Sequence record: NC_134264.1
Source of the DNA: Escherichia phage Lindwurm
DNA: 64,000 bases
Direction: 5' to 3' (one strand)
Shown: positions 1-64,000 of the stretch, one piece after another
Position numbering within the stretch: position 1 is the first letter of the stretch
How the letters are laid out: every line of letters begins with the position of its first letter
Notes under the pieces: generated by a model
Database searches by the model: none
What the model was told of the DNA's origin: nothing
What the model saw: the letters and a program-made list of their open reading frames with translations, nothing else
Program-made: the position numbers and the translations under genes

Positions 1-1317
1 ATGGAAGTATCAAGACCTTACGTTAACACAGTTGATGTTATTGATTTCGGAATAGATAAACGTTTCTTTCGTCTACCTGTTTCGGGAATACTAGCACAAG
101 AAGGTATTACACCTAATGGTCCTCAAATAGCGATTATCAATGCGCTAGAAGACCCTAGACATCGTTTTGTAACGGCGTGTGTATCACGCCGTGTGGGTAA
201 ATCCTTCATCGCATATACTCTTGGGTTCCTAAAATTGCTGGAACCCAATGTGAAGGTACTAGTAGTTGCTCCTAACTACTCACTGGCCAACATCGGATGG
301 TCTCAGATTCGTGGTCTTATTAAAAAATATGGCCTACAAACCGAACGTGAGAATGCTAAAGATAAAGAGATTGAGTTAGCTAATGGTTCTCTGTTTAAAC
401 TAGCTTCTGCGGCGCAGGCTGACTCCGCAGTTGGACGTTCATATGACTTTATCATCTTCGATGAGGCGGCAATTTCCGACGTTGGTGGTGATGCCTTTAG
501 AGTTCAGTTGCGTCCTACTCTAGATAAGCCTAATTCTAAGGCTCTATTTATCTCTACTCCTCGTGGGGGTAACTGGTTTAAAGAGTTTTATGCCTATGGA
601 TTTGATGATACATTACCTAACTGGGTATCTATTCATGGTACATATCGTGATAACCCACGTGCTGATCTGAATGACATCGAAGAAGCACGTCGTACAGTTA
701 GTAAAAACTACTTCCGCCAGGAATACGAGGCTGACTTCTCCGTATTCGAAGGTCAGATCTTCGATACCTTTAATGCTATTGATCATGTTAAAGATCTTAA
801 AGGTATGCGTCACTTCTTTAAAGATGATGAAGCATTCGAAACGTTGCTTGGTATTGACGTTGGTTATCGTGATCCTACAGCAGTTCTTACTATTAAGTAC
901 CACTATGATACAGATACCTACTATGTATTAGAAGAGTACCAGCAGGCAGAGAAAACTACAGCGCAACATGCTGCGTATATTCAGCACTGTATAGATCGTT
1001 ATAAAGTTGATCGTATTTTTGTTGACTCTGCAGCAGCTCAGTTCCGTCAGGACTTAGCTTATGAACATGAAATTGCATCAGCTCCAGCTAAAAAATCTGT
1101 CCTAGATGGTCTAGCATGTTTACAGGCACTATTCCAACAGGGAAAGATTATTGTAGACGCTTCATGCTCTTCATTAATCCATGCATTGCAGAACTACAAG
1201 TGGGATTTCCAAGAAGGTGAAGAGAAATTATCACGTGAAAAACCACGTCATGATGCTAACTCTCACCTCTGTGATGCGCTGCGCTATGGAATTTACTCTA
1301 TTTCCCGTGGTAAATAA
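1..1317 (+). CDS. terL: terminase large subunit (438 aa)
   Basis: Walker B-like DFIIFDEAA, C-terminal nuclease-like region, position before portal; length matches T5-type TerL as I recall it. Confidence 0.9.
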   Translation: MEVSRPYVNTVDVIDFGIDKRFFRLPVSGILAQEGITPNGPQIAIINALEDPRHRFVTACVSRRVGKSFIAYTLGFLKLLEPNVKVLVVAPNYSLANIGWSQIRGLIKKYGLQTERENAKDKEIELANGSLFKLASAAQADSAVGRSYDFIIFDEAAISDVGGDAFRVQLRPTLDKPNSKALFISTPRGGNWFKEFYAYGFDDTLPNWVSIHGTYRDNPRADLNDIEEARRTVSKNYFRQEYEADFSVFEGQIFDTFNAIDHVKDLKGMRHFFKDDEAFETLLGIDVGYRDPTAVLTIKYHYDTDTYYVLEEYQQAEKTTAQHAAYIQHCIDRYKVDRIFVDSAAAQFRQDLAYEHEIASAPAKKSVLDGLACLQALFQQGKIIVDASCSSLIHALQNYKWDFQEGEEKLSREKPRHDANSHLCDALRYGIYSISRGK

Positions 1318-1431
1318 ATAAGTATAGGATGGGATACTACTCAGTTGGTATCCCATTCCTGCATTTTAAAATCCCCTTTACAAATTCGATACGATTATGT
1401 ATACTATATTCATACAGTTGAGGAGAACACT

Positions 1432-1869
1432 ATGGCAAGCAATATAAAATATAAACGCGATGCTATATCCCTTATGAGAGACGGAATAAAAAGTCAATAT
1501 AAAAAAGACTCTCAATGTGCTATCTGCGGTTGTGCTGAAGAATTAGAGCTTCATCATTACCATACGGTGTCTCTACTAGTTAAAAAATTTGCTAAAGAAC
1601 TCCAACTGGATTTCACTGACGAAGAAATAGTCCTTTCAAATAGGACGGCATTCTATGATCGATATAGGCATGAGCTAGTAGAAGACACTGTTACCCTTTG
1701 TGTACACCATCACCAATTATTACATAAGGTTTACACAAAAGAACCTCCTTTATTTTCTGCTAATAAGCAAAAAGTGTGGGTTCAAAAGCAGAAAGACAAA
1801 TTACAGAATCCTCAAGAAAAGACACAAGTCAAGACTGAAACAAAATCAGGATTCGCAAGGTTCTTATAA
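1432..1869 (+). CDS. small HNH endonuclease (terminase-associated)
   Basis: CxxC...HH...CxxHH motif (CAICGC, LELHHYH, CVHHHQLLH); start moved to ATG 1432 preceded by AGGAG; lies between terminase and portal. Confidence 0.7.
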   Translation: MASNIKYKRDAISLMRDGIKSQYKKDSQCAICGCAEELELHHYHTVSLLVKKFAKELQLDFTDEEIVLSNRTAFYDRYRHELVEDTVTLCVHHHQLLHKVYTKEPPLFSANKQKVWVQKQKDKLQNPQEKTQVKTETKSGFARFL

Positions 1870-3086
1870 TGGGTTTTAAAAGCTGGATTACTGAAAAGCT
1901 AAATCCGGGTCAACGTATTATAAGAGACATGGAACCAGTTAGTCATCGCACTAACCGTAAGCCTTTTACCACTGGACAAGCCTACAGTAAAATTGAGATT
2001 CTCAATAGAACTGCTAATATGGTTATAGATAGTGCGGCAGAGTGTTCTTATACTGTCGGAGATAAATATAATATTGTCACGTATGCCAATGGCATCAAGG
2101 CAAAGACTCTAGACACTCTCTTAAATGTACGACCTAATCCATTCATGGATATAAGCACATTCCGTAGACTTGTAGTCACTGACCTACTTTTTGAAGGTTG
2201 TGCATACATCTATTGGGATGGCACAGCACTTTATCATGTCCCTGCTGCACTAATGCAAGTAGAGGCAGATGCCAATAAGTTTATCAAAAAATTTATATTT
2301 AATAATCAGATAGACTATCGCGTAGATGAGATTATCTTTATAAAGGATAACAGTTACGTGTGTGGCACAAATTCTCAAATTTCTGGACAATCTCGTGTTG
2401 CTACTGTTATTGACTCTCTTGAGAAGCGTTCTAAGATGCTTAACTTTAAAGAGAAGTTCCTCGATAACGGAACCGTGATTGGTCTTATTCTTGAGACGGA
2501 TGAAATCCTGAACAAGAAATTGCGTGAGCGTAAACAAGAAGAATTACAACTAGATTATAATCCTAGTACTGGTCAGTCCTCTGTCCTGATTCTAGATGGT
2601 GGTATGAAAGCTAAACCGTACTCCCAAATATCCTCTTTTAAAGATCTAGACTTTAAGGAAGACATTGAAGGATTTAATAAATCTATCTGTCTAGCCTTTG
2701 GTGTTCCGCAAGTGTTACTTGATGGCGGTAATAATGCGAACATTCGACCAAACATCGAACTGTTCTACTACATGACTATCATTCCTATGCTGAACAAACT
2801 GACTAGTTCTCTTACTTTCTTTTTTGGTTATAAGATTACTCCTAATACTAAGGAAGTAGCTGCATTAACACCAGATAAAGAAGCTGAGGCTAAACATTTA
2901 ACCTCATTGGTTAATAATGGTATTATGACTGGTAACGAGGCTCGTTTAGAGCTGAACCTTGAACCTTTAGATGATGAGCAGATGGATAAGATTCGTATTC
3001 CTGCTAACGTTGCTGGTTCTGCAACAGGTGTATCTGGTCAAGAAGGTGGCAGACCTCAAGGTTCCACCGAGGGAGATAAAGAATGA
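1869..3086 (+). CDS. portal protein (405 aa, T5 pb7-like)
   Basis: Size and position after terminase; start overlaps upstream stop (TAATG). Confidence 0.8.
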   Translation: MGFKSWITEKLNPGQRIIRDMEPVSHRTNRKPFTTGQAYSKIEILNRTANMVIDSAAECSYTVGDKYNIVTYANGIKAKTLDTLLNVRPNPFMDISTFRRLVVTDLLFEGCAYIYWDGTALYHVPAALMQVEADANKFIKKFIFNNQIDYRVDEIIFIKDNSYVCGTNSQISGQSRVATVIDSLEKRSKMLNFKEKFLDNGTVIGLILETDEILNKKLRERKQEELQLDYNPSTGQSSVLILDGGMKAKPYSQISSFKDLDFKEDIEGFNKSICLAFGVPQVLLDGGNNANIRPNIELFYYMTIIPMLNKLTSSLTFFFGYKITPNTKEVAALTPDKEAEAKHLTSLVNNGIMTGNEARLELNLEPLDDEQMDKIRIPANVAGSATGVSGQEGGRPQGSTEGDKE

Positions 3087-3565
3087 TTGATTATAATGGT
3101 CTAAAGACCATTTTTGGTGAAAAACTACCAGAATCTCATATCTTCTTTGCTACGGTTGCTGCGCATAAATATGTTCCTAGCTATGCTTTTCTGCGTAGAG
3201 AATTAGGACTTTCATCTGCGCATACTAACCGTAAAGTATGGAAGAAATTTGTAGATGCATATGGTAAAGCAGTTCCTCCTGCTCCACCATTAACTCTTTC
3301 TAAAGATTTAACTGCTAGCATGTCCGTTGAAGAGGGAGCAGCATTAACACTTTCTGTTACTGCAGCTGGTGGTACTGGTCCATATACTTATGCATGGACT
3401 AAAGATGGCTCTCCGATTCCGGATGCTTCAGGAGCTACCTATACTAAGCCTGCAGCAACTACTGATGATTCTGGAGTCTATAAAGTAACGGTTACAGATA
3501 GCAAGAAAGTTAGTAAACCTTCTACTGCATGTACAGTAACGGTTAATCCAGGTGTTGGAGGCTAA
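3083..3565 (+). CDS. capsid decoration protein with Ig-like domain (T5 pb10-like)
   Basis: Ig-like segment TAAGGTGPYTYAWTKDGSPI...GVYKVTVTD; position between portal and protease. Confidence 0.7.
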   Translation: MIDYNGLKTIFGEKLPESHIFFATVAAHKYVPSYAFLRRELGLSSAHTNRKVWKKFVDAYGKAVPPAPPLTLSKDLTASMSVEEGAALTLSVTAAGGTGPYTYAWTKDGSPIPDASGATYTKPAATTDDSGVYKVTVTDSKKVSKPSTACTVTVNPGVGG

Positions 3566-3568
3566 TAA

Positions 3569-4201
3569 ATGACACAAGCTGCTATTGACTATAACAAGTT
3601 AAAATCAGCACCGGTTCATTTAGATGCTTATATTAAATCTATTGATAGCGAATCTAAAGAAGGTGTTGTAAAAATCCGTGGATTCGCTAATACAATTAGT
3701 AAAGATCGCGCTGGTGATGTAATTCCTGCTTCGGCATGGAAAACATCTAATGCACTTGCTAACTACATGAAAAACCCGATTATTCTTTTCGGACACGACC
3801 ATCGTCGTCCAATCGGCAAGTGTATTGATCTTAACCCTACTGAAATGGGTCTCGAAATCGAATGCGAGATCTATGAAAGTTCTGATCCGGCTATCTTTTC
3901 ACTAATTAAAAACGGTGTACTGAAAACTTTTAGTATCGGATTCCGCTGCCTAGATGCAGAGTGGGATGAAGCTACTGATATATTTATTATTAAAGATTTA
4001 GAACTATACGAAGTTTCGGTAGTTTCTGTACCTTGTAATCAGGACTCAACATTCAATCTCGCTAAGAGTATGAATGGGCATGATTACACTGAATGGCGCA
4101 AATCTTTTACTGCAATAAGTTCTAAAGCTGTCCCAGCTCAAGAACGTAATCTTTCTGAACTAGAAAAACTTGCGATAGCTTTAGGCTACGTTAAAGAATA
4201 A
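3569..4201 (+). CDS. prohead maturation protease (210 aa, T5 pb11-like)
   Basis: Position directly upstream of major capsid gene; length as recalled for T5 pb11. Confidence 0.75.
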   Translation: MTQAAIDYNKLKSAPVHLDAYIKSIDSESKEGVVKIRGFANTISKDRAGDVIPASAWKTSNALANYMKNPIILFGHDHRRPIGKCIDLNPTEMGLEIECEIYESSDPAIFSLIKNGVLKTFSIGFRCLDAEWDEATDIFIIKDLELYEVSVVSVPCNQDSTFNLAKSMNGHDYTEWRKSFTAISSKAVPAQERNLSELEKLAIALGYVKE

Positions 4202-4218
4202 CGGAGAATTATTTAAAA

Positions 4219-5595
4219 ATGACTATTGATATTAATAAGCTGAAAGAAGAACTTGGTCTGGGTGATCTGGCTAAATCTCTGGAAGGTCTGACCGCTGCTC
4301 AGAAAGCTGCTGAAGCTGAACGTATGCGTAAAGAGCAGGAAGAAAAAGAACTGGCTCGTATGAATGATCTGGTTTCTAAAGCAGTTGGCGAAGATCGTCA
4401 GAAGCTAGAAGAAGCTCTGGAACTGGTTAAATCCCTGGATGAGAAATCTAAGAAGAGCGCAGAACTATTTGCACAGACTGTAGAAAAACAGCAGGAAACT
4501 ATTGTTGGTCTTCAGGATGAAATTAAATCTCTGCTAGCAGCTCGTGAAGGCCGTTCCTTCGTTGGTGATAGTGTAGCTAAAGCACTGTATGGTACTCAGG
4601 AAGCTTTTGAAGATGAAGTTGAAAAACTGGTTCTTCTGTCTTATATGATGGAGAAGGATGTATTTGAAACTGAACATGGTAAAGCCCACGTTAAGGCTGT
4701 TAATGGTTCTTCTTCCGTTTCTATGTCTAGCGAAGCATATGAAACTATCTTCTCCACTCGTATTATCCGTGACCTGCAGAAAGAATTAGTAGTTGGCGCA
4801 CTGTTCGATGAACTGCCAATGTCCAGTAAAATTCTTACTATGCTCGTTGAACCAGAAGCTGGAAAAGCTACTTGGGTGGATGCTTCCAAATTCGGTACTG
4901 ACGAAACTGTTGGTGACGAAGTTAAAGGTACTCTGACTGAAATCAGCTTCAAAACTTACAAGCTGGCTGCTAAGTCCTTCATCACTGATGAAACTGAAGA
5001 AGATGCAATCTTCTCCCTGCTGCCTCTGCTGCGTAAGCGTCTGATCGAAGCACATGCCGTTTCTATCGAAGAAGCGTTTATGACTGGTAATGGTACTGGT
5101 CAGCCGAAAGGTCTGTTGACTCTGGCTAGTGAAGATAGTGCTAAAGTTACCACCGAAGCTAAAGCTGATGGTTCTGTACTAGTAACTGCTAAAACCATTT
5201 CTAAACTGCGTCGTAAACTGGGCCGTCATGGTCTAAAACTGAGCAAACTGGTACTGATCGTATCTATGGATGCTTATTACGATCTGCTGGAAGATGAAGA
5301 ATGGCAGGATGTTGCACAGGTTGGTAACGATGCTGTTAAACTGCAAGGTCAGGTTGGTCGTATTTATGGTCTGCCAGTTGTAGTTTCTGAGTACTTCCCA
5401 GCTAAAGCAGCAGATAAAGAATTCGCAGTTATTGTTTATAAAGATAACTTCGTAATGCCGCGTCAGCGTGCTGTTACTGTTGAACGTGAGCGCCAAGCTG
5501 GTAAACAGCGTGACGCGTACTACGTTACTCAGCGTGTTAACCTGCAACGTTACTTTGCAAATGGTGTTGTATCCGGTGCTTACGCTACCGCTTAA
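4219..5595 (+). CDS. major capsid protein (458 aa, T5 pb8-like)
   Basis: Length, N-terminal coiled-coil delta/scaffold-like segment rich in E/K, followed by strong terminator. Confidence 0.9.
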   Translation: MTIDINKLKEELGLGDLAKSLEGLTAAQKAAEAERMRKEQEEKELARMNDLVSKAVGEDRQKLEEALELVKSLDEKSKKSAELFAQTVEKQQETIVGLQDEIKSLLAAREGRSFVGDSVAKALYGTQEAFEDEVEKLVLLSYMMEKDVFETEHGKAHVKAVNGSSSVSMSSEAYETIFSTRIIRDLQKELVVGALFDELPMSSKILTMLVEPEAGKATWVDASKFGTDETVGDEVKGTLTEISFKTYKLAAKSFITDETEEDAIFSLLPLLRKRLIEAHAVSIEEAFMTGNGTGQPKGLLTLASEDSAKVTTEAKADGSVLVTAKTISKLRRKLGRHGLKLSKLVLIVSMDAYYDLLEDEEWQDVAQVGNDAVKLQGQVGRIYGLPVVVSEYFPAKAADKEFAVIVYKDNFVMPRQRAVTVERERQAGKQRDAYYVTQRVNLQRYFANGVVSGAYATA

Positions 5596-5615
5596 TACAG
5601 GCTTTTCAGCCGATA

Positions 5616-5640
5616 AGGAGAGCTTCGGCTCTCCTTTTTT
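5616..5640 (+). terminator. rho-independent terminator after major capsid gene (UUCG-loop hairpin + T6)
   Basis: AGGAGAGC-TTCG-GCTCTCCT followed by TTTTTT. Confidence 0.8.
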
Positions 5641-5654
5641 ATTGGGAAAAATAA
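5635..5654 (+). promoter_or_regulatory. conserved post-terminator motif copy 1 (TTTTTTATTGGGAAAAATAA), abuts ATG 5655
   Basis: Identical 16-mer TATTGGGAAAAATAAA also at 10645..10660; related copy at 14375..14392. Confidence 0.5.
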
Positions 5655-6167
5655 ATGCAAATCATCACAGCCGAAGATTATAGATTATATGGCGGTTTAA
5701 AACGACCTGAATTAGAATCTGGTGTAGAAATGATGATTACTGCTGCCAATGCGCTGATTACGAGCCTTCTAGGCATGGATGATGCTGATGTGGTAGACCA
5801 GTTAATCAATACAAAACCTACACGTAGGAAATATTTTCTGAGCTCACCATCTGCTACCTCCGTAACTAAAGTGACGATTAACGATAATGAGATTGACCCA
5901 GAGCAGTATAAGCTATACTCTGATGGTATTATCCTTCTCAAATTTAATCCTCCAGAAGGTTATATGGATGTAGCATATACACAAGGTGGATTCAATCCAA
6001 TGCCCGAAGATCTTAAGCTAGCAGCATGTATGCTAGTAGATCATTGGCATAAACAAGATTACCGCCAAGCTAAAACAATTGGTGGTGAAACAGTAACCTT
6101 CAATAATACTAAATCTGGTATTCCAGAGCATATTCGTACTATTATTGAAGTATATAGGAGAGTATAA
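5655..6167 (+). CDS. head completion / head-tail adaptor protein (putative)
   Basis: Position after capsid gene; 170 aa; function inferred from synteny only. Confidence 0.45.
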   Translation: MQIITAEDYRLYGGLKRPELESGVEMMITAANALITSLLGMDDADVVDQLINTKPTRRKYFLSSPSATSVTKVTINDNEIDPEQYKLYSDGIILLKFNPPEGYMDVAYTQGGFNPMPEDLKLAACMLVDHWHKQDYRQAKTIGGETVTFNNTKSGIPEHIRTIIEVYRRV

Positions 6168-6934
6168 TGTCTCTTTCCGATCTAGCTAAACAAATTATTA
6201 AAGAGCAGCTAGATACTGCAGGACGATCTGAAAATAATAAGAATACTGTTGTGTACTCTGTTGAAACAGGGCTAAAAGATCCTACCAGAGATGGTACTGT
6301 TGCTCAAGTATCTTTTAAGTTTTCAAAACCTGTATCCCAAGATCTTCTTGATGTTAGAACAGCCTCTATACTAAAAGCTGTATCCTCTAGTTTAGATCTT
6401 TCGGGGGATTTAGGTGCTCTAGAAAACCTAATACAAGCAACTGCTGGTAAAAAATCCTCAGTAGGTAAAAAACGTTCTACAGGCAGAGTACAGGTAAACT
6501 TTGGAGATCCTAAAGACGTAGAGGATGGATACTCAGGTGCAATAACAGGTGCTTCCGGACGTTTCGTGTCTAATAGCAATATGAAGGTTATATTAGAGAT
6601 AGTTGCTAAAGAATACTTAATAAAGGATATGAAAAAGACAGGAGCGCCATTAAAATTTAGAACCGGTCGCTTTGCAAATTCTCTAAAAATTAAGGATGTT
6701 ATGCTTAGAGACGCAGAGACTAGTAAAGGTTCTCCTGAATTGAACGTAACATATAATTATATGACTCGTCCATATTCTGTGTTCAATCCCGCAGTATCTA
6801 CATATAGAAGATTATCTCTACGACCTTATCCTGGCGCTAGAAACCCTCAAAAACTTATTGGTGAGGCTATAGCAAAAGCTGCAAGAGACCTGATTCACTC
6901 CAGATATAAAATTAAGGTTAATCAAGGAACCTAA
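6167..6934 (+). CDS. neck/tail completion protein (putative)
   Basis: Synteny between head and tail tube genes; ATGA start/stop overlap with upstream gene. Confidence 0.4.
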   Translation: MSLSDLAKQIIKEQLDTAGRSENNKNTVVYSVETGLKDPTRDGTVAQVSFKFSKPVSQDLLDVRTASILKAVSSSLDLSGDLGALENLIQATAGKKSSVGKKRSTGRVQVNFGDPKDVEDGYSGAITGASGRFVSNSNMKVILEIVAKEYLIKDMKKTGAPLKFRTGRFANSLKIKDVMLRDAETSKGSPELNVTYNYMTRPYSVFNPAVSTYRRLSLRPYPGARNPQKLIGEAIAKAARDLIHSRYKIKVNQGT

Positions 6935-6937
6935 TAA

Positions 6938-7423
6938 ATGGACCATAGAACAAGTATTGCACAAGCTATGGTTGACCGAATCTCTAAACAAATGGATGGT
7001 TCTCAACCTGACGAATATTTTAATAACCTATACGGAAACGTTTCTCGTCAAACTTATAAATTTGAGGAAATACGAGAGTTTCCGTATGTGGCAGTTCATA
7101 TCGGAACTGAAACTGGGCAGTATCTTCCTTCGGGCCAACAGTGGATGTTTTTAGAACTTCCAATCCTGGTGTACGATAAAGAGAAAACAGACATTCAAGA
7201 GCAACTTGAAAAACTCGTAGCGGATATAAAAACCGTTATTGACACAGGTGGAAATTTAGAATATACTGTTAGTAAACCTAATGGATCGACCTTCCCATGT
7301 GAGGCAACTGATATGATCATTACATCAGTTAGTACAGATGAGGGTCTACTGGCCCCATATGGTTTAGCAGAAATAAATGTAACAGTGAGGTATCAGCCTC
7401 CACGTAGGTCACTTCGCAGATAA
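6938..7423 (+). CDS. tail completion/terminator protein (putative)
   Basis: 161 aa ORF immediately upstream of tail tube gene. Confidence 0.4.
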   Translation: MDHRTSIAQAMVDRISKQMDGSQPDEYFNNLYGNVSRQTYKFEEIREFPYVAVHIGTETGQYLPSGQQWMFLELPILVYDKEKTDIQEQLEKLVADIKTVIDTGGNLEYTVSKPNGSTFPCEATDMIITSVSTDEGLLAPYGLAEINVTVRYQPPRRSLRR

Positions 7424-7449
7424 GTTACAGATTAGGAGAAAATAATTAA

Positions 7450-8844
7450 ATGTCTTTACAACTATTACGTAATACTCGAATCTTCGTGTCTACGGTTAAG
7501 ACCGGTCATAATAAGACCAACACGCAAGAGATTCTAGTTCAGGATGATATTTCTTGGGGTCAGGACAGTAACTCAACAGATATTACTGTTAATGAAGCTG
7601 GTCCGCGTCCAATTCGTGGTTCTAAACGTTTTAATGACTCTTTAAACGCGGCTGAGTGGAGTTTCTCTACTTACATCCTGCCCTACATCAATAAAGAGGA
7701 TCAGAAGCAAATCGTTCCTGACTATATGTTATGGCATGCACTTTCTAGTGGTAAAGCTATTAACTTAGAAGGTAATACAGGGGCACACAATAATGAAGCT
7801 AACTTTATGGTTAACTTCAAAGATAACTCTTATCACGAGTTAGCAATGTTACATATTTATATTCTGACTGATAAAGCATGGAGTTATATCGATTCCTGTC
7901 AGATTAATCAGGCAGAAGTTAACGTTGATATCGAAGATATTGGCCGTGTAACTTGGTCTGGTAATGGTAACCAGCTTATTCCTCTGGATGAGCAACCATT
8001 TGACCCAGATGTAGTAGGTATTGATGATGAAACTTATATGACTATCCAGAGTTCTTATATTAAGAACAAACTTACTATCCTAAAAATTAAGGATATGGAT
8101 TCTGGTAAAGCATATGATATTCCTATTACTGGTGGTACTTTCACTATTAATAACAACATCACGTACCTAACCCCGAATATTATGTCTCGTGTTAATATTC
8201 CAATTGGTTCCTTTACTGGTGCTTTTGAATTAACTGGTTCATTAACTGCTTATCTGAATGATAAATCTCTTGGTTCTATGGAGCTATACAAAGATCTTAT
8301 CAAAACTCTGAAGGTAGTTAACCGCTTCGAAATTGCTCTAGTACTTGGTGGTGAATACGATGAAGAACGTCCTGCGGCTATTCTGGTAGCTAAACAAGCA
8401 CACGTTAATATTCCTACTATTGAAACTGATGATGTACTTGGTACTTCAGTAGAGTTTAAAGCTATTCCATCTGATCTGGATGCTGGTGATGAAGGTTACT
8501 TAGGCTTCTCTAGTAAATATACCAAAACAACTATTAATAACTTGATTGTTAATGGTGATGGTGCTACTAATGCTGTAACCGCAATTACTGTTAAATCTGC
8601 TGGTGATGCTACTACAGTAAACAACTCGGCTACTCTTCAAATGAGTGTTGAAGTTACTCCCTCTTCCGCAAAGAATAAGGAAGTTACTTGGGCTATCACT
8701 GCCGGTGATGCAGCTACTATCAGTGCAACCGGACTGTTAACAGCAGATGCTATTAAAACTGGTGCAGTTACTGTAGAAGCTACTGCTAAAGATGGTTCTG
8801 GAGTTAAAGGTACTAAACAGATTACTGTAACAGCAGGTGGTTAA
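7450..8844 (+). CDS. major tail tube protein with C-terminal Ig-like (Big_2-type) domain (464 aa, T5 pb6-like)
   Basis: Length; C-terminal TAITVKSAGDATTV...VTWAITAGDAATISATGLLTA...ITVTA Ig-like repeat. Confidence 0.85.
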   Translation: MSLQLLRNTRIFVSTVKTGHNKTNTQEILVQDDISWGQDSNSTDITVNEAGPRPIRGSKRFNDSLNAAEWSFSTYILPYINKEDQKQIVPDYMLWHALSSGKAINLEGNTGAHNNEANFMVNFKDNSYHELAMLHIYILTDKAWSYIDSCQINQAEVNVDIEDIGRVTWSGNGNQLIPLDEQPFDPDVVGIDDETYMTIQSSYIKNKLTILKIKDMDSGKAYDIPITGGTFTINNNITYLTPNIMSRVNIPIGSFTGAFELTGSLTAYLNDKSLGSMELYKDLIKTLKVVNRFEIALVLGGEYDEERPAAILVAKQAHVNIPTIETDDVLGTSVEFKAIPSDLDAGDEGYLGFSSKYTKTTINNLIVNGDGATNAVTAITVKSAGDATTVNNSATLQMSVEVTPSSAKNKEVTWAITAGDAATISATGLLTADAIKTGAVTVEATAKDGSGVKGTKQITVTAGG

Positions 8845-8848
8845 TTAA

Positions 8849-9748
8849 ATGTACTACTCTCTAATGAGAGAGTCAAAAGTTATAGTTGAGTATGATGGTA
8901 GGGTATTTCATTTTGATGCCCTATCAAACTATGATATACAGACTTCCTACGAGGAATTCAAGACTCTTCGTAGGACTGTTCATCGTAGAACTAACTATGC
9001 AGACTCTATTATAAATGCTCAAACTCCCTCTTCTATCTCTCTAGCAGTAAATTTCAGCAATACTCTTACGGAGGCTAACTTCTTTGAATGGTTAGGTTTT
9101 GATAGAAAAGGTAATACTTTCTTACTCCCACTATATAGCAATAATATTGAACCTATTATGTTCAATATCTATATAGTAAACAAAGATAATAACTGTGTAT
9201 ATTTTGAAAACTGCTATGTATCTACAGTAGATTTTTCTTTAGATAAGAATATACCAATTCTTAATGTTGGTATTGAGTCTGGGAAATTCTCAGAAGTATC
9301 TACATATAGAGAAGCAGCTTCTATTATACAGGGTGAAGTAATGTCTTACAGCCCAGTAATAGCTTCTACTAATGGTAGCATCTTACCCGGTCTTATTTCT
9401 GCCTCTTTATCTTTCCAACAGCAGTGCTCCTGGAGAGAGGATAAGAGTGTTTTTGATATAAATAAAATTTATAATAATAAAAGAGCCTATGTAACTGAAA
9501 TGAATGCTTCGGCAACCATTTCTCTGTACTACTTAAAACGTTTTGCAGGAGATATGGTTTATAATATAGAACCGGAGACAGATGTACCTTTAACGATAAG
9601 AAATAATAATATTTCTATAGATTTTCCTTCAGCACGTATTACAAAACGCCTAGAGTTCTCAGATGTGTATAGAGTTGAGTGGGATATTATACCTACTGCT
9701 TCTTCAGACCCAGTGAGAATAGATTTCTTTGGAGAAATTAAAAAATGA
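8849..9748 (+). CDS. tail protein (T5 p140-like, putative collar/tube-associated)
   Basis: 299 aa ORF between tail tube and chaperone genes; call by synteny. Confidence 0.45.
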   Translation: MYYSLMRESKVIVEYDGRVFHFDALSNYDIQTSYEEFKTLRRTVHRRTNYADSIINAQTPSSISLAVNFSNTLTEANFFEWLGFDRKGNTFLLPLYSNNIEPIMFNIYIVNKDNNCVYFENCYVSTVDFSLDKNIPILNVGIESGKFSEVSTYREAASIIQGEVMSYSPVIASTNGSILPGLISASLSFQQQCSWREDKSVFDINKIYNNKRAYVTEMNASATISLYYLKRFAGDMVYNIEPETDVPLTIRNNNISIDFPSARITKRLEFSDVYRVEWDIIPTASSDPVRIDFFGEIKK

Positions 9749-10149
9749 TTAATTTAAAAGATATTACTCTTGATACTCGTACTATTACCCTTTCCTACCC
9801 AGGTATGCCGAACTTTAAACTAGAACTTAACTATATGTCTCGTGCTACCTCTAAACGTGTTATTTCTTCTGCTAAACGCGATGAATGGGTTAACGGTACT
9901 TTGGTTCAGGTACAGGATGATGATAAGTTCATTGAAGCCTTCGTTGATGCTGCGATTAAAGGTTGGACTGGTTTGACTGTAGGTGACGTTGAAAAACTGA
10001 TGCTGATTGAAACAGATGCTGATCCTGAGACTGAAGTTCCTTTTAGTCGCGATAATGCTGTAATGCTTATGCAGAACTCTGCTGCGTTTGATTCTTGGAT
10101 CAACCAGACAGTGTTCCACTTAGACACTTTTCGTAGCTCAAAAGCGTAA
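9745..10149 (+). CDS. tail assembly chaperone (upstream ORF)
   Basis: Small acidic ORF directly upstream of tape measure; +1-frame ORF overlaps its 3' end. Confidence 0.55.
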   Translation: MINLKDITLDTRTITLSYPGMPNFKLELNYMSRATSKRVISSAKRDEWVNGTLVQVQDDDKFIEAFVDAAIKGWTGLTVGDVEKLMLIETDADPETEVPFSRDNAVMLMQNSAAFDSWINQTVFHLDTFRSSKA

Positions 10150-10210
10150 AGAACTTCTAGATGCTGTTGCTGATTTTGCAGATAAATGTATTAAAAGCTC
10201 AGCATCTAAA

Positions 10211-10579
10211 ATGACCAAACAACAATATTTAATACTTTGTGAGTCAATGGGTATAGAGCCGGATCCTAAGGCTATGCCCGTTGAACTTGAGGATTTTCCA
10301 CCTATTGTAGCTATTAGTATGAATATTTATAACAGTCTAATTGACTGTTTCATACCGGGTGACTTTCCTATTTTTATAGGTAAGGATAAGGCTGCATTAG
10401 GTGTTTTATTTGATATTTATGGGATTACTGATCCTATAGAAAAAGAATTTGTTCTACACATTATCAATATATTTGATGCTAAAGCTGTAGATGCTGCACG
10501 TAAACGTGCTGAGAAGCATAAACCGCAAAACGGAAGGATTCCTAACGTTAAGCCACATGCTAGGTCTCGCGCACGGTAA
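10211..10579 (+). CDS. tail assembly chaperone, downstream part (frame open from 10124; possible frameshift fusion)
   Basis: No Shine-Dalgarno before ATG 10211; reading frame is open from 10124 and overlaps 9745..10149 by 26 nt in +1 frame. Confidence 0.5.
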   Translation: MTKQQYLILCESMGIEPDPKAMPVELEDFPPIVAISMNIYNSLIDCFIPGDFPIFIGKDKAALGVLFDIYGITDPIEKEFVLHIINIFDAKAVDAARKRAEKHKPQNGRIPNVKPHARSRAR

Positions 10580-10614
10580 AAGTTTCCTCCAATGGGCGTT
10601 CCACGATGAGGCTT

Positions 10615-10645
10615 GGCTCTGGGTGATTTGCCCAGAGCCTTTTTT
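10615..10645 (+). terminator. rho-independent terminator upstream of tape measure gene
   Basis: GGCTCTGGG-TGATTTG-CCCAGAGCC followed by TTTTTT. Confidence 0.75.
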
Positions 10646-10660
10646 ATTGGGAAAAATAAA
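10640..10660 (+). promoter_or_regulatory. conserved post-terminator motif copy 2
   Basis: TTTTTTATTGGGAAAAATAAA, 2 nt before ATG 10663. Confidence 0.5.
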
Positions 10661-10662
10661 AC

Positions 10663-13600
10663 ATGACTGATAAGCTAATACGAGAATTACTAATAGACGT
10701 TAAACAGAAGGGGGCAACTCGTACTGCAAAGTCTATTGAAAACGTATCTGATGCGTTGGAAAATGCTGCTGCTGCTTCCGAACTGACAAATGAGCAGTTA
10801 GGTAAAATGCCCAAAACTCTTTATTCCATTGAGAGGGCAGCAGACAGAGCAGCGAAAAGTCTTACTAAAATGCAGGCAAGCAGAGGCATGCTTAGTGTTA
10901 CTAAATCTATAAATGATATAGGAGCTAAGTTAGATGATCTCGCTATTACAATGATTGAAGTAGCAGATAAGTTAGAAGTCGGATTTGATGGGGTTTCTAG
11001 ATCTGTTAAAACAATGGGTAATGATGTTGCAGCTGCAACAGAAAAAGTCCAGGATAGATTATACGATACTAATAGAGCATTAGGTGGCACAGCTAGAGGT
11101 TTTAACGATACTGCTGGTGCTGCTGGCAGAGCTTCTAGAGCTATTGGTAATACTTCTGGTTCCGCGCGCGGTGCAACTCGTGATTTTGCGGCAATGGCTA
11201 AGATCGGTGGTAGTTTACCTATTATGTATGCAGCTCTTGCTTCCAACATCTTCGTTTTGCAATCTGCATTCGAACAGCTTAAACTAGGTGATCAGTTAAA
11301 TCGTCTAGAAAAATTTGGTGTTATAGTAGGTACTCAGACAGGTACTCCTGTTCAGACCCTTGCTAGATCACTACAAGAAGCTGCTGGATATGCTATTTCT
11401 TTTGAGGAAGCAATGAGACAGGCATCTTCAGCATCTGCTTATGGATTTGATGCCGAACAACTTAATAAATTTGGTTTAGTAGCTCGTCGTGCGGCTGCTG
11501 TTCTTGGCGTTGATATGACTGATGCACTTAACCGTGTAATTAAGGGCGTATCTAAACAAGAAATCGAACTTCTGGATGAACTTGGTGTCACCATCCGTCT
11601 TAATGACGCATACGCTGATTATGTTAAACAGTTAAATGCTGCAAACACAGGTATAACATATAATGTTAATAGTCTTACCACTTTCCAGAAGCAACAAGCA
11701 TACGCTAACGCGGTAATTGCTGAATCTACTAAGCGGTTTGGCTACCTAGATGAAGTACTACGTGCAACTCCATGGGAGCAATTTGCTGCTAATGCAGATG
11801 CTGCACTAAGAAAAATACAACAAGCTGCTGCTAAGTATTTAGGGCCAGTAATTGATGCTATCAACACAGTATTTTATACATCTCAGGCTTCTATATCTGC
11901 TGAGGCAGCTAGAGCTCAAGAAAAAACTAATAGACAGATAGACCCTACCAACGTTGGTGCTGTTGCTTTAAGTTTAGCTGCTTCTGAAGAAGGCTATAAT
12001 AAAGCTCTAGATATGTATAAGGAATCTCTTGATAAGCGTAATAAGCTAAAATCTGAGTTCGATAAACGAATGGAACAAGCAGATTTCTATACAAAACTAG
12101 CTATACGTCAAGTTGGTGAAGGTATTCCTATTGGTCTTGCAGCAGCAGGTGCTTCGGAGGCCAATAAGCAATTTGTAGCAGAAACTGCAGCTATGGGTCT
12201 ACAAGTAACTAGACTTGGTAAGGAAGTAGAGGATTCTACAGAGAATCTCAATGCTTGGAAATCAGCGTATCAAGCTGCTGGAGCCGCTGCTGCAAAGGCT
12301 AGTCCAGAGTTTCAGAAGCAAATTAATCTACAGAGAGATACTACTGATCCTGATGCTGTATACGATTTTAACTCTACTGTATTAAAAGGACTAACTGAGC
12401 AGCAGAAAGCGTATAATCAGACTAAGAAAACTGCTAGTGACTTAGCTAATGATATACAGAACGTTGCTCAGAGTACAGATACTGCTGCTAAAACTAGTGC
12501 TACTTTAGCAGATGCTATAAAAAACATAGAATCTCTATCTCTAGGTACTGGTAAGAGTGCTGATGAGTACGTTAAAAATCTTAACCTAGGCTATAACACT
12601 CTGTCTGAAATGAAAACTGCGTCTCAGGCCTTATCTGAATATGTTAAACTAACTGGTAATGAAACTAAAAATCAGTTAGCAGTTCAACAGAAGATAGCTG
12701 ATGTATATAACCAAACTAAGGATAAAGAAAAAGCACAGGAAGCTGGTAGACGTTTAGAACTCCAACAGTTAGAAGAGCAAGAAACTGCTTTACGCCGTGT
12801 TCTTCAAACAAACCAGGGAAATAAAGCTGTTGAGAAAGAAATTGAAAAAATTCAGCTGGAGAAACTTAAACTCACCAATCAGGGTATGGAAGCTCAGAAG
12901 AAGGTCAAGGATTACACAGATAAAATCCTGGGTGTAGATCGTGAGATAGCTCTCTTAAATAACCGTACTATGACAGATACCCAGTACCGTCTAGCACAGT
13001 TAAATCTTGAATTGACCATTGAAAAAGAGAAGTATGAATGGTATACAAAACAAGCTGATAAGCAGAAAGAAGCTGAGCAATCTAGACGTGCTCAAGCACA
13101 GATAGAGCGTGAAATCTGGAAATTCCGCCAAGATCAGATTGCTTCAATGGCTGCTGGTAGAGAGGAAGAACAGCAAAGACAATTTACTGCTAAACCATTA
13201 ATGGGAAATGCGGAGCGCTTACAGGAACAGCTAAAATTATATGAAGACTTAAAGCAGAAAACATTAGGTAATGCTGCGGCACAAGCGGAATATAATAAAA
13301 AGATAGCTGAAACTAGGGCACAACTAGCAGGTTTAAGGGCACAGAGAAATGCGGAGATGCAAGCTTCTGTTGGATCTTCTTTAGGTGCTGTGTACACTCC
13401 TACAACTGGACTATCTGGAGAAGATAAAGATTTTGCTGATATGGGAAATAGAATGGCTTCTTATGATCAGGCAATTTCTAAACTATCTGAGTTAAATTCC
13501 GAAGCAACTGCTGTAGCTCAAAGCATGGGTAATTTAACCAATGCTATGATTCAGTTCTCTATGGGGTCTTTAGACACTACTTCCACGATCGCAGCAGGTA

Positions 13601-14343
13601 TGCAGACTGTGGCCTCTATGATTCAATATAGTACTAGTCAACAGGTTAGTGCAATTGATCAGGCTATTGCAGCAGAGCAGAAACGAGATGGTAAATCTGA
13701 AGCATCTAAAGCTAAACTGAAAAAGTTAGAAGCTGAAAAGCTGAAGATTCAACAAGACGCAGCTAAGAAGCAGATTATCATCCAAACTGCAGTAGCTGTA
13801 ATGCAGGCGGCAACAGCTGTTCCATACCCGTTCTCTATCCCTCTGATGGTAGCGGCAGGTTTAGCAGGTGCTCTGGCCCTCGCCCAAGCATCCTCTGCAT
13901 CGAGTATGTCGAGTATTGCTGATTCTGGAGCTGATACAACTAGTTACTTAACCTTAGGAGAGCGTCAAAAGAATATAGATGTGTCCATGTCTGCTAATGC
14001 AGGTGAACTATCTTATATTCGTGGCGATCAAGGTATAGGTAGTGCCAACTCTTTCGTTCCTCGTGCTGAGGGCGGTAATATGTACCCAGGGGTTAGTTAC
14101 CAAATGGGTGAACATGGTACAGAAGTAATTACCCCTATGGTTCCTATGAAAGCTACACCTAATGATGAGCTAAAAACCTCATCTAACTCAACTTCAGGAA
14201 GACCTATCATCTTGAATATTAGTGCTATGGATGCTGCAAGTTTTAGAGAGTTTGCTTCTAGTAATAGTGGTGCTCTAAGAGACGCAGTAGAATTAGCTCT
14301 GAATGAGAACGGTGCTAGTTTGAAAACATTAGGAAATTCTTAA
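10663..14343 (+). CDS. tape measure protein (1226 aa, T5 pb2-like)
   Basis: Length, extended coiled-coil/Ala-Gln-rich composition, hydrophobic segment near C-terminus, position. Confidence 0.9.
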   Translation: MTDKLIRELLIDVKQKGATRTAKSIENVSDALENAAAASELTNEQLGKMPKTLYSIERAADRAAKSLTKMQASRGMLSVTKSINDIGAKLDDLAITMIEVADKLEVGFDGVSRSVKTMGNDVAAATEKVQDRLYDTNRALGGTARGFNDTAGAAGRASRAIGNTSGSARGATRDFAAMAKIGGSLPIMYAALASNIFVLQSAFEQLKLGDQLNRLEKFGVIVGTQTGTPVQTLARSLQEAAGYAISFEEAMRQASSASAYGFDAEQLNKFGLVARRAAAVLGVDMTDALNRVIKGVSKQEIELLDELGVTIRLNDAYADYVKQLNAANTGITYNVNSLTTFQKQQAYANAVIAESTKRFGYLDEVLRATPWEQFAANADAALRKIQQAAAKYLGPVIDAINTVFYTSQASISAEAARAQEKTNRQIDPTNVGAVALSLAASEEGYNKALDMYKESLDKRNKLKSEFDKRMEQADFYTKLAIRQVGEGIPIGLAAAGASEANKQFVAETAAMGLQVTRLGKEVEDSTENLNAWKSAYQAAGAAAAKASPEFQKQINLQRDTTDPDAVYDFNSTVLKGLTEQQKAYNQTKKTASDLANDIQNVAQSTDTAAKTSATLADAIKNIESLSLGTGKSADEYVKNLNLGYNTLSEMKTASQALSEYVKLTGNETKNQLAVQQKIADVYNQTKDKEKAQEAGRRLELQQLEEQETALRRVLQTNQGNKAVEKEIEKIQLEKLKLTNQGMEAQKKVKDYTDKILGVDREIALLNNRTMTDTQYRLAQLNLELTIEKEKYEWYTKQADKQKEAEQSRRAQAQIEREIWKFRQDQIASMAAGREEEQQRQFTAKPLMGNAERLQEQLKLYEDLKQKTLGNAAAQAEYNKKIAETRAQLAGLRAQRNAEMQASVGSSLGAVYTPTTGLSGEDKDFADMGNRMASYDQAISKLSELNSEATAVAQSMGNLTNAMIQFSMGSLDTTSTIAAGMQTVASMIQYSTSQQVSAIDQAIAAEQKRDGKSEASKAKLKKLEAEKLKIQQDAAKKQIIIQTAVAVMQAATAVPYPFSIPLMVAAGLAGALALAQASSASSMSSIADSGADTTSYLTLGERQKNIDVSMSANAGELSYIRGDQGIGSANSFVPRAEGGNMYPGVSYQMGEHGTEVITPMVPMKATPNDELKTSSNSTSGRPIILNISAMDAASFREFASSNSGALRDAVELALNENGASLKTLGNS

Positions 14344-14350
14344 AACTGGA

Positions 14351-14377
14351 GGAGGACTTTGAGTCCTCCTTTTCTTT
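14351..14377 (+). terminator. rho-independent terminator after tape measure gene
   Basis: GGAGGAC-TTTGA-GTCCTCC followed by TTTTCTTT. Confidence 0.75.
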
Positions 14378-14392
14378 ATGGAAAAATAAAAA
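14375..14392 (+). promoter_or_regulatory. conserved post-terminator motif copy 3 (TTTATGGAAAAATAAAAA)
   Basis: Variant of the motif, here ~60 nt upstream of ATG and followed by a sigma70-like promoter. Confidence 0.45.
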
Positions 14393-14396
14393 TTTC

Positions 14397-14425
14397 TTGA
14401 TAAAATTTTCTAATACTATTATAAT
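14397..14425 (+). promoter_or_regulatory. sigma70-like promoter upstream of distal tail protein gene
   Basis: TTGATA, 17 bp spacer, TATAAT; then AAAGAGGAGAAATTAACTATG ribosome-binding region. Confidence 0.6.
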
Positions 14426-14452
14426 ATTGTTATTAAAGAGGAGAAATTAACT

Positions 14453-15067
14453 ATGAGATTACCAGACCCATACACGAATCCAGAACTTTCAGGATTAGGA
14501 TTCGAAAGTGTTAACCTGATTGATAATGACCCAGTAATTCGTGATGAGTTACCAAATGGTAAAGTTAACGAAGTTAAGGTATCTGCTCAATACTGGGGTA
14601 TAAATATTTCTTATCCAGAATTATTTCCAGATGAATATAATGTTCTAGATGCTTTTATTCTAGAATACAAAAGGACTGGTAGTTATATAGATGTTATATT
14701 ACCACAATACGAAGCTTTTAGGGTTAGAGGTAATACTAGTCTAGTAAATATACCTGCTGGACAGAAGGGTTCTAATATAACTATGGATACAAAAGGACTT
14801 CTTATCGGTACTCCAAAACCGGGGGATCTATTTAAGCTATCTAACCATCCAAAAGTATATAAAATAACATCATTCAATAAATCAGGCAATACGTGGTCTA
14901 TAAACTTATACCCTGATTTATTTATAACTACTACTGGGACTGAGAAACCAGTGTTTAACGGAATACTATTTAGAACAAAACTCATGAATGGTGATGCTTT
15001 CGGGTCTACATTAAATAATAACGGAACATATTCCGGCATCTCATTAAATTTACGGGAAAGTTTATGA
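14453..15067 (+). CDS. distal tail protein (204 aa, T5 pb9-like)
   Basis: Position after tape measure, before baseplate hub; length. Confidence 0.7.
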   Translation: MRLPDPYTNPELSGLGFESVNLIDNDPVIRDELPNGKVNEVKVSAQYWGINISYPELFPDEYNVLDAFILEYKRTGSYIDVILPQYEAFRVRGNTSLVNIPAGQKGSNITMDTKGLLIGTPKPGDLFKLSNHPKVYKITSFNKSGNTWSINLYPDLFITTTGTEKPVFNGILFRTKLMNGDAFGSTLNNNGTYSGISLNLRESL

Positions 15068-17913
15068 AGAAAATACTAGATAGTGCTAGAAACTACTTAA
15101 AAAATAATAGCAGAATAAAAACTGCTAGTCTAATTTCCCTAGAATTACCTGGCTCTACTGGTACTAGTACTGCTTTTATTTATTTAACTGATTATTTTAG
15201 AGATGTACTATATAATGGTATTTTGTACCAGGCCGGTAAGGTTAAGTCCATTAGCACACATAAACAAAATAGAGATTTATCTATTGGCAGTCTATCTTTT
15301 ACTATTACAGGTACAGCGCAGGATGAAGTACTGAAATTAGTGCAGAATGGTGTGTCCTTTTTAGATAGAATAGTAACAATCCACCAAGCAATTATTACAG
15401 AGGATGGTTCTATTTTACCTGTAGACCCAGACACAAATGGCCCTTTATTATACTTTAGAGGGAGAATTACCGGTGGGGGTATTAAGGACAATATTAGTAC
15501 TTCTGGGGTTGGAACCTCCACAATTACTTGGAATTGTTCTAACCAATTCTATGATTTTGATAGGGTTAATGGTAGATTTACTGATGATGCTTCTCACAGA
15601 GGGCTTGAAGTTGTGGCAGGACAATTAGTTCCATCTAACGGGGCTAAAAGACTTGAATACCAAGAAGATTATGGGTTCTTTCATGCTAATAAAAGTATCT
15701 CTATTTTAGCAAAATATCAGGTACAGGAAGAAAGATACAAGCTAAAGTCTAAGAAAAAGCTATTTGGCTTATCTAGAAGCTATAGTCTTAAAAAGTATTA
15801 TGAGACTGTTACTAAAGAAGTAGATATAGATTTTAACCTTGCTGCTAAGTATATACCAGTAGTTTATGGCGTACAGAAAATACCGGGAATACCTATTTTT
15901 GCGGATACGGAACTACACAATCCTAATATAGTTTACGTAGTATATGCTTTTGCTGAAGGAGAGATAGACGGTTTTCTTGACTTTTCCTTCGGGGATAACC
16001 CTATGATTTGTATGGACTCTAATGATAGCTCTGCTAGAACCTGTTTCGGTGTTAAAAAAGTAGCAGGAGACACCATGCAAAGAATAGCATCAGGAGTATC
16101 TTCTAGTAGTCCTTCTGTGCATGGTCAGGAATATAAGTATAATGATGGTAATGGTGATATAAGGATTTGGACTTATCATGGAAAAGCAGACCAAACGGCT
16201 TCTGAAGTATTAGTAGACATAGCGAAAGAACGTGGGTTCTACCTTCAAAATATGAACGGTAATGGGCCTGAGTACTGGGATGCTAGGTATAAGCTATTAG
16301 ATACTGCATACGCGGTAGTACGCTTTACTATTAATGAAAATAGAACTGAGATCCCAGAAGTTAGTGCTGAGATTCAGGGTAAGAAGGTAAAAATCTATCA
16401 TTCTGATGGTAGAGTAACTGCTAACAACACTAGTTTAAATGGTATCTGGCAAACACTTGATTACTTAACTTCAGATAGATACGGTGCTAACATTACCATT
16501 GATCAATTCCCTCTTCAACAATTGATACAAGAAGCTGCTATCCTAGATATTATAGATGAATCTTACCAAGTATCCTGGCAGCCATACTGGAGATACGTTG
16601 GGTGGACTGATCCATTAGCAGAAAATAGACAAATAGTACAAATGAATACTATTCTAGATACATCTGAATCAGTATTTAAAAATGTGCAAGGTTTGCTAGA
16701 GTCCTATGGCGGGGCTATTAACAACTTATCTGGCCAGTATAGGATTACTGTAGAAAAATACTCTAATACTCCATTAGAGATTAATTTTCTGGATACTTAT
16801 GGTGATTTAGAGCTATCAGATACTACTGGTAGAAATAAATTCAACTCAGTTCAAGCATCTATCGTAGACCCAGCTCTTAGCTGGAAAACTAACTCTATTA
16901 CCTTTTACAACTCTAAATATAAAGAGCAAGATAAAAATTTAGACAAAAAATTACAATTATCTTTTGCAAATATAACTAACTACTATACTGCTAGAAGTTT
17001 TGCAGACAGAGAGCTTAAAAAATCTAGGTATTCTAGAACCCTCTCATTTTCTTTACCATACCAATTCATTGGTATTGAGCCTAACGATGCTATTGCATTT
17101 ACATACGACCGTTATGGGTGGGATAAGAAATACTTTTTAGTAGATGAAGTAGAAAACTCTAGAGAAGGAAAGATAAACGTCACCCTACAGGAGTATGGAG
17201 AAGATGTATTTATCAACTCTGATCAAGTAGATAATAGTGGCAATGATATACCAGATATTAGTAACAATGTTCTTCCTCCTAGAGATTTTAAATATACTCC
17301 TACACCTGGTGGTTTAGTTGGTTCTATAGGAAAAAATGGTGAGTTATCTTGGCTTCCAAGTTTAACTAATAATGTAGTTTATTACTCTATTGTGCATTCC
17401 GGTCATGCTGAGCCTTATATTGTGCAGCAACTAGAAACAAACCCCAATGAACGCATGATCCAAGAGATAATTGGAGAGCCTGCAGGTTTAGCAATATTTG
17501 AAATAAGGGCCGTGGATATAAACGGTAGAAGAAGTTCTCCAGTAACATTATCTATAGAACTTAACTCTGCTAAAAACCTAAGTGTAGTATCTAATTTTAG
17601 GGTAACTAATACGGCTTCTGGGGATGTAACTGAGTTTGTAGGCCCAGATGTAAAACTAGTTTGGGATAGGATACCAGAAGAAGATATAATAGAAAGTATA
17701 TTCTATACTCTGGAGATCTATGATTCTCAGAATAGAATGCTAAGAAGTGTACGTATTGAAAATCAGTATACTTATGACTATTTATTAATGTATAATAAGG
17801 CAGATTTTGCTCTTCATAACAGCGATGCTCTAGGAATCAATAGAAAACTATATTTTCGTATTAGAGCAGAAGGAGATGATGGAGAACAGTCTGTGGAATG
17901 GGCATCCATTTAA
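15064..17913 (+). CDS. baseplate hub / tail-associated protein (949 aa, T5 pb3-like)
   Basis: Length and synteny. Confidence 0.75.
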   Translation: MKKILDSARNYLKNNSRIKTASLISLELPGSTGTSTAFIYLTDYFRDVLYNGILYQAGKVKSISTHKQNRDLSIGSLSFTITGTAQDEVLKLVQNGVSFLDRIVTIHQAIITEDGSILPVDPDTNGPLLYFRGRITGGGIKDNISTSGVGTSTITWNCSNQFYDFDRVNGRFTDDASHRGLEVVAGQLVPSNGAKRLEYQEDYGFFHANKSISILAKYQVQEERYKLKSKKKLFGLSRSYSLKKYYETVTKEVDIDFNLAAKYIPVVYGVQKIPGIPIFADTELHNPNIVYVVYAFAEGEIDGFLDFSFGDNPMICMDSNDSSARTCFGVKKVAGDTMQRIASGVSSSSPSVHGQEYKYNDGNGDIRIWTYHGKADQTASEVLVDIAKERGFYLQNMNGNGPEYWDARYKLLDTAYAVVRFTINENRTEIPEVSAEIQGKKVKIYHSDGRVTANNTSLNGIWQTLDYLTSDRYGANITIDQFPLQQLIQEAAILDIIDESYQVSWQPYWRYVGWTDPLAENRQIVQMNTILDTSESVFKNVQGLLESYGGAINNLSGQYRITVEKYSNTPLEINFLDTYGDLELSDTTGRNKFNSVQASIVDPALSWKTNSITFYNSKYKEQDKNLDKKLQLSFANITNYYTARSFADRELKKSRYSRTLSFSLPYQFIGIEPNDAIAFTYDRYGWDKKYFLVDEVENSREGKINVTLQEYGEDVFINSDQVDNSGNDIPDISNNVLPPRDFKYTPTPGGLVGSIGKNGELSWLPSLTNNVVYYSIVHSGHAEPYIVQQLETNPNERMIQEIIGEPAGLAIFEIRAVDINGRRSSPVTLSIELNSAKNLSVVSNFRVTNTASGDVTEFVGPDVKLVWDRIPEEDIIESIFYTLEIYDSQNRMLRSVRIENQYTYDYLLMYNKADFALHNSDALGINRKLYFRIRAEGDDGEQSVEWASI

Positions 17914-19970
17914 TGATTTCGAATAATGCACCAGCCAAAATGGTCTTAAATAGTATAATGACTGGATATACAATGGCATATGTCCAGCACTCTATATATA
18001 CTGACTATGACGTTATTGGTAGATCTTTTTGGTTAAAGACAGGAGAAAGTATAGATAGACGTGATTATACTGGTATAGATACTTTCTTCGTAATGATTAA
18101 TAACCTGACCCCTTCAACCTCTTATGAGATTCAAGGGGCTTTTTATGATTCTATTATAGATTCTGAGCTACTAGAGGCTAAAATTGGTATCATTCTATCT
18201 AATGAAACCAATTTTAAGACAAAAGAAAAGCCAACAATTGTTGCAGCAAGATCTGAGTCAGAACCTGTAGATGTTGGGGTGGGCTCACCAATAGTTGTTG
18301 TGGAAACAGCAGGTGAAGCGAGCTACTGTACTATTGAGTTAAAAAGTACAGCCTCTGAAGATACCCCATGGGTTAAATATTATATTGGGGCTCTCAGCTC
18401 TACTATTAAATTTGGGGGAGTTCCTATTGGGGATTATAAGATCAGAATATCCGGTCAAGTAACTATGCCTGATGGTGTTACAATTGATTCTTCCGGTTAC
18501 TATGAATTCCCTACTATTCTAACTGTAGCATATAATTTTGTTCCCCCTACCGCACCTATCAATATTGTTTTTAAAGCTGCACGAATTGCAGATGGTAAAG
18601 AACGGTATGATGTTAGAATTGAGTGGGATTGGGAACGCGGTGTTGGTGCTAATGTTCGTGAGTTCTTGGTTACTTATATAAACTCCGAAGAATACGCTAA
18701 GACTGGCTGGGCTAAAGCTCAAAAGATAAACGTTGGTGCTGCTAGAGCTGCAACGATTATATCATTCCCATGGAAAGTTGAACATACTTTTAAGGTATCA
18801 TCAATTGCCTGGGGACCAAATAGGCAGGATATAACAGACTCTACAGTACAGACTTTTATACTAAATGAAGATACTCCTCTAGATAACAGTTTTGTTAATG
18901 AGACTGGTATTGATGTTAATTATGCCTTTATTAAGGGTAGTATGAAAGAGGGAGAAATATGGAGACAGACATTCTTAATTGATGCAGCTACTGGTGCTGT
19001 TAATATTGGTCTGCTAGACGAAGAAGGTAAAGCACCTATTTCTTTCGACCCTATAAATCGTATTGTTAACGTTGACGGTAAAGTAATTACTAGAGATATT
19101 AATGCCGCTAACTTTATCATGACTAACTTGTCTGGTAAAGATAATCCAGCAATTTATACTCAAGGTAAATCTTGGGGGGATAATAACTCCGGTATTTGGA
19201 TGGGTATGGATAATACTTCTGCTAAGCCAAGGTTAGATATAGGTAATGCTACCCAATGGATACGTTATGATGGTGATACTCTTCGTATCTCTAGTGGAGT
19301 TATTATAGGTACTCCTAATGGTGATATAGATCTGGGTACTGGTATGCAAGGTAAGCAAACAGTATTTGTTTATAAGTTAGCAACATCTCTACCTGCTAAA
19401 CCACTAGAACAAGATTATCCGCCTCCTGGTTGGTCAAAAACTCCACCTAACCGTACAGATATGACACAAAATATCTATGCGACTACGGGTACACTTGATC
19501 CAGTTACTAACAAACTTCTTGAAGGTACTAGCTGGTCTGATGTAGTTCAGTGGAGTGGTACTGAAGGTACTATTGGTGCAGATGGTCAAAGGGGTCCTGG
19601 CATGTATTCTTTAGGTATTCCTGGTCTTGGTGGTTGGGATGATGGGCAAGCTAATACCTTTTTCCAGAATAACTTTGGTAGTCCACCAGTTAGATATGAT
19701 GTATTGACTGAGTTTAATAGTAATGCTCCGCAATCCGCGTTTACTCGTCAATGGAATGGTTCCGGTTGGGTTAACCCAGCAATGGTACTGCACGGTGATA
19801 TGATCGTTAATGGTACGGTAACTGCTAGTAAAATTGTTGCTAATAACGCTTTCTTATCACAAATTGGTGTAAATATTATATATGATAGGAACGCTGCATT
19901 ATCTGATAACCCGGAAGCCTACTACAAGATGAAGATAGACCTGCAAAATGGGTACATTCATATAAGGTAA
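17898..19970 (+). CDS. central straight fibre protein (690 aa, T5 pb4-like)
   Basis: Length and synteny; beta-rich repeat composition. Confidence 0.7.
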
Positions 19971-19974
19971 AATA

Positions 19975-20397
19975 ATGAGTACTGAAAATAGAGTTATAGA
20001 TTTAGTAATAGACGAAAATGTACCATATGGTCTAATGATGCAGTTCTTAGACGTTGATGATAGTACTTATCCTCCTACAAATACTCCTGTTAACTTAACC
20101 GGATATTCTCTAAGAGGTACTGTAAAAAATAGCCTAGATGAGAATGCGGAGATATTAGCATCCTTTACTACTAATATTATTGATGCTGCTCAGGGGGCTG
20201 TAGCTATAAGTTTGCCAGTAGAATCTGTGGAAAATATAGGAGCTAAAGCATCTAAAGATAGAGATAAATATAACCCCCGTCAGCGATTCGCAGGATACTA
20301 TGATATAATTATGACTAGAGATGTTATAGGATCTGCAATTAGCTCCTTTCGTATAATGGAGGGTAAAGTATTTATCAGTGATGGAGTAACTAAATAA
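19975..20397 (+). CDS. collar protein (140 aa, T5 p132-like)
   Basis: Small ORF immediately upstream of lateral fibre gene. Confidence 0.6.
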
Positions 20398-22826
20398 TGG
20401 CAGTAACTACTAAAATTATTGTACAGCAGATATTAAATATTGATGATACTAAAGCTACTGCTAGTAAATTTCCTAGATATACAGTAGCTCTAGGTAATTC
20501 TATTAGCTCTATTACCGCAAGTGAGTTAGTATCTTCTATTGAGGCAGCAGCTAAGTCTGCTGCAGCTGCAAAAGATTCTGAGATAGCGGCTAAAACTTCG
20601 GAACTTAATGCTAAGAACTCTGAACAGGAAGCTGCTATTTCTGCTGGAGCTTCTGAAACTTCTGCTACTCAGTCCGCTGCATCCGCTACTCAGTCTGCAG
20701 CATCAGCAACTGCTGCTAAAACATCTGAGGCTAACGCAAAGGCTAGCGAAGTTAGTGCTGCTGAGTATGCTGCCGCTGCTAAAACTTCTGAGACTAATGC
20801 AAAGGCTAGCGAAGTTAGTGCATCTGGATATGCTGATTCAGCAAAAACTAGTGAAACTAATGCAAAAACTAGTGAAACTAATGCAAAAACTAGTGAGACT
20901 AATGCAAAAACTAGTGAGACTAATGCAGCTGCATCTGCTTCTAGCTCTAGAGGATCCAGGGATGAGGCAGAAGTATTCGCAACACAAGCTGCCGCATCAG
21001 CAGCAGCAGCAAAAAATTCGGAAAGTAATGCAAGTGCTAGTGAGATTAATTCAAAAGCTAGTGAAGATGCTGCCAAGCAAGCGCAAGTAGATGCTGCTGG
21101 TTCTGCCAACACTGCATCACAAGCTGTAAACACAATTCAAGGTCTTAAATCAGAGGTTGAGCAGTTAAAAACAGACACACAGGGTATTAAGGATAGTGCA
21201 GTAAGGGAAACTACTGCGTTAAAAGATGCCACCGCTGCATCAGCTGCACAAGCTATAACCACAATTGAAGGTCTTAAATCAGATGTTGAACAGTTAAAAA
21301 CCGACACCCAGAGTATTAAGGACAATGCAGTAACGGAAACTACAGCGCTAAAAGACGCTGCGGCTGCTTCAGCTACACAAGCAAGTAATAGCGCTACCGA
21401 AGCGGGACAACAAGCCAGCAATGCTGCTGGTAGTGCAAATAGCGCTAAGGGTGACGCTGACCGTGCAAATGCAGAAGCAGACCGTGCGGAAGTTGCAGCT
21501 AATAGGGCTCCTGATCTTCAACCATTCCCTGATGTATGGATTCCATTTAATGACTCGCTTGATATGCTTGCAGGTTACTCGCCAGGGTATAAGAAAATAA
21601 CAGTTGGTGAAGATGTTATTACAATGCCTTCTGATAAGGTTGTTAGTTTCTCGCGTGCGTCAAATGCAACATACATAAATAAGCATGGTGAATTTTGTAT
21701 TGCTAATATCGATGAACCCCGATTTGAAAAGCAAGGACTCTTGATTGAAGGCCAGAGGACAAATCACATTACTTTCAGTAATGACCCAGCTTCATTAAAT
21801 ACAGATAAATACCGTAGTGATGTTACTTATAGTGTTGATAAGTATGGTTTTGCATATGCAACGGCGACAGCAAACGAAAAGTCACAAGGTGTGTATCCTT
21901 CATTATTTTATTGTGAAACCGTAAATGCAATCAACTGTCAGCAAAATGAATACGTTTCTTTATCTATACGAGTAAAGGCAAACTTGGATATCTATATCAC
22001 CCCACAATTTTATTTAGTAGGTGAGGATGGAGGTCTTATTCTTGGAGCTAGATCTTTCATAAATTGCGAAACCGGCGAAGTTTCTTCTGTAGTAGAAGGG
22101 AGGGGGACTATAGCACATAGAATATATAGAGAAGACAACGGATGGTTGAAAGTTGAAGCTATGTGTAAATTTGTAGAACGTGGAGGTAGTTCTATTGGAT
22201 CTGTAAATTATTGTCGGAATAATGATCAACCTGCGCAAGTTGGGGATACAATATCATTTTGTACTCCTCAATTTGAAAAAGGTTTTTGTGCATCCTCCTT
22301 CATTATTACGGGAAGCACGCCTGCAACAAGGGCTCTGGATTATGTTACTATACCTGCAAGAAATAATTTCTCAGGGACGAATATTTCATTCCTTGCTGAG
22401 GTAAGTATCAACTGGGATAGCTTTCAATTAGCTAATACATATCCAATGATAATGGACAACAATAAATATGATATAGCCGGAGAATCTTTTGTATCTGAGA
22501 TGATTATATCTACAATGCAGCCCAACGTTTACTTTTTAAATAAAGAAACTGGTAGCCCCATTGGTTCGAATGGAGCTTCGTTTAGCGGGGTAGGCGTCCC
22601 CTCTGTATGGGGGTTTATACATACAAAAAATGGGGATGTAACATCGTTTTTGAATGGTTTTAAGAATATAACATCCTCCGGTTCAACGTGGGAAGGACTA
22701 TCTCCGGATTCCTTGCTGGAGATAGGCGGTAGACCTTCAAATTCAACTAAATTGTATGGTCATATTCGTAACCTTAGAATATGGAATCGAGTATTAACGG
22801 ATAGTCAAATGAGGGAGAGAGTTTAA
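20397..22826 (+). CDS. lateral tail fibre protein, proximal subunit (809 aa), pb1-like N-terminus with heptad/43-aa repeats
   Basis: N-terminus resembles T5 L-shaped fibre as recalled (ITASKFPRYTV, KTSETNA repeats); distinct C-terminal domain. Confidence 0.8.
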   Translation: MAVTTKIIVQQILNIDDTKATASKFPRYTVALGNSISSITASELVSSIEAAAKSAAAAKDSEIAAKTSELNAKNSEQEAAISAGASETSATQSAASATQSAASATAAKTSEANAKASEVSAAEYAAAAKTSETNAKASEVSASGYADSAKTSETNAKTSETNAKTSETNAKTSETNAAASASSSRGSRDEAEVFATQAAASAAAAKNSESNASASEINSKASEDAAKQAQVDAAGSANTASQAVNTIQGLKSEVEQLKTDTQGIKDSAVRETTALKDATAASAAQAITTIEGLKSDVEQLKTDTQSIKDNAVTETTALKDAAAASATQASNSATEAGQQASNAAGSANSAKGDADRANAEADRAEVAANRAPDLQPFPDVWIPFNDSLDMLAGYSPGYKKITVGEDVITMPSDKVVSFSRASNATYINKHGEFCIANIDEPRFEKQGLLIEGQRTNHITFSNDPASLNTDKYRSDVTYSVDKYGFAYATATANEKSQGVYPSLFYCETVNAINCQQNEYVSLSIRVKANLDIYITPQFYLVGEDGGLILGARSFINCETGEVSSVVEGRGTIAHRIYREDNGWLKVEAMCKFVERGGSSIGSVNYCRNNDQPAQVGDTISFCTPQFEKGFCASSFIITGSTPATRALDYVTIPARNNFSGTNISFLAEVSINWDSFQLANTYPMIMDNNKYDIAGESFVSEMIISTMQPNVYFLNKETGSPIGSNGASFSGVGVPSVWGFIHTKNGDVTSFLNGFKNITSSGSTWEGLSPDSLLEIGGRPSNSTKLYGHIRNLRIWNRVLTDSQMRERV
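20844..20927 (+). repeat. 4 x 21-bp perfect/near-perfect tandem repeat inside fibre gene (encodes KTSETNA heptads)
   Basis: AAAACTAGTGA(A/G)ACTAATGCA repeated head-to-tail four times. Confidence 0.9.
21120..21377 (+). repeat. 2 x 129-bp imperfect direct repeat inside fibre gene (43-aa module)
   Basis: CAAGCTGTAAACACAATTCAAGGTCTTAAATCAG... vs CAAGCTATAACCACAATTGAAGGTCTTAAATCAG... Confidence 0.85.
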
Positions 22827-22827
22827 A

Positions 22828-23094
22828 GTGAAAGATATTAGCTTGCAATTTAAAGACGAAAAACATTATCGGGATGTTGTCATTAGTAGTGAGTGGCTTA
22901 AGACAAACTACGGTAAAGTGTTTGTAGATGAAATTGGTTTTGTCCTCATAGTAGATGACCCGAAAAGTAAGACTCCAGTTGTCATTGGAAAAGAGGGCTA
23001 TTATATAAACATAAGAATAATAGGGGACGATGTGGACTTGTCAGATCTTGAACAATTTATTATTAAGAATCCCTGCGTACGTAAATGGGCATAA
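22828..23094 (+). CDS. small protein between fibre genes (88 aa, GTG start), possible fibre adaptor/assembly factor
   Basis: GTG start 7-10 nt after GAGGGAGAGAG; tightly packed between two fibre genes. Confidence 0.45.
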   Translation: MKDISLQFKDEKHYRDVVISSEWLKTNYGKVFVDEIGFVLIVDDPKSKTPVVIGKEGYYINIRIIGDDVDLSDLEQFIIKNPCVRKWA

Positions 23095-23104
23095 GAGGTG
23101 ATCA

Positions 23105-24865
23105 ATGACTACTTATACTAGTATTCCCCAGGATATTACAAAACTTAAAAACGAGTCTCTTAATAAGAATAATAACTTAAGCGACTTAGCAGATCGCGCA
23201 GCTGCGTGGCTAAATGTTCGTCCTATTGGATCTACTCCCCTTGCGGGAGACCCTGTTAATGATTATGATGCTGTAACTAAGCGTTGGGTGGAGAACAAAA
23301 TTAATACTGGTACAGTAGGACCCACAATGAATGGTGTTATGAACTACGGGGTAGGGGATTTTCATCTTCGAGATAGCCGTGCGTATATTCAACCTTATGA
23401 GGTAGTTTCTGATGGGCAGCTTCTTAACAGGGCTGACTGGCCGGAGCTTTGGGCTTACGCTCAAATGGTGGGGGCAATTAGTGATGACATTTGGGTGTCT
23501 GATACCAAACAACGTGGGAAATATTCTACGGGAGATGGTACCACTACTTTCCGCGTCCCAGATCGTAATGGTGTGCAACTAAATTCAATCAAAGGGTTAT
23601 TCGCTCGTGGTGACGGTGGGGGAGATGCTGGTCAAGCTGGTTCAATATCAGAAGCTGCAGCACCCAATATTACTGGTAGTTTTCCTGGCGCTATTGCTGG
23701 TGCGTATGAATCCGCAATTAACGTATATTCATCACAAAAAGGTCTTCCCGGTGCGCTCAATGGGGAAAATGGATTAGGTGTTGATAGGGACGGTTTAAGT
23801 AAATCTGGCACTGTACCTGCACCGGATAATACATACGGATTTAGCTTTGATGCTAGTAGAGCTGACCCTGTTTATGGACGTTATGGAATAACAGGTACTA
23901 TTATTCCAAATAACTTTATAGGTGTCTGGGTAATCCGCGCATCAGGCGGGTTCGTTGCTGCGAATACATCGTGGAGTGTTAAGAACGCCGATAAAAGCGC
24001 ACCTCCGCTCGGCACTGTCGTCCGTGGCGGTGAGGTGGTATCGGAATATTCCAACCCAGAATCTAAGAAGTTCGCCCGTCTGTACTCAAGCTCTGTATGG
24101 GGTTCTCCTAACGCGGCTGTTGTTGAATCTCAAGGGGCAGATATGCACCCATTCAGGTTCTATGAGAACGGTAACATGGACTTCCGAAAGTCCGGTCATG
24201 GAAACGCTTTGGGGATGTATTCTGTCCAGGTCTCCTGGGATCCGTTACTCCGTGCGGGGACGTCCAACTTGGTTACGGGCGGGGTTGATCGTGTGTCGGA
24301 AGGTGCTGGCTCGGATATCGTAGTAGTTGGTTATTCACTTGGTGCGGTTGGCCCAACAGGGTATCCAACCAAAGTAGGATTCCACCAATACATGCCGGGA
24401 AGTCCTGCATTCGGTTCGGCGGTCATTACTGTTGGTGGTGATAACAATAATTGGGCGCGGTACTTCTTTGATATCACCGGGCAGATTTACGGGGCTACAA
24501 GCAACGGCGAGTTCAGCTACACGCGTAACGGTGTATCTGATGAGCGGGTTAAGCATGACATCTCCCCTGTAGGTGTTGATAAGTCGTACTCTAATATTCA
24601 AGGTCTGGAGTTTGTAAAGTTCGTCTACAATAACGACGAGCAGGAGCGCGTCCGGCATGGTGTAATCGCGCAGCAGGCGGAGACTGTTGAACCTCTATAC
24701 GTTAAGACCCGTAAGTACGTGGGTATTAATCCAGGAGAGGTTGTGGAGCAGAAGGAACTGGACACCACGCCGATGCTTCTGGATACCATGCACGTTGTGC
24801 AAGTATTGATGCAGAGAATCGAATCGATGGAAGCTGAGATTGCTGAATTAAAGGCAAGTAAGTAA
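23105..24865 (+). CDS. tail fibre protein, distal subunit (586 aa) with phage tail-collar-type motif and C-terminal intramolecular chaperone (peptidase S74-like) domain
   Basis: N-terminal fibre motif DPVNDYDAVTKRWVE; FRVPDRNGVQ...RGDGGG; C-terminal SDERVKHDIS... chaperone signature. Confidence 0.8.
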   Translation: MTTYTSIPQDITKLKNESLNKNNNLSDLADRAAAWLNVRPIGSTPLAGDPVNDYDAVTKRWVENKINTGTVGPTMNGVMNYGVGDFHLRDSRAYIQPYEVVSDGQLLNRADWPELWAYAQMVGAISDDIWVSDTKQRGKYSTGDGTTTFRVPDRNGVQLNSIKGLFARGDGGGDAGQAGSISEAAAPNITGSFPGAIAGAYESAINVYSSQKGLPGALNGENGLGVDRDGLSKSGTVPAPDNTYGFSFDASRADPVYGRYGITGTIIPNNFIGVWVIRASGGFVAANTSWSVKNADKSAPPLGTVVRGGEVVSEYSNPESKKFARLYSSSVWGSPNAAVVESQGADMHPFRFYENGNMDFRKSGHGNALGMYSVQVSWDPLLRAGTSNLVTGGVDRVSEGAGSDIVVVGYSLGAVGPTGYPTKVGFHQYMPGSPAFGSAVITVGGDNNNWARYFFDITGQIYGATSNGEFSYTRNGVSDERVKHDISPVGVDKSYSNIQGLEFVKFVYNNDEQERVRHGVIAQQAETVEPLYVKTRKYVGINPGEVVEQKELDTTPMLLDTMHVVQVLMQRIESMEAEIAELKASK

Positions 24866-24868
24866 ATA

Positions 24869-24902
24869 AAAACCCCAAAGGGATATCCCTTTGGGGTTTT
24901 TT
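24869..24902. terminator. bidirectional terminator between convergent fibre and dUTPase genes
   Basis: 14-bp perfect stem AAAACCCCAAAGGG/CCCTTTGGGGTTTT flanked by A-tract and T-tract. Confidence 0.85.
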
Positions 24903-24926
24903 ATTATTACTTAACTAATGGGTGGA

Positions 24927-25373
24927 TTATTTACTTCCTGAACTTCCAAATCCACCTTCCCCACGATCAGTCTCCCCTAGTTTATCAACTATTTCAAAAT
25001 TATGCGTTGAGTAGTGCGGTACTACTACTAGTTGACAAAGTCTTTCAAAATTCTCCAGAGTTTGAATTTCAGAACCATAGTTATAGAGGTTCATCTTAAT
25101 AGTTCCACGATAGTCTGAGTCGATCACTCCTGTGGTATTTGCAATCATCAAATGACGTTTACCTAAAGAACTACGAGGAACTACCAAACCGAACCAACCT
25201 CGCGGAATTTCCACCGCGACACCGGTGTCAATCATTAAGGATTTGCCGGGTGCAATAGCACGTAAATCTGCAGCAGGGTTAGTACCAAAGAATGCTCGCA
25301 GATCCATACCTGCAGCATCTTCGGAACCAATCTTAGGCATACAATCTGGATGAGTTAACTTAATTTTAATCAT
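24927..25373 (-). CDS. dut: dUTPase
   Basis: Motifs RSSLGK, GVIDSDYRG typical of trimeric dUTPases. Confidence 0.9.
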   Translation of the reverse strand: MIKIKLTHPDCMPKIGSEDAAGMDLRAFFGTNPAADLRAIAPGKSLMIDTGVAVEIPRGWFGLVVPRSSLGKRHLMIANTTGVIDSDYRGTIKMNLYNYGSEIQTLENFERLCQLVVVPHYSTHNFEIVDKLGETDRGEGGFGSSGSK

Positions 25374-26245
25374 TGTTCTGCAATCTCCAAAATATCTTTT
25401 GTAAACTTATCTAATACATCTTGACCTACAGCAGCAATAGCGTCTACACAGTAGGTTGGTAAATCAACCAGAATTAGGTTTCGGTAAAGCAATTCTTCCG
25501 AAGCATTTAAATTCTGTATATACTTCTGTTTTCCGGGCAAGGGAAGCTGATCAATAATATCCAGAACGTTACCAAATTCACGAATAATATTATACCCGCG
25601 TTTTGCTCCAATACCTTCAACACCACGGATATTATCCCCTAAATCACCCATAATTGCTTTTAGGGAGATAAACTGCTCTACATCGTCAACATTATGATGC
25701 TCATACATATCACGAAGATGGTATTCACGACGTGTTGTGAAAGAGAATCGAGAAACTTTATCAGTTAATAAAGTATCCCAGTCACCATCAGTAGAAATCA
25801 ACCAAACGTGATCATACAGATGTCCAATGAGTTTAACGATATAAGCCGCCATATCATCTGCTTCTACACCACGAATAGTGAATGTTGGGAATGTAGTTTC
25901 ACATAATTCGAAAGCATCTTTCAAGTACTCGAAGAACTGCTCATCTAACGCTTTCTCCTCTTCCGTGCGCTGAGAGTATTTCTCATCTCGATTCCCTTTA
26001 TACTCGGGGAGATGCTCTAAGCGGAATGCGGACTTCCCTTTATCTCCTAAAACTATTGTGGTTCTAGCAGAATAAGATTTTGCTAGAGATTGAATAGTGG
26101 AGACATAACTTGAGGCAAATGGTTTTTTACTATTGTTATGCTTGAAGCGAAAGCCTAAGTTAGTTCCATCGACAATCATTAGGTTACGACGGGAAGCCAT
26201 TTCAGCTTCCTCTTCTTCAATAAATTTTCCCCAGGATTTACTCAT
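25370..26245 (-). CDS. flap endonuclease / 5'-3' exonuclease (291 aa)
   Basis: N-terminus MSKSWGKFIEEEEAEMASRRNLMIVDGTNLGFRF matches T5 D15 exonuclease as I recall it; FEN acidic residues present. Confidence 0.9.
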   Translation of the reverse strand: MSKSWGKFIEEEEAEMASRRNLMIVDGTNLGFRFKHNNSKKPFASSYVSTIQSLAKSYSARTTIVLGDKGKSAFRLEHLPEYKGNRDEKYSQRTEEEKALDEQFFEYLKDAFELCETTFPTFTIRGVEADDMAAYIVKLIGHLYDHVWLISTDGDWDTLLTDKVSRFSFTTRREYHLRDMYEHHNVDDVEQFISLKAIMGDLGDNIRGVEGIGAKRGYNIIREFGNVLDIIDQLPLPGKQKYIQNLNASEELLYRNLILVDLPTYCVDAIAAVGQDVLDKFTKDILEIAEQ

Positions 26246-26727
26246 TATTTAATTAAGTCCTCAACAGATGCATGATGTAGCCACGGCTCAAATAAACCAA
26301 TTACGATTTCCATGTCTTTCTTATTTAACACCATATGGGTACGACTCATTAAGTTGTCAACCATCGGGTCTGAGCTATCCAAAGCTATTAACCACTGTCC
26401 TCTGTCTTTTTTGAATATTAATGCAGGTTTGGAGTTCATCTGCTCACCCTCACGTGAGCACTGCTGCCACCACTTCTCTAGAGTGGATTCACCAACATTA
26501 AATAAATTACTTGATATATTATCATCTTTATACCACTTAACTTCGAAGCAGTATTTACTAATGTGTCCGCTTTGTGGTGGAAGGTAGATGTCACCTTTCA
26601 GTCCGTGGCTCTGGCCAAAAGCACCAGAACCAGGAACACGTTCCCACTCAAGACCTGTACGTTCACGTAAAATATCTCTTACCTGATATTCACCACGTTT
26701 ACCTTTCTCTCTACTATCTACGGCCAT
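26245..26727 (-). CDS. Hjc-like Holliday junction resolvase / PD-(D/E)xK nuclease (putative)
   Basis: KGKRGEYQVRDIL...GSG...GDIY...CFEVK pattern resembling archaeal-type Hjc resolvases. Confidence 0.5.
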   Translation of the reverse strand: MAVDSREKGKRGEYQVRDILRERTGLEWERVPGSGAFGQSHGLKGDIYLPPQSGHISKYCFEVKWYKDDNISSNLFNVGESTLEKWWQQCSREGEQMNSKPALIFKKDRGQWLIALDSSDPMVDNLMSRTHMVLNKKDMEIVIGLFEPWLHHASVEDLIK

Positions 26728-26730
26728 GTT

Positions 26731-28569
26731 TTATTCTAAGTAGGAAAATCCTTCTGCATCTTTTTTGACAGTAATCTTATGAGCTAATGGATGCGTATGC
26801 CCATGAGAAACAATGATAGAATTTAGACTTTCTTCCTCATTTAATAGTTCAACGAGAGTATCAAGTCCTTTAGTATCAATAAAGCTAATTACTTCATCAA
26901 GGAATAGTAAATTAATATTAACTTTACTAATAGATGTTAGTAGCATTCGAATAGCTAACAGAGTTGCTAGGTTGATTCGACTTTGTTGACCAGTAGAGCA
27001 GTTCTCCATACTGGTACGATTTCCATCATTGAAGATTACTACTTGTAATTTTGTTTCATCAAGTTCAAATCCAAGTGCGAACTTACCACCAGTCATAATG
27101 GAAAGGTATTTATTGATAAGCTCTTCAAATACTTTCACACTATGCTCTAGCTTATATCCTACCAGATTCTTTAATGCAGCGATCAGAATATCGAGATCAG
27201 CAACAGCTTCTGATACCTCATCCAGTTTGGAAGTAATCTCAGACATTTCTGCCTCAGCTTTCTCAATCTGTTCTAGTTTCGCTTTATATTTTGCATTGGC
27301 TAATTCGACATTTGCATTATGCTCTTTGGCAATTGCAACCTTAGAACGGCCATCAGCGATTTCCTGTTCTAATTGTCGGATTTGCACCTGTAGGATTTGC
27401 ACATTGAGTTCTTCAAAAGAAGCATCACTCATTGAGTTTTTGAACTCGTCTCTAGCTGTTACTGCCTTATCCAAAGCATCCTTTGCTCTAGTATATGCAG
27501 TGTATTCAAGTTGTTCTTTCTTCAGCTGTTCTAGCTTAGCTTCTAGAGATTGCTTCTCTTTGAACAGAGGATCATATTCTGTTCTAGCCATATCCATTGC
27601 TTTTTGAGCAGCGGTTGTATCCAGATGAGTACCACAAGTAGGACATTCAGTATTTGAAGCTTCTTGCTTGAACTTCTGATAACGTTTCTTGACTTCGCCC
27701 GCACGTGAGGTCACAATCGTTAGGTCACACGTAACACTTGAGATCTCTTCGTTTTGGTCGGTGGGCGCAGGTAAATTTTTGAAAGGCTCGAAAGATTGTT
27801 CGGCAACTTGTACAGCTTTGTCCAAATTACGCAATTTAGTAATATTAGCCTCTTGTGACTTGGCTAATGCCGCCTTAATTTTCGATTCAGTAAGTTCTTG
27901 TGCTAATGGCTCTTCATCAAACTCAGGCACTTCTACAGGTTCCTGCAAAGTTCCCAGATTATTCTTTCCATTAAGGATTTTCGTAATTACAGCCATTTGG
28001 CCCTGCAAATTATTCAAGGTATTTGCTATTTCTTTACGGTCAGCCTTAATAGTTTCTGACATTTCTTTGTACTGTTCTTGATTGAACAAGTTAACAAGGA
28101 AAGCCTTACGTGTTGCATCCGTTGCTTTTAGAAAGTCTAGATTGGAACCCACTGATTGATAAATTAGTTTGGTGAACGTTTGGAAGTCACCTCCCATAAT
28201 CTCTTCAATCATCTTGTATGTTTGAGTTGCCGTGTGTCCACTAATATCTTCTCCATTCTTAATAAGAGTTACTTTAGCAGTTGATTTAACTACTTTATGC
28301 AGTTCGTACTCATCTTCATCTTTCGAGAAGTAAGCGTGCATATCATACTCTTTTTTAGGAGAAGACCAAGAGAACAGAGCATCCTTCTTAATACCACGTG
28401 AGTTCTTATTATAGAATAGTTCTTCAATAACAGTGGCGATGGTGGATTTCCCTAGCCCATTGCCGCCAATTAATTGAGTAACTGGATTCTTATCGAAATG
28501 AATTACGATGTCCTTACCGTAAGACATAACGTTACTAAATTTTAGTGTTTTAATTGTAATCTTTGACAT
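26731..28569 (-). CDS. SbcC/Rad50-like recombination ATPase
   Basis: Walker A GGNGLGKST, long central coiled coil, Walker B LLFLDEV; start moved to ATG at 28569 (MSKITIKTLKF). Confidence 0.8.
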   Translation of the reverse strand: MSKITIKTLKFSNVMSYGKDIVIHFDKNPVTQLIGGNGLGKSTIATVIEELFYNKNSRGIKKDALFSWSSPKKEYDMHAYFSKDEDEYELHKVVKSTAKVTLIKNGEDISGHTATQTYKMIEEIMGGDFQTFTKLIYQSVGSNLDFLKATDATRKAFLVNLFNQEQYKEMSETIKADRKEIANTLNNLQGQMAVITKILNGKNNLGTLQEPVEVPEFDEEPLAQELTESKIKAALAKSQEANITKLRNLDKAVQVAEQSFEPFKNLPAPTDQNEEISSVTCDLTIVTSRAGEVKKRYQKFKQEASNTECPTCGTHLDTTAAQKAMDMARTEYDPLFKEKQSLEAKLEQLKKEQLEYTAYTRAKDALDKAVTARDEFKNSMSDASFEELNVQILQVQIRQLEQEIADGRSKVAIAKEHNANVELANAKYKAKLEQIEKAEAEMSEITSKLDEVSEAVADLDILIAALKNLVGYKLEHSVKVFEELINKYLSIMTGGKFALGFELDETKLQVVIFNDGNRTSMENCSTGQQSRINLATLLAIRMLLTSISKVNINLLFLDEVISFIDTKGLDTLVELLNEEESLNSIIVSHGHTHPLAHKITVKKDAEGFSYLE

Positions 28570-29527
28570 ATTTCGCAGCTCTAGCCAAGATTCTATCAAT
28601 GTCGCCTTGAGATAGCTTCTCGACTTCACGGAAGTAAAGTTCAAGTTCACCTAACATATCAAGATCAACAAGATTTAACTTAGCGTCTTTAGTAACTCGA
28701 TGGTTAATCTTCTTATCTAATAAATCAGAGTCTTTGATAGACTTTAATTGAACAACGTCACCAGTAACCTCATAGACTACACGATCATAATCACTAGGTT
28801 CCATCTCTTCACCAGCTCCGATTGTTTTACGAATCAGTTGTGGTAAATCACCGAGTTCAATCCATTCTACTTTTAATGTATTGGTATCAACGATAAAGCA
28901 ACCATTTGTACCTTTTGTGCGTTCTCTATGGAACGATGTAGTTAATGGAGACCCTGGGTAGAGAAGTCTAGTAGATCCGATAGTCTGGCTATTAGTATAA
29001 GAATGTAAATCGCCAGCAATTACAGTATCATAACAGTTGTACTTAGTTAGATCAATTTCTGGTTTTACATGCGGAGGGATTTCACCGCGAACATGCGTGA
29101 AACATAGTTTTGATTCAGATGGTTTCCACTTAGATTTATGGATTTCATCATATGGAACAATATCAAATTCAGGGGAACGATATGGTTTGGTAATTACTTC
29201 CCACTTCCCACTAGTTACTTTATTAATAACTCCTGCATAGTGATACAGACATGAAATGGTTTTAGTTAGCATTTCATGATTTCCAGTAAAGATTTTGCCT
29301 GGATGGTCAAGTCTTGACATGAACTGTTCAAGCAGTTCTATTTCTTCTGACGACGGGTCGGCAACATCAAGTATATCACCACCAGCAATATGAAGATCAC
29401 AGTTATGATTATGGAATATATCATTTAACCGTTCTCCTAGCATCAGGAAGCGACGCTTCTGCCATTCCTTTGGAACTTTATCTTGTCCTAGTTTGATATG
29501 ATGATCAGCACTAAATAATATTCTCAT
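28550..29527 (-). CDS. SbcD/Mre11-like nuclease
   Basis: Metallophosphatase motifs ADHH, GNHE, GDLH. Confidence 0.8.
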   Translation of the reverse strand: MRILFSADHHIKLGQDKVPKEWQKRRFLMLGERLNDIFHNHNCDLHIAGGDILDVADPSSEEIELLEQFMSRLDHPGKIFTGNHEMLTKTISCLYHYAGVINKVTSGKWEVITKPYRSPEFDIVPYDEIHKSKWKPSESKLCFTHVRGEIPPHVKPEIDLTKYNCYDTVIAGDLHSYTNSQTIGSTRLLYPGSPLTTSFHRERTKGTNGCFIVDTNTLKVEWIELGDLPQLIRKTIGAGEEMEPSDYDRVVYEVTGDVVQLKSIKDSDLLDKKINHRVTKDAKLNLVDLDMLGELELYFREVEKLSQGDIDRILARAAKYVKDYN

Positions 29528-29531
29528 TGGT

Positions 29532-29556
29532 TAAAAAGAAAGGGGCCGAAGCCCCT
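29532..29556 (-). terminator. hairpin (UUCG loop on - strand) between ssb-like gene and sbcD-like gene
   Basis: AGGGGC-TTCG-GCCCCT then TTTCTTTTT on - strand. Confidence 0.6.
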
Positions 29557-29563
29557 CTATTTA

Positions 29564-30337
29564 TTAGTCGTCCAGATCGCTTGCAGCTTCTGTGTCAATA
29601 CCTTTCTGGGAGCCTGCATTGCTATTACCAGATTTGGCATCATCATCTTTATTCTCACGACCCTCCATGAAGGCTTGAATTGCTTCTTTCTGCTCTTCAT
29701 AGGTAGGAACCGGATAGGTTTGTTCCAGAGAAGGAACTTTTTCGAACTTAATGATGTCGCCATCTTCATCACACATAGCTTCACCGATCAGATCTACATC
29801 TGCAGCATATTGCTTAGATTCCGCACTGTTAGGATCTTGCAGCTTAATCTGGAACTGCATAGCAGCAATCTGCTGTACATCATACTCAGTATCGAAACCT
29901 TTACCTTTTTTCTCGATAGAAATATCAATATCAAACGGAGTCGCCAGATTCAACTGCTTCATGATAGACTGGATGCCTTTCAGAATAGTAGCCTTGACTT
30001 CCATTACTTTCAGTTTGTTATCAGAACGGTCGATAACAAAAGCGATATAGTTTTTCTTCGGTTTCAGCGGAACACGATTACCATCTTTATCCAACTCTTT
30101 CTCGAAGAAGCCCATCTCATGAACTGGATCAGCTTTACCACGAACAAAGCTCTCTTTGTCACGGTTAAAACGGAGACATTCGAAAGGAGCTACGTTACCC
30201 TCTTTATTAGTCAGCCAATAGACATAACGTGGAAGAACGCCAGAAACGATACGAACACGAGTGATACCGTTGTTGAACTTCAGGAATTCGATTTTATCGT
30301 TAGAACCGCCAGTAGTTTCGCCCCAAGACTTAGCCAT
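29564..30337 (-). CDS. putative ssDNA-binding protein
   Basis: Acidic C-terminal tail (ASDLDD) and position among replication genes; weak inference. Confidence 0.4.
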   Translation of the reverse strand: MAKSWGETTGGSNDKIEFLKFNNGITRVRIVSGVLPRYVYWLTNKEGNVAPFECLRFNRDKESFVRGKADPVHEMGFFEKELDKDGNRVPLKPKKNYIAFVIDRSDNKLKVMEVKATILKGIQSIMKQLNLATPFDIDISIEKKGKGFDTEYDVQQIAAMQFQIKLQDPNSAESKQYAADVDLIGEAMCDEDGDIIKFEKVPSLEQTYPVPTYEEQKEAIQAFMEGRENKDDDAKSGNSNAGSQKGIDTEAASDLDD

Positions 30338-30614
30338 ATTTTATTTCCTCTTTAAAGATTAATTTCGATTTGTTAATTGCGATTAGTGGGTTAGTGTCGA
30401 TTACTAAACGTGGTATCCATACTGGAACATATTGTATGTCCAAACTAGGATCGTTTGTAAACTTGTATTCGGCATAATTTCGTAGACTTAAAATTCCTAG
30501 ATATTCTGCCAGTTGTCTATTAGACAATTTATTTGGATTATCAACTATTGTTGATTCATTCAAAATGAATGAGGAACCGACCAATAATTGGTGAGCATCA
30601 GGCTCTGTAAGCAT
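30330..30614 (-). CDS. hypothetical protein (94 aa)
   Basis: ORF downstream of tandem promoters; no recognisable motif. Confidence 0.4.
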   Translation of the reverse strand: MLTEPDAHQLLVGSSFILNESTIVDNPNKLSNRQLAEYLGILSLRNYAEYKFTNDPSLDIQYVPVWIPRLVIDTNPLIAINKSKLIFKEEIKYG

Positions 30615-30721
30615 TCTTTTGAATAGCTTAATAATTAGGTCGGAATTTCCTCTAGCTAGTAAGTATAGCTTTTCATAATCGAAGAATTTAATTTTTGTTT
30701 TCTCCTCGAATTTATGTATAT

Positions 30722-30751
30722 ATTATACTAGATTTCGAGAGAATTTAGCAA
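30722..30751 (-). promoter_or_regulatory. sigma70-like promoter (TTGCTA-18-TATAAT)
   Basis: Read on - strand; followed by conserved CATAAATT leader. Confidence 0.6.
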
Positions 30752-30822
30752 CTAAAATTTTTATTTTTCTGCTTCGGACTTTCTTATCAATCCGAAACTT
30801 TCTCTCTCAAATTTATGTATAT

Positions 30823-30851
30823 ATTATACATCATTTATGAGCTATTGCCAA
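30823..30851 (-). promoter_or_regulatory. sigma70-like promoter (TTGGCA-17-TATAAT) overlapping helicase stop
   Basis: Read on - strand; leader CATAAATTTGAGAGAG. Confidence 0.6.
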
Positions 30852-32187
30852 ATGCAATTTTAGCTAATTGAACTGCTTTCTCCGGAGTCATAGTAATAGT
30901 TTTCCACCCGTTATTACGATATACTGCCATACGTCCAGAAGCCTGTCTTAGTCCAGTGCCGCCTTTCATAATTAAATCTACAACAATAGGGTCGAGTTTA
31001 CCATCGACAATACGTTGAACACGTCCTGCAAGCTGTTCAATGAGAGATTCATTATTAATGAGACTTCCCATTATTAAACAAGATAGCTCATTAAGGGAAA
31101 TACCTTCAGAGAAGATACTTTGAGCGGCTGCAAGTACACAAGGTCCACCTTTTGCTATATCTTCCTGAATTTTTAATCGGTCATCTAAGTGGGTTGCCCC
31201 TATAATTTCATGTGTTGTAACACCACGCTGTGCAAGAGCTTCTAGTACTGTTTGGATTAGCTCTGTTCTGTCACTTACAATGAGTACTTTATGCCCCATA
31301 TTCACGTATAAATGTGCTAGATTTATAATAGTCTCTCGATATTCAGGATGGTTGTACACATCATTAGCACGTAATGCCCACGGTACGTTTTGGTTTCCTG
31401 ATAACTCAACAGGCACGGAGTACCTATGGATTGTAGGTGCAACAGTATTATTAACCGGTGGGCTAAAGATCTTATATCCAAAGAAATCTTTGAACATAAC
31501 TTGTAGACCATCTTTTCGTTTTAATGTACCGGATAGTCCAATCTTATAGCGAGCACATGATATTTCTAGGAAGTTAGTGAAAGTTGTAGCCACACAATGG
31601 TGAACCTCATCAACTATAACAGTACCGAATACTTTAGAAAGATTATTCGCATGTTTATTCACTGTTTGAATATTACTGACCACAATTGGTGGATCAATAT
31701 TGTATTTCCCAGAACCTATGATGCCTGGTTCAAACCCAAACCATTTACGAACTTCTGCCGCCCACATCTCACGAATGGATGTATTCGTACATATTACCAG
31801 AGTTTTCTGTCCAAATTTATACGCAAGTGCAAGGGCTAAGATAGTTTTACCAAACCCAGGCTTACCATTAATAATACAGGTATCATCACACTCTTCATAT
31901 ATTGGGAGCTGGTCTTCTTCACGCAGTTTGAACTTAGGTTTTGGTATATCTACTGGAGCTAATGTGCGTTTATCGACTAATTCGTATTTTACTCCTTTAG
32001 CATCTAGTAAATCCAGACGCGTAATAGGAATCCACTTAATCTCTTTGGCAACAACACCACTATTCTTATACATAATAGGGTATTTACTAGTCATTGTCTC
32101 TATGTGATAAGTGGTTTGCTTACTACAATAATCCCAAAGTTCATCATCGGGCTTGAAATAGGCTTTATTAGATATAACAACCTTCAT
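30835..32187 (-). CDS. SF2 DNA helicase (450 aa)
   Basis: Walker A GKPGFGKT, DEVH box (VIVDEVHH); length matches T5 D10 helicase as recalled. Confidence 0.8.
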   Translation of the reverse strand: MKVVISNKAYFKPDDELWDYCSKQTTYHIETMTSKYPIMYKNSGVVAKEIKWIPITRLDLLDAKGVKYELVDKRTLAPVDIPKPKFKLREEDQLPIYEECDDTCIINGKPGFGKTILALALAYKFGQKTLVICTNTSIREMWAAEVRKWFGFEPGIIGSGKYNIDPPIVVSNIQTVNKHANNLSKVFGTVIVDEVHHCVATTFTNFLEISCARYKIGLSGTLKRKDGLQVMFKDFFGYKIFSPPVNNTVAPTIHRYSVPVELSGNQNVPWALRANDVYNHPEYRETIINLAHLYVNMGHKVLIVSDRTELIQTVLEALAQRGVTTHEIIGATHLDDRLKIQEDIAKGGPCVLAAAQSIFSEGISLNELSCLIMGSLINNESLIEQLAGRVQRIVDGKLDPIVVDLIMKGGTGLRQASGRMAVYRNNGWKTITMTPEKAVQLAKIAFGNSS

Positions 32188-32681
32188 AATTTTATTCTAA
32201 GTCTAGGAATTTCAGGCTCCTCTTGATGGACTTGGTAAATAACAGGGCTATTATTTACCAGAATATAGCTTATATAAGCTGGAACATAGGATAATACAAA
32301 TGGATATGGAACTTTAGCTACATAGCATTGGTATTTTCCGTTATAAATTCTAGCTGAATGCAAAACTTTAGAGGTGACAACATCATAGAACGTAGTTTTC
32401 TTCCAGTTAATAAGATTTCCATCAGAATCTATAAATTGGCTACGTTTTGACCCAACTAGTTGAGACAACATTGATATTCTACCTCTAATAGGATAGAGCT
32501 TGTATGGTAATTCTTTCCGTTTCTCAAATAGAATAAGTCTACGTTGAGAAAATGTGCCAGGCAACTTCCTGTTATCTAGCACATATTTATTATATCTTGT
32601 TGTAATTACGGAATAATCACCTTCTTGCTCAATTGATACAAACGCCCGTAAAGCATATATGGGCAATTTGAAATCAAGCAC
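32184..32681 (-). CDS. hypothetical protein (165 aa) between polymerase and helicase
   Basis: Start overlaps polymerase stop, stop overlaps helicase start; no motif recognised. Confidence 0.5.
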   Translation of the reverse strand: MLDFKLPIYALRAFVSIEQEGDYSVITTRYNKYVLDNRKLPGTFSQRRLILFEKRKELPYKLYPIRGRISMLSQLVGSKRSQFIDSDGNLINWKKTTFYDVVTSKVLHSARIYNGKYQCYVAKVPYPFVLSYVPAYISYILVNNSPVIYQVHQEEPEIPRLRIKL

Positions 32682-35241
32682 CGAGAATCCTTCTCACGTT
32701 ATCCAAATCTTTACATACAGCAATAAACTTATCATCCTTGTATTTGCTATGATCTGGATGCTCTTTATCCATTGCAGCTAGTTTCTTATACTCGAACTCT
32801 GCATCAAGTAATACACCCTTGACATAACGAGTATATTCATCATCATCAATACAAGCGATTGATGGGTGCTGTTTCTTCATCTTACCACAAGAATAGTCAC
32901 GAGAACCTCCAGCTTCAGAATCTGAATCAATACCAATCGGGCAACCAGGAATACTGATACCACGGTCTTTCTGAATATTACGAATCAGGATTTCATTGTA
33001 TTGGTCGATCAAATCCTCACGAACAATAGCAACTACGGAGTCGTGAACCAGCATAACAATCTTCATCTCTTGTTCTAGGCCAAGAGAAATGATCTCATTA
33101 TCTGCATCTACAGCACCTAAAAGGAGACTATCAGAAGAAGCAGACTGAATGATTGCGTTAAATCCAGAGCGGATTTCTTCACCCTGAACACCACGGTCTT
33201 CGGAATGGATATTATGCAGACGACGTTTACGCCCAAAGTGGCTATAGATAAATCCATGATTCTTGATCTGGTCGTGACACTTATCAATCCAACGCTTAAG
33301 CTGCGGGAACTGACCGAAGTAAGTTTCAATGTACTCTTTAGCATCTGCAACAGTACACTCTACAAACGGTTCACCTGTCTTAGCAGCTTGTTCCAGAAGA
33401 GCTTCGTTAACAGAATGAGCTACTTTAGCTGGGCCAGAACCATACAAAATACCGAAGGTAATTGCCTTAGCAGCCTGGCGCAGGGCTGGGAATAATTTTT
33501 TAACATCACGAGGTTCGCATTGTAGCTTAAATACCATATGTGCGATGTTAGAGTGGAAGTCAGGGTATTTATCAGGTTCATTTCTCATGTTGATAAATAC
33601 CTGTTGCATATTTCTATCACCAGATAGAACAGCAGCATAATAAACTTCCGCAGTTGTTAAGTCCCATGCGATTACACGATACCCGGGAGGGGCTACTACA
33701 CAACCCTTGATAATAGATTCATCACGAGGTAACTGTTGCAGGTTCAGTTTACCAGAAGAACTCAGACGACCAGAAGTAGTCATATGTTCATGGAAGCCAG
33801 TACGAATGCAACCATCAGCATCAATGCTCAGAAGAATCTTCTCAACGTAAGTAGAGATCAGCTTAGTCAGCTTACGAATCTCTAGTAGGGTCTTAGCAAT
33901 TGGATGCTGCGTAGACAATTCGTTCAGAGCTTCTGCATCTGTAGAGTCTGCTCCAGTATCCGTCAATTTACCTGTTGGAGTTAAGCCAACATAATCAAAC
34001 AGAAGAACACGGAGTTGTTTAACAGAGTTTGGGTTAAACGCTTCGTTCTGATCTTTCTCTAGCTGAACGACTTCTGGGTAAGTATACAGCTTCTCACGGG
34101 CTTTATTCAGATTATGAGTTAACTGATACTGAGCTTCTTTCAAGCGATCAATAGAAATTGGTACACCACGATCCTCAACACGCTGGAGAAATACACAACC
34201 AGGCATTAGAACATCATAATACAGACTGCAAAGTTTTTCATTCTTCTCAATTTTTGGTAAGAAGAAGTTGTGCAAACGTATGGTTGCATCGGTATCTTTC
34301 GCAGCGTAAGGCCACATAATATCAAACGGAATTAAATCATAGGTGAAATCTTCTTTCTTGATTTTATGTGCTTTGCAGTAATCCTCTTTGAACTTATCTA
34401 GTTCGAAGTCATAGTCACCCATATCGGTATACTTCATTGCTAGAGATTTCAAGCCATGAGTACCACGACGTTCATCTAGAACATAATGCTGCAACATAGT
34501 ATCATGGAGCCTGCGTTCTTTATGTGCTTTATCAAAAGTAAGTCCCAGATGGTACTTATAAAAGTGCATATCAAACTTCAAGTTGTGAAAAACAATAGTG
34601 TGGTTTTCACTATCCAGAATTTTCTGGAGATAATATACTGCAACCTCTGTGAGACAATCAGAATCGATATATACACCCTGATACTCTTGGTGAGACATAG
34701 AAACACCAAGCAGATAACCATCTCGACAGTATAGTGCTGAGGTTTCGGAGTCGAATGCGACAGGTCCGATAACCATATTATACACCATCTTGATATATTC
34801 TTCTGCCTCCTCAGGGTCAGTAATAGGACGATAATCACCAGCTTTTGCAACCTTCTCACGACCATTGATAATATCGTGGATATTTTCTACTGTTGCATCG
34901 AAAACTGGTTTCATTTCAGGTTTAAAGTGTAACTGGGCTGGGCTGATACTCGCAATCCAGTTAGCATATCCATTATACTCTACACGTTTACCAGTATAGT
35001 CACCAATGCCTTTCTTACCTGCGAAATACAGGAAAGGTTCAGCACCTACTAGTATAACAAAATCATAATCATTCGGATCAAATGGGTTTTCTGGTGTTCC
35101 AATAGTAATGTGCTTTTTAAGCAAACGACCAGATAACTTCTCGTTACACATATGGAATACATCAACTTCCTCGCCGTATAGCTGGAAATGTTTATCGTAA
35201 CGAGTGTTGTTTAGGGCTTTATCAACTACTGCGATTTTCAA
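32674..35241 (-). CDS. DNA polymerase, family A, with 3'-5' exonuclease domain (855 aa)
   Basis: Exo I FDSETSAL; Pol A motif B RQAAKAITFGILYGSG; motif C LVHDSVV; length equals T5 polymerase as recalled. Confidence 0.95.
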   Translation of the reverse strand: MKIAVVDKALNNTRYDKHFQLYGEEVDVFHMCNEKLSGRLLKKHITIGTPENPFDPNDYDFVILVGAEPFLYFAGKKGIGDYTGKRVEYNGYANWIASISPAQLHFKPEMKPVFDATVENIHDIINGREKVAKAGDYRPITDPEEAEEYIKMVYNMVIGPVAFDSETSALYCRDGYLLGVSMSHQEYQGVYIDSDCLTEVAVYYLQKILDSENHTIVFHNLKFDMHFYKYHLGLTFDKAHKERRLHDTMLQHYVLDERRGTHGLKSLAMKYTDMGDYDFELDKFKEDYCKAHKIKKEDFTYDLIPFDIMWPYAAKDTDATIRLHNFFLPKIEKNEKLCSLYYDVLMPGCVFLQRVEDRGVPISIDRLKEAQYQLTHNLNKAREKLYTYPEVVQLEKDQNEAFNPNSVKQLRVLLFDYVGLTPTGKLTDTGADSTDAEALNELSTQHPIAKTLLEIRKLTKLISTYVEKILLSIDADGCIRTGFHEHMTTSGRLSSSGKLNLQQLPRDESIIKGCVVAPPGYRVIAWDLTTAEVYYAAVLSGDRNMQQVFINMRNEPDKYPDFHSNIAHMVFKLQCEPRDVKKLFPALRQAAKAITFGILYGSGPAKVAHSVNEALLEQAAKTGEPFVECTVADAKEYIETYFGQFPQLKRWIDKCHDQIKNHGFIYSHFGRKRRLHNIHSEDRGVQGEEIRSGFNAIIQSASSDSLLLGAVDADNEIISLGLEQEMKIVMLVHDSVVAIVREDLIDQYNEILIRNIQKDRGISIPGCPIGIDSDSEAGGSRDYSCGKMKKQHPSIACIDDDEYTRYVKGVLLDAEFEYKKLAAMDKEHPDHSKYKDDKFIAVCKDLDNVRRILGA

Positions 35242-35302
35242 ATTTAATCTCCTCTTGGTAAGTAAGTATAACTTCAGTGTTTCTTCTCTAACTTACCAAT
35301 AT

Positions 35303-35331
35303 ATTATATCAAAATATTGGGATAATAGCAA
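35303..35331 (-). promoter_or_regulatory. sigma70-like promoter upstream of DNA polymerase (TTGCTA-17-TATAAT)
   Basis: Read on - strand. Confidence 0.65.
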
Positions 35332-35334
35332 ATA

Positions 35335-35664
35335 CTATTTATAGGTGTGAAGTAATTTACGCATTTCATTGCGATGCTTTTCTAGTACCCGAAATTCTTC
35401 ATCTATACGCAGAAAAGCATCTAGCGCTTTCATAGATTGCTCAGTATTTTCTACAACAGCCCAATCATATGTTAGGTATACCTCTTGACCTGTATCTTTT
35501 ACTTTAAAGTAAATATAAGATGCAGGTAATTTAGGATCACCAAATAAATGGAAATTCTTTCGTTTATTAAGGGACTCCAGTGTTGTAAACCGCTCTAGTT
35601 TAACCTCTTTGTGTGTTACACTATCATACACTGGAACATCCGCATAAATATATACATATTCCAT
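35335..35664 (-). CDS. hypothetical protein (109 aa)
   Basis: TATAAT and GAGGAG upstream; no motif. Confidence 0.5.
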   Translation of the reverse strand: MEYVYIYADVPVYDSVTHKEVKLERFTTLESLNKRKNFHLFGDPKLPASYIYFKVKDTGQEVYLTYDWAVVENTEQSMKALDAFLRIDEEFRVLEKHRNEMRKLLHTYK

Positions 35665-35690
35665 AGTAGCTCCTCAGTTATTTAGGACTA

Positions 35691-36581
35691 TTATACCAAA
35701 TCTTTAAGCGATTCAGCAACTAAAATTTCAATACGTTTTGCTAACATATCAATTTCATCTTTGTTTAAATCACCCGGATCTTTGCCTTCGGGCAGAAGAA
35801 AGTTAGCAACTACAGGTGTTAAACGCGTTTTTGTACGAATTAACTTGGCCAATGCTTGTGCAGCTTTATTACCAGAAGCATCATTATCTAGTAAGATAAC
35901 AACAACTTTTACACCAGCAATAATATAAGGACTGAACTTATCTGCAATGTTATCCGAAGTAAACTGATGTGTACCAAAGCAGCAAGAAGCATAGTCTATA
36001 CCATTATCCTCTAGGTTCAGCATATCAAAGATACCTTCAACTAGAATAAGAACTGGAGTATTATATCGTACAGGGAAAATCGGTGGTGAAACTTGTTTTG
36101 GTTTTACTAAGTATTTAGGAGGGGCAGAACTGTTTATAGAACGACCCAAAAATAGGATATTGCGTCCAACAGCATCTGTGATTGGAAATACAATTCTGCC
36201 TTCCCAGTCTGCTTGGTGTTGGAAAGCAAAATATTTCTTCAAGGTCTTAGAACTTATACCTCGGAAATCACCTTCGAAAAGGTAAGCAGATTCAGGAATT
36301 GCAAGATTCGTTGATCCATTCCTAATCTCTGAAATCTTTTTGCGTACTTGCGATAGCCTTGGGGACTGTAGGTACTGAGTCTCATTAAAATAATGGTAAA
36401 TGCTCGGTATACCTTTACCGAAGCCACAACTCAAGCAGTGCATAATACCTGTTTCAGGATCAATACGCAAACTTGGGTGTTTATCGTCATGATCTGGATT
36501 GAGACAACAGATGAGGATGTCCCCACCTGTGTCTTTATATTCAATGCCTTTCAGATCAAGTAGTTCTGTTATTCTACTCAT
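35691..36581 (-). CDS. DNA primase (DnaG-like, zinc finger + TOPRIM)
   Basis: CLNPDHDDKHPS...HCLSCG zinc-binding motif; TOPRIM-like EGIFD and LLDNDASG. Confidence 0.8.
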   Translation of the reverse strand: MSRITELLDLKGIEYKDTGGDILICCLNPDHDDKHPSLRIDPETGIMHCLSCGFGKGIPSIYHYFNETQYLQSPRLSQVRKKISEIRNGSTNLAIPESAYLFEGDFRGISSKTLKKYFAFQHQADWEGRIVFPITDAVGRNILFLGRSINSSAPPKYLVKPKQVSPPIFPVRYNTPVLILVEGIFDMLNLEDNGIDYASCCFGTHQFTSDNIADKFSPYIIAGVKVVVILLDNDASGNKAAQALAKLIRTKTRLTPVVANFLLPEGKDPGDLNKDEIDMLAKRIEILVAESLKDLV

Positions 36582-38050
36582 ATATCGCTGGCCTGTTCAC
36601 CTGTTGAATTTTCAGCTTTGTCTTTCTTAGCACGTTTAGGTTGAGCCGGCTTATCCTTCTCAATAGGGATAACGAACTCAGCTTCCATTTGAGATATATC
36701 TTCCATTGCTAGGTTGGTAGTGTTATCCATTCGCAGAGTTTCCCAGTTCATTTTAGGCATAAACTTCACGCTATCAGAAGAACGAGTCTTAACGAAGTCA
36801 AACATAATAGCACCTTGACCATTATCAGCTTTTGCAGCGTTAAGATTAGCAGCCATGTCTGCGGAATCAAGAATCCCCTTTGACATACGTGTTCTACCAT
36901 CTTGATCGATCTGGTAAGGAGCTACACCAGCCACGTTATGTTTCTGGCAGATAGATTTGAAAGACGAGCTAACAACCATCTGTTCTTTCCAGTCATACAT
37001 ATCAATGGTTTTAGAGTCTGGAAGTCTGGTTTGGTTAATATAGTCCAGTAAAGCTACTGTAACTTTATCTCCATATCTAGCAACTAATTTATTTAATTCT
37101 ACGTCAACTGTTGTAATAGACAGCTCAGGGTCATAAACAATAATCATAGGAGTATGTAGCTCATACCCTTCTATTAGCTTACTTTCCATATCGTAGAAAT
37201 CACTCATCTTAGCCATTGTGTACTGTTTAACGAAGTTATCGAAAAGCTCTTCACCACCATTAAACATTCTAGCTCTAGTTCTGGCTAATCTCAACAGAGC
37301 TGCACCTTCTAGAGTATTATTACGCATTGCTAGTGCTGATACACCAGCTAACATGGCTAGATTACGCCTAAATACTTCATGTTCTTTCATCTCAATTGAG
37401 AAGTATGGAGCAATATCTCCATTCAAATATTGCTGAACCTGTATGTTTGAACAGATAATGGATTTACCAGTACCACGCCAACCACCAAGCAGTAACGTTT
37501 CTGTGCGAGCTAAACCAATTTGAGCGTCGAACTCATTACAAATACCAAGAGCGATTAAGTTCAGTTTGGTATCTTCTTCTCTCTGGAAAATACGCATGTT
37601 ATCTGCGTTGAATACTTTTCCAGTATTCGTTACTTTCTCTTCTAATTTTAAGTGAAGGGAGGCAACTCGGTTGAGAATTTCTCCCTGATCCAGCATTGTT
37701 AAATCTTGAAGCACGTCTGTTTCTAGAAGCTTCAGGAACAAATCCTGCGTATATTCGGCCTCTAGGACTTCAAGTGCCTGTTCCATGCTCACTTCTGGAA
37801 TTTGAGTGTTAGCTAAGACGACTAGAGCTTGAGAAAGGCGGGCGTTCCTATTAGCTTCAAGCATAAGTGCGTCAATGGACGGCATTGTGTTATATTTTTT
37901 ATAATAATTCTGGACGGCTTGGTAAATTGAGGAGAAAGCGTCATTAAAATGATCTTTATGCAGTTTTGAGAATGTTTCCAATGCTATTTGCTTCTGTTCG
38001 GAAGCTAGAAGCATCTTCAACACTACAGCTTGCACGTTAAACAAGGTCAT
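36578..38050 (-). CDS. DnaB-like replicative helicase
   Basis: Walker A GGWRGTGKS, RecA-like C-terminal domain; start moved to ATG 38050 preceded by AAGGAGA. Confidence 0.8.
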   Translation of the reverse strand: MTLFNVQAVVLKMLLASEQKQIALETFSKLHKDHFNDAFSSIYQAVQNYYKKYNTMPSIDALMLEANRNARLSQALVVLANTQIPEVSMEQALEVLEAEYTQDLFLKLLETDVLQDLTMLDQGEILNRVASLHLKLEEKVTNTGKVFNADNMRIFQREEDTKLNLIALGICNEFDAQIGLARTETLLLGGWRGTGKSIICSNIQVQQYLNGDIAPYFSIEMKEHEVFRRNLAMLAGVSALAMRNNTLEGAALLRLARTRARMFNGGEELFDNFVKQYTMAKMSDFYDMESKLIEGYELHTPMIIVYDPELSITTVDVELNKLVARYGDKVTVALLDYINQTRLPDSKTIDMYDWKEQMVVSSSFKSICQKHNVAGVAPYQIDQDGRTRMSKGILDSADMAANLNAAKADNGQGAIMFDFVKTRSSDSVKFMPKMNWETLRMDNTTNLAMEDISQMEAEFVIPIEKDKPAQPKRAKKDKAENSTGEQASDI

Positions 38051-38132
38051 TCTCCTTTGCACGCTTTCGTGCCTTCTAAATGCAAAAAGGGGAAGGAGCA
38101 TAGCCCCCTCCCCTTAGGTTTAATTTACCAGA

Positions 38133-38900
38133 TTATTCAGCAGCCGCAGCTTTTGCATCCAGTTTAGCACGCTTAGCGGCACCATCATAGTCCTTAGCAA
38201 CCAGACCACGACGAGACAGCATAGATTTAACACCCCGCTCAGACTTACCAGTTTTCTCAGCAATCTCAGCAACAGTCATGTTAACCAGATCCAGACCTTC
38301 TAACAGATCTTCACGAGTTTTAGCACTTGAAGTTTCCTGTACCGGCATAGCAGCAATACGACCTTCACGAAGCAGACTCAGAGCTTTACCACGGATCTGC
38401 TTAATATTGCGACCGAAGTGAGCAGCGATAGCTTCAATAGTAGCACCAGCAACAACCTGATTAACAAAATCAGTTTCTTCATCCGGAGTGAAGGAACGAA
38501 CAGCAGCAGCTTTTTCAGTTGGCTTAACAGAAGCAGTCATTTCCAGACTCAGAATCTTACCTTGTACCTGCTTAGCACCGAACTGACCACCAGCTACAGC
38601 AGCAGCGATTTCAGCATAGGTATACTGACCAGCATGAGCGTTCAGGAAATCAACCAGTTCAGCTTCCTGCTCAGGAGTCCACGGAGATTTCTGCACTTCG
38701 TTAGCTTTTTGTACTTCAAAACCTTCTTTACGCAGTTTAGAGCCAACAGAGCGAGCAGTAACATCTTTGCCGGTTTCCGCAGCCAGTTCAGCAGCGATAG
38801 CAGCTACTTGTTCTTGAGAGATTACAGCAACACCCAGAGCAGTGGCTTTTGCTTTCAGAGACTCGGTTACACCTTCTACGTTCCAGTTCAGTTTAGACAT
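38133..38900 (-). CDS. DNA-binding protein built from four ~30-aa helix-rich repeats (T5 D5-like, putative)
   Basis: Internal repeats (e.g. TYAEIAAAVAGGQFGAKQVQGKILSL / ATIEAIAAHFGRNIKQIRGKALSL / MTVAEIAEKTGKSERGVKSML). Confidence 0.55.
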   Translation of the reverse strand: MSKLNWNVEGVTESLKAKATALGVAVISQEQVAAIAAELAAETGKDVTARSVGSKLRKEGFEVQKANEVQKSPWTPEQEAELVDFLNAHAGQYTYAEIAAAVAGGQFGAKQVQGKILSLEMTASVKPTEKAAAVRSFTPDEETDFVNQVVAGATIEAIAAHFGRNIKQIRGKALSLLREGRIAAMPVQETSSAKTREDLLEGLDLVNMTVAEIAEKTGKSERGVKSMLSRRGLVAKDYDGAAKRAKLDAKAAAAE

Positions 38901-39675
38901 TATTATTTTTCTCCAATAGTTCTTTAATCGACAGGATTTCTATCCCATTCGTTTCGGCTTTCTTATAAGATGAGGAAGAACGCTTCGATTCATCCTCACA
39001 GATTAGGTATTTGACGTCTTTAGTAACGGATTTCTTAACCGTATATCCTAGACCTTCTAAATAGTTTGTTGCATCCGTTCGATTTGCAAAATCTTGCAAA
39101 GATCCGGTAATACATACCGCGATTCCATTTGGCTGGGCAATTAATTCATCTGTAATGATGACGTCAGCTTTAGTGCCCTTAATACCGGTTGAAAATTTCC
39201 ACGGTAGTTCGATAACATCCTTGCCTTGTGGGGAATTTAGCCAGGCTTTATAATTTTCTCCAGCCTTGCCGTCAGCCTTCACATCGTGGAAGCTAGTGCA
39301 ATTTTGGGATAATTTCTTTGCTGCAACCTCTCCAATTAGAGAGATTCCTAAAGAACCGAGAACTGAACCAAAGTCAATGTCTCCGCGAACTTTAGTATTT
39401 AATTCGCTAATTAGCTTAGCGGCAACCTTGCTACCCACGGCTCTAACCAAATCTTCTTCGGTTAGGTAAAATAGTTCTGAAATCTTCGTCAGCTCCAGCT
39501 TCTCAATAGTTTTTGGGCCAAAGCCCTTTAACTTCATTTTTGTACAGAAGTTCTCAATTAACTTACTTGATTGCGCTGGACAGTTGGACTTATTCCGACA
39601 GAATAATTGTCCGTTGACAAGATCTAGCTTAGAACCACAAGAGGGACATTGTGTTGGAATTTCGATTTTCATCAA
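38893..39675 (-). CDS. NAD-dependent DNA ligase, C-terminal subunit (Zn finger, HhH, BRCT-like)
   Basis: CPSCGSKLDLVNGQLFCRNKSNCPAQ zinc ribbon at N-terminus; HhH-like GFGPKTIEKL; own promoter upstream. Confidence 0.8.
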   Translation of the reverse strand: MMKIEIPTQCPSCGSKLDLVNGQLFCRNKSNCPAQSSKLIENFCTKMKLKGFGPKTIEKLELTKISELFYLTEEDLVRAVGSKVAAKLISELNTKVRGDIDFGSVLGSLGISLIGEVAAKKLSQNCTSFHDVKADGKAGENYKAWLNSPQGKDVIELPWKFSTGIKGTKADVIITDELIAQPNGIAVCITGSLQDFANRTDATNYLEGLGYTVKKSVTKDVKYLICEDESKRSSSSYKKAETNGIEILSIKELLEKNNNV

Positions 39676-39702
39676 ATTTCTTCCTTATCAATTTATATAA
39701 AT

Positions 39703-39731
39703 ATTATAGCAAGTATTTAAGCATTTAGCAA
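39703..39731 (-). promoter_or_regulatory. sigma70-like promoter inside the split ligase locus (TTGCTA-17-TATAAT)
   Basis: Read on - strand; followed by AAGGAAG RBS and ATG of the C-terminal ligase subunit. Confidence 0.7.
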
Positions 39732-39874
39732 CTACAATTTTAACTAACTTTGCTTACCCTCGCCATAACTTTCTATCCCTCAACTGAATGATAATAGTAT
39801 ATACCTAAGCGGCGAAAATGTCAATAACCACTTTATAATTCCGATATGGTAGATGGGTAGCAAAGGGTTATGTA

Positions 39875-40846
39875 TTAATCGTATACTCGCTCTACTATGC
39901 ACGGGATTACACCACCAGCACGAATTACTCGAATCTGGCAACCGATCTCTAGATCGAGAGAGTTAATATAATCAACGTTATTAAGGGTCGCTTTAACAAT
40001 TGTAGCATCATCAATAATTACCGGCTCGAAATAACCAACTGGAGTTACTTTACCAGAAGCCCCTACCTGCCACTCAACTTTAGTAAGAGTTGTAATCTCG
40101 CCTTCTTCATCCTCTTTAATAGCGAATGCTCCACGAGGGAATTTATTAGTCCAGCCTTCACGGAAGAATTTGTTGTTGTCATTAATACGAACAACTTTAC
40201 CGTCCGTCGGAATCCATTTAAAGAAGGAACGCACATTAACAACTGTTAAGAAGTCCTCATTCTCTAGCCAAAGCATATCTTTTAAATATGCTTCTGTAAT
40301 ACCTACAGATTCAGCAGAACACTGGATACCGTATGCAACGAAGATTAGACCACCTTCTCCGATACGTTGTACGAAATCATCACTATCTTTGAGGTTAATA
40401 GCACCAGAGGCAAAGTTACGTTTATTTTCTACTTCTTTTGTAATTAGAACTTCACCAGTGATTTGAGTAGGTACTTTTTGGGAAATCTTTTTAGGAATAT
40501 TCAGCAATCTTACGTTGCTTGTGACATCATTCCCTAGAATACCATTACCACGAGTTAGTGCTTGAACAAATTCTCCATTAATATATAACAGAGAAATCGC
40601 ACAACCATCTAACTTATCAGTTTCTACTTGACCTAATGGGTTAAACGGAGGTTTATCCCCACGATTATAATAAACTTTCTGTAAAGAATACATACGATAC
40701 AGATGTGGGATATCTCCTTTAGGCCCAATCTCTTCCTCTATTGGGAATCTTTTAATAAGACGATCATATTCTTCATCAGAGATTAAAGACATTCCCTGGT
40801 AATACGCTTCTTGACAACGTTTAATAAAGTCTTTTACATTAGTCAT
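39875..40846 (-). CDS. NAD-dependent DNA ligase, N-terminal adenylation/OB subunit
   Basis: KxDG adenylation motif (ETDKLDGCA), LigA-type Ia/NTase features. Confidence 0.85.
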   Translation of the reverse strand: MTNVKDFIKRCQEAYYQGMSLISDEEYDRLIKRFPIEEEIGPKGDIPHLYRMYSLQKVYYNRGDKPPFNPLGQVETDKLDGCAISLLYINGEFVQALTRGNGILGNDVTSNVRLLNIPKKISQKVPTQITGEVLITKEVENKRNFASGAINLKDSDDFVQRIGEGGLIFVAYGIQCSAESVGITEAYLKDMLWLENEDFLTVVNVRSFFKWIPTDGKVVRINDNNKFFREGWTNKFPRGAFAIKEDEEGEITTLTKVEWQVGASGKVTPVGYFEPVIIDDATIVKATLNNVDYINSLDLEIGCQIRVIRAGGVIPCIVERVYD

Positions 40847-40877
40847 TTATTTATATCTCTCATCAATTTATATAAAT

Positions 40878-40906
40878 ATTATATAACAAAACTGAGTTGA
40901 AAGCAA
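40878..40906 (-). promoter_or_regulatory. sigma70-like promoter upstream of ligase adenylation subunit (TTGCTT-17-TATAAT)
   Basis: Read on - strand. Confidence 0.65.
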
Positions 40907-40914
40907 ATACATTT

Positions 40915-40948
40915 ATAAAGAAAAAGCCAAGAACTAGGCATTCTTGGC
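40915..40948 (-). terminator. hairpin terminator after PC4-like gene
   Basis: GCCAAGAA/TTCTTGGC stem then T-rich tract on - strand. Confidence 0.55.
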
Positions 40949-41242
40949 TTTGAGTTCTTCAGCTCGTTTCTGTACTTCATGTAAAACCTCAGATTCGCTA
41001 AGAATCTGTGTAAACGCATAGAAAAGCTGTGATGTTGTTTCTAGGGTGTAAGGAAAAGAGAAGCCAGATTTCGTTGGAAACCACTCATCATTAATATCAA
41101 GAAGCCAGTAACGAATACCCATGTATAGATTCCCACGAAATTCAGATACTGTTAATCTTACTTGTTCTCCCTCCTTCTCCCAAAGTATGATGGACTGGTC
41201 ATCAACGTGTCCTTCATAGTTTTGATTTACCTGTTCGCTCAT
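40934..41242 (-). CDS. PC4/YdbC-like ssDNA-binding protein (putative)
   Basis: SEFRGNLYMGIRYWLLDINDEWFPTKSGFSF resembles PC4-type fold signature. Confidence 0.5.
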   Translation of the reverse strand: MSEQVNQNYEGHVDDQSIILWEKEGEQVRLTVSEFRGNLYMGIRYWLLDINDEWFPTKSGFSFPYTLETTSQLFYAFTQILSESEVLHEVQKRAEELKAKNA

Positions 41243-41258
41243 TTACATATCCCAAATA

Positions 41259-41282
41259 CACAAAAAGCCCCATATAGGGGCT
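41259..41282 (-). terminator. hairpin terminator
   Basis: AGCCCC-ATATA-GGGGCT then TTTTTG on - strand. Confidence 0.6.
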
Positions 41283-41292
41283 AATTGGTTTC

Positions 41293-41589
41293 TTATCGGC
41301 CTACTGGAGAAGCACGATCTAACTCTGATTGGAGGCTAGTCACACGACGGACTTTCTCGACAGGAATAAAACGGAAGCTATCATTAGTACGAGAGAAGAC
41401 AAGGATTTCATCATCTTTCGCTTTACGAATACGTTCACGTTTAATACGCTCAGCCAGATATTTATCTTGGGCTGGATCAAATTCCATCGTACCCTGAAGG
41501 TACGTGGTTCCTTTCTGACGAAGTTTCTCGTAATGAAGATAAAACTCACCAAATTTTTCACATTGTGCGATAATTTCAGCTTTGGTCAT
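41293..41589 (-). CDS. hypothetical protein (98 aa)
   Basis: ORF followed on the - strand by hairpin terminator 41266..41282. Confidence 0.45.
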   Translation of the reverse strand: MTKAEIIAQCEKFGEFYLHYEKLRQKGTTYLQGTMEFDPAQDKYLAERIKRERIRKAKDDEILVFSRTNDSFRFIPVEKVRRVTSLQSELDRASPVGR

Positions 41590-41625
41590 AACTGTGTTCC
41601 TTTTGTTGGTGGATTTATCTAAAAA

Positions 41626-42036
41626 TTACTTAGTGATAGCTCGGATTGCTTCTGCCAGATGAGCGGCTGCTTTACCGGTCAGTTTGTCGATAATTGCATC
41701 ATCCAGAAAATCTGGTGCTAGGCCAGCATCAGAGAATGCTGAACGAAGATCGGCGTGGGCTTGGGCTTTGGAAGTACGAGAACCACCAGAAGCTTTTTCT
41801 CCAGTAGATGCGCTAGATTTAGAAGCGGAGCCCGCAGCTTTCTTGATATACAAACCTGCTTTAGTCAGCTTCATACGAAAACCGTTCGGAGTTACACCAT
41901 TTTCCTGGGCAATTTCGCTAACAATTTCCATGCTAACGCCTGGACGTTCATCCTCTGGAAATTGCTCCATACGAGCAACGTATTCGGAAGACATTTTTTC
42001 GAACAGTTCATCAGTCCACTGAGTTGGAGTAGTCAT
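41626..42036 (-). CDS. hypothetical protein with D5-like repeat module (136 aa)
   Basis: Shares the ~30-aa repeat seen in 38133..38900 (EIVSEIAQENGVTPNGFRMKLTKAGL). Confidence 0.5.
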   Translation of the reverse strand: MTTPTQWTDELFEKMSSEYVARMEQFPEDERPGVSMEIVSEIAQENGVTPNGFRMKLTKAGLYIKKAAGSASKSSASTGEKASGGSRTSKAQAHADLRSAFSDAGLAPDFLDDAIIDKLTGKAAAHLAEAIRAITK

Positions 42037-42093
42037 ATTTTATATTTCCTTAATTAAGAATTAAACAGAATAGTTCTTTCAAACTATGAGAAT

Positions 42094-42122
42094 ATTATAT
42101 CAAGAATTATAGGATTAAGCAA
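42094..42122 (-). promoter_or_regulatory. sigma70-like promoter (TTGCTT-17-TATAAT)
   Basis: Read on - strand, upstream of 41626..42036. Confidence 0.6.
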
Positions 42123-42139
42123 CTGAAATTTTTAAGTAG

Positions 42140-42415
42140 TTACTCCACTAGGCCAACAGCGAGCATATCATCGATGCTGGCAACCTCCCAATCGTCCGCA
42201 ATAGCTTCGCATACTGTTAATGCGACAACCTCGCTATACGGATAGTTACCAGCTACCCAAGTATGCTGAGTAACTACATCTGAGTCAGCATCTAGAGTTA
42301 GTAATACTAAGCCATTATTATCATTATCCCAGCTTCTACGATACAGAGTTTTTACTTCCCCATCTTTAAGCAAATCTGTTAGCTTACTCACGGCGTTTTC
42401 CTTTTTCTTTATCAA
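42140..42415 (-). CDS. hypothetical acidic protein (91 aa)
   Basis: ORF with start overlapping upstream gene end. Confidence 0.4.
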   Translation of the reverse strand: MIKKKENAVSKLTDLLKDGEVKTLYRRSWDNDNNGLVLLTLDADSDVVTQHTWVAGNYPYSEVVALTVCEAIADDWEVASIDDMLAVGLVE

Positions 42416-43088
42416 GTTTCAGGGCAGCCTTAACAGCTTCGTTAATCAACGTAATAATTTCTTCACGAGTCCACTTATATCCTAGAGATTTTACGTCAAC
42501 CCCTAGCTTTTCCAGATGTTTAACAGAAGCCAGCTCGTAATTCATATAATGAACGTTCTGTTGTTTGCCTTCTGATAGAAGCCATACACGGTAACAACCA
42601 ACAGGATTATCCATTGCTTTTTTGATTTCACCGATACACTGGTATCCAGGAACCCAAACAAGCTCACCAACTGCAAATTCTTCTGCTACAGCATCATCAG
42701 GAATAATTGGAGGATTCAATGGATCTACAATATCGTTCAAACGAAGCAGAGCACCGTATCGTTCCAGAACAGATTTAACCATTGCTACAGAGCGATAATT
42801 ACGATCGGCAATTTCTTCGAAAGAATCACCAGATAAATACTGCTCAATAACGTTAGCTAACTCAATGCCTTCAATAAGTGTGCCGCGTTTCTTTTTCTTC
42901 ATTTCGGCAACTTGAATCTGACGGTCTTGCCATTCTTCAATCATCCTTTCCATAGTTGGATTGGATGATACGCCGAGCATTTCACATGCTGCTTTCTTAG
43001 TACCACCGTTCTCCAGATGCTCTATAACCTTTTTAAAGACTTCATCGGGGATTTCATGGATATGTTTCTTTCTACGAGAACCAGCCAT
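42384..43088 (-). CDS. putative HTH transcriptional regulator (234 aa), first gene after PN25-like promoter
   Basis: N-terminal HTH-like GGTKKAACEMLGVS; strong promoter and AGGAG RBS upstream. Confidence 0.5.
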   Translation of the reverse strand: MAGSRRKKHIHEIPDEVFKKVIEHLENGGTKKAACEMLGVSSNPTMERMIEEWQDRQIQVAEMKKKKRGTLIEGIELANVIEQYLSGDSFEEIADRNYRSVAMVKSVLERYGALLRLNDIVDPLNPPIIPDDAVAEEFAVGELVWVPGYQCIGEIKKAMDNPVGCYRVWLLSEGKQQNVHYMNYELASVKHLEKLGVDVKSLGYKWTREEIITLINEAVKAALKLDKEKGKRRE

Positions 43089-43119
43089 ATTTAAACTCCT
43101 CTCTCAAATTTATGAATCT

Positions 43120-43148
43120 ATTATACAGAAATTTTTTCCTGAAAGCAA
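43120..43148 (-). promoter_or_regulatory. strong early promoter resembling the classical T5 PN25 promoter
   Basis: - strand reads TTGCTTTCAGGAAAAAATTTCTGTATAATAGATTCATAAATTTGAGAGAGGAGTT, nearly identical to PN25 as I recall it. Confidence 0.8.
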
Positions 43149-43156
43149 ATAAATTT

Positions 43157-43615
43157 TTAATTTGGATAGAGTTCGGACTTAAAATTAGCCCTAACTTTTT
43201 TAGCCTCTTCTATAGTATTGCACTGCTGGTACTTACGAATAGATCCTTTCTGCATTAGCACACAATATTTATCGCCCCTCATGTAAATATTAGGCTCGCC
43301 CAACTTATTGTCTTTACGTACATTAATATTGTGCATTTGCTTAGATCTATTGGAGTCTTCTAGATTCTCTATAAAGTTGCAATCTTTAATCCTGTTTTTG
43401 TGATCTATCTCTTCTGGTATATATCCCTTATGGTATAAGAATACCAACTGATGCTCTCCCCAGTGCCTACGCTTAAACCCTATTCTTATATACCCTTTAT
43501 GTTTACCACCGGCAAACTTACCTACTAGACCCTTCTGTCTTGTTTTCTTCCATTTAAGGTGGCCTGTTTCAGGATCATACTCAAAAGCCTCTCTAACCTC
43601 TTCCTGTGTTATCAT
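43157..43615 (-). CDS. HNH homing endonuclease (152 aa)
   Basis: YDPETG...FLYHKGYIPEEIDHKNRIKDCNFIENL; paralog of 59013..59561. Confidence 0.8.
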   Translation of the reverse strand: MITQEEVREAFEYDPETGHLKWKKTRQKGLVGKFAGGKHKGYIRIGFKRRHWGEHQLVFLYHKGYIPEEIDHKNRIKDCNFIENLEDSNRSKQMHNINVRKDNKLGEPNIYMRGDKYCVLMQKGSIRKYQQCNTIEEAKKVRANFKSELYPN

Positions 43616-43853
43616 TTTCTTTAATCAATTCTCCCAATTCTCTATAGATTTGATCTAACTCAAAAGATATACGTAGTGATACACTTTGCTTTCTCTGCTT
43701 TAGCAACCATGCGCCTATGCCATTTATGGATGCTAGTCTAGCAGGAACCACCCTACATAGCTTCTCCGTAGTATCATAAACAGGAACTTTACGTTCTTTT
43801 ACTGGGAACTTCCTTGTTTCCCATTTTTTATTCTTCACTGTCATTTCTAGCAC
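43593..43853 (-). CDS. hypothetical small protein (86 aa)
   Basis: ORF overlapping both neighbours; weak. Confidence 0.3.
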   Translation of the reverse strand: MLEMTVKNKKWETRKFPVKERKVPVYDTTEKLCRVVPARLASINGIGAWLLKQRKQSVSLRISFELDQIYRELGELIKENDNTGRG

Positions 43854-46617
43854 CTAGCTCTGCCATTGCTTCATCATGCATATGTTTTTCCTCATCAGTC
43901 ATAAACTTATACGGGATTGGCATACACTCGATTTTACAATAGGTTCTGTACCAGTCTACAATATTCTCCGTGTTCATATCCTTACCAATACCCATCATAC
44001 CAAGATACATTCTTGCATATTTTGGGTTAGCACTCTGACCTGTTTTAAGGAAGAAATCTTTCTTCTTACCTTTCAGGGCTTCTATGAATGGTTTGATAGT
44101 GACATTTGAACACTTCTTAATATCTTCCCAGAACATCTCGTGCATTTTATGGAAGAATGCCGCTCGATCATTCGGTTTATCCTTGATATATTGTTCGACA
44201 TGCTCAACTGTTACATCTTTAATAGACTCAAGATGATAGTAGCGAACAAGAAGTAGTTTAGCTTCATACGCATCTGCATGGCGTGGAGCACAATAATCAG
44301 GAGTTGAATACAAAATAGCTTTGATTCGCTCTTCCGTATATTCCTTACCAGCACCTTCGATAGTTCCCCAGCTTTCACTGAAAATATCAATAGTTGCACC
44401 CTGATCAAGCAAGTAATAACGTAAAGTACTAGTATAGTTTCTAGATTCCAGCTCTCTACGACGTGCGTATAATTGCTGTGCTAACTCTAGCCAACCTTCA
44501 TCAATGTTATATTGCTCAGAACCTGCGGAGAATCCACTCGTAGATTTATCAATAAAATAATAAATGTTCTGAGCGCCGCGGTCGCGCCTGATTGCTTGAA
44601 AACGCATGTTTGGCGCTTGGTTGCTGGTTCTAGTAATAACGAATACGTTATCAAAGTAGTTGAAGTCAACGCCACTCGTTACGGATGGACTACATAATAA
44701 GCAATCAATTTGTTGGTCAATCAGCTCATTAGTTGTGTAATCCAGAATACGTCGAATATCTACATCGGATGTAGAATTTGAGTGGATTTCCTTAACTAAC
44801 GCACCCGTATTACGACGCAATGCCATGCCCTTCTCATTCAGTTCATCCGGTCCACAGTCAGATACTAGGATAGATTTCTCACCCATCTCTAGAGAGGTCT
44901 GAAGTGCAACCCAAATACTAGATTCATCAGGGAACTCATAAGCATGGGCTTTTGACAGCATTTTACGGTGATGATTATAAAATGCAACCGGTTTATCAAA
45001 CTCAATCAAAGAACCATATGCTTCAATTGTTTCTGCACTAATATCCCCATCAGATAATATAATGATTTTTGCAGTTGCAAGAATATCCCGAAGAACCTGA
45101 ATACATTCACGACGTTGTTTAACAACCGGGGCGAATAATAGGTCATTCATTACAGCATCACATTCATCGATAAAGATTGCATCAATTTGACCAATAAAAC
45201 TCTTGAACTTATGCAAAGAGTGAATAGTTGTGGACATACGGTCAATAGCACCACGCTTAAAATTAAGCATATCTACAGACTTATCATATTGCCCTGCACT
45301 AAATTTCTTAGCATTTGAAGATACCAGTGCTCGAGTATTGGTAATTGCTAAGAAATTACCTTTAATAACTCCTGAATCTAACCAACGCACAACCGCCGTA
45401 GTTTTACCTGTACCTAGACTTGCTTTTACAAAAGTCATATAACCTTCTGGTGGTACAGTATTTAATTTCAAGAAGTTATCAGTTTCTAGAGAATTAGTTT
45501 CTAGCTTTTTAAGTGGAATACCTTTTAAAACATCAGGTATATCGCGTTTAGAATTATTAACAAACGCTTTCAGAGCCTGTTTACGACCGTTATTAAAGTA
45601 ATCTTGAATATTACGACTATTATCTTTAGTTGCAATATATTCTGATAAGGCTGGACGGATTTCTTTTTCTAGCCATGCAAAATCAACACCATCCTCTAAA
45701 GCTCTGTGATAGAGTTTAGGAATAATACGTAGATACACTCCATCCTCAGCTTCTTCTAGTTCGCTGATAGTTTCCTCTACTTTATCAGAGGCAGCTTTTT
45801 TACCTTTAATTTGGTCGAGTAAAGAGTAAAACTCCTCCTTAAACTCACCTCTAGTTGTTTCATAGTCAACCAGATTATTGGGTAAATTTACTTTAGAACC
45901 CTTAACAAATACCAGACGTGAAGCACCCTCCGCTTTAAACGGATCTACTATACCATCGGTAAATAACGGATCTGCAAAATAATGGAGCTGTACGGAAGAG
46001 TAATAAGCTAAGTCGGCAATATCAAAGCCATACTTTTGTCTACTACTTTCGTTGATAGATGTAAATAAGAATTTGATTTGACCCTGAGTTACTTTAACAT
46101 TAGATTCTAGTATTAAGTGCATTCGGATACCTGGTTTTAGCCCAGCCGAAGACGATGCATGAGCGATAAACCCTGCATCAAGGGGAAACATGTCCTCACT
46201 AATACTATTTAACATTCTAATAATATGTCGAGCCATGCCAACAAGATCAAACTTGTTACAACCACCTGTATCTACAATACCATCCACATCCATTGCAATT
46301 ATATGACTTGGGTTAGATACATTAAAGTTGCCCTTCTTACGTCGCACATTATTTTTAGGTGCAAGACATCGACCTCGTACCGCAACGATATGAGGGTCAG
46401 ACGTTAAACGTCTCATAAGAGGAAGCATTTCTACTAGGGTTTGAGGATCAACTTCATCAATTACATCAAACTTGAAGGGCATTGAAGCTGGTTTACCTTC
46501 AGGATGCTTTGAAGAAAATCTTTTAGCAAAAAGATAGTCTTCTGCTTTAACTTCTCGCCAATTGCCTGTGGCTAAATCGCGATGAAATCCTGCATGACCT
46601 TGTAGGATTGAGAACAC
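43828..46617 (-). CDS. SF2-type helicase / replication origin-binding-like protein
   Basis: Walker A SLGTGKTT, Walker B IFIDECD; start moved to GTG 46617 7 nt after AGGAG (first-start call at 46695 is TTG without RBS). Confidence 0.65.
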   Translation of the reverse strand: MFSILQGHAGFHRDLATGNWREVKAEDYLFAKRFSSKHPEGKPASMPFKFDVIDEVDPQTLVEMLPLMRRLTSDPHIVAVRGRCLAPKNNVRRKKGNFNVSNPSHIIAMDVDGIVDTGGCNKFDLVGMARHIIRMLNSISEDMFPLDAGFIAHASSSAGLKPGIRMHLILESNVKVTQGQIKFLFTSINESSRQKYGFDIADLAYYSSVQLHYFADPLFTDGIVDPFKAEGASRLVFVKGSKVNLPNNLVDYETTRGEFKEEFYSLLDQIKGKKAASDKVEETISELEEAEDGVYLRIIPKLYHRALEDGVDFAWLEKEIRPALSEYIATKDNSRNIQDYFNNGRKQALKAFVNNSKRDIPDVLKGIPLKKLETNSLETDNFLKLNTVPPEGYMTFVKASLGTGKTTAVVRWLDSGVIKGNFLAITNTRALVSSNAKKFSAGQYDKSVDMLNFKRGAIDRMSTTIHSLHKFKSFIGQIDAIFIDECDAVMNDLLFAPVVKQRRECIQVLRDILATAKIIILSDGDISAETIEAYGSLIEFDKPVAFYNHHRKMLSKAHAYEFPDESSIWVALQTSLEMGEKSILVSDCGPDELNEKGMALRRNTGALVKEIHSNSTSDVDIRRILDYTTNELIDQQIDCLLCSPSVTSGVDFNYFDNVFVITRTSNQAPNMRFQAIRRDRGAQNIYYFIDKSTSGFSAGSEQYNIDEGWLELAQQLYARRRELESRNYTSTLRYYLLDQGATIDIFSESWGTIEGAGKEYTEERIKAILYSTPDYCAPRHADAYEAKLLLVRYYHLESIKDVTVEHVEQYIKDKPNDRAAFFHKMHEMFWEDIKKCSNVTIKPFIEALKGKKKDFFLKTGQSANPKYARMYLGMMGIGKDMNTENIVDWYRTYCKIECMPIPYKFMTDEEKHMHDEAMAELGARNDSEE

Positions 46618-47116
46618 AACAATACTCCTGTGTTGGAAATGAAATAAGTTTTCTTTAGGACTATTCAGAAAGAATAGAACAACTGTTACTGTCAATTTCT
46701 CAACAAATTAATTGCAAATACTGAAGTGGGGTGGCAACTTCCACTTTCACGCTGCGCTGCTGCTTTGCTATACCGCACAAATCCTTGAGGATGGCCGCTA
46801 AGCCAGATTTGCTCACCTAATGCTTCATATACTAGCTCATACTAGATGCAATATAACTTACAGAATCACGTCTCGGAGTTTTTCACTCCTCCCGTCTCAC
46901 TTCACAACCACCTCTATCTAGGTTGCTTCGAGGCCTTACCAGGGTTCCTACGGGACGCAGATCGCTAAGTATTCTATTAACTATTTGTTTAAAAACTAAC
47001 ACGTAACAGTTAAAACAACCCTTAATGGGGCAGCCTAACTGTTCCGTATCGCGGATTGTAAACAAGAAAAATTAGCAAAATCAATTTTTACTAATGTCTC
47101 TCAATTCAATATAAAT

Positions 47117-47145
47117 ATTATATCAAGATTTTGGGCATCCTGCAA
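47117..47145 (-). promoter_or_regulatory. sigma70-like promoter (TTGCAG-17-TATAAT) at head of long non-coding leader
   Basis: Read on - strand; transcript would run ~500 nt before next CDS. Confidence 0.55.
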
Positions 47146-47236
47146 GTAAAATTTTCCGGATGGTGCTATCATTGGTCTTGAGTACGGATAAAACCGAGCC
47201 AAAATGACTCGGTAATCAGAGTTCAGCTAATAAAAA

Positions 47237-47629
47237 TCATTCATCATTTAATCCCGGAACATAGATCCCAACACGGTTTAATTGTTCTTTAGCTTCTTTG
47301 AGAATATCTGGAGTGTACTCCCAAATATCATCTTCCACCTGTAAAAGATGGGGCGAACAACCATCATCCGGCACACGACATATGGCCAAACCACGTGGAT
47401 GGAACAAAGAGAAGTTTAGGGCAACAATCAAGCCCATAGCAGACAATTCATTCCAATCCAATTCCCATTCCCCCGCGTAGCCGGATAGGAAAACACCAAC
47501 ACAGGGATCATCTGTTTGCTGCTCAGGAAAAGTGAAGGAGGCTTGTCTTACCCCCAACCAACGTTGTAGCAGCTTCTCCGCACGTTTCACCAAACTAGGG
47601 TCAATCTGACGCCAATATACTTGTTCCAT
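47237..47629 (-). CDS. hypothetical protein, paralog A (130 aa)
   Basis: Paralogous to 47639..48067 (PCVGVFLSGYAGEWELDW...MGLIVALNF vs PCIGLIVQVEEDLEEIVGWKELDEMGLVFALNY). Confidence 0.55.
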   Translation of the reverse strand: MEQVYWRQIDPSLVKRAEKLLQRWLGVRQASFTFPEQQTDDPCVGVFLSGYAGEWELDWNELSAMGLIVALNFSLFHPRGLAICRVPDDGCSPHLLQVEDDIWEYTPDILKEAKEQLNRVGIYVPGLNDE

Positions 47630-47638
47630 TATGCCTCC

Positions 47639-48067
47639 TTAGGCAGTTAAACCTGGGATCATATACCCGAAACGTCGAAGTTTCTGAATCCCCTCATTTA
47701 CTTCTTCCGGTGAGTAAGACCAACCATAACGTTCATTAATCTGAAAACCAGGAGATTCACTAGTTTTATAGTTAACAACTAGGCGATGCTTAGCAGGCAT
47801 AAACAGCTTATAGTTTAACGCAAAAACTAAGCCCATTTCGTCTAACTCTTTCCAGCCCACAATCTCTTCAAGATCCTCCTCTACCTGAACAATTAAACCA
47901 ATACAGGGAGCCTCATCAATATCATCTTTAAAAGCAAAGGAGATTTCGTTATTCTCACACCATATTTTCAAAGAGTTAATAGCCTCATTATACAGGCTAG
48001 CCGGGAGAGTACGCCAAAAGTTAACTAAAATTGGGTTAGCTTCTTTAGAGAATACATTATTGAACAT
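47639..48067 (-). CDS. hypothetical protein, paralog B (142 aa)
   Basis: Tandem paralog of 47237..47629; C-terminal RFGYMIPGLT vs RVGIYVPGLN. Confidence 0.55.
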   Translation of the reverse strand: MFNNVFSKEANPILVNFWRTLPASLYNEAINSLKIWCENNEISFAFKDDIDEAPCIGLIVQVEEDLEEIVGWKELDEMGLVFALNYKLFMPAKHRLVVNYKTSESPGFQINERYGWSYSPEEVNEGIQKLRRFGYMIPGLTA

Positions 48068-48069
48068 AT

Positions 48070-48582
48070 TTACACCTTAAATTGTTGCAAGGATTTACAC
48101 ATTTCAAGATTTGGGCTAAATTCTAGCATATAGCTAACAGCTTTTAAATCTTGAAGATTTATCCCAGTCCTACCGTTGACTATAACCGTTGGATACTGAT
48201 ACATCATAGCACCCGCATCATCAAGCACACACCAATGTTTGAGCTTATGCTTTTCAACGAAGCGAAGAACAGAATTACCCCTAGATAATCCACCCCCAGT
48301 AAAATCCGTTGTACCAAGAAAACGATCGATAAGACCTAATCCGGTCATAATCTGAATGTTCTCCATCTCATTTCTGACAGAGAACCAAGATGATACTCCA
48401 ACAATCATTATTGGAGAAGGACGAATAAAGTCCTGAAAAGCCTTGAGAAGCGGTTTGAAAACCCAATCACTTCCAAAGAAAATCTTTTCATCATCAGGCG
48501 CATGATATTGGGAGATGCTCGAATTGAGCACCCCATCAATGTCTAGAAAAATAATTGGAGTATTACTTATTTCCTGACACAT
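48070..48582 (-). CDS. HAD-superfamily hydrolase (possible nucleotidase/phosphatase)
   Basis: HAD motif I FLDIDGVLN near N-terminus; ~170 aa. Confidence 0.6.
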   Translation of the reverse strand: MCQEISNTPIIFLDIDGVLNSSISQYHAPDDEKIFFGSDWVFKPLLKAFQDFIRPSPIMIVGVSSWFSVRNEMENIQIMTGLGLIDRFLGTTDFTGGGLSRGNSVLRFVEKHKLKHWCVLDDAGAMMYQYPTVIVNGRTGINLQDLKAVSYMLEFSPNLEMCKSLQQFKV

Positions 48583-49378
48583 AAGGTCTACCCTCTAAAT
48601 GAGCTTCTACACGAGCAATAAAATCAGGATCACTGAAAGCATCTACCGCACCTTTACTCCAGTAAGGGATACCGCGTTCTTCCAGCTGGTACATCTCACT
48701 ACGAGTCATACCTTGATAGCTCGGTTCCGCCGCTAGGGCACTATCATAGTAGTTAACAACCATTAGCTTGGCAGCAGTCAAATTAAGAACAGGAAATAAT
48801 TCCCAGTAGAAGTTAATTACTTGGTTAGAGCAACCAACCACAACGATCATATCTTGACTGGTAATACCATCAAAAACATTGTACATTTCTGCGTACGCTG
48901 GAGCATGCTCCCCAAAAAAGATTACATTAGGTTTAACCCATTTATAATCGTCTGGATCAATAGAATTGTACCCTACATCAATAATCCGTTTATTGCTACT
49001 ATTGTAGCTATCAGCTACAACAACCTCTTTTAAATATCCGTGAATGTGCAGAATGTCACTATGTGGAACGCCAGCACGCTCAATAAGGTCATCAACGTTG
49101 GTAGTCAAGTTTACTACTTGGCCTGGATATTGTTTATACCATTCACCAATACGCAAATGCGCAAGATTGGGTTCAACAGTTTTTAGCTCTTCACGACGCT
49201 TGTTGTAAAACATATGGGTTTTATGATAAAAATTACCACGAAAGGCATGAATATTACATACCTCTTCTAGATCATAATCATCCCACAATGCTTTACCGCT
49301 AGCAGTATCAGTACGAAAAGCTCGTACACCACTTTCAACACTCAAACCTGCACCACTAATAATAATTAATCTACGCAT
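48563..49378 (-). CDS. Sir2-like (sirtuin family) protein lacking the zinc-ribbon module
   Basis: GAGLSVESGVRAFR, TTNVDDL, HIHG, PNVIFFGE, VVVGCS motifs; no CxxC pairs. Confidence 0.75.
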   Translation of the reverse strand: MRRLIIISGAGLSVESGVRAFRTDTASGKALWDDYDLEEVCNIHAFRGNFYHKTHMFYNKRREELKTVEPNLAHLRIGEWYKQYPGQVVNLTTNVDDLIERAGVPHSDILHIHGYLKEVVVADSYNSSNKRIIDVGYNSIDPDDYKWVKPNVIFFGEHAPAYAEMYNVFDGITSQDMIVVVGCSNQVINFYWELFPVLNLTAAKLMVVNYYDSALAAEPSYQGMTRSEMYQLEERGIPYWSKGAVDAFSDPDFIARVEAHLEGRPYVSGNK

Positions 49379-49592
49379 TTTTCACCTGTTCTCTGAAGTT
49401 TTGCCCAATACTGTCTAATAGCTCAGCTAATTCTTTATTGCCTTTCTCCATTAAGGTATTAGCAATAACTTCTAGCATAGTAGCACAGGATTCAACACCA
49501 TCCTTATAGCCAGTTTCCCACTGCTGCATTAATGCGTTTTCCAAAGCGTCGTTTAAACCCTTATCTGGTAGCATCGGCTTCGAGAATGCCAT
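49371..49592 (-). CDS. hypothetical protein (73 aa)
   Basis: Translationally coupled ORF in Sir2 operon. Confidence 0.4.
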   Translation of the reverse strand: MAFSKPMLPDKGLNDALENALMQQWETGYKDGVESCATMLEVIANTLMEKGNKELAELLDSIGQNFREQVKNA

Positions 49593-49785
49593 AAAGTTTC
49601 TCCTCTAGTTCCATAACACGATTTTCATAAGAGGCACGCAACTTTTCAATTGCCAGCGCACGCACTGTAACCTCATTAGAATTAATAGCTAATTGGGCCA
49701 GATCTTCTGTTTCCATACGTCCGTTGTAAATTAAGCGATATTTAAGGTGTTTCACATTCTTAGTCATTATTAAACTCCACTGCAA
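49561..49785 (-). CDS. hypothetical protein (74 aa)
   Basis: Translationally coupled ORF in Sir2 operon. Confidence 0.4.
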   Translation of the reverse strand: MQWSLIMTKNVKHLKYRLIYNGRMETEDLAQLAINSNEVTVRALAIEKLRASYENRVMELEEKLYGILEADATR

Positions 49786-50140
49786 CTGTTTCTAGGTCTT
49801 CATCAGAAAAATTAGAGTATACATCTTTAAGGTATTGTTTAATGTCTTCAGTAATATCTTCGTATCCCTCAGGAATACGTTGGTATACTTTTAGTACTCT
49901 ATTATAAACAAATTCAATATCATACTTTATTTCACCCTCATCCTCGTCAAACAAGCAATCTGAGTTATACGGTGATACATCTAGATTTGTTTCTACCCAA
50001 TCACCAATAATTGATGGATATCCAATACCCTCTAGATGGGAATAATCTCCAGTAGATGCAAAAATAGCTTCTCTAAGATCGTCTACGCCAAGATGGAAAC
50101 CACCACATGTAGACTCAACTATATAGGGCTTTAATTCCAT
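49760..50140 (-). CDS. hypothetical strongly acidic protein (126 aa), first gene of Sir2 operon
   Basis: Directly downstream of promoter 50169..50197 with GAGGAG RBS; D/E-rich. Confidence 0.55.
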   Translation of the reverse strand: MELKPYIVESTCGGFHLGVDDLREAIFASTGDYSHLEGIGYPSIIGDWVETNLDVSPYNSDCLFDEDEGEIKYDIEFVYNRVLKVYQRIPEGYEDITEDIKQYLKDVYSNFSDEDLETVAVEFNND

Positions 50141-50168
50141 ACCTTTCTCCTCTCAAATTTATAAATCT

Positions 50169-50197
50169 ATTATATATAAATTTTTGGCTGAAAGCAA
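50169..50197 (-). promoter_or_regulatory. sigma70-like promoter of Sir2-like operon (TTGCTT-17-TATAAT)
   Basis: Read on - strand; leader TTTATAAATTTGAGAGGAG then ATG 50140. Confidence 0.7.
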
Positions 50198-50239
50198 ATA
50201 AAATAAAAGCCAGGTCGACTAGCAACCCGGCTGATTAGC

Positions 50240-52114
50240 TTATTTAGCTCGAATATCCTGATGTTTCACTCTGCCCATCACCTCGTGCTGTTTACCGGGG
50301 TTAAATGGACGAGCACCCGGATTTCCAAGATACCCACAAACTCGACGAGTTACTTCAAGAGTTTCGGGGTCATGATTACCACAGATAGGGCACTTAAATC
50401 CATCTTCGGATGCTATTGTTTCACCTAAGAATCCACATTTACCACAAGAATCCACCGGAGTATTAATACCGAAGTAATGAACCTTACTAGCAGCATAATT
50501 AATAACCCATTCCAATGCATCTGGGAATCGTTTCATATCCGGTAATTCTACATAGGAAATACACCCACCAGAAGCAATCGGAGTAAAGTTAGATTCATAA
50601 TCAAATTTGACGTTAGGAGCAACTTTACGTTCCACATCAAGGTGGTGAGAGTTAGTGTAGTATCCTTTGGACAGAATATCTTCATGCTCCGGGAAATATT
50701 CACGGTCTAGACGACAAAAACGGTCACATAGGGATTCTGATGGTGTAGCATACAGGCTATAACCTAACTTAGTCTCTTCCTTCTTTTGATCGACCCTATC
50801 TCGCATGTACTGCAATACACGCTGAACAAACTTGATGCAGGTCTCGGACATTGTATCTACATCTTTGCCAAACATGAACTGTAGCATTTCATGGCAACCA
50901 ATATACCCTAGAGATACAGAAGCACGGTTATAGAAATGATCGAATACATATTCATCAGGCCCCAAGCGTAACCCAAAGGCTCCTGACATATAGAGGATGG
51001 GTGCAGCTTTAGCTTGAATGTATTTTAAGCGATCAACTCTCCACTCCAACGCTTTTAATGCTGTATCCACACGTAGCTCAAGCAAATCAAAGAATAGGTC
51101 AATATTTCCCTCAGCTTCGATAGCAATTCTAGGCAAGTTTACAGAAACAACACCTAAGTTATTACGACCGGCAGTTTCACCATCTTCTGTAGCAGCTAGG
51201 AATGAACGACAGCCCATAGAAACTTTATAGTCTCCAGTAACTTCTACAACCTTGTCATAACTGATATAATCTGGATACATACGTTCAGCAGTACATTTCA
51301 TAGCTAATTTCTTGATGTCATAATTAACATCTCCTGGTTTCATATTTACGCCATCACGAAGTACAAATACCAGTTTCGGGAAGATAGCTGTACGTTTATT
51401 GATACCTAAACCATCCATGCGTACTTTCAGTATTGCCCTCTGTACTAGACGTGCTTCCCAAGAAGTTCCTAGACCAAAACCAAAGGTAATAAATGGACTC
51501 TGACCATTAGAGTTGAACATGGTATTGATTTCATATTCTAAACCCTGACAAGCGTCATAGACTTCTTTTTCAGTCATCTCCGTAGCCATTACGGATGCTT
51601 TGGCTTCATCCTTAGTCCAACGTTTTGCAAACGCATGATTTTTATCATAGGATTTACGAACATAAGGGGCTAATACTTCATCAAGGCGATCTACAGAAGT
51701 ACCACCATACTGATGGGAGCTAACCTGAGTGATAATCTGAGCAGTAATAGCCGCCGCAGTAGTAATAGAGTTTGGAGTGCTAATTTCAGCATTACCAACC
51801 TTCATACCATTCTTCAACATATCTTCCAGAGCTACCAGACAACAGTTAGTCATGCCTAATGCAGCATAATCAGCATCATGGAAATGAATATCCCCAATCA
51901 TATGAGCATTTCGAATCTGAATTGGCATTTCTTCTAGAATCAGATACTTACTCAATTCACCTGCAAGCATATCCCTTTGTGTAGGGAAACGTTCTGAGGG
52001 TTTATTGGCATTATTAAATAGCAGCTCTTCATCTGCTGACCCTTCGATAATCTCTTTGCAGTTTCTAATTAACGCCTGCATTTCTTTATATTTTAGTTCT
52101 TCGTTACGATTCAT
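50240..52114 (-). CDS. nrdD: anaerobic ribonucleoside-triphosphate reductase
   Basis: C-terminal glycyl-radical motif RRVCGYLG; Cys-rich C-terminal Zn site; perfect consensus promoter upstream. Confidence 0.9.
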   Translation of the reverse strand: MNRNEELKYKEMQALIRNCKEIIEGSADEELLFNNANKPSERFPTQRDMLAGELSKYLILEEMPIQIRNAHMIGDIHFHDADYAALGMTNCCLVALEDMLKNGMKVGNAEISTPNSITTAAAITAQIITQVSSHQYGGTSVDRLDEVLAPYVRKSYDKNHAFAKRWTKDEAKASVMATEMTEKEVYDACQGLEYEINTMFNSNGQSPFITFGFGLGTSWEARLVQRAILKVRMDGLGINKRTAIFPKLVFVLRDGVNMKPGDVNYDIKKLAMKCTAERMYPDYISYDKVVEVTGDYKVSMGCRSFLAATEDGETAGRNNLGVVSVNLPRIAIEAEGNIDLFFDLLELRVDTALKALEWRVDRLKYIQAKAAPILYMSGAFGLRLGPDEYVFDHFYNRASVSLGYIGCHEMLQFMFGKDVDTMSETCIKFVQRVLQYMRDRVDQKKEETKLGYSLYATPSESLCDRFCRLDREYFPEHEDILSKGYYTNSHHLDVERKVAPNVKFDYESNFTPIASGGCISYVELPDMKRFPDALEWVINYAASKVHYFGINTPVDSCGKCGFLGETIASEDGFKCPICGNHDPETLEVTRRVCGYLGNPGARPFNPGKQHEVMGRVKHQDIRAK

Positions 52115-52143
52115 TACACCCTCCTTCTCTAACTAAGACTACT

Positions 52144-52172
52144 ATTATAACTCATTCGAGGGCGGATGTCAA
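52144..52172 (-). promoter_or_regulatory. perfect consensus sigma70 promoter for nrdD (TTGACA-17-TATAAT)
   Basis: Read on - strand; AGGAG RBS before ATG 52114. Confidence 0.8.
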
Positions 52173-52223
52173 CAATATTTTACTATAAAGTTCTGTAACA
52201 TGATCTGAGTCAAAAAATTTTAT

Positions 52224-52252
52224 TTGCCAACCTCTATTAAAAATTGTATAAT
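52224..52252 (+). promoter_or_regulatory. sigma70-like promoter (TTGCCA-17-TATAAT)
   Basis: Divergent intergenic region between nrdD and phoH. Confidence 0.6.
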
Positions 52253-52364
52253 CACGCACTCGTGTATGCGATATAAAATGATTATCTAGTATCACACATC
52301 TCCCGTTAAAAGCAAGCAAATTTTTTATTTAAATGCAATATCATAGGCTTATTTAAAATTGTAG

Positions 52365-52393
52365 TTGCTTTTTACTGTATATATTGGTATAAT
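52365..52393 (+). promoter_or_regulatory. sigma70-like promoter upstream of phoH (TTGCTT-17-TATAAT)
   Basis: Followed by TTGATAAACAAG leader and AGGAG RBS. Confidence 0.7.
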
Positions 52394-52466
52394 ATATTTG
52401 TAAGTTGATAAACAAGATCTTTTTGTTGATCCTCTGTTAGCGAAGTACACTATAGGAGTGTTATTT

Positions 52467-53219
52467 ATGGGAAAAGCACGTCAAAAAAGAGAGAACCGCA
52501 ATGGTTCAAGAAAGTGTGGCAACAAATATGAGAATAACGTAATTCAGGCTGATTTTTCTAATGATTACGCTAACCCAGTTGCTAAATCCCTAGTAGGTAA
52601 AAACCGCGAGCAAAAATCATATATCAATATGATCAAGAACAACACAGTGACTGTGGGTATCGGTGAGCCAGGTACTGGTAAAACCTTTATTCCGTCCGTT
52701 CTTGCAGCTCAGGAACTCGTAGACATTCACTCAGATATTGAGCAAGTGATCCTCGTACGTCCTAATGAACCTCTAGGTAAGTCTCTTGGTATGCTTCCTG
52801 GTGATCTAGCGGAAAAGCTAGAGCCTTGGTTGGAGCCAATAGCTGATGGTATGAAATGGGCCATCGGCGATCATGCATATAAGGGATATGTCGAACGTCA
52901 GAAAATTAAATTTTTGGCTATCGAACATGCTCGTGGCAGAACTTTCAACAACTCCTATGTAATTGTCGATGAAGCTCAGAATATTTCCGTTGAGGCAATG
53001 ATTTGTCTCCTAACTCGTGTAGGACAAGACTGCCGTTTAATTATCTGCGGAGATATAGCTCAGAAAGACATTAAAGGTGACTCAGGTCTAGCACTCCTTA
53101 TGGAAGTCTATGAGAAATACGAAAATGCCCCATTCTCAATGATCGAATTGATTGATAACGTTCGTTCTGTTGAGTCTAAAGCATTCTATGATATTTTTAA
53201 AGACATGGGGAAGGTGTAA
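52467..53219 (+). CDS. phoH: PhoH-like ATPase
   Basis: Walker A GEPGTGKT, Walker B VIVDEAQN; ATG 52467 after AGGAG. Confidence 0.85.
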   Translation: MGKARQKRENRNGSRKCGNKYENNVIQADFSNDYANPVAKSLVGKNREQKSYINMIKNNTVTVGIGEPGTGKTFIPSVLAAQELVDIHSDIEQVILVRPNEPLGKSLGMLPGDLAEKLEPWLEPIADGMKWAIGDHAYKGYVERQKIKFLAIEHARGRTFNNSYVIVDEAQNISVEAMICLLTRVGQDCRLIICGDIAQKDIKGDSGLALLMEVYEKYENAPFSMIELIDNVRSVESKAFYDIFKDMGKV

Positions 53220-53220
53220 T

Positions 53221-53442
53221 ATGGGAAACGTCGTTCATCTGAGCCGTAAAACTAAAATACATCGTACTTCACTGAGTGCTGCTAATATGATTACACGTAA
53301 GGAAGGGGAAGAAAGTCCTAAGACAACCCTAGCGTGGAAAATTGTAACCTCAAATCCAAATAAACCATTCAATTATAACGAGCTGAGCACCTCCATAGAT
53401 ATTCTATTAAAAGAAGTAGCTAGAGCTAAAGTAATTGAATAA
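53221..53442 (+). CDS. hypothetical small protein (73 aa)
   Basis: ATG at 53221 right after phoH stop. Confidence 0.4.
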   Translation: MGNVVHLSRKTKIHRTSLSAANMITRKEGEESPKTTLAWKIVTSNPNKPFNYNELSTSIDILLKEVARAKVIE

Positions 53443-53584
53443 GCTAAAAAGCTAGACTGGTAGTATACAGGGCCTGAGTATGAAAATACTCGGGCCTTTT
53501 CTATCAGAAAATTTTATTTGCCTAATGACCGATAATAAAGTAGAATATTCCTTAAATCCTGATAACTATAAAAAGGAAAGCCAA

Positions 53585-55915
53585 ATGAGCCATCGCATTG
53601 AAAAAGTAATTAAACGTGACGGTACTGTAGAAGACTTTGCTCCTGAAAAACTCAATGGTTGGGCAGAGTATGGTTGCAAAACAGTTGATGTAAGTTGGTC
53701 AGCCATTACTATGGCTGCTCAAAAAACTCTGCCTAAAGGGGTTGTAGATTCCGACACTCTGATGGATGCATTAATTAAAGCTGCTGAAAGTCTTATCAAA
53801 GATAACCCAGCATACGATGTACCAGCAAAGGAATTACGTCTTGCGCAAATGCGTAAACGCCTTTATGACTCTTTCGAACCACCTTCTCTACGCTTCTTCC
53901 ATGACCATATGGTTAGCGTAGGTGCATGGGAAGACATGAGTGCATGGATTACAGATGAGCAATTTGAAGCTCTGAATCAGGTTATCGACCATGATCGTGA
54001 CCGTCTTTTTACTAGTGGTGGACTGAAGCAGTTCTTTGATAAGTATTCCCGTCGTAACATAGCCACTGGTGAAATTTACGAAACTCCGCAGTTTGCCTAC
54101 ATGGGTATGGCAATGGCGATGCTATCTCAACCTAACTGGACAATTCTAGATGCAATCGATCTCTACAACGCAATGTCACTCCACAAAATCAACGTTCCTA
54201 CGCCGCCACTGGTTGGTCTGCGCTCTAGTGACCGTGGATTTGCTAGTTGCTGCCTCGTGGATTCCACTGACACGTTGGATTCAATCGACACCGCCGAGCA
54301 CATCGTCTTCAAAATGGTCGCAGCCAGAGCGGGAATCGGGTATCATCTTGAAAGCCGATCAATTGCTGATCCGGTGCGAAATGGGGCATTCCCGCATTCC
54401 GGAAAACTGCCATATTATCGACACATTGACCGCTCAGTAAAGGCCAATACTCAGCAAACTCGTGGTGGTTCTGCTACAGTGTCTTATCCATACTTCGACC
54501 CTGAAATCATTCAATTGATGCAGGTTAAGCAACAACGTGCTACAGATGAGAATAAAATCGATAAGATGGATTATTCTCTGAGCTTTAACAATCTTTTGTT
54601 AAAACGTTATCTTAAAAACGAAGATATTACGCTAATGTCATACTTCTATGCTCCAGAAGTTCATGAAGCGTTTTATAGTGATGACGAGGCTAAATTTGAA
54701 GAAATCTACGTGGCAGCGGAGAAACGTGTGGCATCTCTTACAAAGATCGACCACGAAGGAAGAACAGTTCCTGCAGCTCCTAAAGTCTCTGCAAAAGAAA
54801 TCCTAGATACTTGGCTACGTATCCGAATGGAAACAGGACGTATGTATGCTCATCACATCGGGGAATCTAACCGTCACGGTAACTTCCTTGATCCGATCCG
54901 TATGACAAACCTTTGTGTTGAAATTACTCAGCCTACACGCCCGTTCCATCATATCACGGAACTGTATAAGACAAAAGAGCAGCTTGATCAAATGAAGCCG
55001 GAGGATATCGGTGAAGTATCTCTGTGTAACTTAGGTGGTGTTGTACTTGGACGCATGGAATCTCTGGCTGAGTGGGAAAAAACTTGCTACATCCTTCTGA
55101 AATTCGTTGATACAATTATTGAAATTCAGGATTATCCATTCCCAACTATGGAGTATACGGCTAAGAAACGTCGTAATGTTGGTATTGGCCTGATGAACGC
55201 AGCAGGTGCAATGGCAGCAGAAGGTCTGGCTTACGAAGGTATTGAAGCTCGTAACTGGATCCACCGTGAGGCTGAAAAACTGTCTTACTTCCTGCATAAA
55301 GCCTCTGTACGCCTAGCTAAAGAACAGGGCGCATGTGAGTGGTTTGATCGTACTAAACCGTCTAAAGGAATTCTGGTAATCGACACGTACAAGAAAACTG
55401 TTGATGAACTGGTATCCGTAGGTCTAGAAATGGATTGGGAGTCTCTGCGTGCAGATATTCTGAAATATGGTATGCGTAACTCTGTTCTGACTGCTCAGAT
55501 GCCAGGAGAAAGTTCTTCTGTTCTGTTAGGTGTTACTAACTCTATCGAACCACCTCGTAAGATTGTATCTATCAAGGGTAGTGCAGTAAATAAAGTAATT
55601 GCAATTGCTCCGGGTGCAACCGATTGGGAAACGTTAATGAGCTATAAACTGGCTTATGATGTAGATCGTATCGAGTGGATCAAGTGGGTAGCAACTATGC
55701 AGAAATTCTTCAGTCAGTCTATCAGTACGAATATGTATTATGACTACACCAAGTTTGAGAATGAAATCATTCCTGGCCCAGTAGTAGTTCGTGATTTCAT
55801 GACTGCTGTTAAGTATGGGTGGAAAACTTGGTATTATGCTAACTTCAATACCGCAAATGGTGGAGGTGCTGGAGAAGAAGCAGCCGGTTGTGCATCCGGT
55901 GGTTGTACTATTTAA
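53585..55915 (+). CDS. nrdA: ribonucleotide reductase class Ia large subunit
   Basis: ATP-cone N-terminus (IEKVIKRDGTVEDF), catalytic-site regions, C-terminal CASGGC; ATG 53585 after AAGGAAA. Confidence 0.9.
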   Translation: MSHRIEKVIKRDGTVEDFAPEKLNGWAEYGCKTVDVSWSAITMAAQKTLPKGVVDSDTLMDALIKAAESLIKDNPAYDVPAKELRLAQMRKRLYDSFEPPSLRFFHDHMVSVGAWEDMSAWITDEQFEALNQVIDHDRDRLFTSGGLKQFFDKYSRRNIATGEIYETPQFAYMGMAMAMLSQPNWTILDAIDLYNAMSLHKINVPTPPLVGLRSSDRGFASCCLVDSTDTLDSIDTAEHIVFKMVAARAGIGYHLESRSIADPVRNGAFPHSGKLPYYRHIDRSVKANTQQTRGGSATVSYPYFDPEIIQLMQVKQQRATDENKIDKMDYSLSFNNLLLKRYLKNEDITLMSYFYAPEVHEAFYSDDEAKFEEIYVAAEKRVASLTKIDHEGRTVPAAPKVSAKEILDTWLRIRMETGRMYAHHIGESNRHGNFLDPIRMTNLCVEITQPTRPFHHITELYKTKEQLDQMKPEDIGEVSLCNLGGVVLGRMESLAEWEKTCYILLKFVDTIIEIQDYPFPTMEYTAKKRRNVGIGLMNAAGAMAAEGLAYEGIEARNWIHREAEKLSYFLHKASVRLAKEQGACEWFDRTKPSKGILVIDTYKKTVDELVSVGLEMDWESLRADILKYGMRNSVLTAQMPGESSSVLLGVTNSIEPPRKIVSIKGSAVNKVIAIAPGATDWETLMSYKLAYDVDRIEWIKWVATMQKFFSQSISTNMYYDYTKFENEIIPGPVVVRDFMTAVKYGWKTWYYANFNTANGGGAGEEAAGCASGGCTI

Positions 55916-55924
55916 TAAAAACAA

Positions 55925-55951
55925 GGAGATCTTCGGGTCTCCTTTTTCTTT
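55925..55951 (+). terminator. rho-independent terminator after nrdA (UUCG loop)
   Basis: GGAGATC-TTCG-GGTCTCC then TTTTTCTTT. Confidence 0.8.
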
Positions 55952-55961
55952 GAAATTTTAC

Positions 55962-55990
55962 TTGCTAATCGCTACCAGATTTGCTATAAT
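55962..55990 (+). promoter_or_regulatory. sigma70-like promoter upstream of nrdB (TTGCTA-17-TATAAT)
   Basis: Direct read. Confidence 0.7.
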
Positions 55991-56021
55991 ATTCCTGAAA
56001 TAGTGAGAAAGAGGAAAATCA

Positions 56022-57167
56022 ATGACTACTTTACTAAACCTGAATTGGGATCATACTAACGCTGACCTTTTCCTGGGAGATTCTCTCGGTATCGCAGATT
56101 ATGTACGTGTAGCACATCCAGAACTAGAGCGTCTGGCACTTCTGCAACGCTCTCAATTTTGGACTGAAACTGAAATCAGTCTGGAAGCAGATAAGAAACA
56201 ATGGCCTAATCTCCCACGGGAAATTCAGGAAATTACACTCCTGAACTTAGCCTGGCAGACTCAAACAGATTCCTTTATCAGTCGTGCTCCTGAAGCAGCT
56301 ATTATGCCGCTTGTAAGTCGTCCAGAATTGGAAGGTATGCTCAAGCAGTGGAGCTACTTCGAAGATCTGCATAGTCGTGCTTATAGCAATATTATTCGTA
56401 ATGTGCTAACTGATCCAGCAGAATTTATTGATTCTGTAACCAAAAACCAAGAAGCATTCGCACGCATCGCTGATTCTGTTGAACTATTCGATGAACTGTA
56501 CCAGTTAGGTCAGTATTTCATCGCAGTACGCGATCATCGTGGCGACAATACATATCCAGAAACTGAGTTCCCTGAAGTTAAACGTGAAACTCAGGCTAAG
56601 CTATTAGATGCTTACTTTGCGATCTACGGTCTGGAAGCAATGCAGTTTTACGCATCCTTTGCATGTACCTTTGCACTAGCAGAGAACGATATTCTGCAAG
56701 GTATTGCTAAAAATCTGCAATTAATCGCTAAAGATGAAGCTCTGCACACTCAGATGTCCAAAGCAATCATCCAGATTATGTTCCAGCAGTTTGACAAAGA
56801 TCTGGTGGATGAAGCAGTGGCTAAAGCACCAGCACAGCTCCTGAAAACTCTGAAAACTGAAATTGAATGGGGTCATTTCATTTTCAAAGGTCGTAGTCTG
56901 ATTGGCTTGAATGCAGAACTTCTAGAAGAATATCTGTACTTTGTGGGGCGTAATGCGTTTATGCACATTGGTGTAGAATGGCCTAGTCATTTACCAGTAA
57001 TCACCAAAAACCCTATTCCGTGGATCATGAACTGGTTGGATACCACTTCTTTACAGCCTGCTCCACAAGAAATCCAGATTGGTGCAGCCTACCGTGTAGG
57101 TCAGGTAACTGAGACCTCTACGGATACTCTAAAAGATCTGGGCAATGAATTTGGAGATTTCTTATGA
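56022..57167 (+). CDS. nrdB: ribonucleotide reductase class Ia small subunit
   Basis: Di-iron ligand motifs (DEALH, FACTFALAE), position after nrdA. Confidence 0.9.
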   Translation: MTTLLNLNWDHTNADLFLGDSLGIADYVRVAHPELERLALLQRSQFWTETEISLEADKKQWPNLPREIQEITLLNLAWQTQTDSFISRAPEAAIMPLVSRPELEGMLKQWSYFEDLHSRAYSNIIRNVLTDPAEFIDSVTKNQEAFARIADSVELFDELYQLGQYFIAVRDHRGDNTYPETEFPEVKRETQAKLLDAYFAIYGLEAMQFYASFACTFALAENDILQGIAKNLQLIAKDEALHTQMSKAIIQIMFQQFDKDLVDEAVAKAPAQLLKTLKTEIEWGHFIFKGRSLIGLNAELLEEYLYFVGRNAFMHIGVEWPSHLPVITKNPIPWIMNWLDTTSLQPAPQEIQIGAAYRVGQVTETSTDTLKDLGNEFGDFL

Positions 57168-57697
57168 TAACGGCATTATATGCAGTTGGGCCGAATGGGG
57201 AGTTCGGCCTCCGAGGTAAACTCCCCTGGGGTTCCTTCAGAGAAGAACTAGATGCTTTCTACTCTCAACTGGACGTGTTGAACCCAGATAACATCATCAT
57301 TGGTGCGGGTACTTATTTAGCACTTCCAGAAGTTGTTCGGCAACGTATGATTGGAGAATCTGACCTCTTTATTCGTGCGGATCGTCCTCTGCCTGATGAT
57401 ATTAAACATGGTATCTATACCCCAATTTCAAAGATTGGGGATACATTACCTACGTTCTTAAAAGATCAGCAGACAGTGGTTTTAGGTGGTGCAACATTAC
57501 TGTACGAAATGTATATTCATGGACATATTGAAAGTGCTTTTGTATCCACAATCTTTAGTACTCAAAAACTAGAGGCAGATGTATATCTGGATAATACGAT
57601 TCTAGATTACAACTATGAATCTACTCGTTTAGTTTACGCAACTGGCGCAAACAGTGATAACAGCCTGCGATTTGTACAGGAATTGGTTACTTATTAA
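57164..57697 (+). CDS. folA: dihydrofolate reductase
   Basis: GKLPW motif, GGATLLYEMY region; located immediately upstream of thyA. Confidence 0.8.
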   Translation: MITALYAVGPNGEFGLRGKLPWGSFREELDAFYSQLDVLNPDNIIIGAGTYLALPEVVRQRMIGESDLFIRADRPLPDDIKHGIYTPISKIGDTLPTFLKDQQTVVLGGATLLYEMYIHGHIESAFVSTIFSTQKLEADVYLDNTILDYNYESTRLVYATGANSDNSLRFVQELVTY

Positions 57698-58536
57698 TGC
57701 AACAATATTTAAAAATTCTAACAGATGTAATTTTACTGGGTGAACCACGTAACGATCGTACAGGGACAGGCACGGTTTCAATTTTTGATTCCTATGCTAA
57801 GTTCGACCTACGTGAAGGATTTCCCGCCGTAACCACTAAACGTCTAGCTTGGAAATCAGTAGTTGGAGAACTCCTATGGTTTTTATCTGGATCTACAAAT
57901 CTCCATGATCTGCGAGTATTCACATTTGGGCGTGACGAAGGACAGTGGACTATCTGGACTCCAAATTATGAAGACCAAGCTATAAGTATGGGCTATGACA
58001 ACGGTAATCTAGGACCAGTATATGGTAAACAGTGGCGTAACTTTGGCGGACGAGATCAGATTCTAGAACTCATTGAGGGTCTCAAGAATAATCCACATGG
58101 TCGTAGACACCTAGTATCTGCATGGAACGTAGCTGAACTGGATAAGATGGCATTACCACCATGTCACTATGGTTTCCAATGTTACGTAAGTAATGATGGA
58201 TACTTAGACCTTAAATGGACACAACGTTCTGTAGACTGTTTTCTAGGCCTACCTTTCAATATTGCTAGTTATGCTTTATTAACACATATCCTAGCAAAAT
58301 TGACTGGATTAAAACCTCGTTATCTCATCTTTAGTGGTGGAGATACACATATCTACAGTGATCATATAGAGCAAGTAGAGGAGCAAATGAAACGTAAACC
58401 ACGTCCTTTGCCAACTCTAGTAATGCCAGAGTTTGTAGATCTCTATGATTTATTAGAGAATAATACTGCGGCTTGGTCTTTCAAGCTGGAAGGGTATGAT
58501 CCGCATCCAGCTCTTAAAGCTAAAATGTCCTCTTAA
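57697..58536 (+). CDS. thyA: thymidylate synthase
   Basis: NDRTGTGT, LLWFLSG, catalytic PPCH motif. Confidence 0.9.
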   Translation: MQQYLKILTDVILLGEPRNDRTGTGTVSIFDSYAKFDLREGFPAVTTKRLAWKSVVGELLWFLSGSTNLHDLRVFTFGRDEGQWTIWTPNYEDQAISMGYDNGNLGPVYGKQWRNFGGRDQILELIEGLKNNPHGRRHLVSAWNVAELDKMALPPCHYGFQCYVSNDGYLDLKWTQRSVDCFLGLPFNIASYALLTHILAKLTGLKPRYLIFSGGDTHIYSDHIEQVEEQMKRKPRPLPTLVMPEFVDLYDLLENNTAAWSFKLEGYDPHPALKAKMSS

Positions 58537-58542
58537 CTTAAG

Positions 58543-58567
58543 TAGCCCTTCGGGGCTATTATATTTG
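58543..58567 (+). terminator. rho-independent terminator after thyA (UUCG loop)
   Basis: TAGCCC-TTCG-GGGCTA then T-rich tract. Confidence 0.7.
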
Positions 58568-58576
58568 AAATTGTAC

Positions 58577-58606
58577 TTGCTTATTAAGTACAATTTCAAA
58601 TATAAT
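58577..58606 (+). promoter_or_regulatory. sigma70-like promoter (TTGCTT-18-TATAAT) embedded in a 12-bp-arm palindrome
   Basis: GAAATTGTACTT gcttatt AAGTACAATTTC spans 58567..58597 and overlaps the -35 element. Confidence 0.6.
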
Positions 58607-58635
58607 ATACTCAATAAGTACAAAAGGATAATAAA

Positions 58636-58698
58636 ATGAGTAGAGAAATTGAATTAGAACAAGCCCTTCTGAATTTACTCCAATTACTTGCAGGGTGA
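58636..58698 (+). CDS. short leader ORF (20 aa) with strong RBS; +1-frame ORF overlaps its 3' end
   Basis: AAAAGGATAATAAAATG with promoter upstream; stop TGA at 58696-58698. Confidence 0.3.
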   Translation: MSREIELEQALLNLLQLLAG

Positions 58699-59020
58699 TA
58701 AAGAAACTATTACTAAGGAACAGGTATTATTAATACTAGACTCTATCACTTCTAAATTCAGGACTTTAGAAGACTACTACTCTGTAGGCAATGGAGATGA
58801 GAAGGTAGAGTTATGTCTAAATCTCCTAGAAGATATGGGTTGGGATGAGGAAGATCAAGTAGGATATTTAGGTATATCTACAGAAATTCTAGAAAATACA
58901 GAGCATGAAAATATACTTGAAGTAAAGAGCAGAAGTGCTATTCGGTATAATACTTATGGTACAGGTATTACAGGAATAAAAGCATTACTTAGTATAGATA
59001 TAGGATGGTTAGATGAATAA
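58688..59020 (+). CDS. hypothetical protein (110 aa; TTG start in track; frame open from 58673)
   Basis: No independent RBS; may be expressed by +1 frameshift from leader ORF or may be a frameshifted gene. Confidence 0.4.
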   Translation: MQGDKETITKEQVLLILDSITSKFRTLEDYYSVGNGDEKVELCLNLLEDMGWDEEDQVGYLGISTEILENTEHENILEVKSRSAIRYNTYGTGITGIKALLSIDIGWLDE

Positions 59021-59561
59021 AAAGTTACCTAGCCAAGAAAGATTAAAAGAATTATTAATCTATGATCCAGATACCGGTATATTTACTAATAAGGTAAGTC
59101 GTGGTAGGGGAGGAAAAGCAGGTTCACCCGCTGGATACCTAAGAAAAGATGGCTATATAACTATTAAGATAGATAAAATAGATTATTTAGCACATAGACT
59201 AGCCTTTCTATACATGACAGGATCAATACCAGATTTAATAGACCACAAAAATAGGATTAGGTCAGATAATAGGTGGATAAACCTAAGAGAAGCTACAAGC
59301 CAGTCTAATAATAGAAACTGTACCGCATCGAGTAAATCTGGATATCTAGGTGTACACTGGAACAAACAATTACAGAAATGGCAAGTACAGGTGATTGATA
59401 ATAAAGGTAAAAATATTTATGGGGGTGTTTTTGACTACTTAGACCTAGAAAGTGCGGTCATAAAGGCTAATGAACTGAGAAAAACACTTCATGGTAGCGA
59501 AGCAGTTATAGAAGATTTCTATACTAACTATTACCCACCAGTAGAGGAACTTAATAAGTGA
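59013..59561 (+). CDS. HNH homing endonuclease with AP2-like C-terminal DNA-binding region
   Basis: YDPDTG...FLYMTGSIPDLIDHKNRIRSDNRWINLREAT; GYLGVHW...KWQ; between thyA and rnhA. Confidence 0.8.
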   Translation: MNKKLPSQERLKELLIYDPDTGIFTNKVSRGRGGKAGSPAGYLRKDGYITIKIDKIDYLAHRLAFLYMTGSIPDLIDHKNRIRSDNRWINLREATSQSNNRNCTASSKSGYLGVHWNKQLQKWQVQVIDNKGKNIYGGVFDYLDLESAVIKANELRKTLHGSEAVIEDFYTNYYPPVEELNK

Positions 59562-60034
59562 GCGTTTTCCACATTTACACAGATGGTGCTTGTAAGTCTA
59601 ACCCAGGTCCAGGTGCTTGGGGTTTTATTGTCTATGATGATAACGACGATCGTTTAGGTTCTAAATCTGGTTATAATCCTAAAACTACAAATAATGAGAT
59701 GGAACTCACAGCTATTGTAGAAGCTCTACGTTGGTCTGTTAAAAAAGATAATAGACCAATTGCTATCTATACTGACTCTGCTTATTGCAAAAACGGCATG
59801 GAAAGTTGGATGTTTTCTTGGCAAAGGAAAGGCTGGAAGAAAGCAGATGGTGAAGTTCCTCTTAATCTAGAACTTTGGCAGGAAGCATTTAAATTAACAC
59901 AGCAGTATATCAACTTTCATAATACTAATCCTACCTTTATTAAGGTTAAAGGACATTCTGGTATTAGTGGTAATGAAGCTGTAGATGCATTGTGTAATAC
60001 TGTTATTACTGAGCAAGAACTTGCCGAGATGTGA
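59558..60034 (+). CDS. rnhA: ribonuclease H (RNase HI-type)
   Basis: YTDGACKSNPGPGAWG, ELTAI, YTDS, HSGISGNEAVDAL motifs. Confidence 0.85.
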   Translation: MSVFHIYTDGACKSNPGPGAWGFIVYDDNDDRLGSKSGYNPKTTNNEMELTAIVEALRWSVKKDNRPIAIYTDSAYCKNGMESWMFSWQRKGWKKADGEVPLNLELWQEAFKLTQQYINFHNTNPTFIKVKGHSGISGNEAVDALCNTVITEQELAEM

Positions 60035-60054
60035 TAAATAAATTAAAAATTTTC

Positions 60055-60083
60055 TTGCTTAAAGCCCTCTAATTTAGTATAAT
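60055..60083 (+). promoter_or_regulatory. sigma70-like promoter of small-protein/NADAR cassette (TTGCTT-17-TATAAT)
   Basis: Direct read; inverted repeat AAAGCCCTC (60061..60069) / GAGGGCTTT (60102..60110) brackets -10 and RBS. Confidence 0.7.
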
Positions 60084-60110
60084 ATTCGTATTGAAAGTGA
60101 GGAGGGCTTT

Positions 60111-60395
60111 ATGCGGATTTATAACTCAAATTCATTAGGATTTAAACCATTGAGAAAACGTGCACAATCACCTCGTCAAATAAGAAAGGCTAATATTGGT
60201 GAGCCAGAGACACGACTTCCACCTCCTCCAGAACAACGTTTAGTTTATCTGGACGAAGAATTAGCGGAACGCGAAAGAAAAGCTCAAGAAGAGATTGAGC
60301 GTAAGAAAATGTGTACTGCTCCAGCCTACTCCAAAGGGGCTTATCAGTATATCTATACAGCCGAGGAGGCTAAAGATGCGGGGCGTAAAAAATGA
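60111..60395 (+). CDS. hypothetical basic/Pro-rich protein (94 aa), coupled to NADAR gene
   Basis: Promoter 60055..60083 and GAGGAG RBS; stop overlaps NADAR start (ATGA). Confidence 0.5.
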   Translation: MRIYNSNSLGFKPLRKRAQSPRQIRKANIGEPETRLPPPPEQRLVYLDEELAERERKAQEEIERKKMCTAPAYSKGAYQYIYTAEEAKDAGRKK

Positions 60396-60841
60396 AGATT
60401 ACCGAATTTAAAGGTACTTATAGTTTCTTATCTAACTTTTATTTATCACCAATCACTTTCGAATACCTAAACGAGATATGGCATGCTGATACTGTAGAAC
60501 ATGCTTTTCAGGCTATGAAATCCGACCAAAAAGATGATGTAGCTCATGTACTGCGCTCCCTAAATGCAGGAGTTGCCAAACGTAGAGGACGTAAATTAAC
60601 TCTACGCTCTGACTGGGATAAGGTAAAAGATGATGTAATGCTAGAGCTTTTACGGTTAAAGTTTGCAATACCTGATTTGAGAGACAAACTGTTAGCAACA
60701 AAAAATGCAACTTTGATCGAAGGAAATACCTGGGGAGATACATATTGGGGTGTTTGTCGAGGCATCGGGGATAATACTCTAGGTGTTCTTTTGATGCAGG
60801 TAAGGTCTGAAATTAAAAGAAGCTTACAGTTAATAAATTAA
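60392..60841 (+). CDS. NADAR (YbiA-like, DUF1768) family protein
   Basis: FLSNF, EHAFQAMK, KFA..LRDKLLAT, YWGVCRGIGDNTLGVLLM motifs align with E. coli YbiA as recalled. Confidence 0.75.
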   Translation: MKITEFKGTYSFLSNFYLSPITFEYLNEIWHADTVEHAFQAMKSDQKDDVAHVLRSLNAGVAKRRGRKLTLRSDWDKVKDDVMLELLRLKFAIPDLRDKLLATKNATLIEGNTWGDTYWGVCRGIGDNTLGVLLMQVRSEIKRSLQLIN

Positions 60842-60849
60842 AAATTCAT

Positions 60850-60878
60850 TTGCTAAACGCTTCAAATTCTCGTATAAT
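60850..60878 (+). promoter_or_regulatory. sigma70-like promoter (TTGCTA-17-TATAAT) with conserved leader
   Basis: Leader ACTTCATAAATTGATAAACAAAAAGGAAAACAAATA before ATG 60917. Confidence 0.75.
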
Positions 60879-60916
60879 ATACTTCATAAATTGATAAACA
60901 AAAAGGAAAACAAATA

Positions 60917-61432
60917 ATGGCTAAGCAGAAAAACGCAAAAACTCAAGCAGCTCCGGCAGTTAAAACTTTCCCGCAGACCGAGGCTAATCGCAAAGCTCGC
61001 CTGGAACGTCACCTGCGTAAGCATCCTACCGATACCCAGGCTGCGCAAGCACTGAATAATCCGGCTCCGATTCGTAAGAAGCCTAAAGCTAAAAATGCCG
61101 CCCGTAAATCCTACAAAATGGTTATGTATGTAGAAAATTACGGACACAAATCTGTCCCAGTTTCCCTGAGCTTCAACGCTGGGGCTGAATTGTTCTCTCG
61201 TAATGGTATGTCTATGAAAGACTATGAGAAGGCAGTTAACCAGAAGCGTAAACCAACAGCAGATGTATTGCGTGATACTCGTGGACAGTTTGGTTCTGTT
61301 AAGCCAAATATCCTTGGCGTAGAGTATAGTAAAGATAATGTTCGTGCTCTGTGTTACGGTGTAGGCATTAAATTCACTGGTGATTCTGCTCGTAAATCTG
61401 CTAAACCAGCTCGCAAGCGTAAAGCGAAGTAA
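60917..61432 (+). CDS. hypothetical highly basic protein (171 aa)
   Basis: Strong promoter and conserved leader; Lys/Arg-rich termini. Confidence 0.5.
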   Translation: MAKQKNAKTQAAPAVKTFPQTEANRKARLERHLRKHPTDTQAAQALNNPAPIRKKPKAKNAARKSYKMVMYVENYGHKSVPVSLSFNAGAELFSRNGMSMKDYEKAVNQKRKPTADVLRDTRGQFGSVKPNILGVEYSKDNVRALCYGVGIKFTGDSARKSAKPARKRKAK

Positions 61433-61495
61433 CAGGTAAATAGGGGCGAAAGCCCCTACAATCGACTAATTCTCTAACTAATCAAGGATATTTTT

Positions 61496-61711
61496 ATGTT
61501 CTCTAAGAAACCACGTTCTGTTACTGAAATCGTTGCTTCCTTTACCACTATCACTGATGAGCTTCAAGCTCGTATTGAGGCTGATCAAAAAATCGCTGCT
61601 GATATTCAGAAACAGCAGGAAGAACTCGCTTTAAAGTTGGCTGAAACCAACAAGAGTGAAAAATCTGCCCAAACTATTAAGGAAAATATCCTTAAACTGC
61701 TGGGCAAGTGA
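61496..61711 (+). CDS. hypothetical coiled-coil protein (71 aa)
   Basis: AAGGA RBS. Confidence 0.4.
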   Translation: MFSKKPRSVTEIVASFTTITDELQARIEADQKIAADIQKQQEELALKLAETNKSEKSAQTIKENILKLLGK

Positions 61712-61752
61712 TTTAGATCAGGGGGCGAAAGCCTCTCTTATTTGGAGAAACT

Positions 61753-61974
61753 ATGCGTAATTTTGTAGCAAAGAATGATTTTAACCGTGCTAGCACCCAT
61801 AAGTCAGCTAGGGATTATACACGACTTTCTAGTCATGAGGTAATGGATCTAGCAGTGGATGAGTTAGACTTAGATGACCTCTATATGGAAGAAAACTGGG
61901 ATGTCAGTGAGGATATGCTTCCTGGTTTTAAAGACCCCAAGAAGTGGGAGTCTATTAAAGAGACAGCTCTTTAA
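61753..61974 (+). CDS. hypothetical protein (73 aa)
   Basis: GGAG RBS. Confidence 0.4.
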   Translation: MRNFVAKNDFNRASTHKSARDYTRLSSHEVMDLAVDELDLDDLYMEENWDVSEDMLPGFKDPKKWESIKETAL

Positions 61975-62002
61975 TAGTTTTCTACACAATAAAGGATAAG
62001 TT

Positions 62003-62704
62003 ATGAAAGTAAAACCATTTGGTATGCTAGATATTGAATCTCTAGGAACTCCAGGAGATTGTGGTACTACTCATATCGCAATGCCTTCTTTCGCTTTTGT
62101 GGCTATGCATGGAATTGATAAAGACCCTGACTTAGTATTTGTTACTTTGGATGTGCAGGATCAGCTTAATTCTGGTGCCAAAGTTACAGCATCTACTCTA
62201 GCATTCTGGATGGATCAGGCTAAACATAGCCCGTCTGCTATCCACATTATGGAAGCTATGAATGAGCGTAATCCAAAACTGATTGCCTTCCAAAATGGTA
62301 AACATCATTGCACTAATAAACTTGGCTCTAACCATGCTGCCTTCTCTATGGCTCAAAATATTATGGAGTTGGCTCTAGGCGAAAATGCTTTGTATTATGG
62401 CAATGGCCCAGAGTTTGATATGACTATCTACTCTGCAAACACTTTCCATGCTGGAACCAATGAAGAAATAGTTCCGTGGAAATTCTGGAACTTGGGTAAT
62501 GTTAGATCTCTTCGTAATCTCTGGATGCAAACTGGCTATAGTTATAAAGCTCTAGAAACCGAAGGTATTAGCTGGGCAATAGCTAAAATGGAGAAGATGG
62601 ACACCATTCGTTATGGGATCTATCCGGTTAAGCACGATCCAGCATTCGATGCCCTAGTTGAGAGCTATTGTGTTGCAGCTATGATCGAAAAAGTGAAAAT
62701 TTGA
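62003..62704 (+). CDS. DEDDh-type 3'-5' exonuclease (putative)
   Basis: Exo I-like MLDIESLGT and Exo III-like HDPAFDA motifs. Confidence 0.55.
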   Translation: MKVKPFGMLDIESLGTPGDCGTTHIAMPSFAFVAMHGIDKDPDLVFVTLDVQDQLNSGAKVTASTLAFWMDQAKHSPSAIHIMEAMNERNPKLIAFQNGKHHCTNKLGSNHAAFSMAQNIMELALGENALYYGNGPEFDMTIYSANTFHAGTNEEIVPWKFWNLGNVRSLRNLWMQTGYSYKALETEGISWAIAKMEKMDTIRYGIYPVKHDPAFDALVESYCVAAMIEKVKI

Positions 62705-62705
62705 T

Positions 62706-62734
62706 TTGCTTCCGGCTCCAAAATTCTGTATAAT
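62706..62734 (+). promoter_or_regulatory. sigma70-like promoter (TTGCTT-17-TATAAT) with conserved leader
   Basis: Leader ATATTCATAAATTTGAGAAAACAATAAAAGGAAAACAAAT before ATG 62775. Confidence 0.75.
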
Positions 62735-62774
62735 ATATTCATAAATTTGAGAAAACAATAAAAGGAAAACAAAT

Positions 62775-62957
62775 ATGCCAGTATCTAAAAATGTTCGTAA
62801 AAATGGTAAGAAAGCTACTCGTAATCTGGGTATCCGTCGTATGGCTGAACGTCAATCAGGTATCCAGAAAATCTTTGATCTGCTAAATCGTGCTAATCCT
62901 AAAATTGATAACAGTAACGATACTGTTCTGCGCACTCTGCTGGCAATTGGTCTGTAA
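62775..62957 (+). CDS. hypothetical small basic protein (60 aa)
   Basis: Consensus promoter and conserved leader upstream. Confidence 0.45.
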   Translation: MPVSKNVRKNGKKATRNLGIRRMAERQSGIQKIFDLLNRANPKIDNSNDTVLRTLLAIGL

Positions 62958-63010
62958 TAGACCAAATTTAAACAAATTCAAATCTCAAACTTCATATAAG
63001 GAAGCAAATA

Positions 63011-63649
63011 ATGACTACTCGTATCTCTAAAACTCGCGCTCTGGCAACTATCAAATCTCTGGAAGCTAAAATCCGTAAAGCTACTGAACAGCAGCTTCTG
63101 ATTGCTGTTGGTGAAGGTAAGGATAAAAACCAGGTTGTAGTTGGCGCTGCAATCGAAGTAGCTGATCTGTCTACCCGTATTAAGACTGATTTCCAATCTC
63201 TACTGGATATGATGTCTCAGCGTGATCGTATCAAATCTGCTCTGATTAAGAGCAATGCAGAAACAATCGTTAAGATTGGTTCTCGTAAAATGACTGTTGC
63301 GGAAGCAATTGAAGCTAAGCGTTCTATGGAGCTTAAAGCTCAACTGCTGGCTAACATGCGTAAGCAGTTCCATGCCGCTACGGTTAAATTTAATACGCAG
63401 AAAGCACAGTTTGATGCTAAATATGAGCGTTTACAGGATAGCATGGCTACCCGCGATAAGAAAACTTCCGAAGATGAAGTTAAAATGCAGCTCAACCTGC
63501 TGGAACTCAAGAATACTCCATTCTTGATTGATCCGCTGGAACTGGAGAAGCTGATTAAGCAGCATGACGAGGAATACCAGGACTTTGCAACAAATGTTGA
63601 CTTTGTTCTGTCCGAGTCTAACGCTTCTACCTTCATTGAAGTAGAGTAA
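63011..63649 (+). CDS. hypothetical protein (212 aa), coiled-coil rich
   Basis: TAAGGAAG RBS; no catalytic motif. Confidence 0.5.
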   Translation: MTTRISKTRALATIKSLEAKIRKATEQQLLIAVGEGKDKNQVVVGAAIEVADLSTRIKTDFQSLLDMMSQRDRIKSALIKSNAETIVKIGSRKMTVAEAIEAKRSMELKAQLLANMRKQFHAATVKFNTQKAQFDAKYERLQDSMATRDKKTSEDEVKMQLNLLELKNTPFLIDPLELEKLIKQHDEEYQDFATNVDFVLSESNASTFIEVE

Positions 63650-64000
63650 TAATTTAAAAGCTAGTAAATCGGTAGACGAAAGCCCAAGCATCTTACCTCG
63701 CACCAGTGGTTGAAATACGAGGTTAAATAAGACCGCTGACCATACTATAAAGTATAATCTATTGGAGATTATGTTTATTACACCAGCCTTTTAAGCTGAC
63801 ACGTAAAAACAAAGCGTCGTTGATATTACCGACACAACTTCAAAGATCAACATTTAAGTATGAAAGCTGAAAAGTTTAAAGAACTCAAACTTCTAAACTT
63901 CTAAAGCTAAAAGATGCAAAGTATTCGTTGATGATTCAAACCCTAGATCAAAGGTACATGGCTCATAAGATATGGCCTGTGGCGCCTCTAGGCTGTTTAT

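Follow-up and report, generated by a model that had tools for sequence, protein, structure and literature searches.

In bacteriophage T7, the terminator T-phi lies after gene 10, the major capsid gene and the most abundant structural gene, and the essential genes downstream of it, which have no promoter of their own, rely on read-through. Inefficient terminators of this kind balance gene dosage in T7 and also in LUZ7 (PMC9163698). In T5-like phages, AAAAATT at -43 has been described as a feature of T5-type promoters in the AKFV33 paper (PMC3326045), and the AKFV33 GenBank record quotes the T5-type promoter consensus of Wang et al. 2005.

Two further kinds of signal bear on the gene junctions considered here. 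One is the RNA of lambda nut (boxA/boxB) and of HK022 put, where a structured RNA lies just 5' of a terminator that polymerase must pass before an essential gene can be transcribed. The other is the Shine-Dalgarno (SD) ribosome-binding site (RBS) set in an A/U-rich context. Ribosomal protein S1 binds U-rich leaders, and A-rich spacers reportedly serve as RBS enhancers, in work attributed to Boni in 1991, Komarova in 2005 and Vimberg in 2007.

Two junctions in the late gene cluster examined here have a T-phi-like layout, with a predicted terminator after an abundant gene and downstream genes that lack their own promoter. They differ from the T7 arrangement in that the design is used twice and would act on host sigma-70 polymerase instead of a phage polymerase, and in that the terminator U-tract abuts the SD of the next gene with zero spacing; read-through of the terminator is predicted. 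The sequence analysed, referred to as the window, is a 64-kb stretch of the genome (approximately 110 kb) of a Tequintavirus (T5-like) that shares approximately 95 % nucleotide identity with AKFV33 and IME178. Homology and annotation place the late structural genes on the + strand from position 1 to about 24865.

An earlier note, made from the letters of the window, had drawn attention to a motif that lies behind terminator hairpins at three late-gene junctions, ending 0–2 nt before the ATG at two of them and lying approximately 60 nt upstream at the third, and this description agrees with the sequence. At the first two junctions (sites 1 and 2) the string CCTTTTTTATTGGGAAAAATAAA, 22–23 nt in length, is present at 5633–5655 and at 10638–10660, in each case 3' of a terminator hairpin, and the start codons that follow are the ATGs at 5655 and 10663. 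Searching the window with the 16-mer TATTGGGAAAAATAAA found exact matches at 5640–5655 and 10645–10660, and a search with TTTTTTATTGG allowing up to one mismatch found no occurrence in the window beyond sites 1 and 2. When gene-upstream regions of the window were compared in 1596 pairs, the longest shared string (22 nt) was that of sites 1 and 2, and the runner-up pairs share strings of 15, 13 and 13 nt only. Site 3 (14375–14390), which is 60 nt upstream of the ATG at 14453, agrees with the 16-mer at 13 of 16 bases, and a repeat search of the window groups the three copies as a single family, D9. However, with up to three mismatches allowed, four hits to the 16-mer were found where 2.0 are expected by chance. 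Hence, significance is confined to the two exact copies, and the likeness of site 3 is at the level expected by chance in A/T-rich sequence.

When the remaining 48 kb was searched in a near-identical genome, no additional copy was found. The exact motif is thus limited to late junctions because it marks two orthologous junctions only, and to this extent, across the window and the other 48 kb, the earlier description of a motif confined to late junctions holds. It does not extend to the layout, as the early region also includes terminators that abut a start codon, once with TTGGGA-N7-ATG. Both sites are common in sequenced phages, a 46-mer at site 1 being matched at 99 % identity or more by 358 phage records and an 86-mer at site 2 by 325.

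The features in and around the three sites are listed in Table 1. The repeat can be decomposed into parts, and the anatomy and conservation of these parts can be followed through the relatives of this phage. In our assessment it is probable that the motif is a composite of adjoining ordinary expression signals, rather than one element.

Table 1. Features of the late gene cluster at and around sites 1, 2 and 3
Feature	Position	Strand	Basis or remarks
Major capsid protein gene	4219..5595	+	Homology/annotation; stop codon 5593-5595
Small hairpin GGCU-uuuc-AGCC in the capsid 3' UTR	5600..5611	+	Folds
Predicted terminator hairpin T1, AAGGAGAGC-UUCG-GCUCUCCUU	5615..5636	+	-14.5 to -15 kcal/mol, z = -4.5
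U-tract TTTTTTATT of T1 (motif 5' half)	5635..5643	+	Kept in 11/12 lineages; inside terminator features of relatives
Weak SD GGGA of the head-tail adaptor gene	5644..5647	+	Last G to ATG 8 nt
A-rich spacer AAAATAA before ATG 5655	5648..5654	+	Spacer style common to capsid, tail tube and many other genes
Head-tail adaptor p144 gene (170 aa)	5655..6167	+	170 residues agree with PMC11313276
Tail terminator protein gene	6938..7423	+	Homology/annotation
Promoter-like TTGACA-17-TATACT inside the tail terminator gene	7239..7267	+	211 nt before the tail tube gene
Tail tube protein gene	7450..8844	+	Homology/annotation
Two tail chaperone reading frames	9745..10149, 10211..10579	+	Stop codon 10577-10579
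Non-coding block TTTCCTCCAATGGGCGTTCCACGATGAGG (29 nt), chaperone stop to T2	10583..10611	+	Conserved, T5-like-specific
Predicted terminator hairpin T2, GGCUCUGGGU-gauuu-GCCCAGAGCC	10615..10639	+	About -19 to -20 kcal/mol, z = -5.4
U-tract TTTTTTATT of T2	10640..10648	+	Inside terminator annotations of relatives
Weak SD GGGA and spacer AAAATAAAAC before tape measure ATG 10663	10649..10662	+	11 nt from G-run to ATG
Tape measure protein pb2 gene	10663..14343	+	Homology/annotation
Predicted terminator T3 hairpin and T-rich tail TTTTCTTTAT, 3' of the tape measure gene	14348..14379	+	Hairpin 14348-14372, about -15 kcal/mol
A-rich -43/UP-like region GGAAAAATAAAAATTTC (the 'variant motif')	14380..14396	+	Likeness to other promoters in the window
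Predicted sigma-70 promoter TTGATA-17-TATAAT, baseplate genes	14397..14425	+	11/12 consensus positions
Strong SD GAGGAG of the distal tail gene (ATG 14453)	14438-14443	+	-9.1 kcal/mol
Distal tail protein gene	14453..15067	+	Homology/annotation

The first half of the motif, TTTTTTATT, is the U-tract of a predicted Rho-independent terminator. The T1 and T2 hairpins begin 19 and 35 nt, respectively, past co-oriented stop codons, and both have the make-up of an intrinsic terminator, namely a stable G+C-rich hairpin and then a T6ATT tract. T1 is labelled as a terminator in the GenBank records of AKFV33, Spivey, Slocum and KEY, and T2 is likewise labelled in the records of relatives. The annotated terminators stop at ...TTTTTTATT in AKFV33, Spivey, Slocum and PR1, and those of KEY reach 2–3 bases beyond TTTTTTATT. 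Because RNAalifold applied to the site 2 junction missed even the terminator, MAFFT having misaligned the loops, sequences were instead folded one at a time. In these per-sequence folds, the stems from phages of Klebsiella, Proteus, Vibrio and Erwinia differ in sequence yet still pair, with GGCUCUGGG/CCCAGAGCC on the one hand and GGCCUAGGG/CCCUAGGCC and GCUCUGAGG/CCUCAGAGC on the other. The last two represent compensatory changes in the T2 stem of relatives, and the T1 stem of Vibrio phage JSF10 also includes compensatory changes.

Each terminator has a further element on its 5' side. In relatives, the small hairpin in the capsid 3' UTR has swapped pairs (GGCU/AGCC, GGCA/UGCC, UUGGC/GCCGA). 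The 29-nt block between the chaperone stop codon and T2 is nearly invariant from the phages of E. coli to those of Proteus and Providencia, and when IMG/VR was scanned for this block outside the T5-like phages only chance hits in G+C-rich coding DNA were recovered. The block was also examined as a mini-ORF or other coding sequence, a reading that was rejected in view of a non-conserved ATG and of a 2-nt indel in an Enterobacter phage. In the centroid fold of the window the block pairs with the U-tract and SD; as folds of the other lineages do not consistently show this pairing, it was rejected as unsupported, and no consistent fold of the block itself was found across lineages.

The second half of the motif is, from its position and complementarity, the RBS of the next gene, made up of a weak SD, GGG(A), an A-rich spacer and the ATG. 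The G-run is complementary to the 3' end of 16S rRNA and holds a conserved position before real genes (those for adaptor p144 and pb2), and its distance from the ATG is 5–11 nt in all of the lineages compared. In the records of Spivey and Slocum, GGGT or GGA directly after TTTTTTATT is labelled as an RBS. In Vibrio phage JSF10, GGG gives way to GGAGG at site 1 and to AGGAG at site 2, and at site 2 of Enterobacter phage KKP_3711 the GGG beside the U-tract is lost and AGGTGA is found nearer the ATG. This canonical replacement and this relocation, together with the narrow range of distances, identify the G-run as an SD. Though it was claimed in the earlier note that these genes have no canonical SD, the GGGA/anti-SD duplex has a predicted energy of -4.2 kcal/mol, and what stands of that claim is that the SD is weak, ranking 45–46 of 56 genes (median -6.15) and so still inside the span of values seen for genes of this phage.

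The same components are found at other genes. GGGA-N7-ATG is used elsewhere in the window, at 15064 and 40934, and A-rich spacers of the AAAATAA type precede most genes of the phage, including ttggagaaaaataataATG at 38133(-) and gattaggagaaaataattaaATG at the tail tube gene. In close relatives the number of G's and the length of the spacer vary (GG, TTAGG; spacers from AAAATAA to AAAAATAAAAT). The combination of an SD and an AAATAA-type spacer is the usual form of RBS in this phage family. Hence, the proposal that the motif is an unusual A-rich translation initiation region is supported for sites 1 and 2 in all but the word unusual, as the style is family-wide. Sites 1 and 2 resemble other SD-type RBSs in an A/U-rich context in the placing of the G-run, in the U-rich tract 5' of it and in the A-rich spacer, but differ from them in that the U-rich tract doubles as a terminator tail, and an enhancer effect here is putative. 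The U-tract may double as a U-rich landing site for S1 that aids the weak SD. Re-initiation or translational coupling at the start codons of the two genes was also considered and seems improbable, since 59 and 83 nt, including a strong hairpin, separate them from the preceding stop codons.

Site 3 is, unlike sites 1 and 2, the tail of T3 running into the A-rich upstream region of a predicted sigma-70 promoter. T3 is labelled as a terminator in AKFV33, Spivey, Slocum, PR1 and KEY, the promoter is labelled in the records of AKFV33 and PR1, and the layout is kept in all lineages. The upstream region is 86 % A+T, which fits a UP-like element, and the hexamers are 17 bp apart, as expected of such a promoter (17 +/- 1 bp). 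The promoter is preceded by AAAAATAAAAATTT, as are other promoters in the window, and the A-rich upstream regions of the window promoters form repeat families D2, D3 and D5. The early-region promoter at 30751(-), which belongs to D3 and reads GAAAAATAAAAATTTTAG-TTGCTA, has GAAAAATAAAAATTTT ahead of its -35 and hence the site 3 string is not specific to late genes. At site 3 the relatives retain the A-tract and the promoter but not the G's, the Erwinia phage having atgCAAAAATAAAAAAgtttaTTGATA. The likeness to T5-type sigma-70 promoters with an A-rich -43/UP element applies to site 3 only, sites 1 and 2 being without a promoter.

The late-promoter element suggested earlier thus survives as a UP-like region at site 3, but not at sites 1 and 2 and not as a late-specific signal, given the same string at the early promoter 30751(-). 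The three sites also cannot be grouped as copies of a single element, as the earlier note had done. Sites 1 and 2 are exact copies in which a terminator tail meets an RBS, whereas site 3, alike only at chance level, is a signal of another type, the upstream region of a promoter.

In order to follow the junctions more widely, 28 close relatives from IMG/VR and 11 further Demerecviridae genomes (phages of Klebsiella, Serratia, Proteus, Providencia (two), Enterobacter, Erwinia, Pantoea, Obesumbacterium and Vibrio (two)) were compared, 12 lineages in all. In 11 of the 12, both junctions, namely major capsid to head-tail adaptor and tail chaperone to tape measure, are ordered hairpin, TTTTTTATT, G-run, short spacer and ATG, and the identity of the adaptor proteins falls as low as 25–29 % across the lineages compared and to 29 % among the 11. 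The exception is Vibrio phage VCPH, which has diverged at both junctions, with a T5orf172-family gene inserted at the first and only the hairpin, a T-run, AAGGAAAG and the ATG retained at the second. In T5 itself, a 250-aa CapR/zinc-finger ORF is inserted exactly between the TTTTTTATT of T2 and the GGG, and pb2 has a separate RBS, acAGGAAAAcattagATG (AGGAAAA), after the inserted ORF. Both Vibrio phages have an extra gene 3' of T2. Hence, the two halves of the motif need not be contiguous.

A 20-nt consensus, TTTTTTATTGGG(A/T)AAAATAA, is common to both junctions across lineages. Over the 45 nt that precede the adaptor ATG, the Klebsiella, Serratia, Proteus and Providencia phages are 82–98 % identical to the window, compared to 55–72 % over the flanking coding DNA, and site 1 is 76 % conserved compared to 58–68 % at other intergenic RBS regions. 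This constraint exceeds what a generic U-tract and SD would strictly need. Motif scans of IMG/VR recovered almost exclusively T5-like contigs, and the metagenome scan found no informative distant relatives. The single exception was a 42.6 kb siphophage contig in which a hairpin, the identical 23-mer and an ATG lie before a non-homologous tape measure gene. The parts of the motif are ordinary, and the GenBank records of the relatives already annotate these bases as terminator and RBS.

The likely function of the two junctions is dosage control. T1 would end the capsid transcript and T2 that of the tail tube and chaperone genes. The gaps between the terminators T1 and T2 and their following ATGs are too short for a promoter, and the promoter scan predicted none in them. 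The adaptor gene, and above all the tape measure gene, would hence need terminator read-through, and the read-through transcripts would then be translated from the weak SD. We infer that partial termination and weak translation together lower expression at the points where virion copy number drops, the step-downs being from capsid to adaptor and from tail tube and chaperones to tape measure, which we take to be a low-copy component (a trimer). The virion includes 775 capsid, 12 adaptor, 6 tail terminator and 120 tail tube subunits (PMC11313276). The promoter inside the tail terminator gene would raise transcription again for the tail tube protein, and T3 together with the site 3 promoter would restart transcription for the baseplate genes. 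The cluster would then consist of capsid, T1, the low-copy connector genes, the internal promoter, tail tube and chaperones, T2, tape measure, T3 with its promoter, and baseplate. The intragenic promoter is part of the operon context and lies outside the motif; it was found at -198 to -214 in 10 of the 10 lineages checked, Vibrio phages included. Literature searches found no transcript maps or data for T5-family phages. Both hairpins look strong, and a factor could take part in the read-through.

If so, the whole junction (hairpin or block, terminator and U6AUU-GGG-A-rich stretch) might form a dedicated cis-regulatory site that is recognised by a factor of phage or host origin, with factor-dependent antitermination, a translational operator that co-regulates adaptor and tape measure, or a 3'-UTR-derived small RNA as candidate roles. 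The presence of the same 20-nt consensus at both junctions in several lineages points in this direction, as do the conservation of the site 1 junction above that of the flanking genes, the family-specific 29-nt non-coding block directly 5' of T2 and the predicted complete dependence of tape measure expression on passing a strong terminator. Nevertheless, we consider such a site unlikely, since T5 tolerates an insertion between the halves of the motif and the family tolerates loss or relocation of the G-run, a variable spacer and replacement by a canonical SD. Moreover, Rfam searches at both gathering and permissive thresholds returned no family match and nothing relevant at the junctions, pairing between block, U-tract and SD is inconsistent across lineages, and inspection by eye revealed no pattern resembling boxA/boxB or put. 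The likeness to lambda nut and HK022 put is a lead only, as no sequence or structural match was found at the T5-like junctions. A version in which the junctions are family-specific RNA modules, each consisting of the small hairpin or the 29-nt block UUUCCUCCA..GGGCGUUCCACGA, the terminator and U6AUU-GGG, with a phage or host factor, or an abundant sRNA derived from the 3' UTR and having a CCUCC seed, tuning read-through or translation of the adaptor and tape measure genes, is similarly improbable.

The two copies might instead be alike through recent duplication or gene conversion, with no functional constraint in common, and their exact identity over 22–23 nt is indeed far above that of any other pair of upstream regions. 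This is very unlikely, as the two junctions are conserved independently of each other at orthologous positions family-wide, Providencia phages having a site 1 motif identical to that of the window, as variants at one site in close relatives, including those at site 1, are not mirrored at the other, and as the two sites have hairpin and flanking sequences that are unrelated. Chance similarity of low-complexity A/T-rich sequence does account for site 3 (the four hits compared to 2.0 expected), but as an explanation for the repeat as a whole it has very little to recommend it, because the exact copies are an extreme outlier among the upstream regions and hundreds of genomes retain them; for sites 1 and 2 the comparison of orthologous positions already refutes it. 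Finally, a late-promoter element or transcription start signal at sites 1 and 2 draws on the fact that the look-alike at site 3 does sit upstream of a promoter. To this we give next to no credence, because no -35/-10 pair is predicted at 5600–5660 or 10600–10665 and because, with the ATG 0–2 nt after the motif, a transcript starting there would lack an RBS; in addition, T5 late genes use sigma-70 promoters (PMC7472727).

On the composite reading, in which a terminator tail adjoins the RBS of the next gene, annotators should not list the repeat as a novel motif of late genes, nor as a new promoter or antitermination signal. For the engineering of T5-like phages, the insertion of cargo at these junctions appears to be tolerated, as in the natural insertions in T5 and the Vibrio phages. 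More broadly, the comparison provides a coherent model in which T5-like phages may use terminators and promoters along a single late gene cluster to fit expression to the stoichiometry of the virion.

A promoter inside the tail-terminator-protein gene, the non-coding sequence before the two late terminators and the genes found at these junctions were compared across T5-like phages; the features of the Lindwurm sequence are listed in the table. The promoter, a near-consensus sigma-70 sequence, lies 211 nt upstream of the tail tube gene. Each of the 10 Demerecviridae lineages checked, the Vibrio phages included, has it at a position from -198 to -214. The annotated record of the near relative AKFV33 carries no annotation of a corresponding promoter.

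The block before T2, the terminator after the tail chaperone genes, is near-invariant in the enterobacterial, Proteus and Providencia T5-like phages, in which the flanking genes are approximately 50-65 % identical. It is specific to this family and includes an anti-SD-like CCUCC. The small hairpin before T1, the terminator after the major capsid gene, is retained in relatives with altered pairs (GGCA/UGCC and UUGGC/GCCGA), and in a Proteus phage the capsid stop codon lies within its loop. Some close relatives (L002, L005 and L025, at ~9920-10000) have additional sequence separating T1 from the capsid gene; in these the motif, namely the U-tract joined to a weak SD and A-rich spacer, is TTTTTTATTGGAAAAATAA or TTATTATTAGGAAAAATAA. 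The T-run has grown to 13 T in L013.

Features of the Lindwurm sequence
Feature	Position	Strand	Location or note
Small hairpin GGCU-uuuc-AGCC	5600-5611	+	between capsid stop codon and T1
Near-consensus sigma-70 promoter TTGACA-17-TATACT	7239-7267	+	within tail-terminator-protein gene 6938..7423
29-nt non-coding block TTTCCTCCAATGGGCGTTCCACGATGAGG	10583-10611	+	between chaperone stop codon and T2
SD-less leader CTTAGAATAAAA(C/T)	26727-26745 and 32187-32205	-	immediately 5' of ATG; early genes 26245..26727, 30835..32187
Early terminator gaggggcttcggcccctttctttttaaccaATG	29558-29525	-	at start codon, without SD
Early hairpin AAGGGGAGGGGGCTATGCTCCTTCCCCTT	38115-38087	-	holds SD and ATG of gene 36578..38101
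Early terminator agcccctatatggggcTTTTTGTGTATTTGGGATATGTAAATG	41282-41240	-	at start codon

Genes have been inserted at both junctions. In phage T5 (L023 15020-15772) a 250-aa ORF, with a CapR homology domain and a treble-clef zinc finger, separates the T2 U-tract from the RBS of the tape measure gene (pb2), the insertion falling exactly at the boundary of the two. An unrelated gene of ~250 aa, for which Pfam gave no match, occupies this junction in the Vibrio phages JSF10 and VCPH. In VCPH the capsid and adaptor genes are also separated by a T5orf172-family gene.

A similar junction was seen in a 42.6 kb siphophage contig from IMG/VR that is unrelated to these phages (L088 3105-3146; also L053), where a hairpin, gccgcttttaagcggc, and then the identical motif TTTTTTATTGGGAAAAATAAATG lie directly 5' of a tape measure gene. 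Homology of this gene to pb2 was not detectable (BLASTP E = 0.047). Just upstream, on the minus strand, is a zinc-ribbon membrane gene. Terminators abutting or overlapping start codons also occur in the early region of the window (three examples), and the leaders of two early genes share a 13-nt identity.

The second chaperone ORF (10211..10579, + strand) has no SD (-0.1 kcal/mol), and its AKFV33 annotation reads 'No ribosome-binding site'. The missing SD is consistent with a putative programmed frameshift from 9745..10149, resembling the programmed-frameshift expression of lambda G/GT.

Follow-up and report, generated by a model that had tools for sequence, protein, structure and literature searches.

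A candidate +1 ribosomal frameshift at a conserved UUU_CGU motif in the tail assembly chaperone genes of Escherichia phage Lindwurm and other T5-like phages

The tail of phage T5, a classical model phage, is under structural dissection, yet most annotations present its genes T5.142 and T5.143 as encoding two unrelated hypothetical proteins. The counterpart of this pair in Escherichia phage Lindwurm (NC_134264.1) raises the question of how its second member is translated, whether as a gene of its own or as the C-terminal part of a protein reached by a change of reading frame. A programmed frameshift in a tail chaperone pair is a familiar phage device, of which the forward direction is the rarer form, and the original prediction was that this pair is a candidate for the G/GT type, expressed through a shift of +1 (or -2). 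The analysis covered a 64,000-nucleotide stretch of the genome (the window), which belongs to Tequintavirus and is 99.4% identical to phage Stokescottia.

The gene order at the locus is a pb6-like tube protein (7450..8844), a p140-like baseplate tube protein (8849..9748, plus strand; Pfam PF23779, E 1.1e-139), ORF1, ORF2 and a 1226-aa homologue of the tape-measure and pore-forming tail tip protein pb2 (10663..14343, plus strand), the last identified from relatives' annotations, with the tail tube genes immediately before the two small ORFs and the tape-measure gene immediately after them. Marine relatives have an identical gene order around the chaperone pair. ORF1 (9745..10149, plus strand), a G-like tape-measure/tail assembly chaperone of 134 aa and the homologue of T5.143 according to notes in the Slocum record, runs from ATG 9745 to TAA 10147-10149, and its start lies in an ATGA that overlaps the stop of the p140-like gene. 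ORF2, the homologue of T5.142, is usually annotated as a 122-aa protein (10211..10579, plus strand). An intrinsic terminator was located between the pair and the tape-measure gene (10615..10649, plus strand), and terminators are annotated at the matching place in the records of T5, Shiner, PR1 and Slocum. No tRNA genes were found in the window.

The family assignment of the pair comes from PHROG 313 and PHROG 3914 ('tail assembly chaperone'), which together match both ORFs. PHROG 313 matches ORF1 with profile positions 12-141 (E 4.9e-34) and the +1-frame T domain with positions 170-258, and thus spans both ORFs, while PHROG 3914 matches the T domain (E 1.2e-56); the span of PHROG 313 was not counted as independent evidence of a fusion, because the profile may derive from joined annotations such as that of phage Shivani. 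Searches of the ORF1 protein against Pfam, NCBIfam and PDB sequences gave no significant match to established chaperone families, Phage_TAC_5 matched weakly in three of 19 ORF1 homologues (best E 0.008), and a single-sequence AlphaFold model of ORF1 reached a pLDDT of 34. The PHROG 313 label is the sole support for homology of ORF1 to established chaperone families.

A TAG at 10121-10123 closes the +1 frame, which from 10124 reads through to its stop at 10577-10579, and both this frame and that of ORF1 are open over 26 nt (10124..10149, plus strand), the stretch in which any shift must fall. Stops at 10134-10136 and 10158-10160 limit the open part of the -1 frame to 7 codons. The original prediction had given the same limits for ORF1, the same opening of the next frame at 10124 with a 26-nt overlap in +1, an ATG at 10211 devoid of a Shine-Dalgarno sequence and a -1 frame closed by 10158, all of which were reproduced here.

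ATG 10211, the annotated start of ORF2, is the first ATG, GTG or TTG in the +1 frame after 10124, and none of GGAG, GAGG and AGGA occurs in the 18 bases upstream of it (AAAAGCTCAGCATCTAAA), which leaves it with no Shine-Dalgarno sequence. Furthermore, a hairpin with a 9-bp stem (UAGAUGCUG/CAGCAUCUA; 10158..10208, plus strand; -21.8 kcal/mol, z -2.6), whose 3′ arm stops 2 nt short of the ATG, might occlude internal initiation; this hairpin is lineage-specific, being found in Tequintavirus and Epseptimavirus only, present in Stitch, partial in DU_PP_V and missing elsewhere. A cross-lineage alignment places the ATG in a non-conserved hydrophobic column (M/V/I/L/F) and not at a conserved start. 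KKP3711 and L018 have no ATG, GTG or TTG ahead of the conserved Y-L-x-x-C-E motif, and the sole candidate start in AAS21 is a TTG that lies upstream of the proposed shift site and has no Shine-Dalgarno sequence. From the shift site on, the +1 translations of the different lineages can be aligned with one another. Over the 27 codons that separate the site from ATG 10211, a comparison of the window with Stitch gave seven synonymous changes and one non-synonymous change in the +1 frame, against synonymous/non-synonymous counts of 0/9 and 0/8 in the other two frames. No start codon lies upstream of these 27 codons in the +1 frame, so that a coding-type pattern of change is present there upstream of any start, and the codons are, on this substitution pattern, under purifying selection in the +1 frame.

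These observations bear on the possibility that no recoding takes place and that ORF2 is a separate gene, read either from its own start at ATG 10211 or by ribosomes that re-initiate once they have terminated at TAA 10147. The annotation of two separate CDS in most GenBank records agrees with such an arrangement, as does one paper according to which no frameshift signal is predicted for the chaperones of T5 and Sugarland (PMC6256483), and SD-like sequence does precede a plausible internal start in a few lineages (Shiner, Slocum, My1, PSTCR5 and RP7), so that these may additionally produce T protein on its own. A separate gene starting at ATG 10211 is nevertheless at odds with the missing Shine-Dalgarno sequence, the adjacent hairpin arm, the replacement of the Met by V, I, L or F elsewhere, the lineages with no start before the conserved motif, and the 7:1 ratio of synonymous to non-synonymous change in the +1 frame only.

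To place the locus in a wider context, relatives were collected by tblastn and their loci were fetched. The 19 T5-type loci, comprising 18 isolate records and one viral contig, represent at least 14 genus-level lineages, with pairwise ORF1 identity as low as 19%. The original prediction had staked itself on the conservation of the overlap and frame relation in relatives, and ORF2 was found to be +1 relative to ORF1, and open from inside ORF1, in all 19, the -1 frame being closed in every one of them within 6-35 codons. Stop triplets occur in the genome at 0.063-0.069 per codon, and the conserved open +1 arrangement is, as judged by these comparisons, far beyond chance. With marine contigs added to the T5-like isolates of enterics and Vibrio, 33 loci in 19 clusters carry the T domain in the +1 frame, and this frame is open back into ORF1 in 33 of 33. 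Another 67 loci in 39 clusters, all from marine relatives, carry the T domain in the -1 frame. As the lineages are related, these locus counts are not fully independent.

Within the overlap of the window, TTT 10129-10131 is followed by CGT 10132-10134 in the frame of ORF1 (Phe129-Arg130), to which the extension ORF is +1, and comparative conservation singles out this TTT_CGT (10129..10134, plus strand) as the proposed +1 shift site. An in-frame TTT_CG[T/A] is present inside the overlap in 19 of 19 T5-type loci, and TTT_CG[T/A/C] is present at an invariant Phe in all 33 loci with a +1-frame T domain. The codon that follows TTT in the +1 clusters is CGT in 12, CGA in four and CGC in one, to which My1 and D378 add CGT. 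In My1 and D378 the overlap is only 14 nt long and consists of little besides the site (c tcc TTT CGT taa and c aac TTT CGT taa, respectively). The motif is conserved beyond amino-acid demand: the Phe codon at the shift site is TTT in 18 of 18 loci, compared with TTT:TTC ratios of 10:7 and 12:6 at other conserved Phe columns used as controls and with a genome-wide share of TTT among Phe codons of 54%, and Arg follows the Phe only in the +1 lineages. Reciprocally, the -1 loci have Thr, Ser, Gln or Asn in place of this Arg, have TTT_CGN in none of 67, and carry at or next to the matching Phe codon a heptamer of the sequence A_AAT_TTT (63 loci), A_AAT_TTC (1) or G_GGA_AAC (3). The motif and the frame of the T domain are thus perfectly correlated over 100 loci (Fisher p = 8.7e-13, with the two My1 and D378 sites mis-scored). 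Independent translation of ORF2 would leave unexplained the association of TTT_CGN with the +1 frame and of X_XXY_YYZ with the -1 frame, and would also have to accommodate a +1 frame that is open into ORF1 in every +1 locus; we regard it as unlikely.

Collectively, the comparisons suggest that the locus encodes a tape-measure chaperone of the lambda G/GT type, with ORF1 as its G part and the +1-frame ORF that stops at 10579 as its T part, the two probably fused by a +1 shift at UUU_CGU 10129-10134. A forward shift at a G/GT-type pair, in line with the original prediction, is favoured by where the pair lies, by how its frames relate, by the lack of an initiation signal and by the sequence comparisons. 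In the predicted mechanism, most ribosomes would stop at TAA 10147 and release the 134-aa G protein. A minority would shift by +1 while a P-site tRNA-Phe pairs with UUU 10129-10131 and the A site contains CGU 10132-10134, this tRNA-Phe re-pairing from UUU to the overlapping UUC (10130-10132) and decoding restarting at GUA 10133-10135. The coding part after the shift, the T domain, would be 148 aa (10133..10579, plus strand; PHROG 3914 and PHROG 313), and the product would be a 277-aa G-T fusion, join(9745..10131,10133..10579), with the junction ...HLDTF|VAQKRKELL.... The junction peptide predicted from a +1 shift at UUU_C is DTFVAQKRKELL, and its tryptic form would be ...HLDTFVAQK. We infer that the shift is ribosomal, that it is +1 rather than -2, and that its efficiency is low.

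The usual stimulator, a slow A-site codon, is not evident at the site, since CGU is common both in the phage (CGT, 21.5 per 1000 codons in the genes of the window) and in E. coli (20.2 per 1000; Table 1 of PMC3498833); only the CGA of the Vibrio phages is rare. Across the lineages, a search for conserved stimulators found neither an SD-like element upstream of the site nor a structure downstream of it, and folding upstream of the shift site is unremarkable. A prfB-type +1 shift was considered and rejected: the A-site codon is CGT with the stop 5 codons further downstream, and the sequence upstream of the site (CACTTAGACACT) has no SD-like run to act as a stimulator.

A frameshift at this pair has already been annotated, with a different site and direction, in GenBank KP143763 (phage Shivani). 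This record joins the same two Tequintavirus genes into a 277-aa 'tape measure chaperone' (AJA73579.1 / YP_009194776.1) by a -2 shift at an A-run, and the corresponding TCA_AAA_G of the window (10138..10144, plus strand) could host either that shift or a +1 shift of tRNA-Lys. An exact look-up indicated that the Shivani product corresponds to ...TFRSSK|KRKELL..., that is, a junction 4 codons past TTT_CGT; the join is, however, the annotator's placement with evidence unstated, and the genome announcement is silent on it. Re-pairing from AAA to AAG is chemically plausible where AAA_G is present, as in the window, T5 and Shivani, but is broken by a T after AAA in Shiner and KKP3711. Likewise, the A-run is semi-conserved among the enterobacterial lineages, yet it is missing from AAS21, Proteus and all Vibrio and marine +1 loci, and it falls outside the 14-nt overlaps of My1 and D378, in which ORF1 ends right after TTT CGT. 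As a family-wide site for a Mu-like -2 shift the A-run was rejected, since the slippery homopolymer is not in the overlaps of all relatives, and a shift there is quite unlikely. The original prediction had drawn attention to 'CTC AAA AGC G', which is the -1-frame reading of 10137-10146; it is indeed present in the overlap, but the conserved slippery element is TTT_CGT 10129-10134 instead.

Polymerase slippage requires runs far longer than three T. A -2 ribosomal shift or transcriptional slippage at the T-run CTTTTC, giving ...TFFVAQ... or an edited mRNA subpopulation, is very unlikely: +1 and -2 shifts arrive in one frame and are indistinguishable from sequence, and the window has four consecutive T (10128-10131), but most lineages have only three, a run too short for transcriptional slippage, which was rejected, and -2 re-pairing is not conserved because the base before TTT varies (C/T/G/A).

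Literature searches found no paper describing a frameshift in the T5 chaperones, and UUU_CGU as the T5 shift site is not reported in the papers searchable here; the motif is known from other systems. The T5-type pair resembles lambda gpG/gpGT and the conserved chaperone frameshift (Levin 1993; Xu, Hendrix & Duda 2004, summarised in PMC5009743) in its overlapping ORFs directly before the tape-measure gene, a second ORF that has no start of its own, a predicted shift a few codons before the first stop, and an expected output of much G and little G-T; G and G-T may act in tail assembly as gpG and gpGT do. The lambda shift is -1 at G_GGA_AAG, in contrast to the +1 at UUU_CGU predicted here, and sequence searches linked the T5-type pair to none of the established chaperone families at a significant level. 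Phage Mu gpGT also uses a non-canonical shift direction in a tail chaperone pair and reaches the same relative frame, but it is described as a -2 shift with an estimated efficiency of about 2.2% (cited in PMC3498833); unlike in Mu, no -2 compatible re-pairing is conserved in the T5-type loci. In the HF1 group of haloarchaeal myoviruses, for whose chaperone pair TTT-CGC has been proposed, the gene position, the need for +1 and a TTT_CGN near the stop of the first CDS are all shared, and the shift is, as here, a prediction (PMC7230728). That proposal concerns an archaeal host in which TTT is rare and compares six closely related genomes (PMC7230728), whereas the T5-type evidence spans a whole family of bacterial viruses and includes, as a natural control, sister lineages with the T domain in the -1 frame. 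UUU_Ynn is particularly liable to +1 shifts in bacteria (PMC5009743), and Yersinia YopN-TyeA provides a case of UUU_Ynn on bacterial ribosomes, with no adjacent stop and two adjacent ORFs fused; it belongs to another gene family, and its description does not make CGN in the A site a requirement (PMC5009743).

Beyond the single locus, we lean, with little more than even confidence, towards the view that UUU_CGN is a +1 recoding signal on bacterial ribosomes as on eukaryotic ones and, as has been suggested, archaeal ones, that no rare A-site codon is needed, and that T5-family phages have at least once exchanged UUU_CGN for the canonical -1 heptamer A_AAU_UUU at the same Phe codon. If true, the +1 and -1 signals would form a matched pair of natural origin with one and the same G:GT output, and the sister lineages with -1 heptamers would offer a natural comparison of how both slippage directions are tuned to one task. 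The site assignment would also let about 900 database genomes be annotated with the correct 277-aa product, and a TTT to TTC change, synonymous in ORF1, would be a simple handle on what part G-T plays in determining tail length. The core motif is identical in influenza A PA-X, with its +1 site UCC_UUU_CGU (PMC5009743, PMC3498833), and in amalgaviruses, with the +1 motif UUU_CGN (PMC5052127), and the P-site tRNA-Phe moves from UUU to UUC in both (PMC3498833, PMC5052127). Those shifts occur on eukaryotic ribosomes, where CGU is rare (PMC3498833, PMC5052127); here CGU is common, so codon rarity cannot be the stimulator, and the T5-type locus could serve as a bacterial system for the influenza and amalgavirus motif in a host that uses CGU more than rarely. 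A further difference from influenza and amalgaviruses is that the E-site codon varies among the T5-type sites, and My1 and DU_PP_V carry TCC TTT CGT, matching the UCC_UUU_CGU of PA-X.

ORF1 (9745..10149, 134 aa) is overlapped by a +1 frame that, past a stop at 10121-10123, stays open to 10579; ORF2, the T domain, is usually annotated in this frame from ATG 10211, which is its earliest start codon of any kind and is preceded by a sequence, AAAAGCTCAGCATCTAAA, with no Shine-Dalgarno (SD) element. Stops at 10134 and 10158 close the −1 frame. The coordinates given in the original prediction (ORF1 9745..10149, +1 frame to 10579, ATG 10211 without SD and −1 frame closed at 10158) were all correct. 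Judged by sequence, the window belongs to a T5-like phage; a 1.1-kb stretch around the locus shares 99.4% identity with Escherichia phage Stokescottia and has matches in 444 phage records at ≥80% identity. Upstream of ORF1 lie genes for a pb6-like tube protein with a Big_2 domain and a p140-like baseplate tube protein (PF23779, E 1e-139), and the latter's stop codon and the start codon of ORF1 share bases (ATGA, 9745-9748), the usual mark of translational coupling in a tail operon. Downstream, an intrinsic terminator (10615-10649; 11-bp stem with 7 GC pairs, T-run) separates the pair from the gene of the 1226-aa tape-measure protein, which suggests either attenuated read-through into that gene or a transcript end of the upstream tail genes; the records of T5, Shiner, PR1 and Slocum have terminators annotated at the equivalent position. 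Both ORFs, which correspond to T5.143 and T5.142 according to record notes, are labelled tail assembly chaperone by PHROGs and occupy positions 12-141 and 170-258, respectively, of the 258-position phrog_313 profile. Because no link of ORF1 to established chaperone families was obtained from sequence or fold, the chaperone label is based on position, PHROGs and the architecture of recoding.

A tblastn search with the hypothetical fusion matched 908 phage records, and among the matches listed, those covering both ORFs were all split in two pieces. The comparison set comprised 18 isolate loci and one viral contig, from Tequintavirus, Epseptimavirus, Sugarlandvirus, Priunavirus, Novosibvirus, Hongcheonvirus, Myunavirus, Pogseptimavirus, Cetovirus, Vipunavirus and unclassified Pantoea, Enterobacter, Serratia and Vibrio phages, with ORF1 pairwise identity as low as 19%. 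The overlap and frame relation, for which the original prediction had proposed a comparison with relatives, are conserved: ORF2 lies in the +1 frame in 19/19 T5-type loci, the −1 frame meets a stop after 6-35 codons in all of them, and every overlap holds an in-frame TTT_CG[T/A], at 10129-10134 in the window. The last conserved ORF1 residues are Phe129 and Arg130, past which the 0-frame tail of these cultured relatives is variable (0-10 residues). The Phe codon at the site is TTT in 18/18, and two other conserved ORF1 Phe columns have TTT:TTC ratios of 10:7 and 12:6; the Arg codon is CGT (14) or CGA (4) and never AGR, against a background in the long ORFs of the window of 54% TTT among Phe codons and 55% CGT+CGA among Arg codons. 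In-frame TTT_CGN dicodons number 5 versus 11 expected in 45 long ORFs on both strands of the window, a small-number deficit compatible with a shift-prone sequence being avoided.

The best-supported mechanism is a putative +1 slippage of P-site tRNA-Phe at TTT_CGT. With CGU in the A site, the tRNA would move one base on from UUU (10129-10131), onto the overlapping UUC, and decoding would restart at GUA 10133, giving the predicted product join(9745..10131,10133..10579) of 277 aa. UUU_Ynn is +1-prone in bacteria (PMC5009743), the T5-family site matches those of influenza PA-X (UCC_UUU_CGU; PMC5009743, PMC3498833) and amalgaviruses (UUU_CGN; PMC5052127), and TTT-CGC is the +1 signal proposed earlier for the chaperone pair in HF1-group haloviruses (PMC7230728). 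No SD-like element was found ahead of the site in the window, and no family-wide conserved downstream structure in the relatives' loci examined. CGU is a common codon in both E. coli and phage Lindwurm; as speculation, slow decoding is conceivable because one inosine tRNA reads CGU and CGA by wobble. A low shift efficiency would suit a lambda-like G:GT ratio, which is 30:1 in lambda (PMC5009743). By sequence comparison, the finding is real and its frameshift interpretation is supported, and the T5 family would be a bacterial case of tail chaperone frameshifting in the +1 UUU_CGN form.

Two separate genes are called in most relatives' records. The record of Salmonella phage Shivani carries a two-piece joined CDS, whose 277-aa product was found by exact look-up of all possible junctions to read ...TFRSSK|KRKELL..., which places a −2 shift on the A-run TCA_AAA_G (10138-10144 in the window); the join is not discussed in its genome announcement. 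A later paper from the same centre states that the Sugarland chaperone, like that of T5, has no predicted frameshift signal (PMC6256483), and no description of a T5 chaperone frameshift was found in the searched literature. Only a few lineages would permit a shift on the A-run; the run is excluded as the family-wide site because the overlaps of Pectobacterium phage My1 and Vibrio phage D378 are 14 nt long and hold hardly more than TTT CGT TAA. The originally predicted G/GT-type pair with a +1 (or −2) shift is supported in its +1 form, and its site moves from the A-run to TTT_CGT.

Independent initiation of ORF2 may accompany the shift in lineages with SD-like sequences, but as the explanation of ORF2 expression it is contradicted by the missing SD at ATG 10211, by a start that is not conserved and by coding selection in the +1 frame upstream of it. 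The +1 translation can be aligned across all lineages from the shift site on, including the stretch before the start; other lineages have V, I, L or F in place of the Met of the T5 'start', and no ATG, GTG or TTG precedes the conserved Y-L-x-x-C-E-x-x-G-x-E-P-D-P in Enterobacter phage KKP_3711 and one further contig (L018). Over the 27 codons from site to ATG, the window and the Epseptimavirus Stitch differ by 7 synonymous and 1 non-synonymous changes in the +1 frame, versus 0:9 and 0:8 in the other two frames. Since the +1 frame lacks an upstream start, ribosomes must therefore enter it from ORF1. A hairpin at 10158-10208 (perfect 9-bp stem UAGAUGCUG/CAGCAUCUA; −21.8 kcal/mol, z −2.6), whose 3′ arm ends 2 nt before ATG 10211, is shared with Stitch, partly with DU_PP_V and not with the remaining lineages, and may either hinder initiation at internal starts or influence the shift. 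At the T-run, a −2 shift or polymerase slippage may occur but finds no support in conserved flanking bases.

Marine relatives provided a natural control for the proposed +1 slippage. The IMG/VR contig L016 encodes the T-domain homologue in the −1 frame and carries a canonical A_AAT_TTT heptamer at the homologous Phe codon; a metagenome scan with the ORF1 of this contig yielded 80 marine loci. HMMs of the G and T domains placed both domains in 100 loci overall; as these counts include related sequences, numbers of clusters (<90% identity) are also stated. The T domain is in the +1 frame in 33 loci (19 clusters), all with TTT_CG[T/A/C] at the homologous Phe, and in the −1 frame in 67 loci (39 clusters), none with TTT_CGN. 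The −1 loci carry A_AAT_TTT (63), A_AAT_TTC (1) or, one codon upstream, G_GGA_AAC (3), and their residue following Phe is Thr, Ser, Gln or Asn, not Arg. The association of motif and frame gave a Fisher p = 8.7e-13 with My1 and D378 counted as 'other', a script assignment in which a TTC past the stop was taken instead of the site. Synteny is kept on the marine contigs, where the pair is preceded by a tail terminator or p140-like gene and followed by an ORF of >465 aa. In the marine +1 subgroup, the 0-frame tail runs on for 15-18 codons past Arg, and AAC TTT CGT or AAT TTT CGC is kept; because a quick, rough neighbour-joining tree joins this subgroup to the marine −1 clade, the direction of slippage seems to have switched at the same codon at least once. 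Such a lineage-level switch of +1/−1 signals at a single codon makes the finding somewhat more valuable.

Several further observations were made. The marine loci L028-L107 represent a large uncultivated group with T5-type chaperone genes (e.g., Ga0255758_10000071, 95.8 kb), with signals of mostly A_AAT_TTT (−1), a few G_GGA_AAC and, in one subclade, TTT_CGN (+1); a strikingly constant 0-frame tail, ACN NNN A[GA]C AAG TAG, follows the heptamer in the −1 loci. In locus L091 (AACY023378266.1), ORF1 is broken after ~77 profile positions and resumes in another frame, so that G and T appear same-frame; the contig, 1.4 kb long and read-derived, probably contains a sequencing or assembly indel. In the protein collection, a homologue search with the fusion returned 0 matches, although relatives were present, by exact look-up, in clusters of 117 and 193; oddly, the 134-aa chaperone is clustered with 299-aa p140-like proteins (representative 299 aa). 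The 41-kb record PQ773600.1, 'Corynebacterium phage CPphiVTCCBPA_418', carries T5-type tail genes scoring near those of Salmonella/Escherichia T5-like phages, which looks like contamination or mislabelling.

Follow-up and report, generated by a model that had tools for sequence, protein, structure and literature searches.

The lateral tail fiber locus of Escherichia phage Lindwurm raises the question of what kind of fiber is built when three consecutive genes stand in the place of the single pb1 gene of T5. The locus was analyzed within a window of 64,000 nucleotides (sequence record NC_134264.1), by which we mean the whole stretch of DNA under study. A first-pass annotation had proposed that the single T5 gene is replaced by a multi-protein lateral fiber, and the similarity searches for all three proteins agree with this view. 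It had also tentatively assigned the locus to the branched LtfA/LtfB type found in DT57C, an assignment that we abandon below.

Gene Layout and Locus Type

The open reading frame list places all three proteins, here called A, B, and C, after the LtfC collar gene, at the following positions.

19975-20397, + strand: LtfC collar gene, 140 aa, the ring gripping the lateral fiber N-termini (Pfam LtfC, 1.5e-14)
20397-22826, + strand: protein A, proximal lateral fiber, 809 aa, ATG start (PHROG 1419 "tail protein", 6.5e-220)
22828-23094, + strand: protein B, uncharacterized, 88 aa, GTG start (PHROG 1361, 4.1e-28)
23105-24865, + strand: protein C, distal, putatively "T-shaped" receptor-binding fiber, 586 aa, ATG start (PHROG 6921, 2.3e-181)
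24868-24901, both strands: bidirectional intrinsic terminator at the end of the late tail operon, a 15-bp stem between T-runs

The LtfC match scores 54.8 bits against a Pfam cut-off of 27, and the role of LtfC as a collar comes from cryo-EM work on DT57C (PMC10713586). Its homologues occur in 878 phage records, and every sampled one is a large Demerecviridae genome. The LtfC and A genes share one base. Proteins A, B, and C are encoded by closely packed genes, each with a ribosome-binding site, and the terminator search found no strong internal terminator on the + strand among them. The terminator after C separates this gene from the convergent dUTPase gene. All three PHROG matches are strong and are to phage tail families, and each protein is kept in many phages.

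Judged by sequence, Lindwurm is an AKFV33-like Tequintavirus, and its locus belongs to the AKFV33/IrisVonRoten type, a conserved cassette of three genes. This type is recognized by the neck and lectin-like end of A, a middle gene of 88-93 aa, and a tagged distal fiber resembling Gp24. The locus also has the hallmarks of an LtfC-anchored T5-like fiber, with LtfC directly upstream and N-terminal strands of the pb1/LtfA type followed by a trimerizing helix. The three-gene layout was already known from AKFV33 in 2012 (PMC3326045) and from the IrisVonRoten model in 2025 (PMC11990801), and it is ordinary for these relatives, save for the unstudied small protein B.

Protein A: Anchor, Shaft, Neck, and Lectin-like End

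Five segments can be distinguished in protein A.

20397-20927, + strand: residues 1-177, anchor of the pb1/LtfA type, running into the helical shaft (pb1, LtfA, and 8hqz matches)
20664-21382, + strand: Ala/Ser/Thr/Glu-rich shaft with in-frame tandem repeats (repeat search)
21510-21758, + strand: residues 372-454, conserved "neck" PDLQPFPDVWIPFNDSL...EPRFEKQGLLIEGQR (cross-lineage identity)
21741-22334, + strand: residues 449-646, jelly-roll domain (NCBIfam GTA_spike_fiber, above cut-off)
22518-22808, + strand: residues 708-804, LamG/ConA-like segment

The annotation had described the N-terminus of this protein as resembling the pb1 anchor and its C-terminal half as unrelated to pb1, and both descriptions proved correct. 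Residues 1-177 are 57% identical to residues 1-204 of T5 pb1, and BLASTP finds no similarity to pb1 past the anchor. Protein A is also 46% identical to residues 1-226 of DT57C LtfA, with the first ~60 residues near-identical, and its N-terminus matches PDB 8hqz chain d (5.8e-35). On account of this near-identity to the solved LtfA N-terminus, the first ~40 residues of A are expected to insert into the LtfC collar in the same way as those of T5 pb1 and DT57C LtfA.

Residues ~40-370 would form a trimeric helical shaft whose length varies through in-frame tandem repeats. The repeats comprise 21 bp in 4.1 copies (98% match, unit AKTSETN), 63 bp in 2.5 copies, and 129 bp in 2.1 copies. Homologues of A range from 537 to 816 aa, the C-terminal 438 aa being common to all, and the shaft repeats are probably the source of the variation in fiber length.

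Residues 372-809 would comprise the conserved neck, followed by lectin-like jelly-roll domains. The identity of the neck is 69-100% in all lineages, whereas the remaining C-terminus of A falls to ~30%. Most of the invariant columns in a 43-sequence alignment of the A family (2,532 members in total) lie in the neck. The neck is just as conserved in ~52 prophage loci that have lost C, so its conservation does not serve C alone. The monomer model of A reaches an overall pLDDT of 68, with values below 50 in the neck, which suggests that the neck may need oligomerization or partners. The sole Pfam match in A is Laminin_G_3, and the same search found no Peptidase_S74 domain (PF13884). The jelly-roll domains probably provide an extra glycan-binding site. 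Homologues of A have been detected in virions by mass spectrometry, in AKFV33 (ORF137; PMC3326045) and in mar004NP2 (PMC6563131).

Protein C: The Distal Fiber

Three segments of protein C bear on its attachment and receptor binding.

23105-23149, + strand: residues 1-15, MTTYTSIPQDITKLK, conserved peptide at the N-terminus, proposed to mediate docking (motif conservation)
23519-23572, + strand: residues 139-156, tail-collar or Gp12-like motif inside the first receptor-binding region
24536-24865, + strand: residues 478-586, intramolecular chaperone domain (Pfam Peptidase_S74, 3.1e-10)

Protein C is 85% identical to its PH204 homologue over the whole protein, 51% identical to IrisVonRoten Gp24 over its full length, and 44-45% identical to the distal parts of DT57C LtfA and LtfB; neither sequence nor profile searches match it to the tip of T5 pb1. 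Gp24 has been modeled as a T-shaped, dual-receptor fiber seated on the proximal Gp22, which carries a galectin-like domain (PMC11990801). By homology to Gp24, C may likewise form a "T" consisting of a Gp12-like RBD1 and a T5-like RBD2.

Three motifs had been ascribed to C. At its N-terminus, C does carry a conserved motif, M-x-T-x-T-x-IP-x-DI-[T/K]-x-LK. The tail-collar-type motif holds in part: FRVPDRNGVQ...RGDGGG does occur at residues 149-173, but the Pfam Collar match stays below threshold, at 14-19 bits where the cut-off is 24, and extends over no more than the final 17 model positions. The homologous region of IrisVonRoten is the Gp12-like RBD1 (PMC11990801). The C-terminal intramolecular chaperone is borne out by the Peptidase_S74 match, which scores 40.6 bits (cut-off 22) at residues 478-530, and the C family profile matches the solved chaperone-domain structures 7dc3, 6f45, 8jov, and 3gud. 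In the alignment with PH204, a cleavage motif VS/DERVK (slash at the bond) occupies residues 477-483. From the S-D-x-R-x-K motif of Peptidase_S74-type chaperones (PMC4728585), self-cleavage is predicted between Ser478 and Asp479 (NGVS/DERVKHDI). With pb1 replaced, and with C as a receptor-binding fiber carrying its own chaperone, the host-range determinants are unlike those of T5, as the annotation had expected.

Proposed Architecture of the Lateral Fiber

We consider it probable that Lindwurm builds a three-component lateral tail fiber of the AKFV33/IrisVonRoten type, in which A is anchored in the collar and a separate distal fiber, C, docks on the end of A, with B possibly taking part. Protein C would be a trimer in which two variable receptor-binding regions are followed by a C-terminal chaperone domain, predicted to remove itself by cleavage after Ser478. 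Beside the observed gene content, homologies, folds, synteny, and conserved motif, we infer a docking geometry in which C, having no virion anchor of its own, is most likely attached by its N-terminal peptide to the A end. As many as three kinds of binding site could be present on each of the three fibers. Protein B may be an assembly factor, in the position of lambda Tfa, or a structural joint, comparable to the small T4 proteins between the proximal and distal fiber genes.

Protein B: Chaperone or Joint

The GTG start of B aligns exactly with the ATG starts of SP15, SelmaRatti, WP85, SA126VB, and PH204 and with the GTG starts of AKFV33 and FFH1. This codon is preceded by a GAGGGAGAG ribosome-binding site and lies one base past the stop codon of A. 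The annotation had called this reading frame uncharacterized, and so it is: PHROG 1361 has no known function, B matches nothing in Pfam or NCBIfam, and none of the 270 clusters of its family carries a functional name or a Pfam domain. The AlphaFold2 model (pLDDT 89) is a small alpha/beta fold for which no specific structural relative emerged, and Foldseek against viral models returned uncharacterized proteins only. A weak match to PDB 6d2y (E 0.005) was rejected, as the fold searches gave it no support. An exhaustive profile search with B yielded 93 clusters, almost all of which consist of independent proteins 85-110 aa long. It also brought up a small number of very long proteins that were matched partially at several places. 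These are PKD-repeat proteins, and we took the apparent fusions as spurious strand-motif matches.

Protein B lies directly 3' of an A-type C-terminus in all 89 tabulated loci, and the same adjacency was seen in a further four prophage loci examined individually, as well as in the myovirus prophage context. By this genomic company, B is an obligate partner of the A-type fiber end.

What B does for that end can be read in two ways. The first, to which we give somewhat less than an even chance, is that B serves solely to chaperone the folding or assembly of the lectin-bearing end of A, with a function similar to that of lambda Tfa. It would then be missing from virions, and C would dock on A alone. 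The position of B is that of Tfa, directly downstream of the fiber gene that it would serve, and this applies to lambdoid and myovirus prophages as well. Moreover, B stays intact in the ~52 prophage loci lacking C, as 14 alleles in two groups of only ~63% nucleotide identity, and the IrisVonRoten complex is given as Gp22 plus Gp24, with the small protein not discussed (PMC11990801). However, searches of Pfam, PHROG, NCBIfam, and folds reveal no similarity of B, in sequence or fold, to any known fiber chaperone family. Its co-variation with the lectin domain is also not strict. Three loci (L016, L024, and L029) break the correlation: their B proteins share 53-62% identity with Lindwurm B, against only 29-36% for the lectin part of A. 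Among the loci that lack C, comparison of the two allele groups shows saturation at synonymous sites, and the synonymous and non-synonymous counts within groups are too small to reveal selection.

The second reading, possible but the less probable of the two, is that B remains in the fiber as a structural joint, clamping the C protein by its N-terminal peptide to the A end. The order of proximal fiber, small protein, and distal fiber is held in five phage lineages, and BASEL labels the B homologues "tail fiber protein". In pairwise identities, co-variation links the opening 10 residues of C to both B and the A C-terminus (r 0.73-0.80), the divergence of B tracking these residues with r 0.80. 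However, C starts 10 nt after B, and linkage alone could explain this co-variation; the pairwise identities of the A, B, and C segments fall into clear mosaic blocks, in which co-adaptation and linkage are inseparable by correlation. A clamp for C also fits poorly with the persistence of B where C is absent, and proteomics lends the joint no support. In AKFV33 and mar004NP2, B homologues are not among the proteins identified (PMC3326045, PMC6563131), but these number only 4 and 8, so that their silence on B says little either way.

Spread of the Cassette and the Distal-Fiber Tag

The N-terminal tag M-x-T-x-T-x-IP-x-DI-[T/K]-x-LK is found in 18 of 18 distal fibers of virulent phages. It also precedes otherwise unrelated distal fibers, namely those of JenP1/JenP2, a myovirus prophage (L092), and three lambdoid loci (L097, L098, and L099). 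The cassette of A C-terminus, B, and C occurs in five lineages: T5-like phages, Seuratvirus, Nonagvirus, lambdoid prophages, and a myovirus prophage. The ~60-kb Seuratvirus phages share the A C-terminus and B at 91-95% protein identity, and their A starts with a lambda-Stf-type N-terminus (PF08400) instead of the pb1-type anchor that threads into LtfC. Both the retention of the tag in five lineages, even on unrelated C proteins, and the presence of the cassette in Seuratvirus without a pb1-type anchor argue that C docks on A or B and not on the collar. A scan of species-representative bacterial genomes gave only 3 loci, too few for broad statistics.

We tentatively suggest, as a possibility that we rate well below even, that a portable system for coupling fiber to fiber, made up of the A C-terminal module, B, and the ~15-residue N-terminal peptide of C, is shared by siphoviruses and at least one myovirus prophage. 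Protein B would be its homologue-less joint, locking fibers tagged with M-x-T-x-T-x-IP-x-DI-x-x-LK onto a lectin-bearing proximal fiber. If true, this system would offer a defined plug-in point at which receptor-binding fibers could be swapped between unrelated phages. Compared with the published accounts, the adjacency of B and A, the cross-lineage cassette, and the N-terminal tag of the distal fiber are new. The wider interest of the locus lies in the conserved and unstudied B, and in the tag, which marks a junction reused in five lineages and a natural breakpoint for fiber swaps.

Relation to Known Lateral Fibers

The branched fiber of DT57C and DT571/2 (PMC4728585, PMC10713586) shares with Lindwurm the LtfC collar, an LtfA-type anchor, distal modules homologous to C, a chaperone domain on the distal fiber, and the use of more than one protein per fiber. 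If Lindwurm had this type of fiber, A would be LtfA with its own receptor tip, and C would be LtfB, docking through a phiEco32 gp15-like N-terminal domain on a gp14-like region in A. Protein C is indeed 45% identical to LtfB residues 206-788, and the mar004NP2 paper names its C homologue an "ltfB orthologue" (PMC6563131). We nevertheless regard this reading as very unlikely. Beyond LtfA residue ~226, A and LtfA have nothing in common: LtfA continues with an internal gp14-like docking region and 19-aa repeats and finishes in a receptor tip and chaperone domain, whereas A has a lectin-like end without Peptidase_S74. The alignment of C to LtfB covers residues 206-788 only; LtfB residues 1-205, the gp15-like attachment domain of ~200 aa proposed for docking, are missing from C, and Lindwurm thus has no junction of the gp14/gp15 type. 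Furthermore, C aligns equally well to LtfA residues 508-1076, its start coinciding with that of the LtfA distal half and its first residues resembling LtfA 508-530. Finally, DT57C has no homologue of the extra small gene B, and the gap between ltfA and ltfB is only 38 nt.

Although C matches the distal half of the single-chain DT57C LtfA, the idea that A, B, and C are pieces of one fiber gene broken by mutation or sequencing error has a negligible probability, in keeping with the annotation's reading of separate genes: A has its own complete C-terminal domains and ends where its sampled homologues end (conserved to the last residues in the 43-sequence alignment, with 89 of 89 surveyed upstream reading frames aligning through the last residue), B is an independent conserved family, the starts of B and C are conserved, and the three frames, each preceded by its own ribosome-binding site, are seen again in at least 18 loci from several phage groups.

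T5 itself has the collar, the N-terminal anchor (57% over ~200 residues), and the site between the collar gene and dut in common with Lindwurm. In contrast, its pb1 (Ltf) is one L-shaped chain, measured at 1396 aa and close to the ~1400 aa given in the annotation, and T5 has no B. Lambda Stf/Tfa, with a fiber gene followed by a small accessory gene, and T4 gp34-gp35-gp36-gp37, with proximal and distal half-fibers in order and small proteins between them, are functional analogies only; no sequence or fold similarity of B to either system was found.

The same gene order as in Lindwurm follows LtfC in IrisVonRoten (Bas32; PMC11990801): the proximal Gp22 with its galectin-like domain, Gp23, and the T-shaped distal Gp24. 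The architecture of A and the N-terminal motif of C are the same, and residues 11-60 of C are 96% identical. Conversely, the A C-terminus is only 36% identical and B only ~34%. The two receptor-binding regions are 68% and 42% identical, and the receptor specificity is therefore probably different. Two further papers were set aside as comparisons: the Phi37 Ltf evolution paper appears to treat another, single-protein fiber, and the PH204 engineering paper concerns pb3 and pb4, not a fiber locus of the Lindwurm type.

Lateral fibers set which O-antigen types a T5-like phage penetrates, and the type of this locus therefore matters for predicting and engineering host range. The closest genomes overall are AKFV33, with the order ltpA (ORF137), ORF136, and ltpB (ORF135) (PMC3326045), and its relatives FFH1, I14, NBEco002, and phiAPCEc03, at 92-94% nucleotide identity in the tail region. 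Their A C-terminus is 85-93% and their B 80-81% identical to those of Lindwurm, but the similarity ends ~120-160 residues into C, and the distal receptor-binding part is only 25-31% identical. For distal C, the nearest relative is Salmonella phage PH204. The Lindwurm locus is a further mosaic allele of a known architecture, combining an AKFV33-like backbone with a PH204-like distal fiber.

Organization of the fibre locus

The ORF list bore out the coordinates and ORF descriptions of the first-pass annotation. The features of the locus are as follows.

17898-19970, + strand, pb4 straight-fibre gene (ORF list; four PB4 Pfam domains)
19975-20397, + strand, LtfC collar gene (Pfam LtfC, 1.5e-14)
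20397-22826, + strand, A, 809-aa ORF (proximal lateral fibre)
22828-23094, + strand, B, 88-aa ORF with a GTG start (small protein)
23105-24865, + strand, C, 586-aa ORF (distal fibre)
24868-24901, bidirectional terminator with a 15-bp stem, between C and the convergent dUTPase gene

The GTG of B lies 1 base past the stop codon of A and is preceded by the ribosome-binding site GAGGGAGAG. The homologues in SP15, SelmaRatti, WP85, SA126VB and PH204 have a starting ATG at the aligned position, and those in AKFV33 and FFH1 a GTG. C has a separate ribosome-binding site, AAGAGGTGA.

On the dut side of C, positions 24866-24927 hold the terminator only, with no extra genes. One small extra gene separates the distal fibre gene from dut in SelmaRatti (L002, 5676-5939), and two do so in WP85 (L003, 6729-7345). 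GC skew in the window is positive to ~24 kb, negative over ~26-52 kb and positive again beyond; the first switch coincides with the point, at ~24.9 kb, where the tail genes on the + strand give way to convergent genes on the - strand. A search of the whole window (1-64000) gave no tRNA genes.

Relatives and earlier descriptions

Over its first 25 kb, the window shares 92-94% identity with Tequintavirus phages of the AKFV33 group (I14, AKFV33, NBEco002, FFH1 and phiAPCEc03). Since no phage record covers at least 80% of the fibre region at high identity, the fibre locus is a new mosaic. The nearest relatives of the A C-terminus and of B are found in WP85, FFH1 and PH204, and also in ~60-kb Seuratvirus phages, while that of C is in Salmonella phage PH204 (85% protein identity). 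In pairwise identities, the A C-terminus, B and C residues 1-10 co-vary (r 0.73-0.88), a pattern that linkage by itself could generate; C residues 11-300 and 301-end vary independently.

The architecture itself is already known from several accounts. AKFV33 was described in 2012 as devoid of pb1, with fibres of two proteins, ORF137 (ltpA) and ORF135 (ltpB); mass spectrometry showed ORF137 to be present in virions, and the paper does not discuss ORF136. The mar004NP2 paper reported an 'ltfB orthologue' with two extra genes ahead of it, and its mass spectrometry identified the A homologue. BASEL 2021 described such fibres as 'a single large polypeptide or 2 (or more) separate proteins', and BASEL 2025 modelled the complex, joining the distal fibre Gp24 of IrisVonRoten to the proximal fibre Gp22 (PMC11990801). 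Gp24 is 51% identical to C across its whole length; the model gives it a 'T-shaped' form with two receptor-binding domains, the first Gp12-like and the second T5-like, and a chaperone domain. The locus thus belongs, as a new mosaic, to the known three-gene type of AKFV33 and IrisVonRoten, and B is an unstudied member of that architecture.

Proximal and distal fibre proteins

As the first reading of the sequence had proposed, A joins a pb1-like N-terminus to an unrelated C-terminal half: residues 1-177 are 57% identical to residues 1-204 of T5 pb1 (1396 aa), and similarity to pb1 is absent past residue 177. Residues 1-226 are 46% identical to DT57C LtfA, the first ~60 being nearly identical, and DT57C LtfA (8hqz, chain d) is the sole relative by sequence with a solved structure. 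In DT57C, the N-terminal residues of LtfA contribute strands to the LtfC ring and the helix from T40 onward forms a trimer (PMC10713586). From this likeness, A would be anchored in the same way.

Residues ~40-370 of A form a shaft rich in Ala, Ser, Thr and Glu, with in-frame tandem repeats (window 20664-20927 and 21118-21382) of 21 bp x4.1 (98% match, unit AKTSETN), 63 bp x2.5 and 129 bp x2.1. Across homologues, the length of A runs from 537 to 816 aa with the last 438 residues constant, and the shaft is therefore the length-variable part. Differences of up to ~280 residues in the shaft suggest that the repeats drive changes in fibre length. In SP15 (L001, 1997-4538) the annotation splits the A homologue into two overlapping CDS of 203 and 651 aa, and in WP85 (L003, 2186-2415) a 229-nt unannotated gap separates LtfC from the point where A is annotated to begin; in both cases the repeat-rich shaft appears frameshifted or mis-annotated.

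Residues 372-809 place A in a family of 2,532 proteins, mostly from E. coli prophages, with names such as 'prophage tail fiber N-terminal domain-containing', 'LamG-like jellyroll' and 'phage head spike fiber domain'. Residues 449-646 match NCBIfam GTA_spike_fiber above the cut-off, and residues 708-804 match Pfam Laminin_G_3 slightly below it. An AlphaFold2 model of this end, based on an alignment of 43 family members, has good confidence over ~454-641, is moderate elsewhere and is poor for the neck (372-453). The neck is the most conserved segment of A (69-100% identity across lineages), equally so in loci with and without C.

The chaperone domain previously recognized at the C-terminal end of C is supported by a Pfam Peptidase_S74 match at residues 478-530 and by a profile of C homologues that matches solved chaperone-domain structures. 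From what is known of this chaperone family, self-cleavage is predicted within VSDERVK, between Ser478 and Asp479. The 'tail-collar' motif also assigned to C is present as a motif, but the Pfam Collar match is sub-threshold only.

The first-pass annotation had placed the locus in the DT57C-like LtfA/LtfB type, with host-range determinants unlike those of T5. We agree on the latter and on a multi-protein lateral fibre in general, but the assignment is wrong for the junction. C aligns with DT57C LtfB residues 206-788 (45% identity) and equally well with LtfA residues 508-1076 (44%), with near-identity over the first ~150 residues of the alignment; it therefore corresponds to the distal module carried by both DT57C proteins. 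It lacks a counterpart of the N-terminal 205 residues of LtfB, a phiEco32 gp15-like part proposed to dock onto LtfA (PMC4728585). A lacks three features of DT57C LtfA, namely the internal docking region, the receptor tip and the chaperone domain, and DT57C has no B-like gene.

A probable fibre junction shared by several phage lineages

The remaining interest lies in this junction, where the uncharacterised B and a conserved N-terminal tag of the distal fibre are reused across phage lineages. Loci were gathered by searching B in phage records and viral contigs, and the adjoining ORFs were read. In all 89 loci, the C-terminus of the ORF that stops at the start of B is a homologue of A residues 372-809. 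In 18 loci, selected by a motif-bearing downstream ORF and including the window, B is followed by a fibre gene starting with M-x-T-x-T-x-IP-x-DI-T-x-LK; they belong to Seuratvirus, Nonagvirus and T5-like phages with two types of B. JenP1 and JenP2 keep the tag although the remaining protein is unrelated to C.

The same order occurs in an E. coli prophage (SQOD01000024.1; L092, 3533-7227) with the Baseplate_J and Tail_P2_I genes of a myovirus. Its 799-aa fibre ends in an A-type neck and lectin module, its B homologue has 92 aa (hhalign E 1.7e-48), and the following ORF begins MATVTTIPADITNLK and continues as a fibre of another kind. The cassette is therefore not confined to one tail morphotype. 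It recurs in lambdoid prophages of Escherichia ruysiae and Escherichia sp. and in a contig labelled Collinsella, where A and B are followed by a short fibre with the start MATSTVIP[D/G]DI[K/T]TLK and then by a putative membrane protein of ~97 aa. The Collinsella contig (L099, 2.8 kb, labelled MAG Collinsella sp.) holds an Escherichia-type lambdoid fibre cassette and probably reflects contamination during binning, not a prophage of Collinsella.

Seuratvirus phages have three parts in common with the window: the A C-terminus, at up to 95% identity, B, at ~91%, and the beginning of C. Their A N-terminus is of the lambda-Stf type (PF08400), not a pb1 anchor, and among the sampled matches LtfC homologues occur only in Demerecviridae-size genomes. 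The distal fibre is thus independent of the T5 collar, and its partner should be a feature common to the lineages, the A-type end and/or B. We propose that the N-terminal peptide of ~15 residues, which alone is shared by all distal fibres, is likely the docking element. These sequence comparisons argue against direct attachment of C to the collar, the scenario that the earlier annotation had set against its own model.

An exception to the motif rule is found in an IMG/VR contig (3300045988_076772, 54.6 kb; L029, 1014-6782), where a protein of 1325 aa has the A-type end, B (88 aa) is 53% identical to that of the window, and the third protein, of 500 aa, lacks the tag (MSITTEGKVTAEKG...).

The small protein B

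B was rightly described as uncharacterised: it has no match in Pfam or NCBIfam and belongs to PHROG 1361, 'unknown function'. None of the 270 clusters of its family (90% identity) carries a functional name or Pfam domain, and in the 93 clusters (50% identity) from an exhaustive search the protein almost always stands alone, at 85-110 aa. AlphaFold2 predicts with confidence (pLDDT 89) a small alpha/beta fold, for which no specific structural relative was found.

Two roles can be considered. About 52 E. coli lambdoid prophage loci carry A, B and the putative membrane protein with no distal fibre, the simplest reading being that they arose by deletion. Among them are 14 alleles of B, all with intact reading frames, in two groups ~63% identical at the nucleotide level; synonymous and non-synonymous changes are few, below what a reading of selection on B needs. 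Since B is kept where C is lost and occupies the Tfa position, an assembly factor for A has a modest edge over a structural joint, which ranks behind it. B does not simply track the lectin domain, as it is 53-62% identical to that of the window in three loci (L016, L024 and L029) where the lectin part of A is ~30% identical.

The ~97-aa hydrophobic protein (MDISPLLHALCAVAAQ...) closes the cassette in lambdoid Escherichia prophages whether or not a distal fibre gene is present (L007, 5292-5585; L097, 7360-7668; L098, 7007-7294; ~52 IMG/VR loci, L032-L091), and is possibly a membrane protein or a prophage cargo gene.

Follow-up and report, generated by a model that had tools for sequence, protein, structure and literature searches.

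The distal lateral-fibre gene of the T5-like phage Lindwurm is a mosaic, with a breakpoint in homology and a shift in base composition falling together inside its reading frame. The best explanation, to which we give a probability of roughly nine in ten, is that the 3' ~940 bases of the gene are a cassette encoding the fibre tip and its own chaperone, recombined in from a GC-richer phage gene pool with a resulting change in recognition. The window referred to below is the whole 64-kb stretch of Lindwurm DNA that was analysed.

The lateral-fibre locus and its compositional break

The source phage of the window is T5-like (Markadamsvirinae), and the flanking 20 kb are 96-97% identical to Tequintavirus-type phages, with 416 records at coverage of at least 80%. 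The fibre locus lies between pb4/LtfC and dut, as in T5-like phages, with dut and a flap endonuclease downstream on the opposite strand, and it consists of three genes, for a proximal fibre of 809 residues, a protein of 88 residues and a distal fibre of 586 residues (Table 1). The same gene order and sizes are found in the T5-like phages WP85 (PV844355), PH204 (OR492254), phC11 (OQ680480) and AKFV33 (HQ665011); WP85 differs in having an unrelated tip and two extra small ORFs before dut. The LtfC-like gene is 92-98% identical to that of WP85 at the nucleotide level. Residues 3-200 of the proximal protein match phrog_24369, a profile of 1396 residues, and resemble the N-terminus of T5 pb1 and DT57C LtfA; by BLASTP, residues 1-191 agree with DT57C LtfA at 46% overall and at a much higher level in the first ~85 residues. 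The shaft that follows is made of Ala/Ser/Glu-rich repeats (GC at third codon positions, GC3, of 0.25), and a Pfam search of the whole proximal protein gave no S74 chaperone (PF13884) and only a weak Laminin_G_3 match. Counterparts of the 88-residue gene stand at the same position in WP85, PH204, BRET and a 60-kb contig of Queuovirinae type (L008, 91 residues), and we infer an assembly or adaptor role for the protein.

Table 1. Features of the Lindwurm lateral-fibre locus and of its distal fibre gene (window coordinates)
Feature	Position	Strand	Basis or remark
LtfC-like collar protein, 140 aa, lateral-fibre attachment	19975..20397	+	phrog_34807 'collar tail protein for L-shaped tail fibre attachment', E 1.7e-25
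Proximal lateral-fibre protein, 809 aa	20397..22826	+	phrog_1419, E 6.5e-220
Small protein between the two fibre genes, 88 aa	22828..23094	+	phrog_1361, E 4.1e-28
Distal lateral-fibre gene, 586 aa	23105..24865	+	phrog_6921 tail fibre, E 2.3e-181
Resident T5-like part (N-terminal anchor and collar-like shaft), aa 1-273	23105..23925	+	GC3 0.278, equal to background
GC3-rich block, probably acquired (corrected island extent)	23926..24865	+	GC3 0.537; WP85 homology absent
Conserved junction motif AANTSWSV	23960..23983	+	nucleotide pattern GCNAAYACNTCNTGGAGYGT at 23960-23979; putative 5' crossover site
Predicted mature receptor-binding tip, aa 286-477	23960..24535	+	between junction motif and Ser478
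Hypervariable tip core, aa 361-405	24185..24319	+	nucleotide identity comparison among relatives
C-terminal intramolecular chaperone (Peptidase_S74), aa 478-586	24536..24862	+	PF13884, 40.6 bits (cut-off 22), aa 478-530
Perfect 15-bp-stem hairpin, flanking T-runs on both strands, terminator-like	24868..24901	both	terminator scan; between convergent fibre and dut genes
dUTPase gene (dut), T5-like backbone resumes	24927..25373	-	ORF; WP85 89-98% nucleotide identity from 24926 on

An earlier note, made by eye from the letters of the sequence, had described 23.9-24.75 kb as GC-richer than its flanks, with about 60% GC at 24001..24060 and a shift toward GC-ending codons, and sliding-window and codon calculations across the window bear this out with high significance. 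The stretch 23900-24750 has a computed GC content of 51.1% and the window one of 39.16%; among all 851-nt windows of the 64 kb (mean 39.1%, sd 2.95%) its z score is 4.05, and the highest value of all, 52.3%, belongs to the one that begins at 23921. The interval 24001..24060 is exactly 60.0% GC. Within the fibre gene, the maximum-likelihood change-point of GC3 is codon 273 (nt 23924), with 0.278 to its left and 0.537 to its right (permutation p <= 5e-4), and the right-hand part departs from the background of 0.303 +/- 0.055 (56 ORFs of the window) with a binomial p of 1e-17. The nine top GC3 values in 100-codon windows over 57 ORFs all lie in 23945-24844. No second GC3 change-point was found downstream of codon 273 in the fibre gene, and the island therefore does not end at 24750, as had been proposed, but extends as far as the stop codon (24865).

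Such GC-richness could in principle be intrinsic, arising from the Gly/Ala/Val-rich composition of a beta fibre or from selection of a late structural gene for codons that the host prefers. First and second positions are GC-richer throughout the fibre gene (GC1/GC2 of 0.57/0.45 against ~0.50/0.36 in other ORFs), and this explains the milder rise of GC over 23200-23900 (~0.46), where the protein is Gly/Ala-rich and GC3 is background-like. At codon 273, however, it is third positions alone that jump (0.28 to 0.54), with GC1 and GC2 almost unchanged, and the jump is kept after amino-acid stratification (Cochran-Mantel-Haenszel z = 6.1), so that its cause lies in the choice among synonymous codons rather than in the composition of the protein. 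Moreover, the other late structural genes, including a 458-residue ORF at 4219-5595 (presumed major capsid protein), have GC3 values of 0.25-0.31, and the change-point coincides with the loss of homology to WP85. An intrinsic origin is thus largely refuted, and the block differs in composition from the genome at synonymous sites, as an acquired island would.

The window has a second GC3-rich patch, within nrdA (54020-54440), which was examined as a possible parallel case. As 516 of 520 T5-like records share it and E. coli gave no match, recent acquisition was rejected for this patch, and it stands as a control in contrast to the island.

Breakpoints and relatives of the tip-chaperone block

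From 19900 to ~23925 the window is mostly 96-100% identical to the T5-like Salmonella phage WP85, its nearest relative at this locus. Homology is lost at ~23926, where third-position mismatches start, and comes back at 24926 (dut), with 24000-24900 unalignable; the boundaries of the island thus coincide with the loss and recovery of WP85 homology, and the GC3 change-point lies at the collapse of identity. Upstream of this point, residues 31-270 of the distal fibre are 97-100% identical to WP85 at the nucleotide level, and over residues 1-30 PH204 is the closer relative (92%). At its 3' side the exchanged block stops just before the terminator-like hairpin, which PH204 and phC11 have in part and ZCEC10 and BRET do not share. 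Part of the block is also common to the T5-like PH204, part of the chaperone reaches 99-100% identity to the Nonagvirus BRET, and the alignments indicate that the block is itself a finer mosaic.

Even in sensitive mode, 21 records cover at least 80% of the island. Among these, identity above 90% is found only in the Dhillonvirus phages ZCEC10-12, and the best T5-like record is PH204 at 75%; the backbone, by comparison, is matched by the 416 records mentioned above. The island is therefore neither like the background in GC content nor conserved across all T5-like phages, the two outcomes that the earlier note had set against its own reading. The T5-like phages PH204, phC11, IME178, AZ21/23 and BUCT632 have more distantly related tips of this family, at 67-75%, and among the T5-like records searched this tip allele itself is carried only by the Lindwurm window and by an independent contig, L009.

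Homology to Dhillonvirus and Queuovirinae-like fibres starts in every case exactly at 23960, the first base of the AANTSWSV motif. Positions 23960-24843 are 91.4% identical to gp49 of ZCEC10 (genome 54.7% GC) and 92.9% identical to a 44.8-kb IMG/VR contig (L010, 54.1% GC), and 23960-24803 are 91.35% identical to the 60-kb contig L008, which is itself 93-96% identical to Queuovirinae-type phages; a 44.7-kb metagenome contig shows 89% protein identity. The cassette is present with identical boundaries in at least three separate Dhillonvirus-size genomes. Its close homologues, at 91-94% nucleotide identity, thus reside in phylogenetically unrelated genomes, as expected of an acquired island, and together with the agreement of change-point and breakpoint they uphold the horizontal acquisition first proposed from GC content. 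In 5,426 complete E. coli genomes there was essentially no bacterial or prophage source, with one 78-base plasmid match only, and one genome per GTDB species gave no match to the cassette. Neither 23926-23959 nor the final ~60 bases of the gene has a close match in any sampled sequence, so that the direct donor is unsampled.

Assemblers can mis-join reads at conserved motifs where mosaic junctions sit, and the island could on this account be a chimera of two co-cultured or co-sampled phages. L009, however, an independent Logan contig (run SRR23717181), is 99.3% identical over 23171-24897, including both junctions and the terminator; it carries the same mosaic, which is therefore not an assembly chimera. 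The reading frame is moreover intact, giving a complete 586-residue protein with its domains in the correct order, and an artefact of this kind is exceedingly improbable. It was also considered whether the window might be an engineered PH204/SP76 recombinant (PMC11938639); this was rejected, as the swaps in that work concern pb3/pb4 and not the fibre gene.

The junction pattern GCNAAYACNTCNTGGAGYGT was found in 10 of the 11 fibre loci compared, and AANTSWSV is conserved in the alignment behind two different upstream architectures. The tip that follows is the most variable part among relatives, above all in its core, which is 93-94% identical to ZCEC10 in nucleotide sequence and 41-52% identical to PH204, phC11, BRET, PEC14 and O18-011. 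A designation as an 'O18-specific tip' was dropped, the fibre of Kuravirus O18-011 being only about 40-64% identical in the core at the nucleotide level. The hypervariability of this core might suggest that a divergent tip was made in situ, by local hypermutation or DGR-type diversity generation. Against this, more than 840 contiguous bases of the block match genes of other phage lineages at 91-94% identity, which excludes in-situ mutation as its source, and no template repeat or second copy of 23900-24865 was found in the 64-kb window (word size 7, E <= 0.01); in-situ origin has next to no likelihood.

In the chaperone domain, a Ser478/Lys483 dyad within SDERVKHDI provides the Ser-x4-Lys that the S74 family requires at the domain start; the lysine column is invariant in the alignment and the serine column nearly so. 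The domain has a GC3 of 0.55, and residues 511-570 are 94-100% identical at the nucleotide level to gp25 of the Nonagvirus BRET. The earlier note had placed the island over the receptor-binding part, upstream of the chaperone. The island does cover the tip, but the S74 domain begins inside it (residue 478, nt 24536) and is already overlapped by the original limits of 23900-24750; modular exchange of receptor-binding domains is supported, with tip plus chaperone as the exchanged unit. An AlphaFold2 monomer of residues 271-586, from a 19-sequence alignment, reached a mean pLDDT of 50.8 and a pTM of 0.30, which is too poor for a fold search.

Proposed exchange and the direction of transfer

Homologous recombination with the fibre gene of a phage from the GC-richer pool would have replaced ~23926-24865, with the 5' crossover probably within the conserved AANTSWSV linker, with which all tips of this family start, or shortly before it, and the 3' crossover at the very end of the gene. 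The tip and its own S74 chaperone would move as one unit, presumably because a tip depends on its cognate chaperone for folding and trimerisation, and the chaperone is predicted from the S74 family to cleave itself thereafter at Ser478. The resident N-terminal part would keep the fibre on the T5-like virion, and the new tip would alter the surface glycan bound first, most probably O-antigen. Crossover at the motif, co-dependence of chaperone and tip, autocleavage and receptor type are drawn by analogy with T5 pb1, DT57C LtfA/LtfB and the endosialidase chaperones. Genetic work on DT57C and DT571/2 has shown that host range switches when the divergent C-terminal part of LtfA is exchanged, and that O-antigens are bound by these fibres (PMC4728585). 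Among Markadamsvirinae, Dhillonvirus and Queuovirinae, genomes vary chiefly at the lateral fibre locus (PMC8594841), and the description of ZCEC10-12 gives a spot-test host range over several serotypes and reports no receptor (PMC8954371).

The four closest copies of the cassette stand in a star-like relation, at 88.7-93.7% pairwise identity (parsimony on three and four copies), and the available relatives fix neither the donor lineage nor which way the transfer went. The cassette might instead be ancestral in a T5-like sub-lineage, with the Dhillonvirus and Queuovirinae-like phages as recipients. The window copy is central among the four and has fewer private changes than any other (17-21 against 32-50), and the family's more distant tips in several T5-like phages, listed above, also speak for this order of events. 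We nevertheless regard it as improbable, as the cassette, at a GC3 of 0.54, is well removed from the T5-like 0.30 and closer to the Dhillonvirus genomes, the allele has just two T5-like carriers among the records searched against at least three of Dhillonvirus size with identical boundaries, and between ZCEC10 and L010 the module has diverged by ~7% and the backbone by ~9%, in keeping with a module long resident in Dhillonvirus.

Import into the T5-like gene thus remains the preferred reading, and the composition of the copies adds a further feature. At 0.51-0.56, cassette GC3 is intermediate and like that of none of its carriers (~0.30 in the T5-like window, 0.32-0.53 in four flanking ORFs of L008, 0.66 in Dhillonvirus). 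On the Lindwurm branch there is no drift toward AT (9 S>W and 6-9 W>S changes), the ZCEC10 copy has 18-24 AT-to-GC against 9-12 GC-to-AT changes, and the copy in the 60-kb contig has 24-27 GC-to-AT against 9-15 AT-to-GC changes. A tentative and rather doubtful suggestion is that the cassette is foreign in composition to every carrier and belongs to a shared, host-like (E. coli/Salmonella-like) pool of tips that passes among three or more unrelated siphovirus lineages too quickly to equilibrate; if so, amelioration in opposite directions could be used to date transfers. The nearest relatives of the backbone are mostly Salmonella phages, and the close relatives of the tip with a recorded host were all isolated on E. 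coli, so that the swap may mark a recent host jump, or host extension, from Salmonella to E. coli.

Tip exchange at T5-like lateral fibre loci is already well described and is a known route to altered host range, and the Lindwurm case adds one allele; it extends a documented pattern and opens no new question. It does provide a clean, base-resolved example of how T5-like host recognition would be retooled by swapping a ~1-kb tip and chaperone cassette at a conserved linker, with near-identical copies in three unrelated siphovirus lineages. The AANTSWSV junction and the gene end would be natural cut-points for host-range engineering of T5-like therapeutic and biocontrol phages.

Comparison with known fibre systems

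The closest described counterparts are the branched fibres LtfA/LtfB of DT57C and DT571/2 (Golomidova et al. 2016, PMC4728585; structure PMC10713586, PDB 8HQZ), which occupy the same genomic position, from pb4/LtfC to dut. The proximal Lindwurm fibre shares the T5-like N-terminus of DT57C LtfA. Residues 524-822 of LtfA (PDB 8HQZ_d) match residues 12-316 of the Lindwurm distal fibre (E values of 3e-135 and 6e-115), and residues 206-788 of LtfB are 45% identical to it. The collar-like region is common to all three proteins (Lindwurm residues 30-300, LtfB 206-470, LtfA 524-822), with ~150 residues nearly identical, and the distal fibre of DT57C likewise has the ANTSWSV linker after the collar-like shaft, together with an S74 chaperone. 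The systems differ in that the first ~205 residues of LtfB, including the phiEco32 gp15-like N-terminal ~45 residues that dock on LtfA, are absent from the Lindwurm distal fibre, and in that Lindwurm has an 88-residue gene between its two fibre genes. Both DT57C fibre proteins end in S74 whereas the proximal Lindwurm protein is without it, and the DT57C tips are unrelated in sequence to the Lindwurm tip (residues 316-470). PH204 and phC11 have tips of Lindwurm's family, at 71-75% nucleotide identity with the divergent core described above.

The cassette itself is most closely matched in gp49 of the Dhillonvirus phages ZCEC10-12 (NC_073075; PMC8954371) and in 44.7-kb metagenomic contigs, where tip and chaperone are 91-93% identical over 884 bases with identical boundaries; ZCEC10 gp49 and Lindwurm residues 286-583 share 89.6% protein identity. 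The N-terminal two-thirds of gp49 are unrelated, except for a 52-residue motif resembling Lindwurm residues 19-70. As gp49 is without the 215-residue collar-like region, this motif directly abuts the ANTSWSV linker.

The S74 chaperones of the K1F/NF endosialidases, phage GA-1 gp12 and T5 pb1 resemble that of Lindwurm in belonging to PF13884, in the Ser-x4-Lys and in lying at the extreme C-terminus after a receptor-binding region. The solved members are only distantly related to the Lindwurm domain, and a PDB sequence search with the Lindwurm fibre returned none of them at E <= 0.01. Fibre segments are reportedly common to P2, Mu, lambda and T-even phages, which are otherwise unrelated. In the mosaicism of these phages, distal fibre segments are exchanged across families at conserved linkers, as in Lindwurm. 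Their fibres belong to other protein families and use separate chaperones of the Tfa/gp38 type, whereas the chaperone of Lindwurm is fused to the tip and would move with it.

Organization of the lateral-fibre locus

By sequence similarity the window belongs to the genome of a T5-like phage (Markadamsvirinae), with 25000-45000 being 96-97% identical, at 98-100% coverage, to Salmonella phages Stp1, SESL, SA001, LmqsSP1 and PH204. After the lateral-fibre genes comes a terminator hairpin, on which the fibre gene and dut converge. Two additional small minus-strand ORFs (~101 and ~69 aa; L002 5729-6345) lie between the fibre gene and dut in the T5-like Salmonella phage WP85 and are missing both from the window (24866-24926) and from PH204, so that the tip swap comes with an indel of ~600 bases.

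Features of the lateral-fibre locus and segments of the distal fibre gene
Feature	Coordinates	Description
LtfC-like collar protein	19975-20397	first gene of the lateral tail fibre locus
Proximal fibre, 809 aa	20397-22826	N-terminus like T5 pb1 / DT57C LtfA
88-aa protein	22828-23094	between proximal and distal fibre genes
Distal fibre, 586 aa	23105-24865	Peptidase_S74 chaperone domain at its end
Distal fibre, aa 1-30	23105-23194	closest to PH204, 92% nt; WP85 74-76%
Distal fibre, aa 31-270		closest to WP85, 97-100% nt
Distal fibre, aa 286-360		ZCEC10 84-92% nt; PH204 91-96% nt
Distal fibre, aa 361-405 (tip core)		ZCEC10-type copies only, 93-94% nt; all others 41-52%
Distal fibre, aa 511-570 (chaperone)	24630-24800	closest to Nonagvirus BRET, 94-100% nt
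Terminator hairpin	24868-24901	perfect palindrome, 15-bp stem, T-runs on both sides; called as terminator on both strands

In the proximal fibre gene, raw GC reaches 0.44-0.49 at 20600-21500 with a gene-wide GC3 of just 0.25, because the shaft is repetitive and rich in Ala, Ser, Glu and Thr ('KTSETNA', for example, occurs four times in tandem, and a ~38-aa unit, 'IQGLKSEVEQLKTDTQ.IKD.AV.ETTALKDA', twice). Identity to WP85 drops to 79-89% at 20600-20899 and 86-87% at 21300-21499, dips that suggest variation in repeat number or in patches.

Composition and breakpoint of the distal fibre gene

The earlier note had described a GC-rich island at 23900-24750 accompanied by a shift in codon usage, and both observations were borne out. 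GC is exactly 60% at 24001-24060 and 51.1% over 23900-24750, against 39.2% for the window; the latter segment has a z of 4.05 relative to all 851-base windows (mean 39.1%, sd 2.95%), the maximum of which begins at 23921. The distal fibre gene tops 56 ORFs in GC3 (0.42; mean 0.303 +/- 0.055), and its maximum-likelihood change-point falls at codon 273 (nt 23924; permutation p <= 5e-4), with GC3 of 0.278, indistinguishable from background, to the left and 0.537 to the right (binomial p 1e-17, island against background). GC1 and GC2 are nearly constant across this point, and the shift is kept when stratified by amino acid (Cochran-Mantel-Haenszel z = 6.1), showing that it is one of synonymous codon choice. 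The nine top GC3 values among 100-codon windows of 57 ORFs all fall within 23945-24844. A milder GC rise at 23200-23900 has background GC3 and is an effect of protein composition. No second GC3 change-point was found in the fibre gene, and the island thus extends to the stop codon; its start is now put at ~23926 and its end at 24865. As the S74 domain starts at aa 478 (nt 24536), the chaperone lies inside the island and not downstream of it, as had been supposed.

Identity to WP85 in 100-base steps is mostly 96-100% over 19900-23900; WP85 is unalignable from 24000 to 24900, and alignment returns at 24926, in dut. At base level, third-position mismatches to WP85 begin at 23926, and the composition change-point thus falls together with a recombination breakpoint. 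This coincidence, together with the amino-acid-stratified result, makes it very unlikely that GC-richness arose through protein composition or codon selection. Assembly chimerism has a negligible probability, being excluded by an independent metagenomic contig that is 99.3% identical across 23171-24897 and spans both junctions. Conservation across T5-like phages is lacking: among them identity peaks at 75%, in PH204, and only 21 phage records cover at least 80% of the island even in sensitive mode.

The window's only other stretch with 100-codon GC3 clearly above 0.5 (0.51-0.54; raw GC up to 0.52) is 54020-54440 in nrdA (ORF 53480-55915, plus strand), encoding the all-alpha domain and barrel start of the class Ia ribonucleotide reductase large subunit. 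Of 520 T5-like records, 516 conserve this patch, and a search for an E. coli DNA match found none, which marks it as an old family feature and a useful contrast to the fibre island, GC-rich yet not variable. A 212-aa ORF (63011-63649, plus strand), for which no Pfam match was found, reaches a 100-codon GC3 of 0.50 at its 3' end (63341-63640).

Foreign homologues, mosaic structure and probable source

From exactly 23960 to 24843 the island matches gp49 of Dhillonvirus ZCEC10 (genome 54.7% GC) at 91.4% identity and an IMG/VR contig (44.8 kb, 54.1% GC) at 92.9%; a further metagenome contig (44.7 kb) matches this part at 89% protein identity. A third lineage is represented by a 60-kb Queuovirinae-like contig (L008), where a gene is 91.35% identical to 23960-24803 and the adjoining 5.8 kb are 93-96% identical to Queuovirinae-type phages. 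The existence of such long, near-identical foreign homologues, and a search of the window for a template repeat that found none, leave practically no room for diversification of the tip in situ. Modular exchange of receptor-binding domains, as proposed in the earlier note, is supported with corrected boundaries (~23926-24865, chaperone included).

Homology to the fibres of the Dhillonvirus and Queuovirinae-like phages starts in every case at AANTSWSV (23960-23983), the nucleotide pattern of which, GCNAAYACNTCNTGGAGYGT, is present in 10 of 11 fetched fibre loci, DT57C ltfB among them. Alignment of the fibre relatives revealed two architectures upstream: a long type, with a collar-like region ('WVIRASGGFVA') preceding the motif, and a short type, with a ~70-aa N-terminal segment directly joined to it. 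The Dhillonvirus and Queuovirinae-like fibres lack the ~215-aa collar-like region, so that one tip occurs on fibres of 384, 586 and 630 aa; in ZCEC10 (L001 30423-32315) and L008 (6001-7155) a segment like window aa 19-70 ('NLSDLADRAAAWLNVRPIGSTPLAGDP...') abuts the ANTSWSV tip. The GC3-rich tract begins ~34 bases upstream of the motif, in the 'IRASGGFVA' codons, which makes a long-type fibre absent from the sampled sequences the probable direct donor.

By its nucleotide matches the distal fibre gene is a patchwork. The PH204/WP85 ranking in the first 30 codons is opposite to that in the following 240, so that the presumed docking end forms a small mosaic patch of its own. Identity to BRET gp25 at aa 511-570 (99% over 24700-24799) exceeds that of the Dhillonvirus copies, which makes the chaperone a sub-module with exchanges of its own. 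A unit of large fibre, ~90-aa protein and S74-tipped distal fibre is kept in both Queuovirinae-type (L008 3564-7155; BRET, L004 764-4954) and T5-like phages, and in the proximal fibre gene stretches within window 21100-22400 match BRET at 75-96% identity; the entire three-gene locus, and not the tip alone, thus circulates between families.

Pairwise identities among the four closest cassette copies range over 88.7-93.7% and give a star-like pattern, with private changes fewest in the window's copy. Cassette GC3 (0.51-0.56) is intermediate among carriers, which have 0.66 (ZCEC10, nine large genes), 0.32-0.53 (60-kb contig, four measured ORFs beside the fibre gene) and 0.30 (T5-like background). 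In ZCEC10 the private changes are more often AT-to-GC (18-24 vs 9-12 GC-to-AT), whereas those of the 60-kb contig are more often GC-to-AT (24-27 vs 9-15 AT-to-GC) and those of the window's copy are balanced. Searches of 5,426 E. coli genomes and of one genome per GTDB species yielded no source for the cassette. Most likely it came from a pool of phages richer in GC, whether Dhillonvirus-like or unsampled; passage in reverse, from T5-like phages to the other carriers, is improbable.

Proposed working of the fibre and relation to known systems

Homologues of the collar-like region and of the chaperone occur in LtfA and LtfB, the branched lateral fibres of T5-like DT57C, where the C-terminal divergent region sets O-antigen specificity and a recombination swap switches host range (PMC4728585). 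In the BASEL studies, the lateral fibre locus is given as the main variable region in Markadamsvirinae, Dhillonvirus and Queuovirinae, with conservation limited to the virion-proximal ends (PMC8594841). By analogy, aa 1-285 would hold the fibre on the T5-like virion via the proximal fibre, aa 286-477 would form the receptor-binding tip, probably glycan-binding, and aa 478-586 would be an intramolecular chaperone, folding the tip trimer before releasing itself by cleavage at Ser478 through the Ser478/Lys483 dyad. Tip and chaperone would travel as a single unit, with the 5' crossover in or close to the conserved linker and the 3' crossover at the gene end, immediately before the hairpin. Modelled as a monomer with AlphaFold2, aa 271-586 gave a poor result (pLDDT 50.8), and the paper describing ZCEC10-12 does not report on receptors.

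The locus differs from the DT57C two-protein type in that the N-terminal ~205 aa of LtfB are missing from its distal protein, its proximal protein lacks an S74 domain, and an 88-aa gene separates the two fibre genes; it is of the three-gene type of WP85, PH204, phC11 and AKFV33. That phage families exchange fibre tips has been known for a long time, and the window's cassette is therefore a new allele of a kind already known, the phenomenon being ordinary at the lateral-fibre locus.
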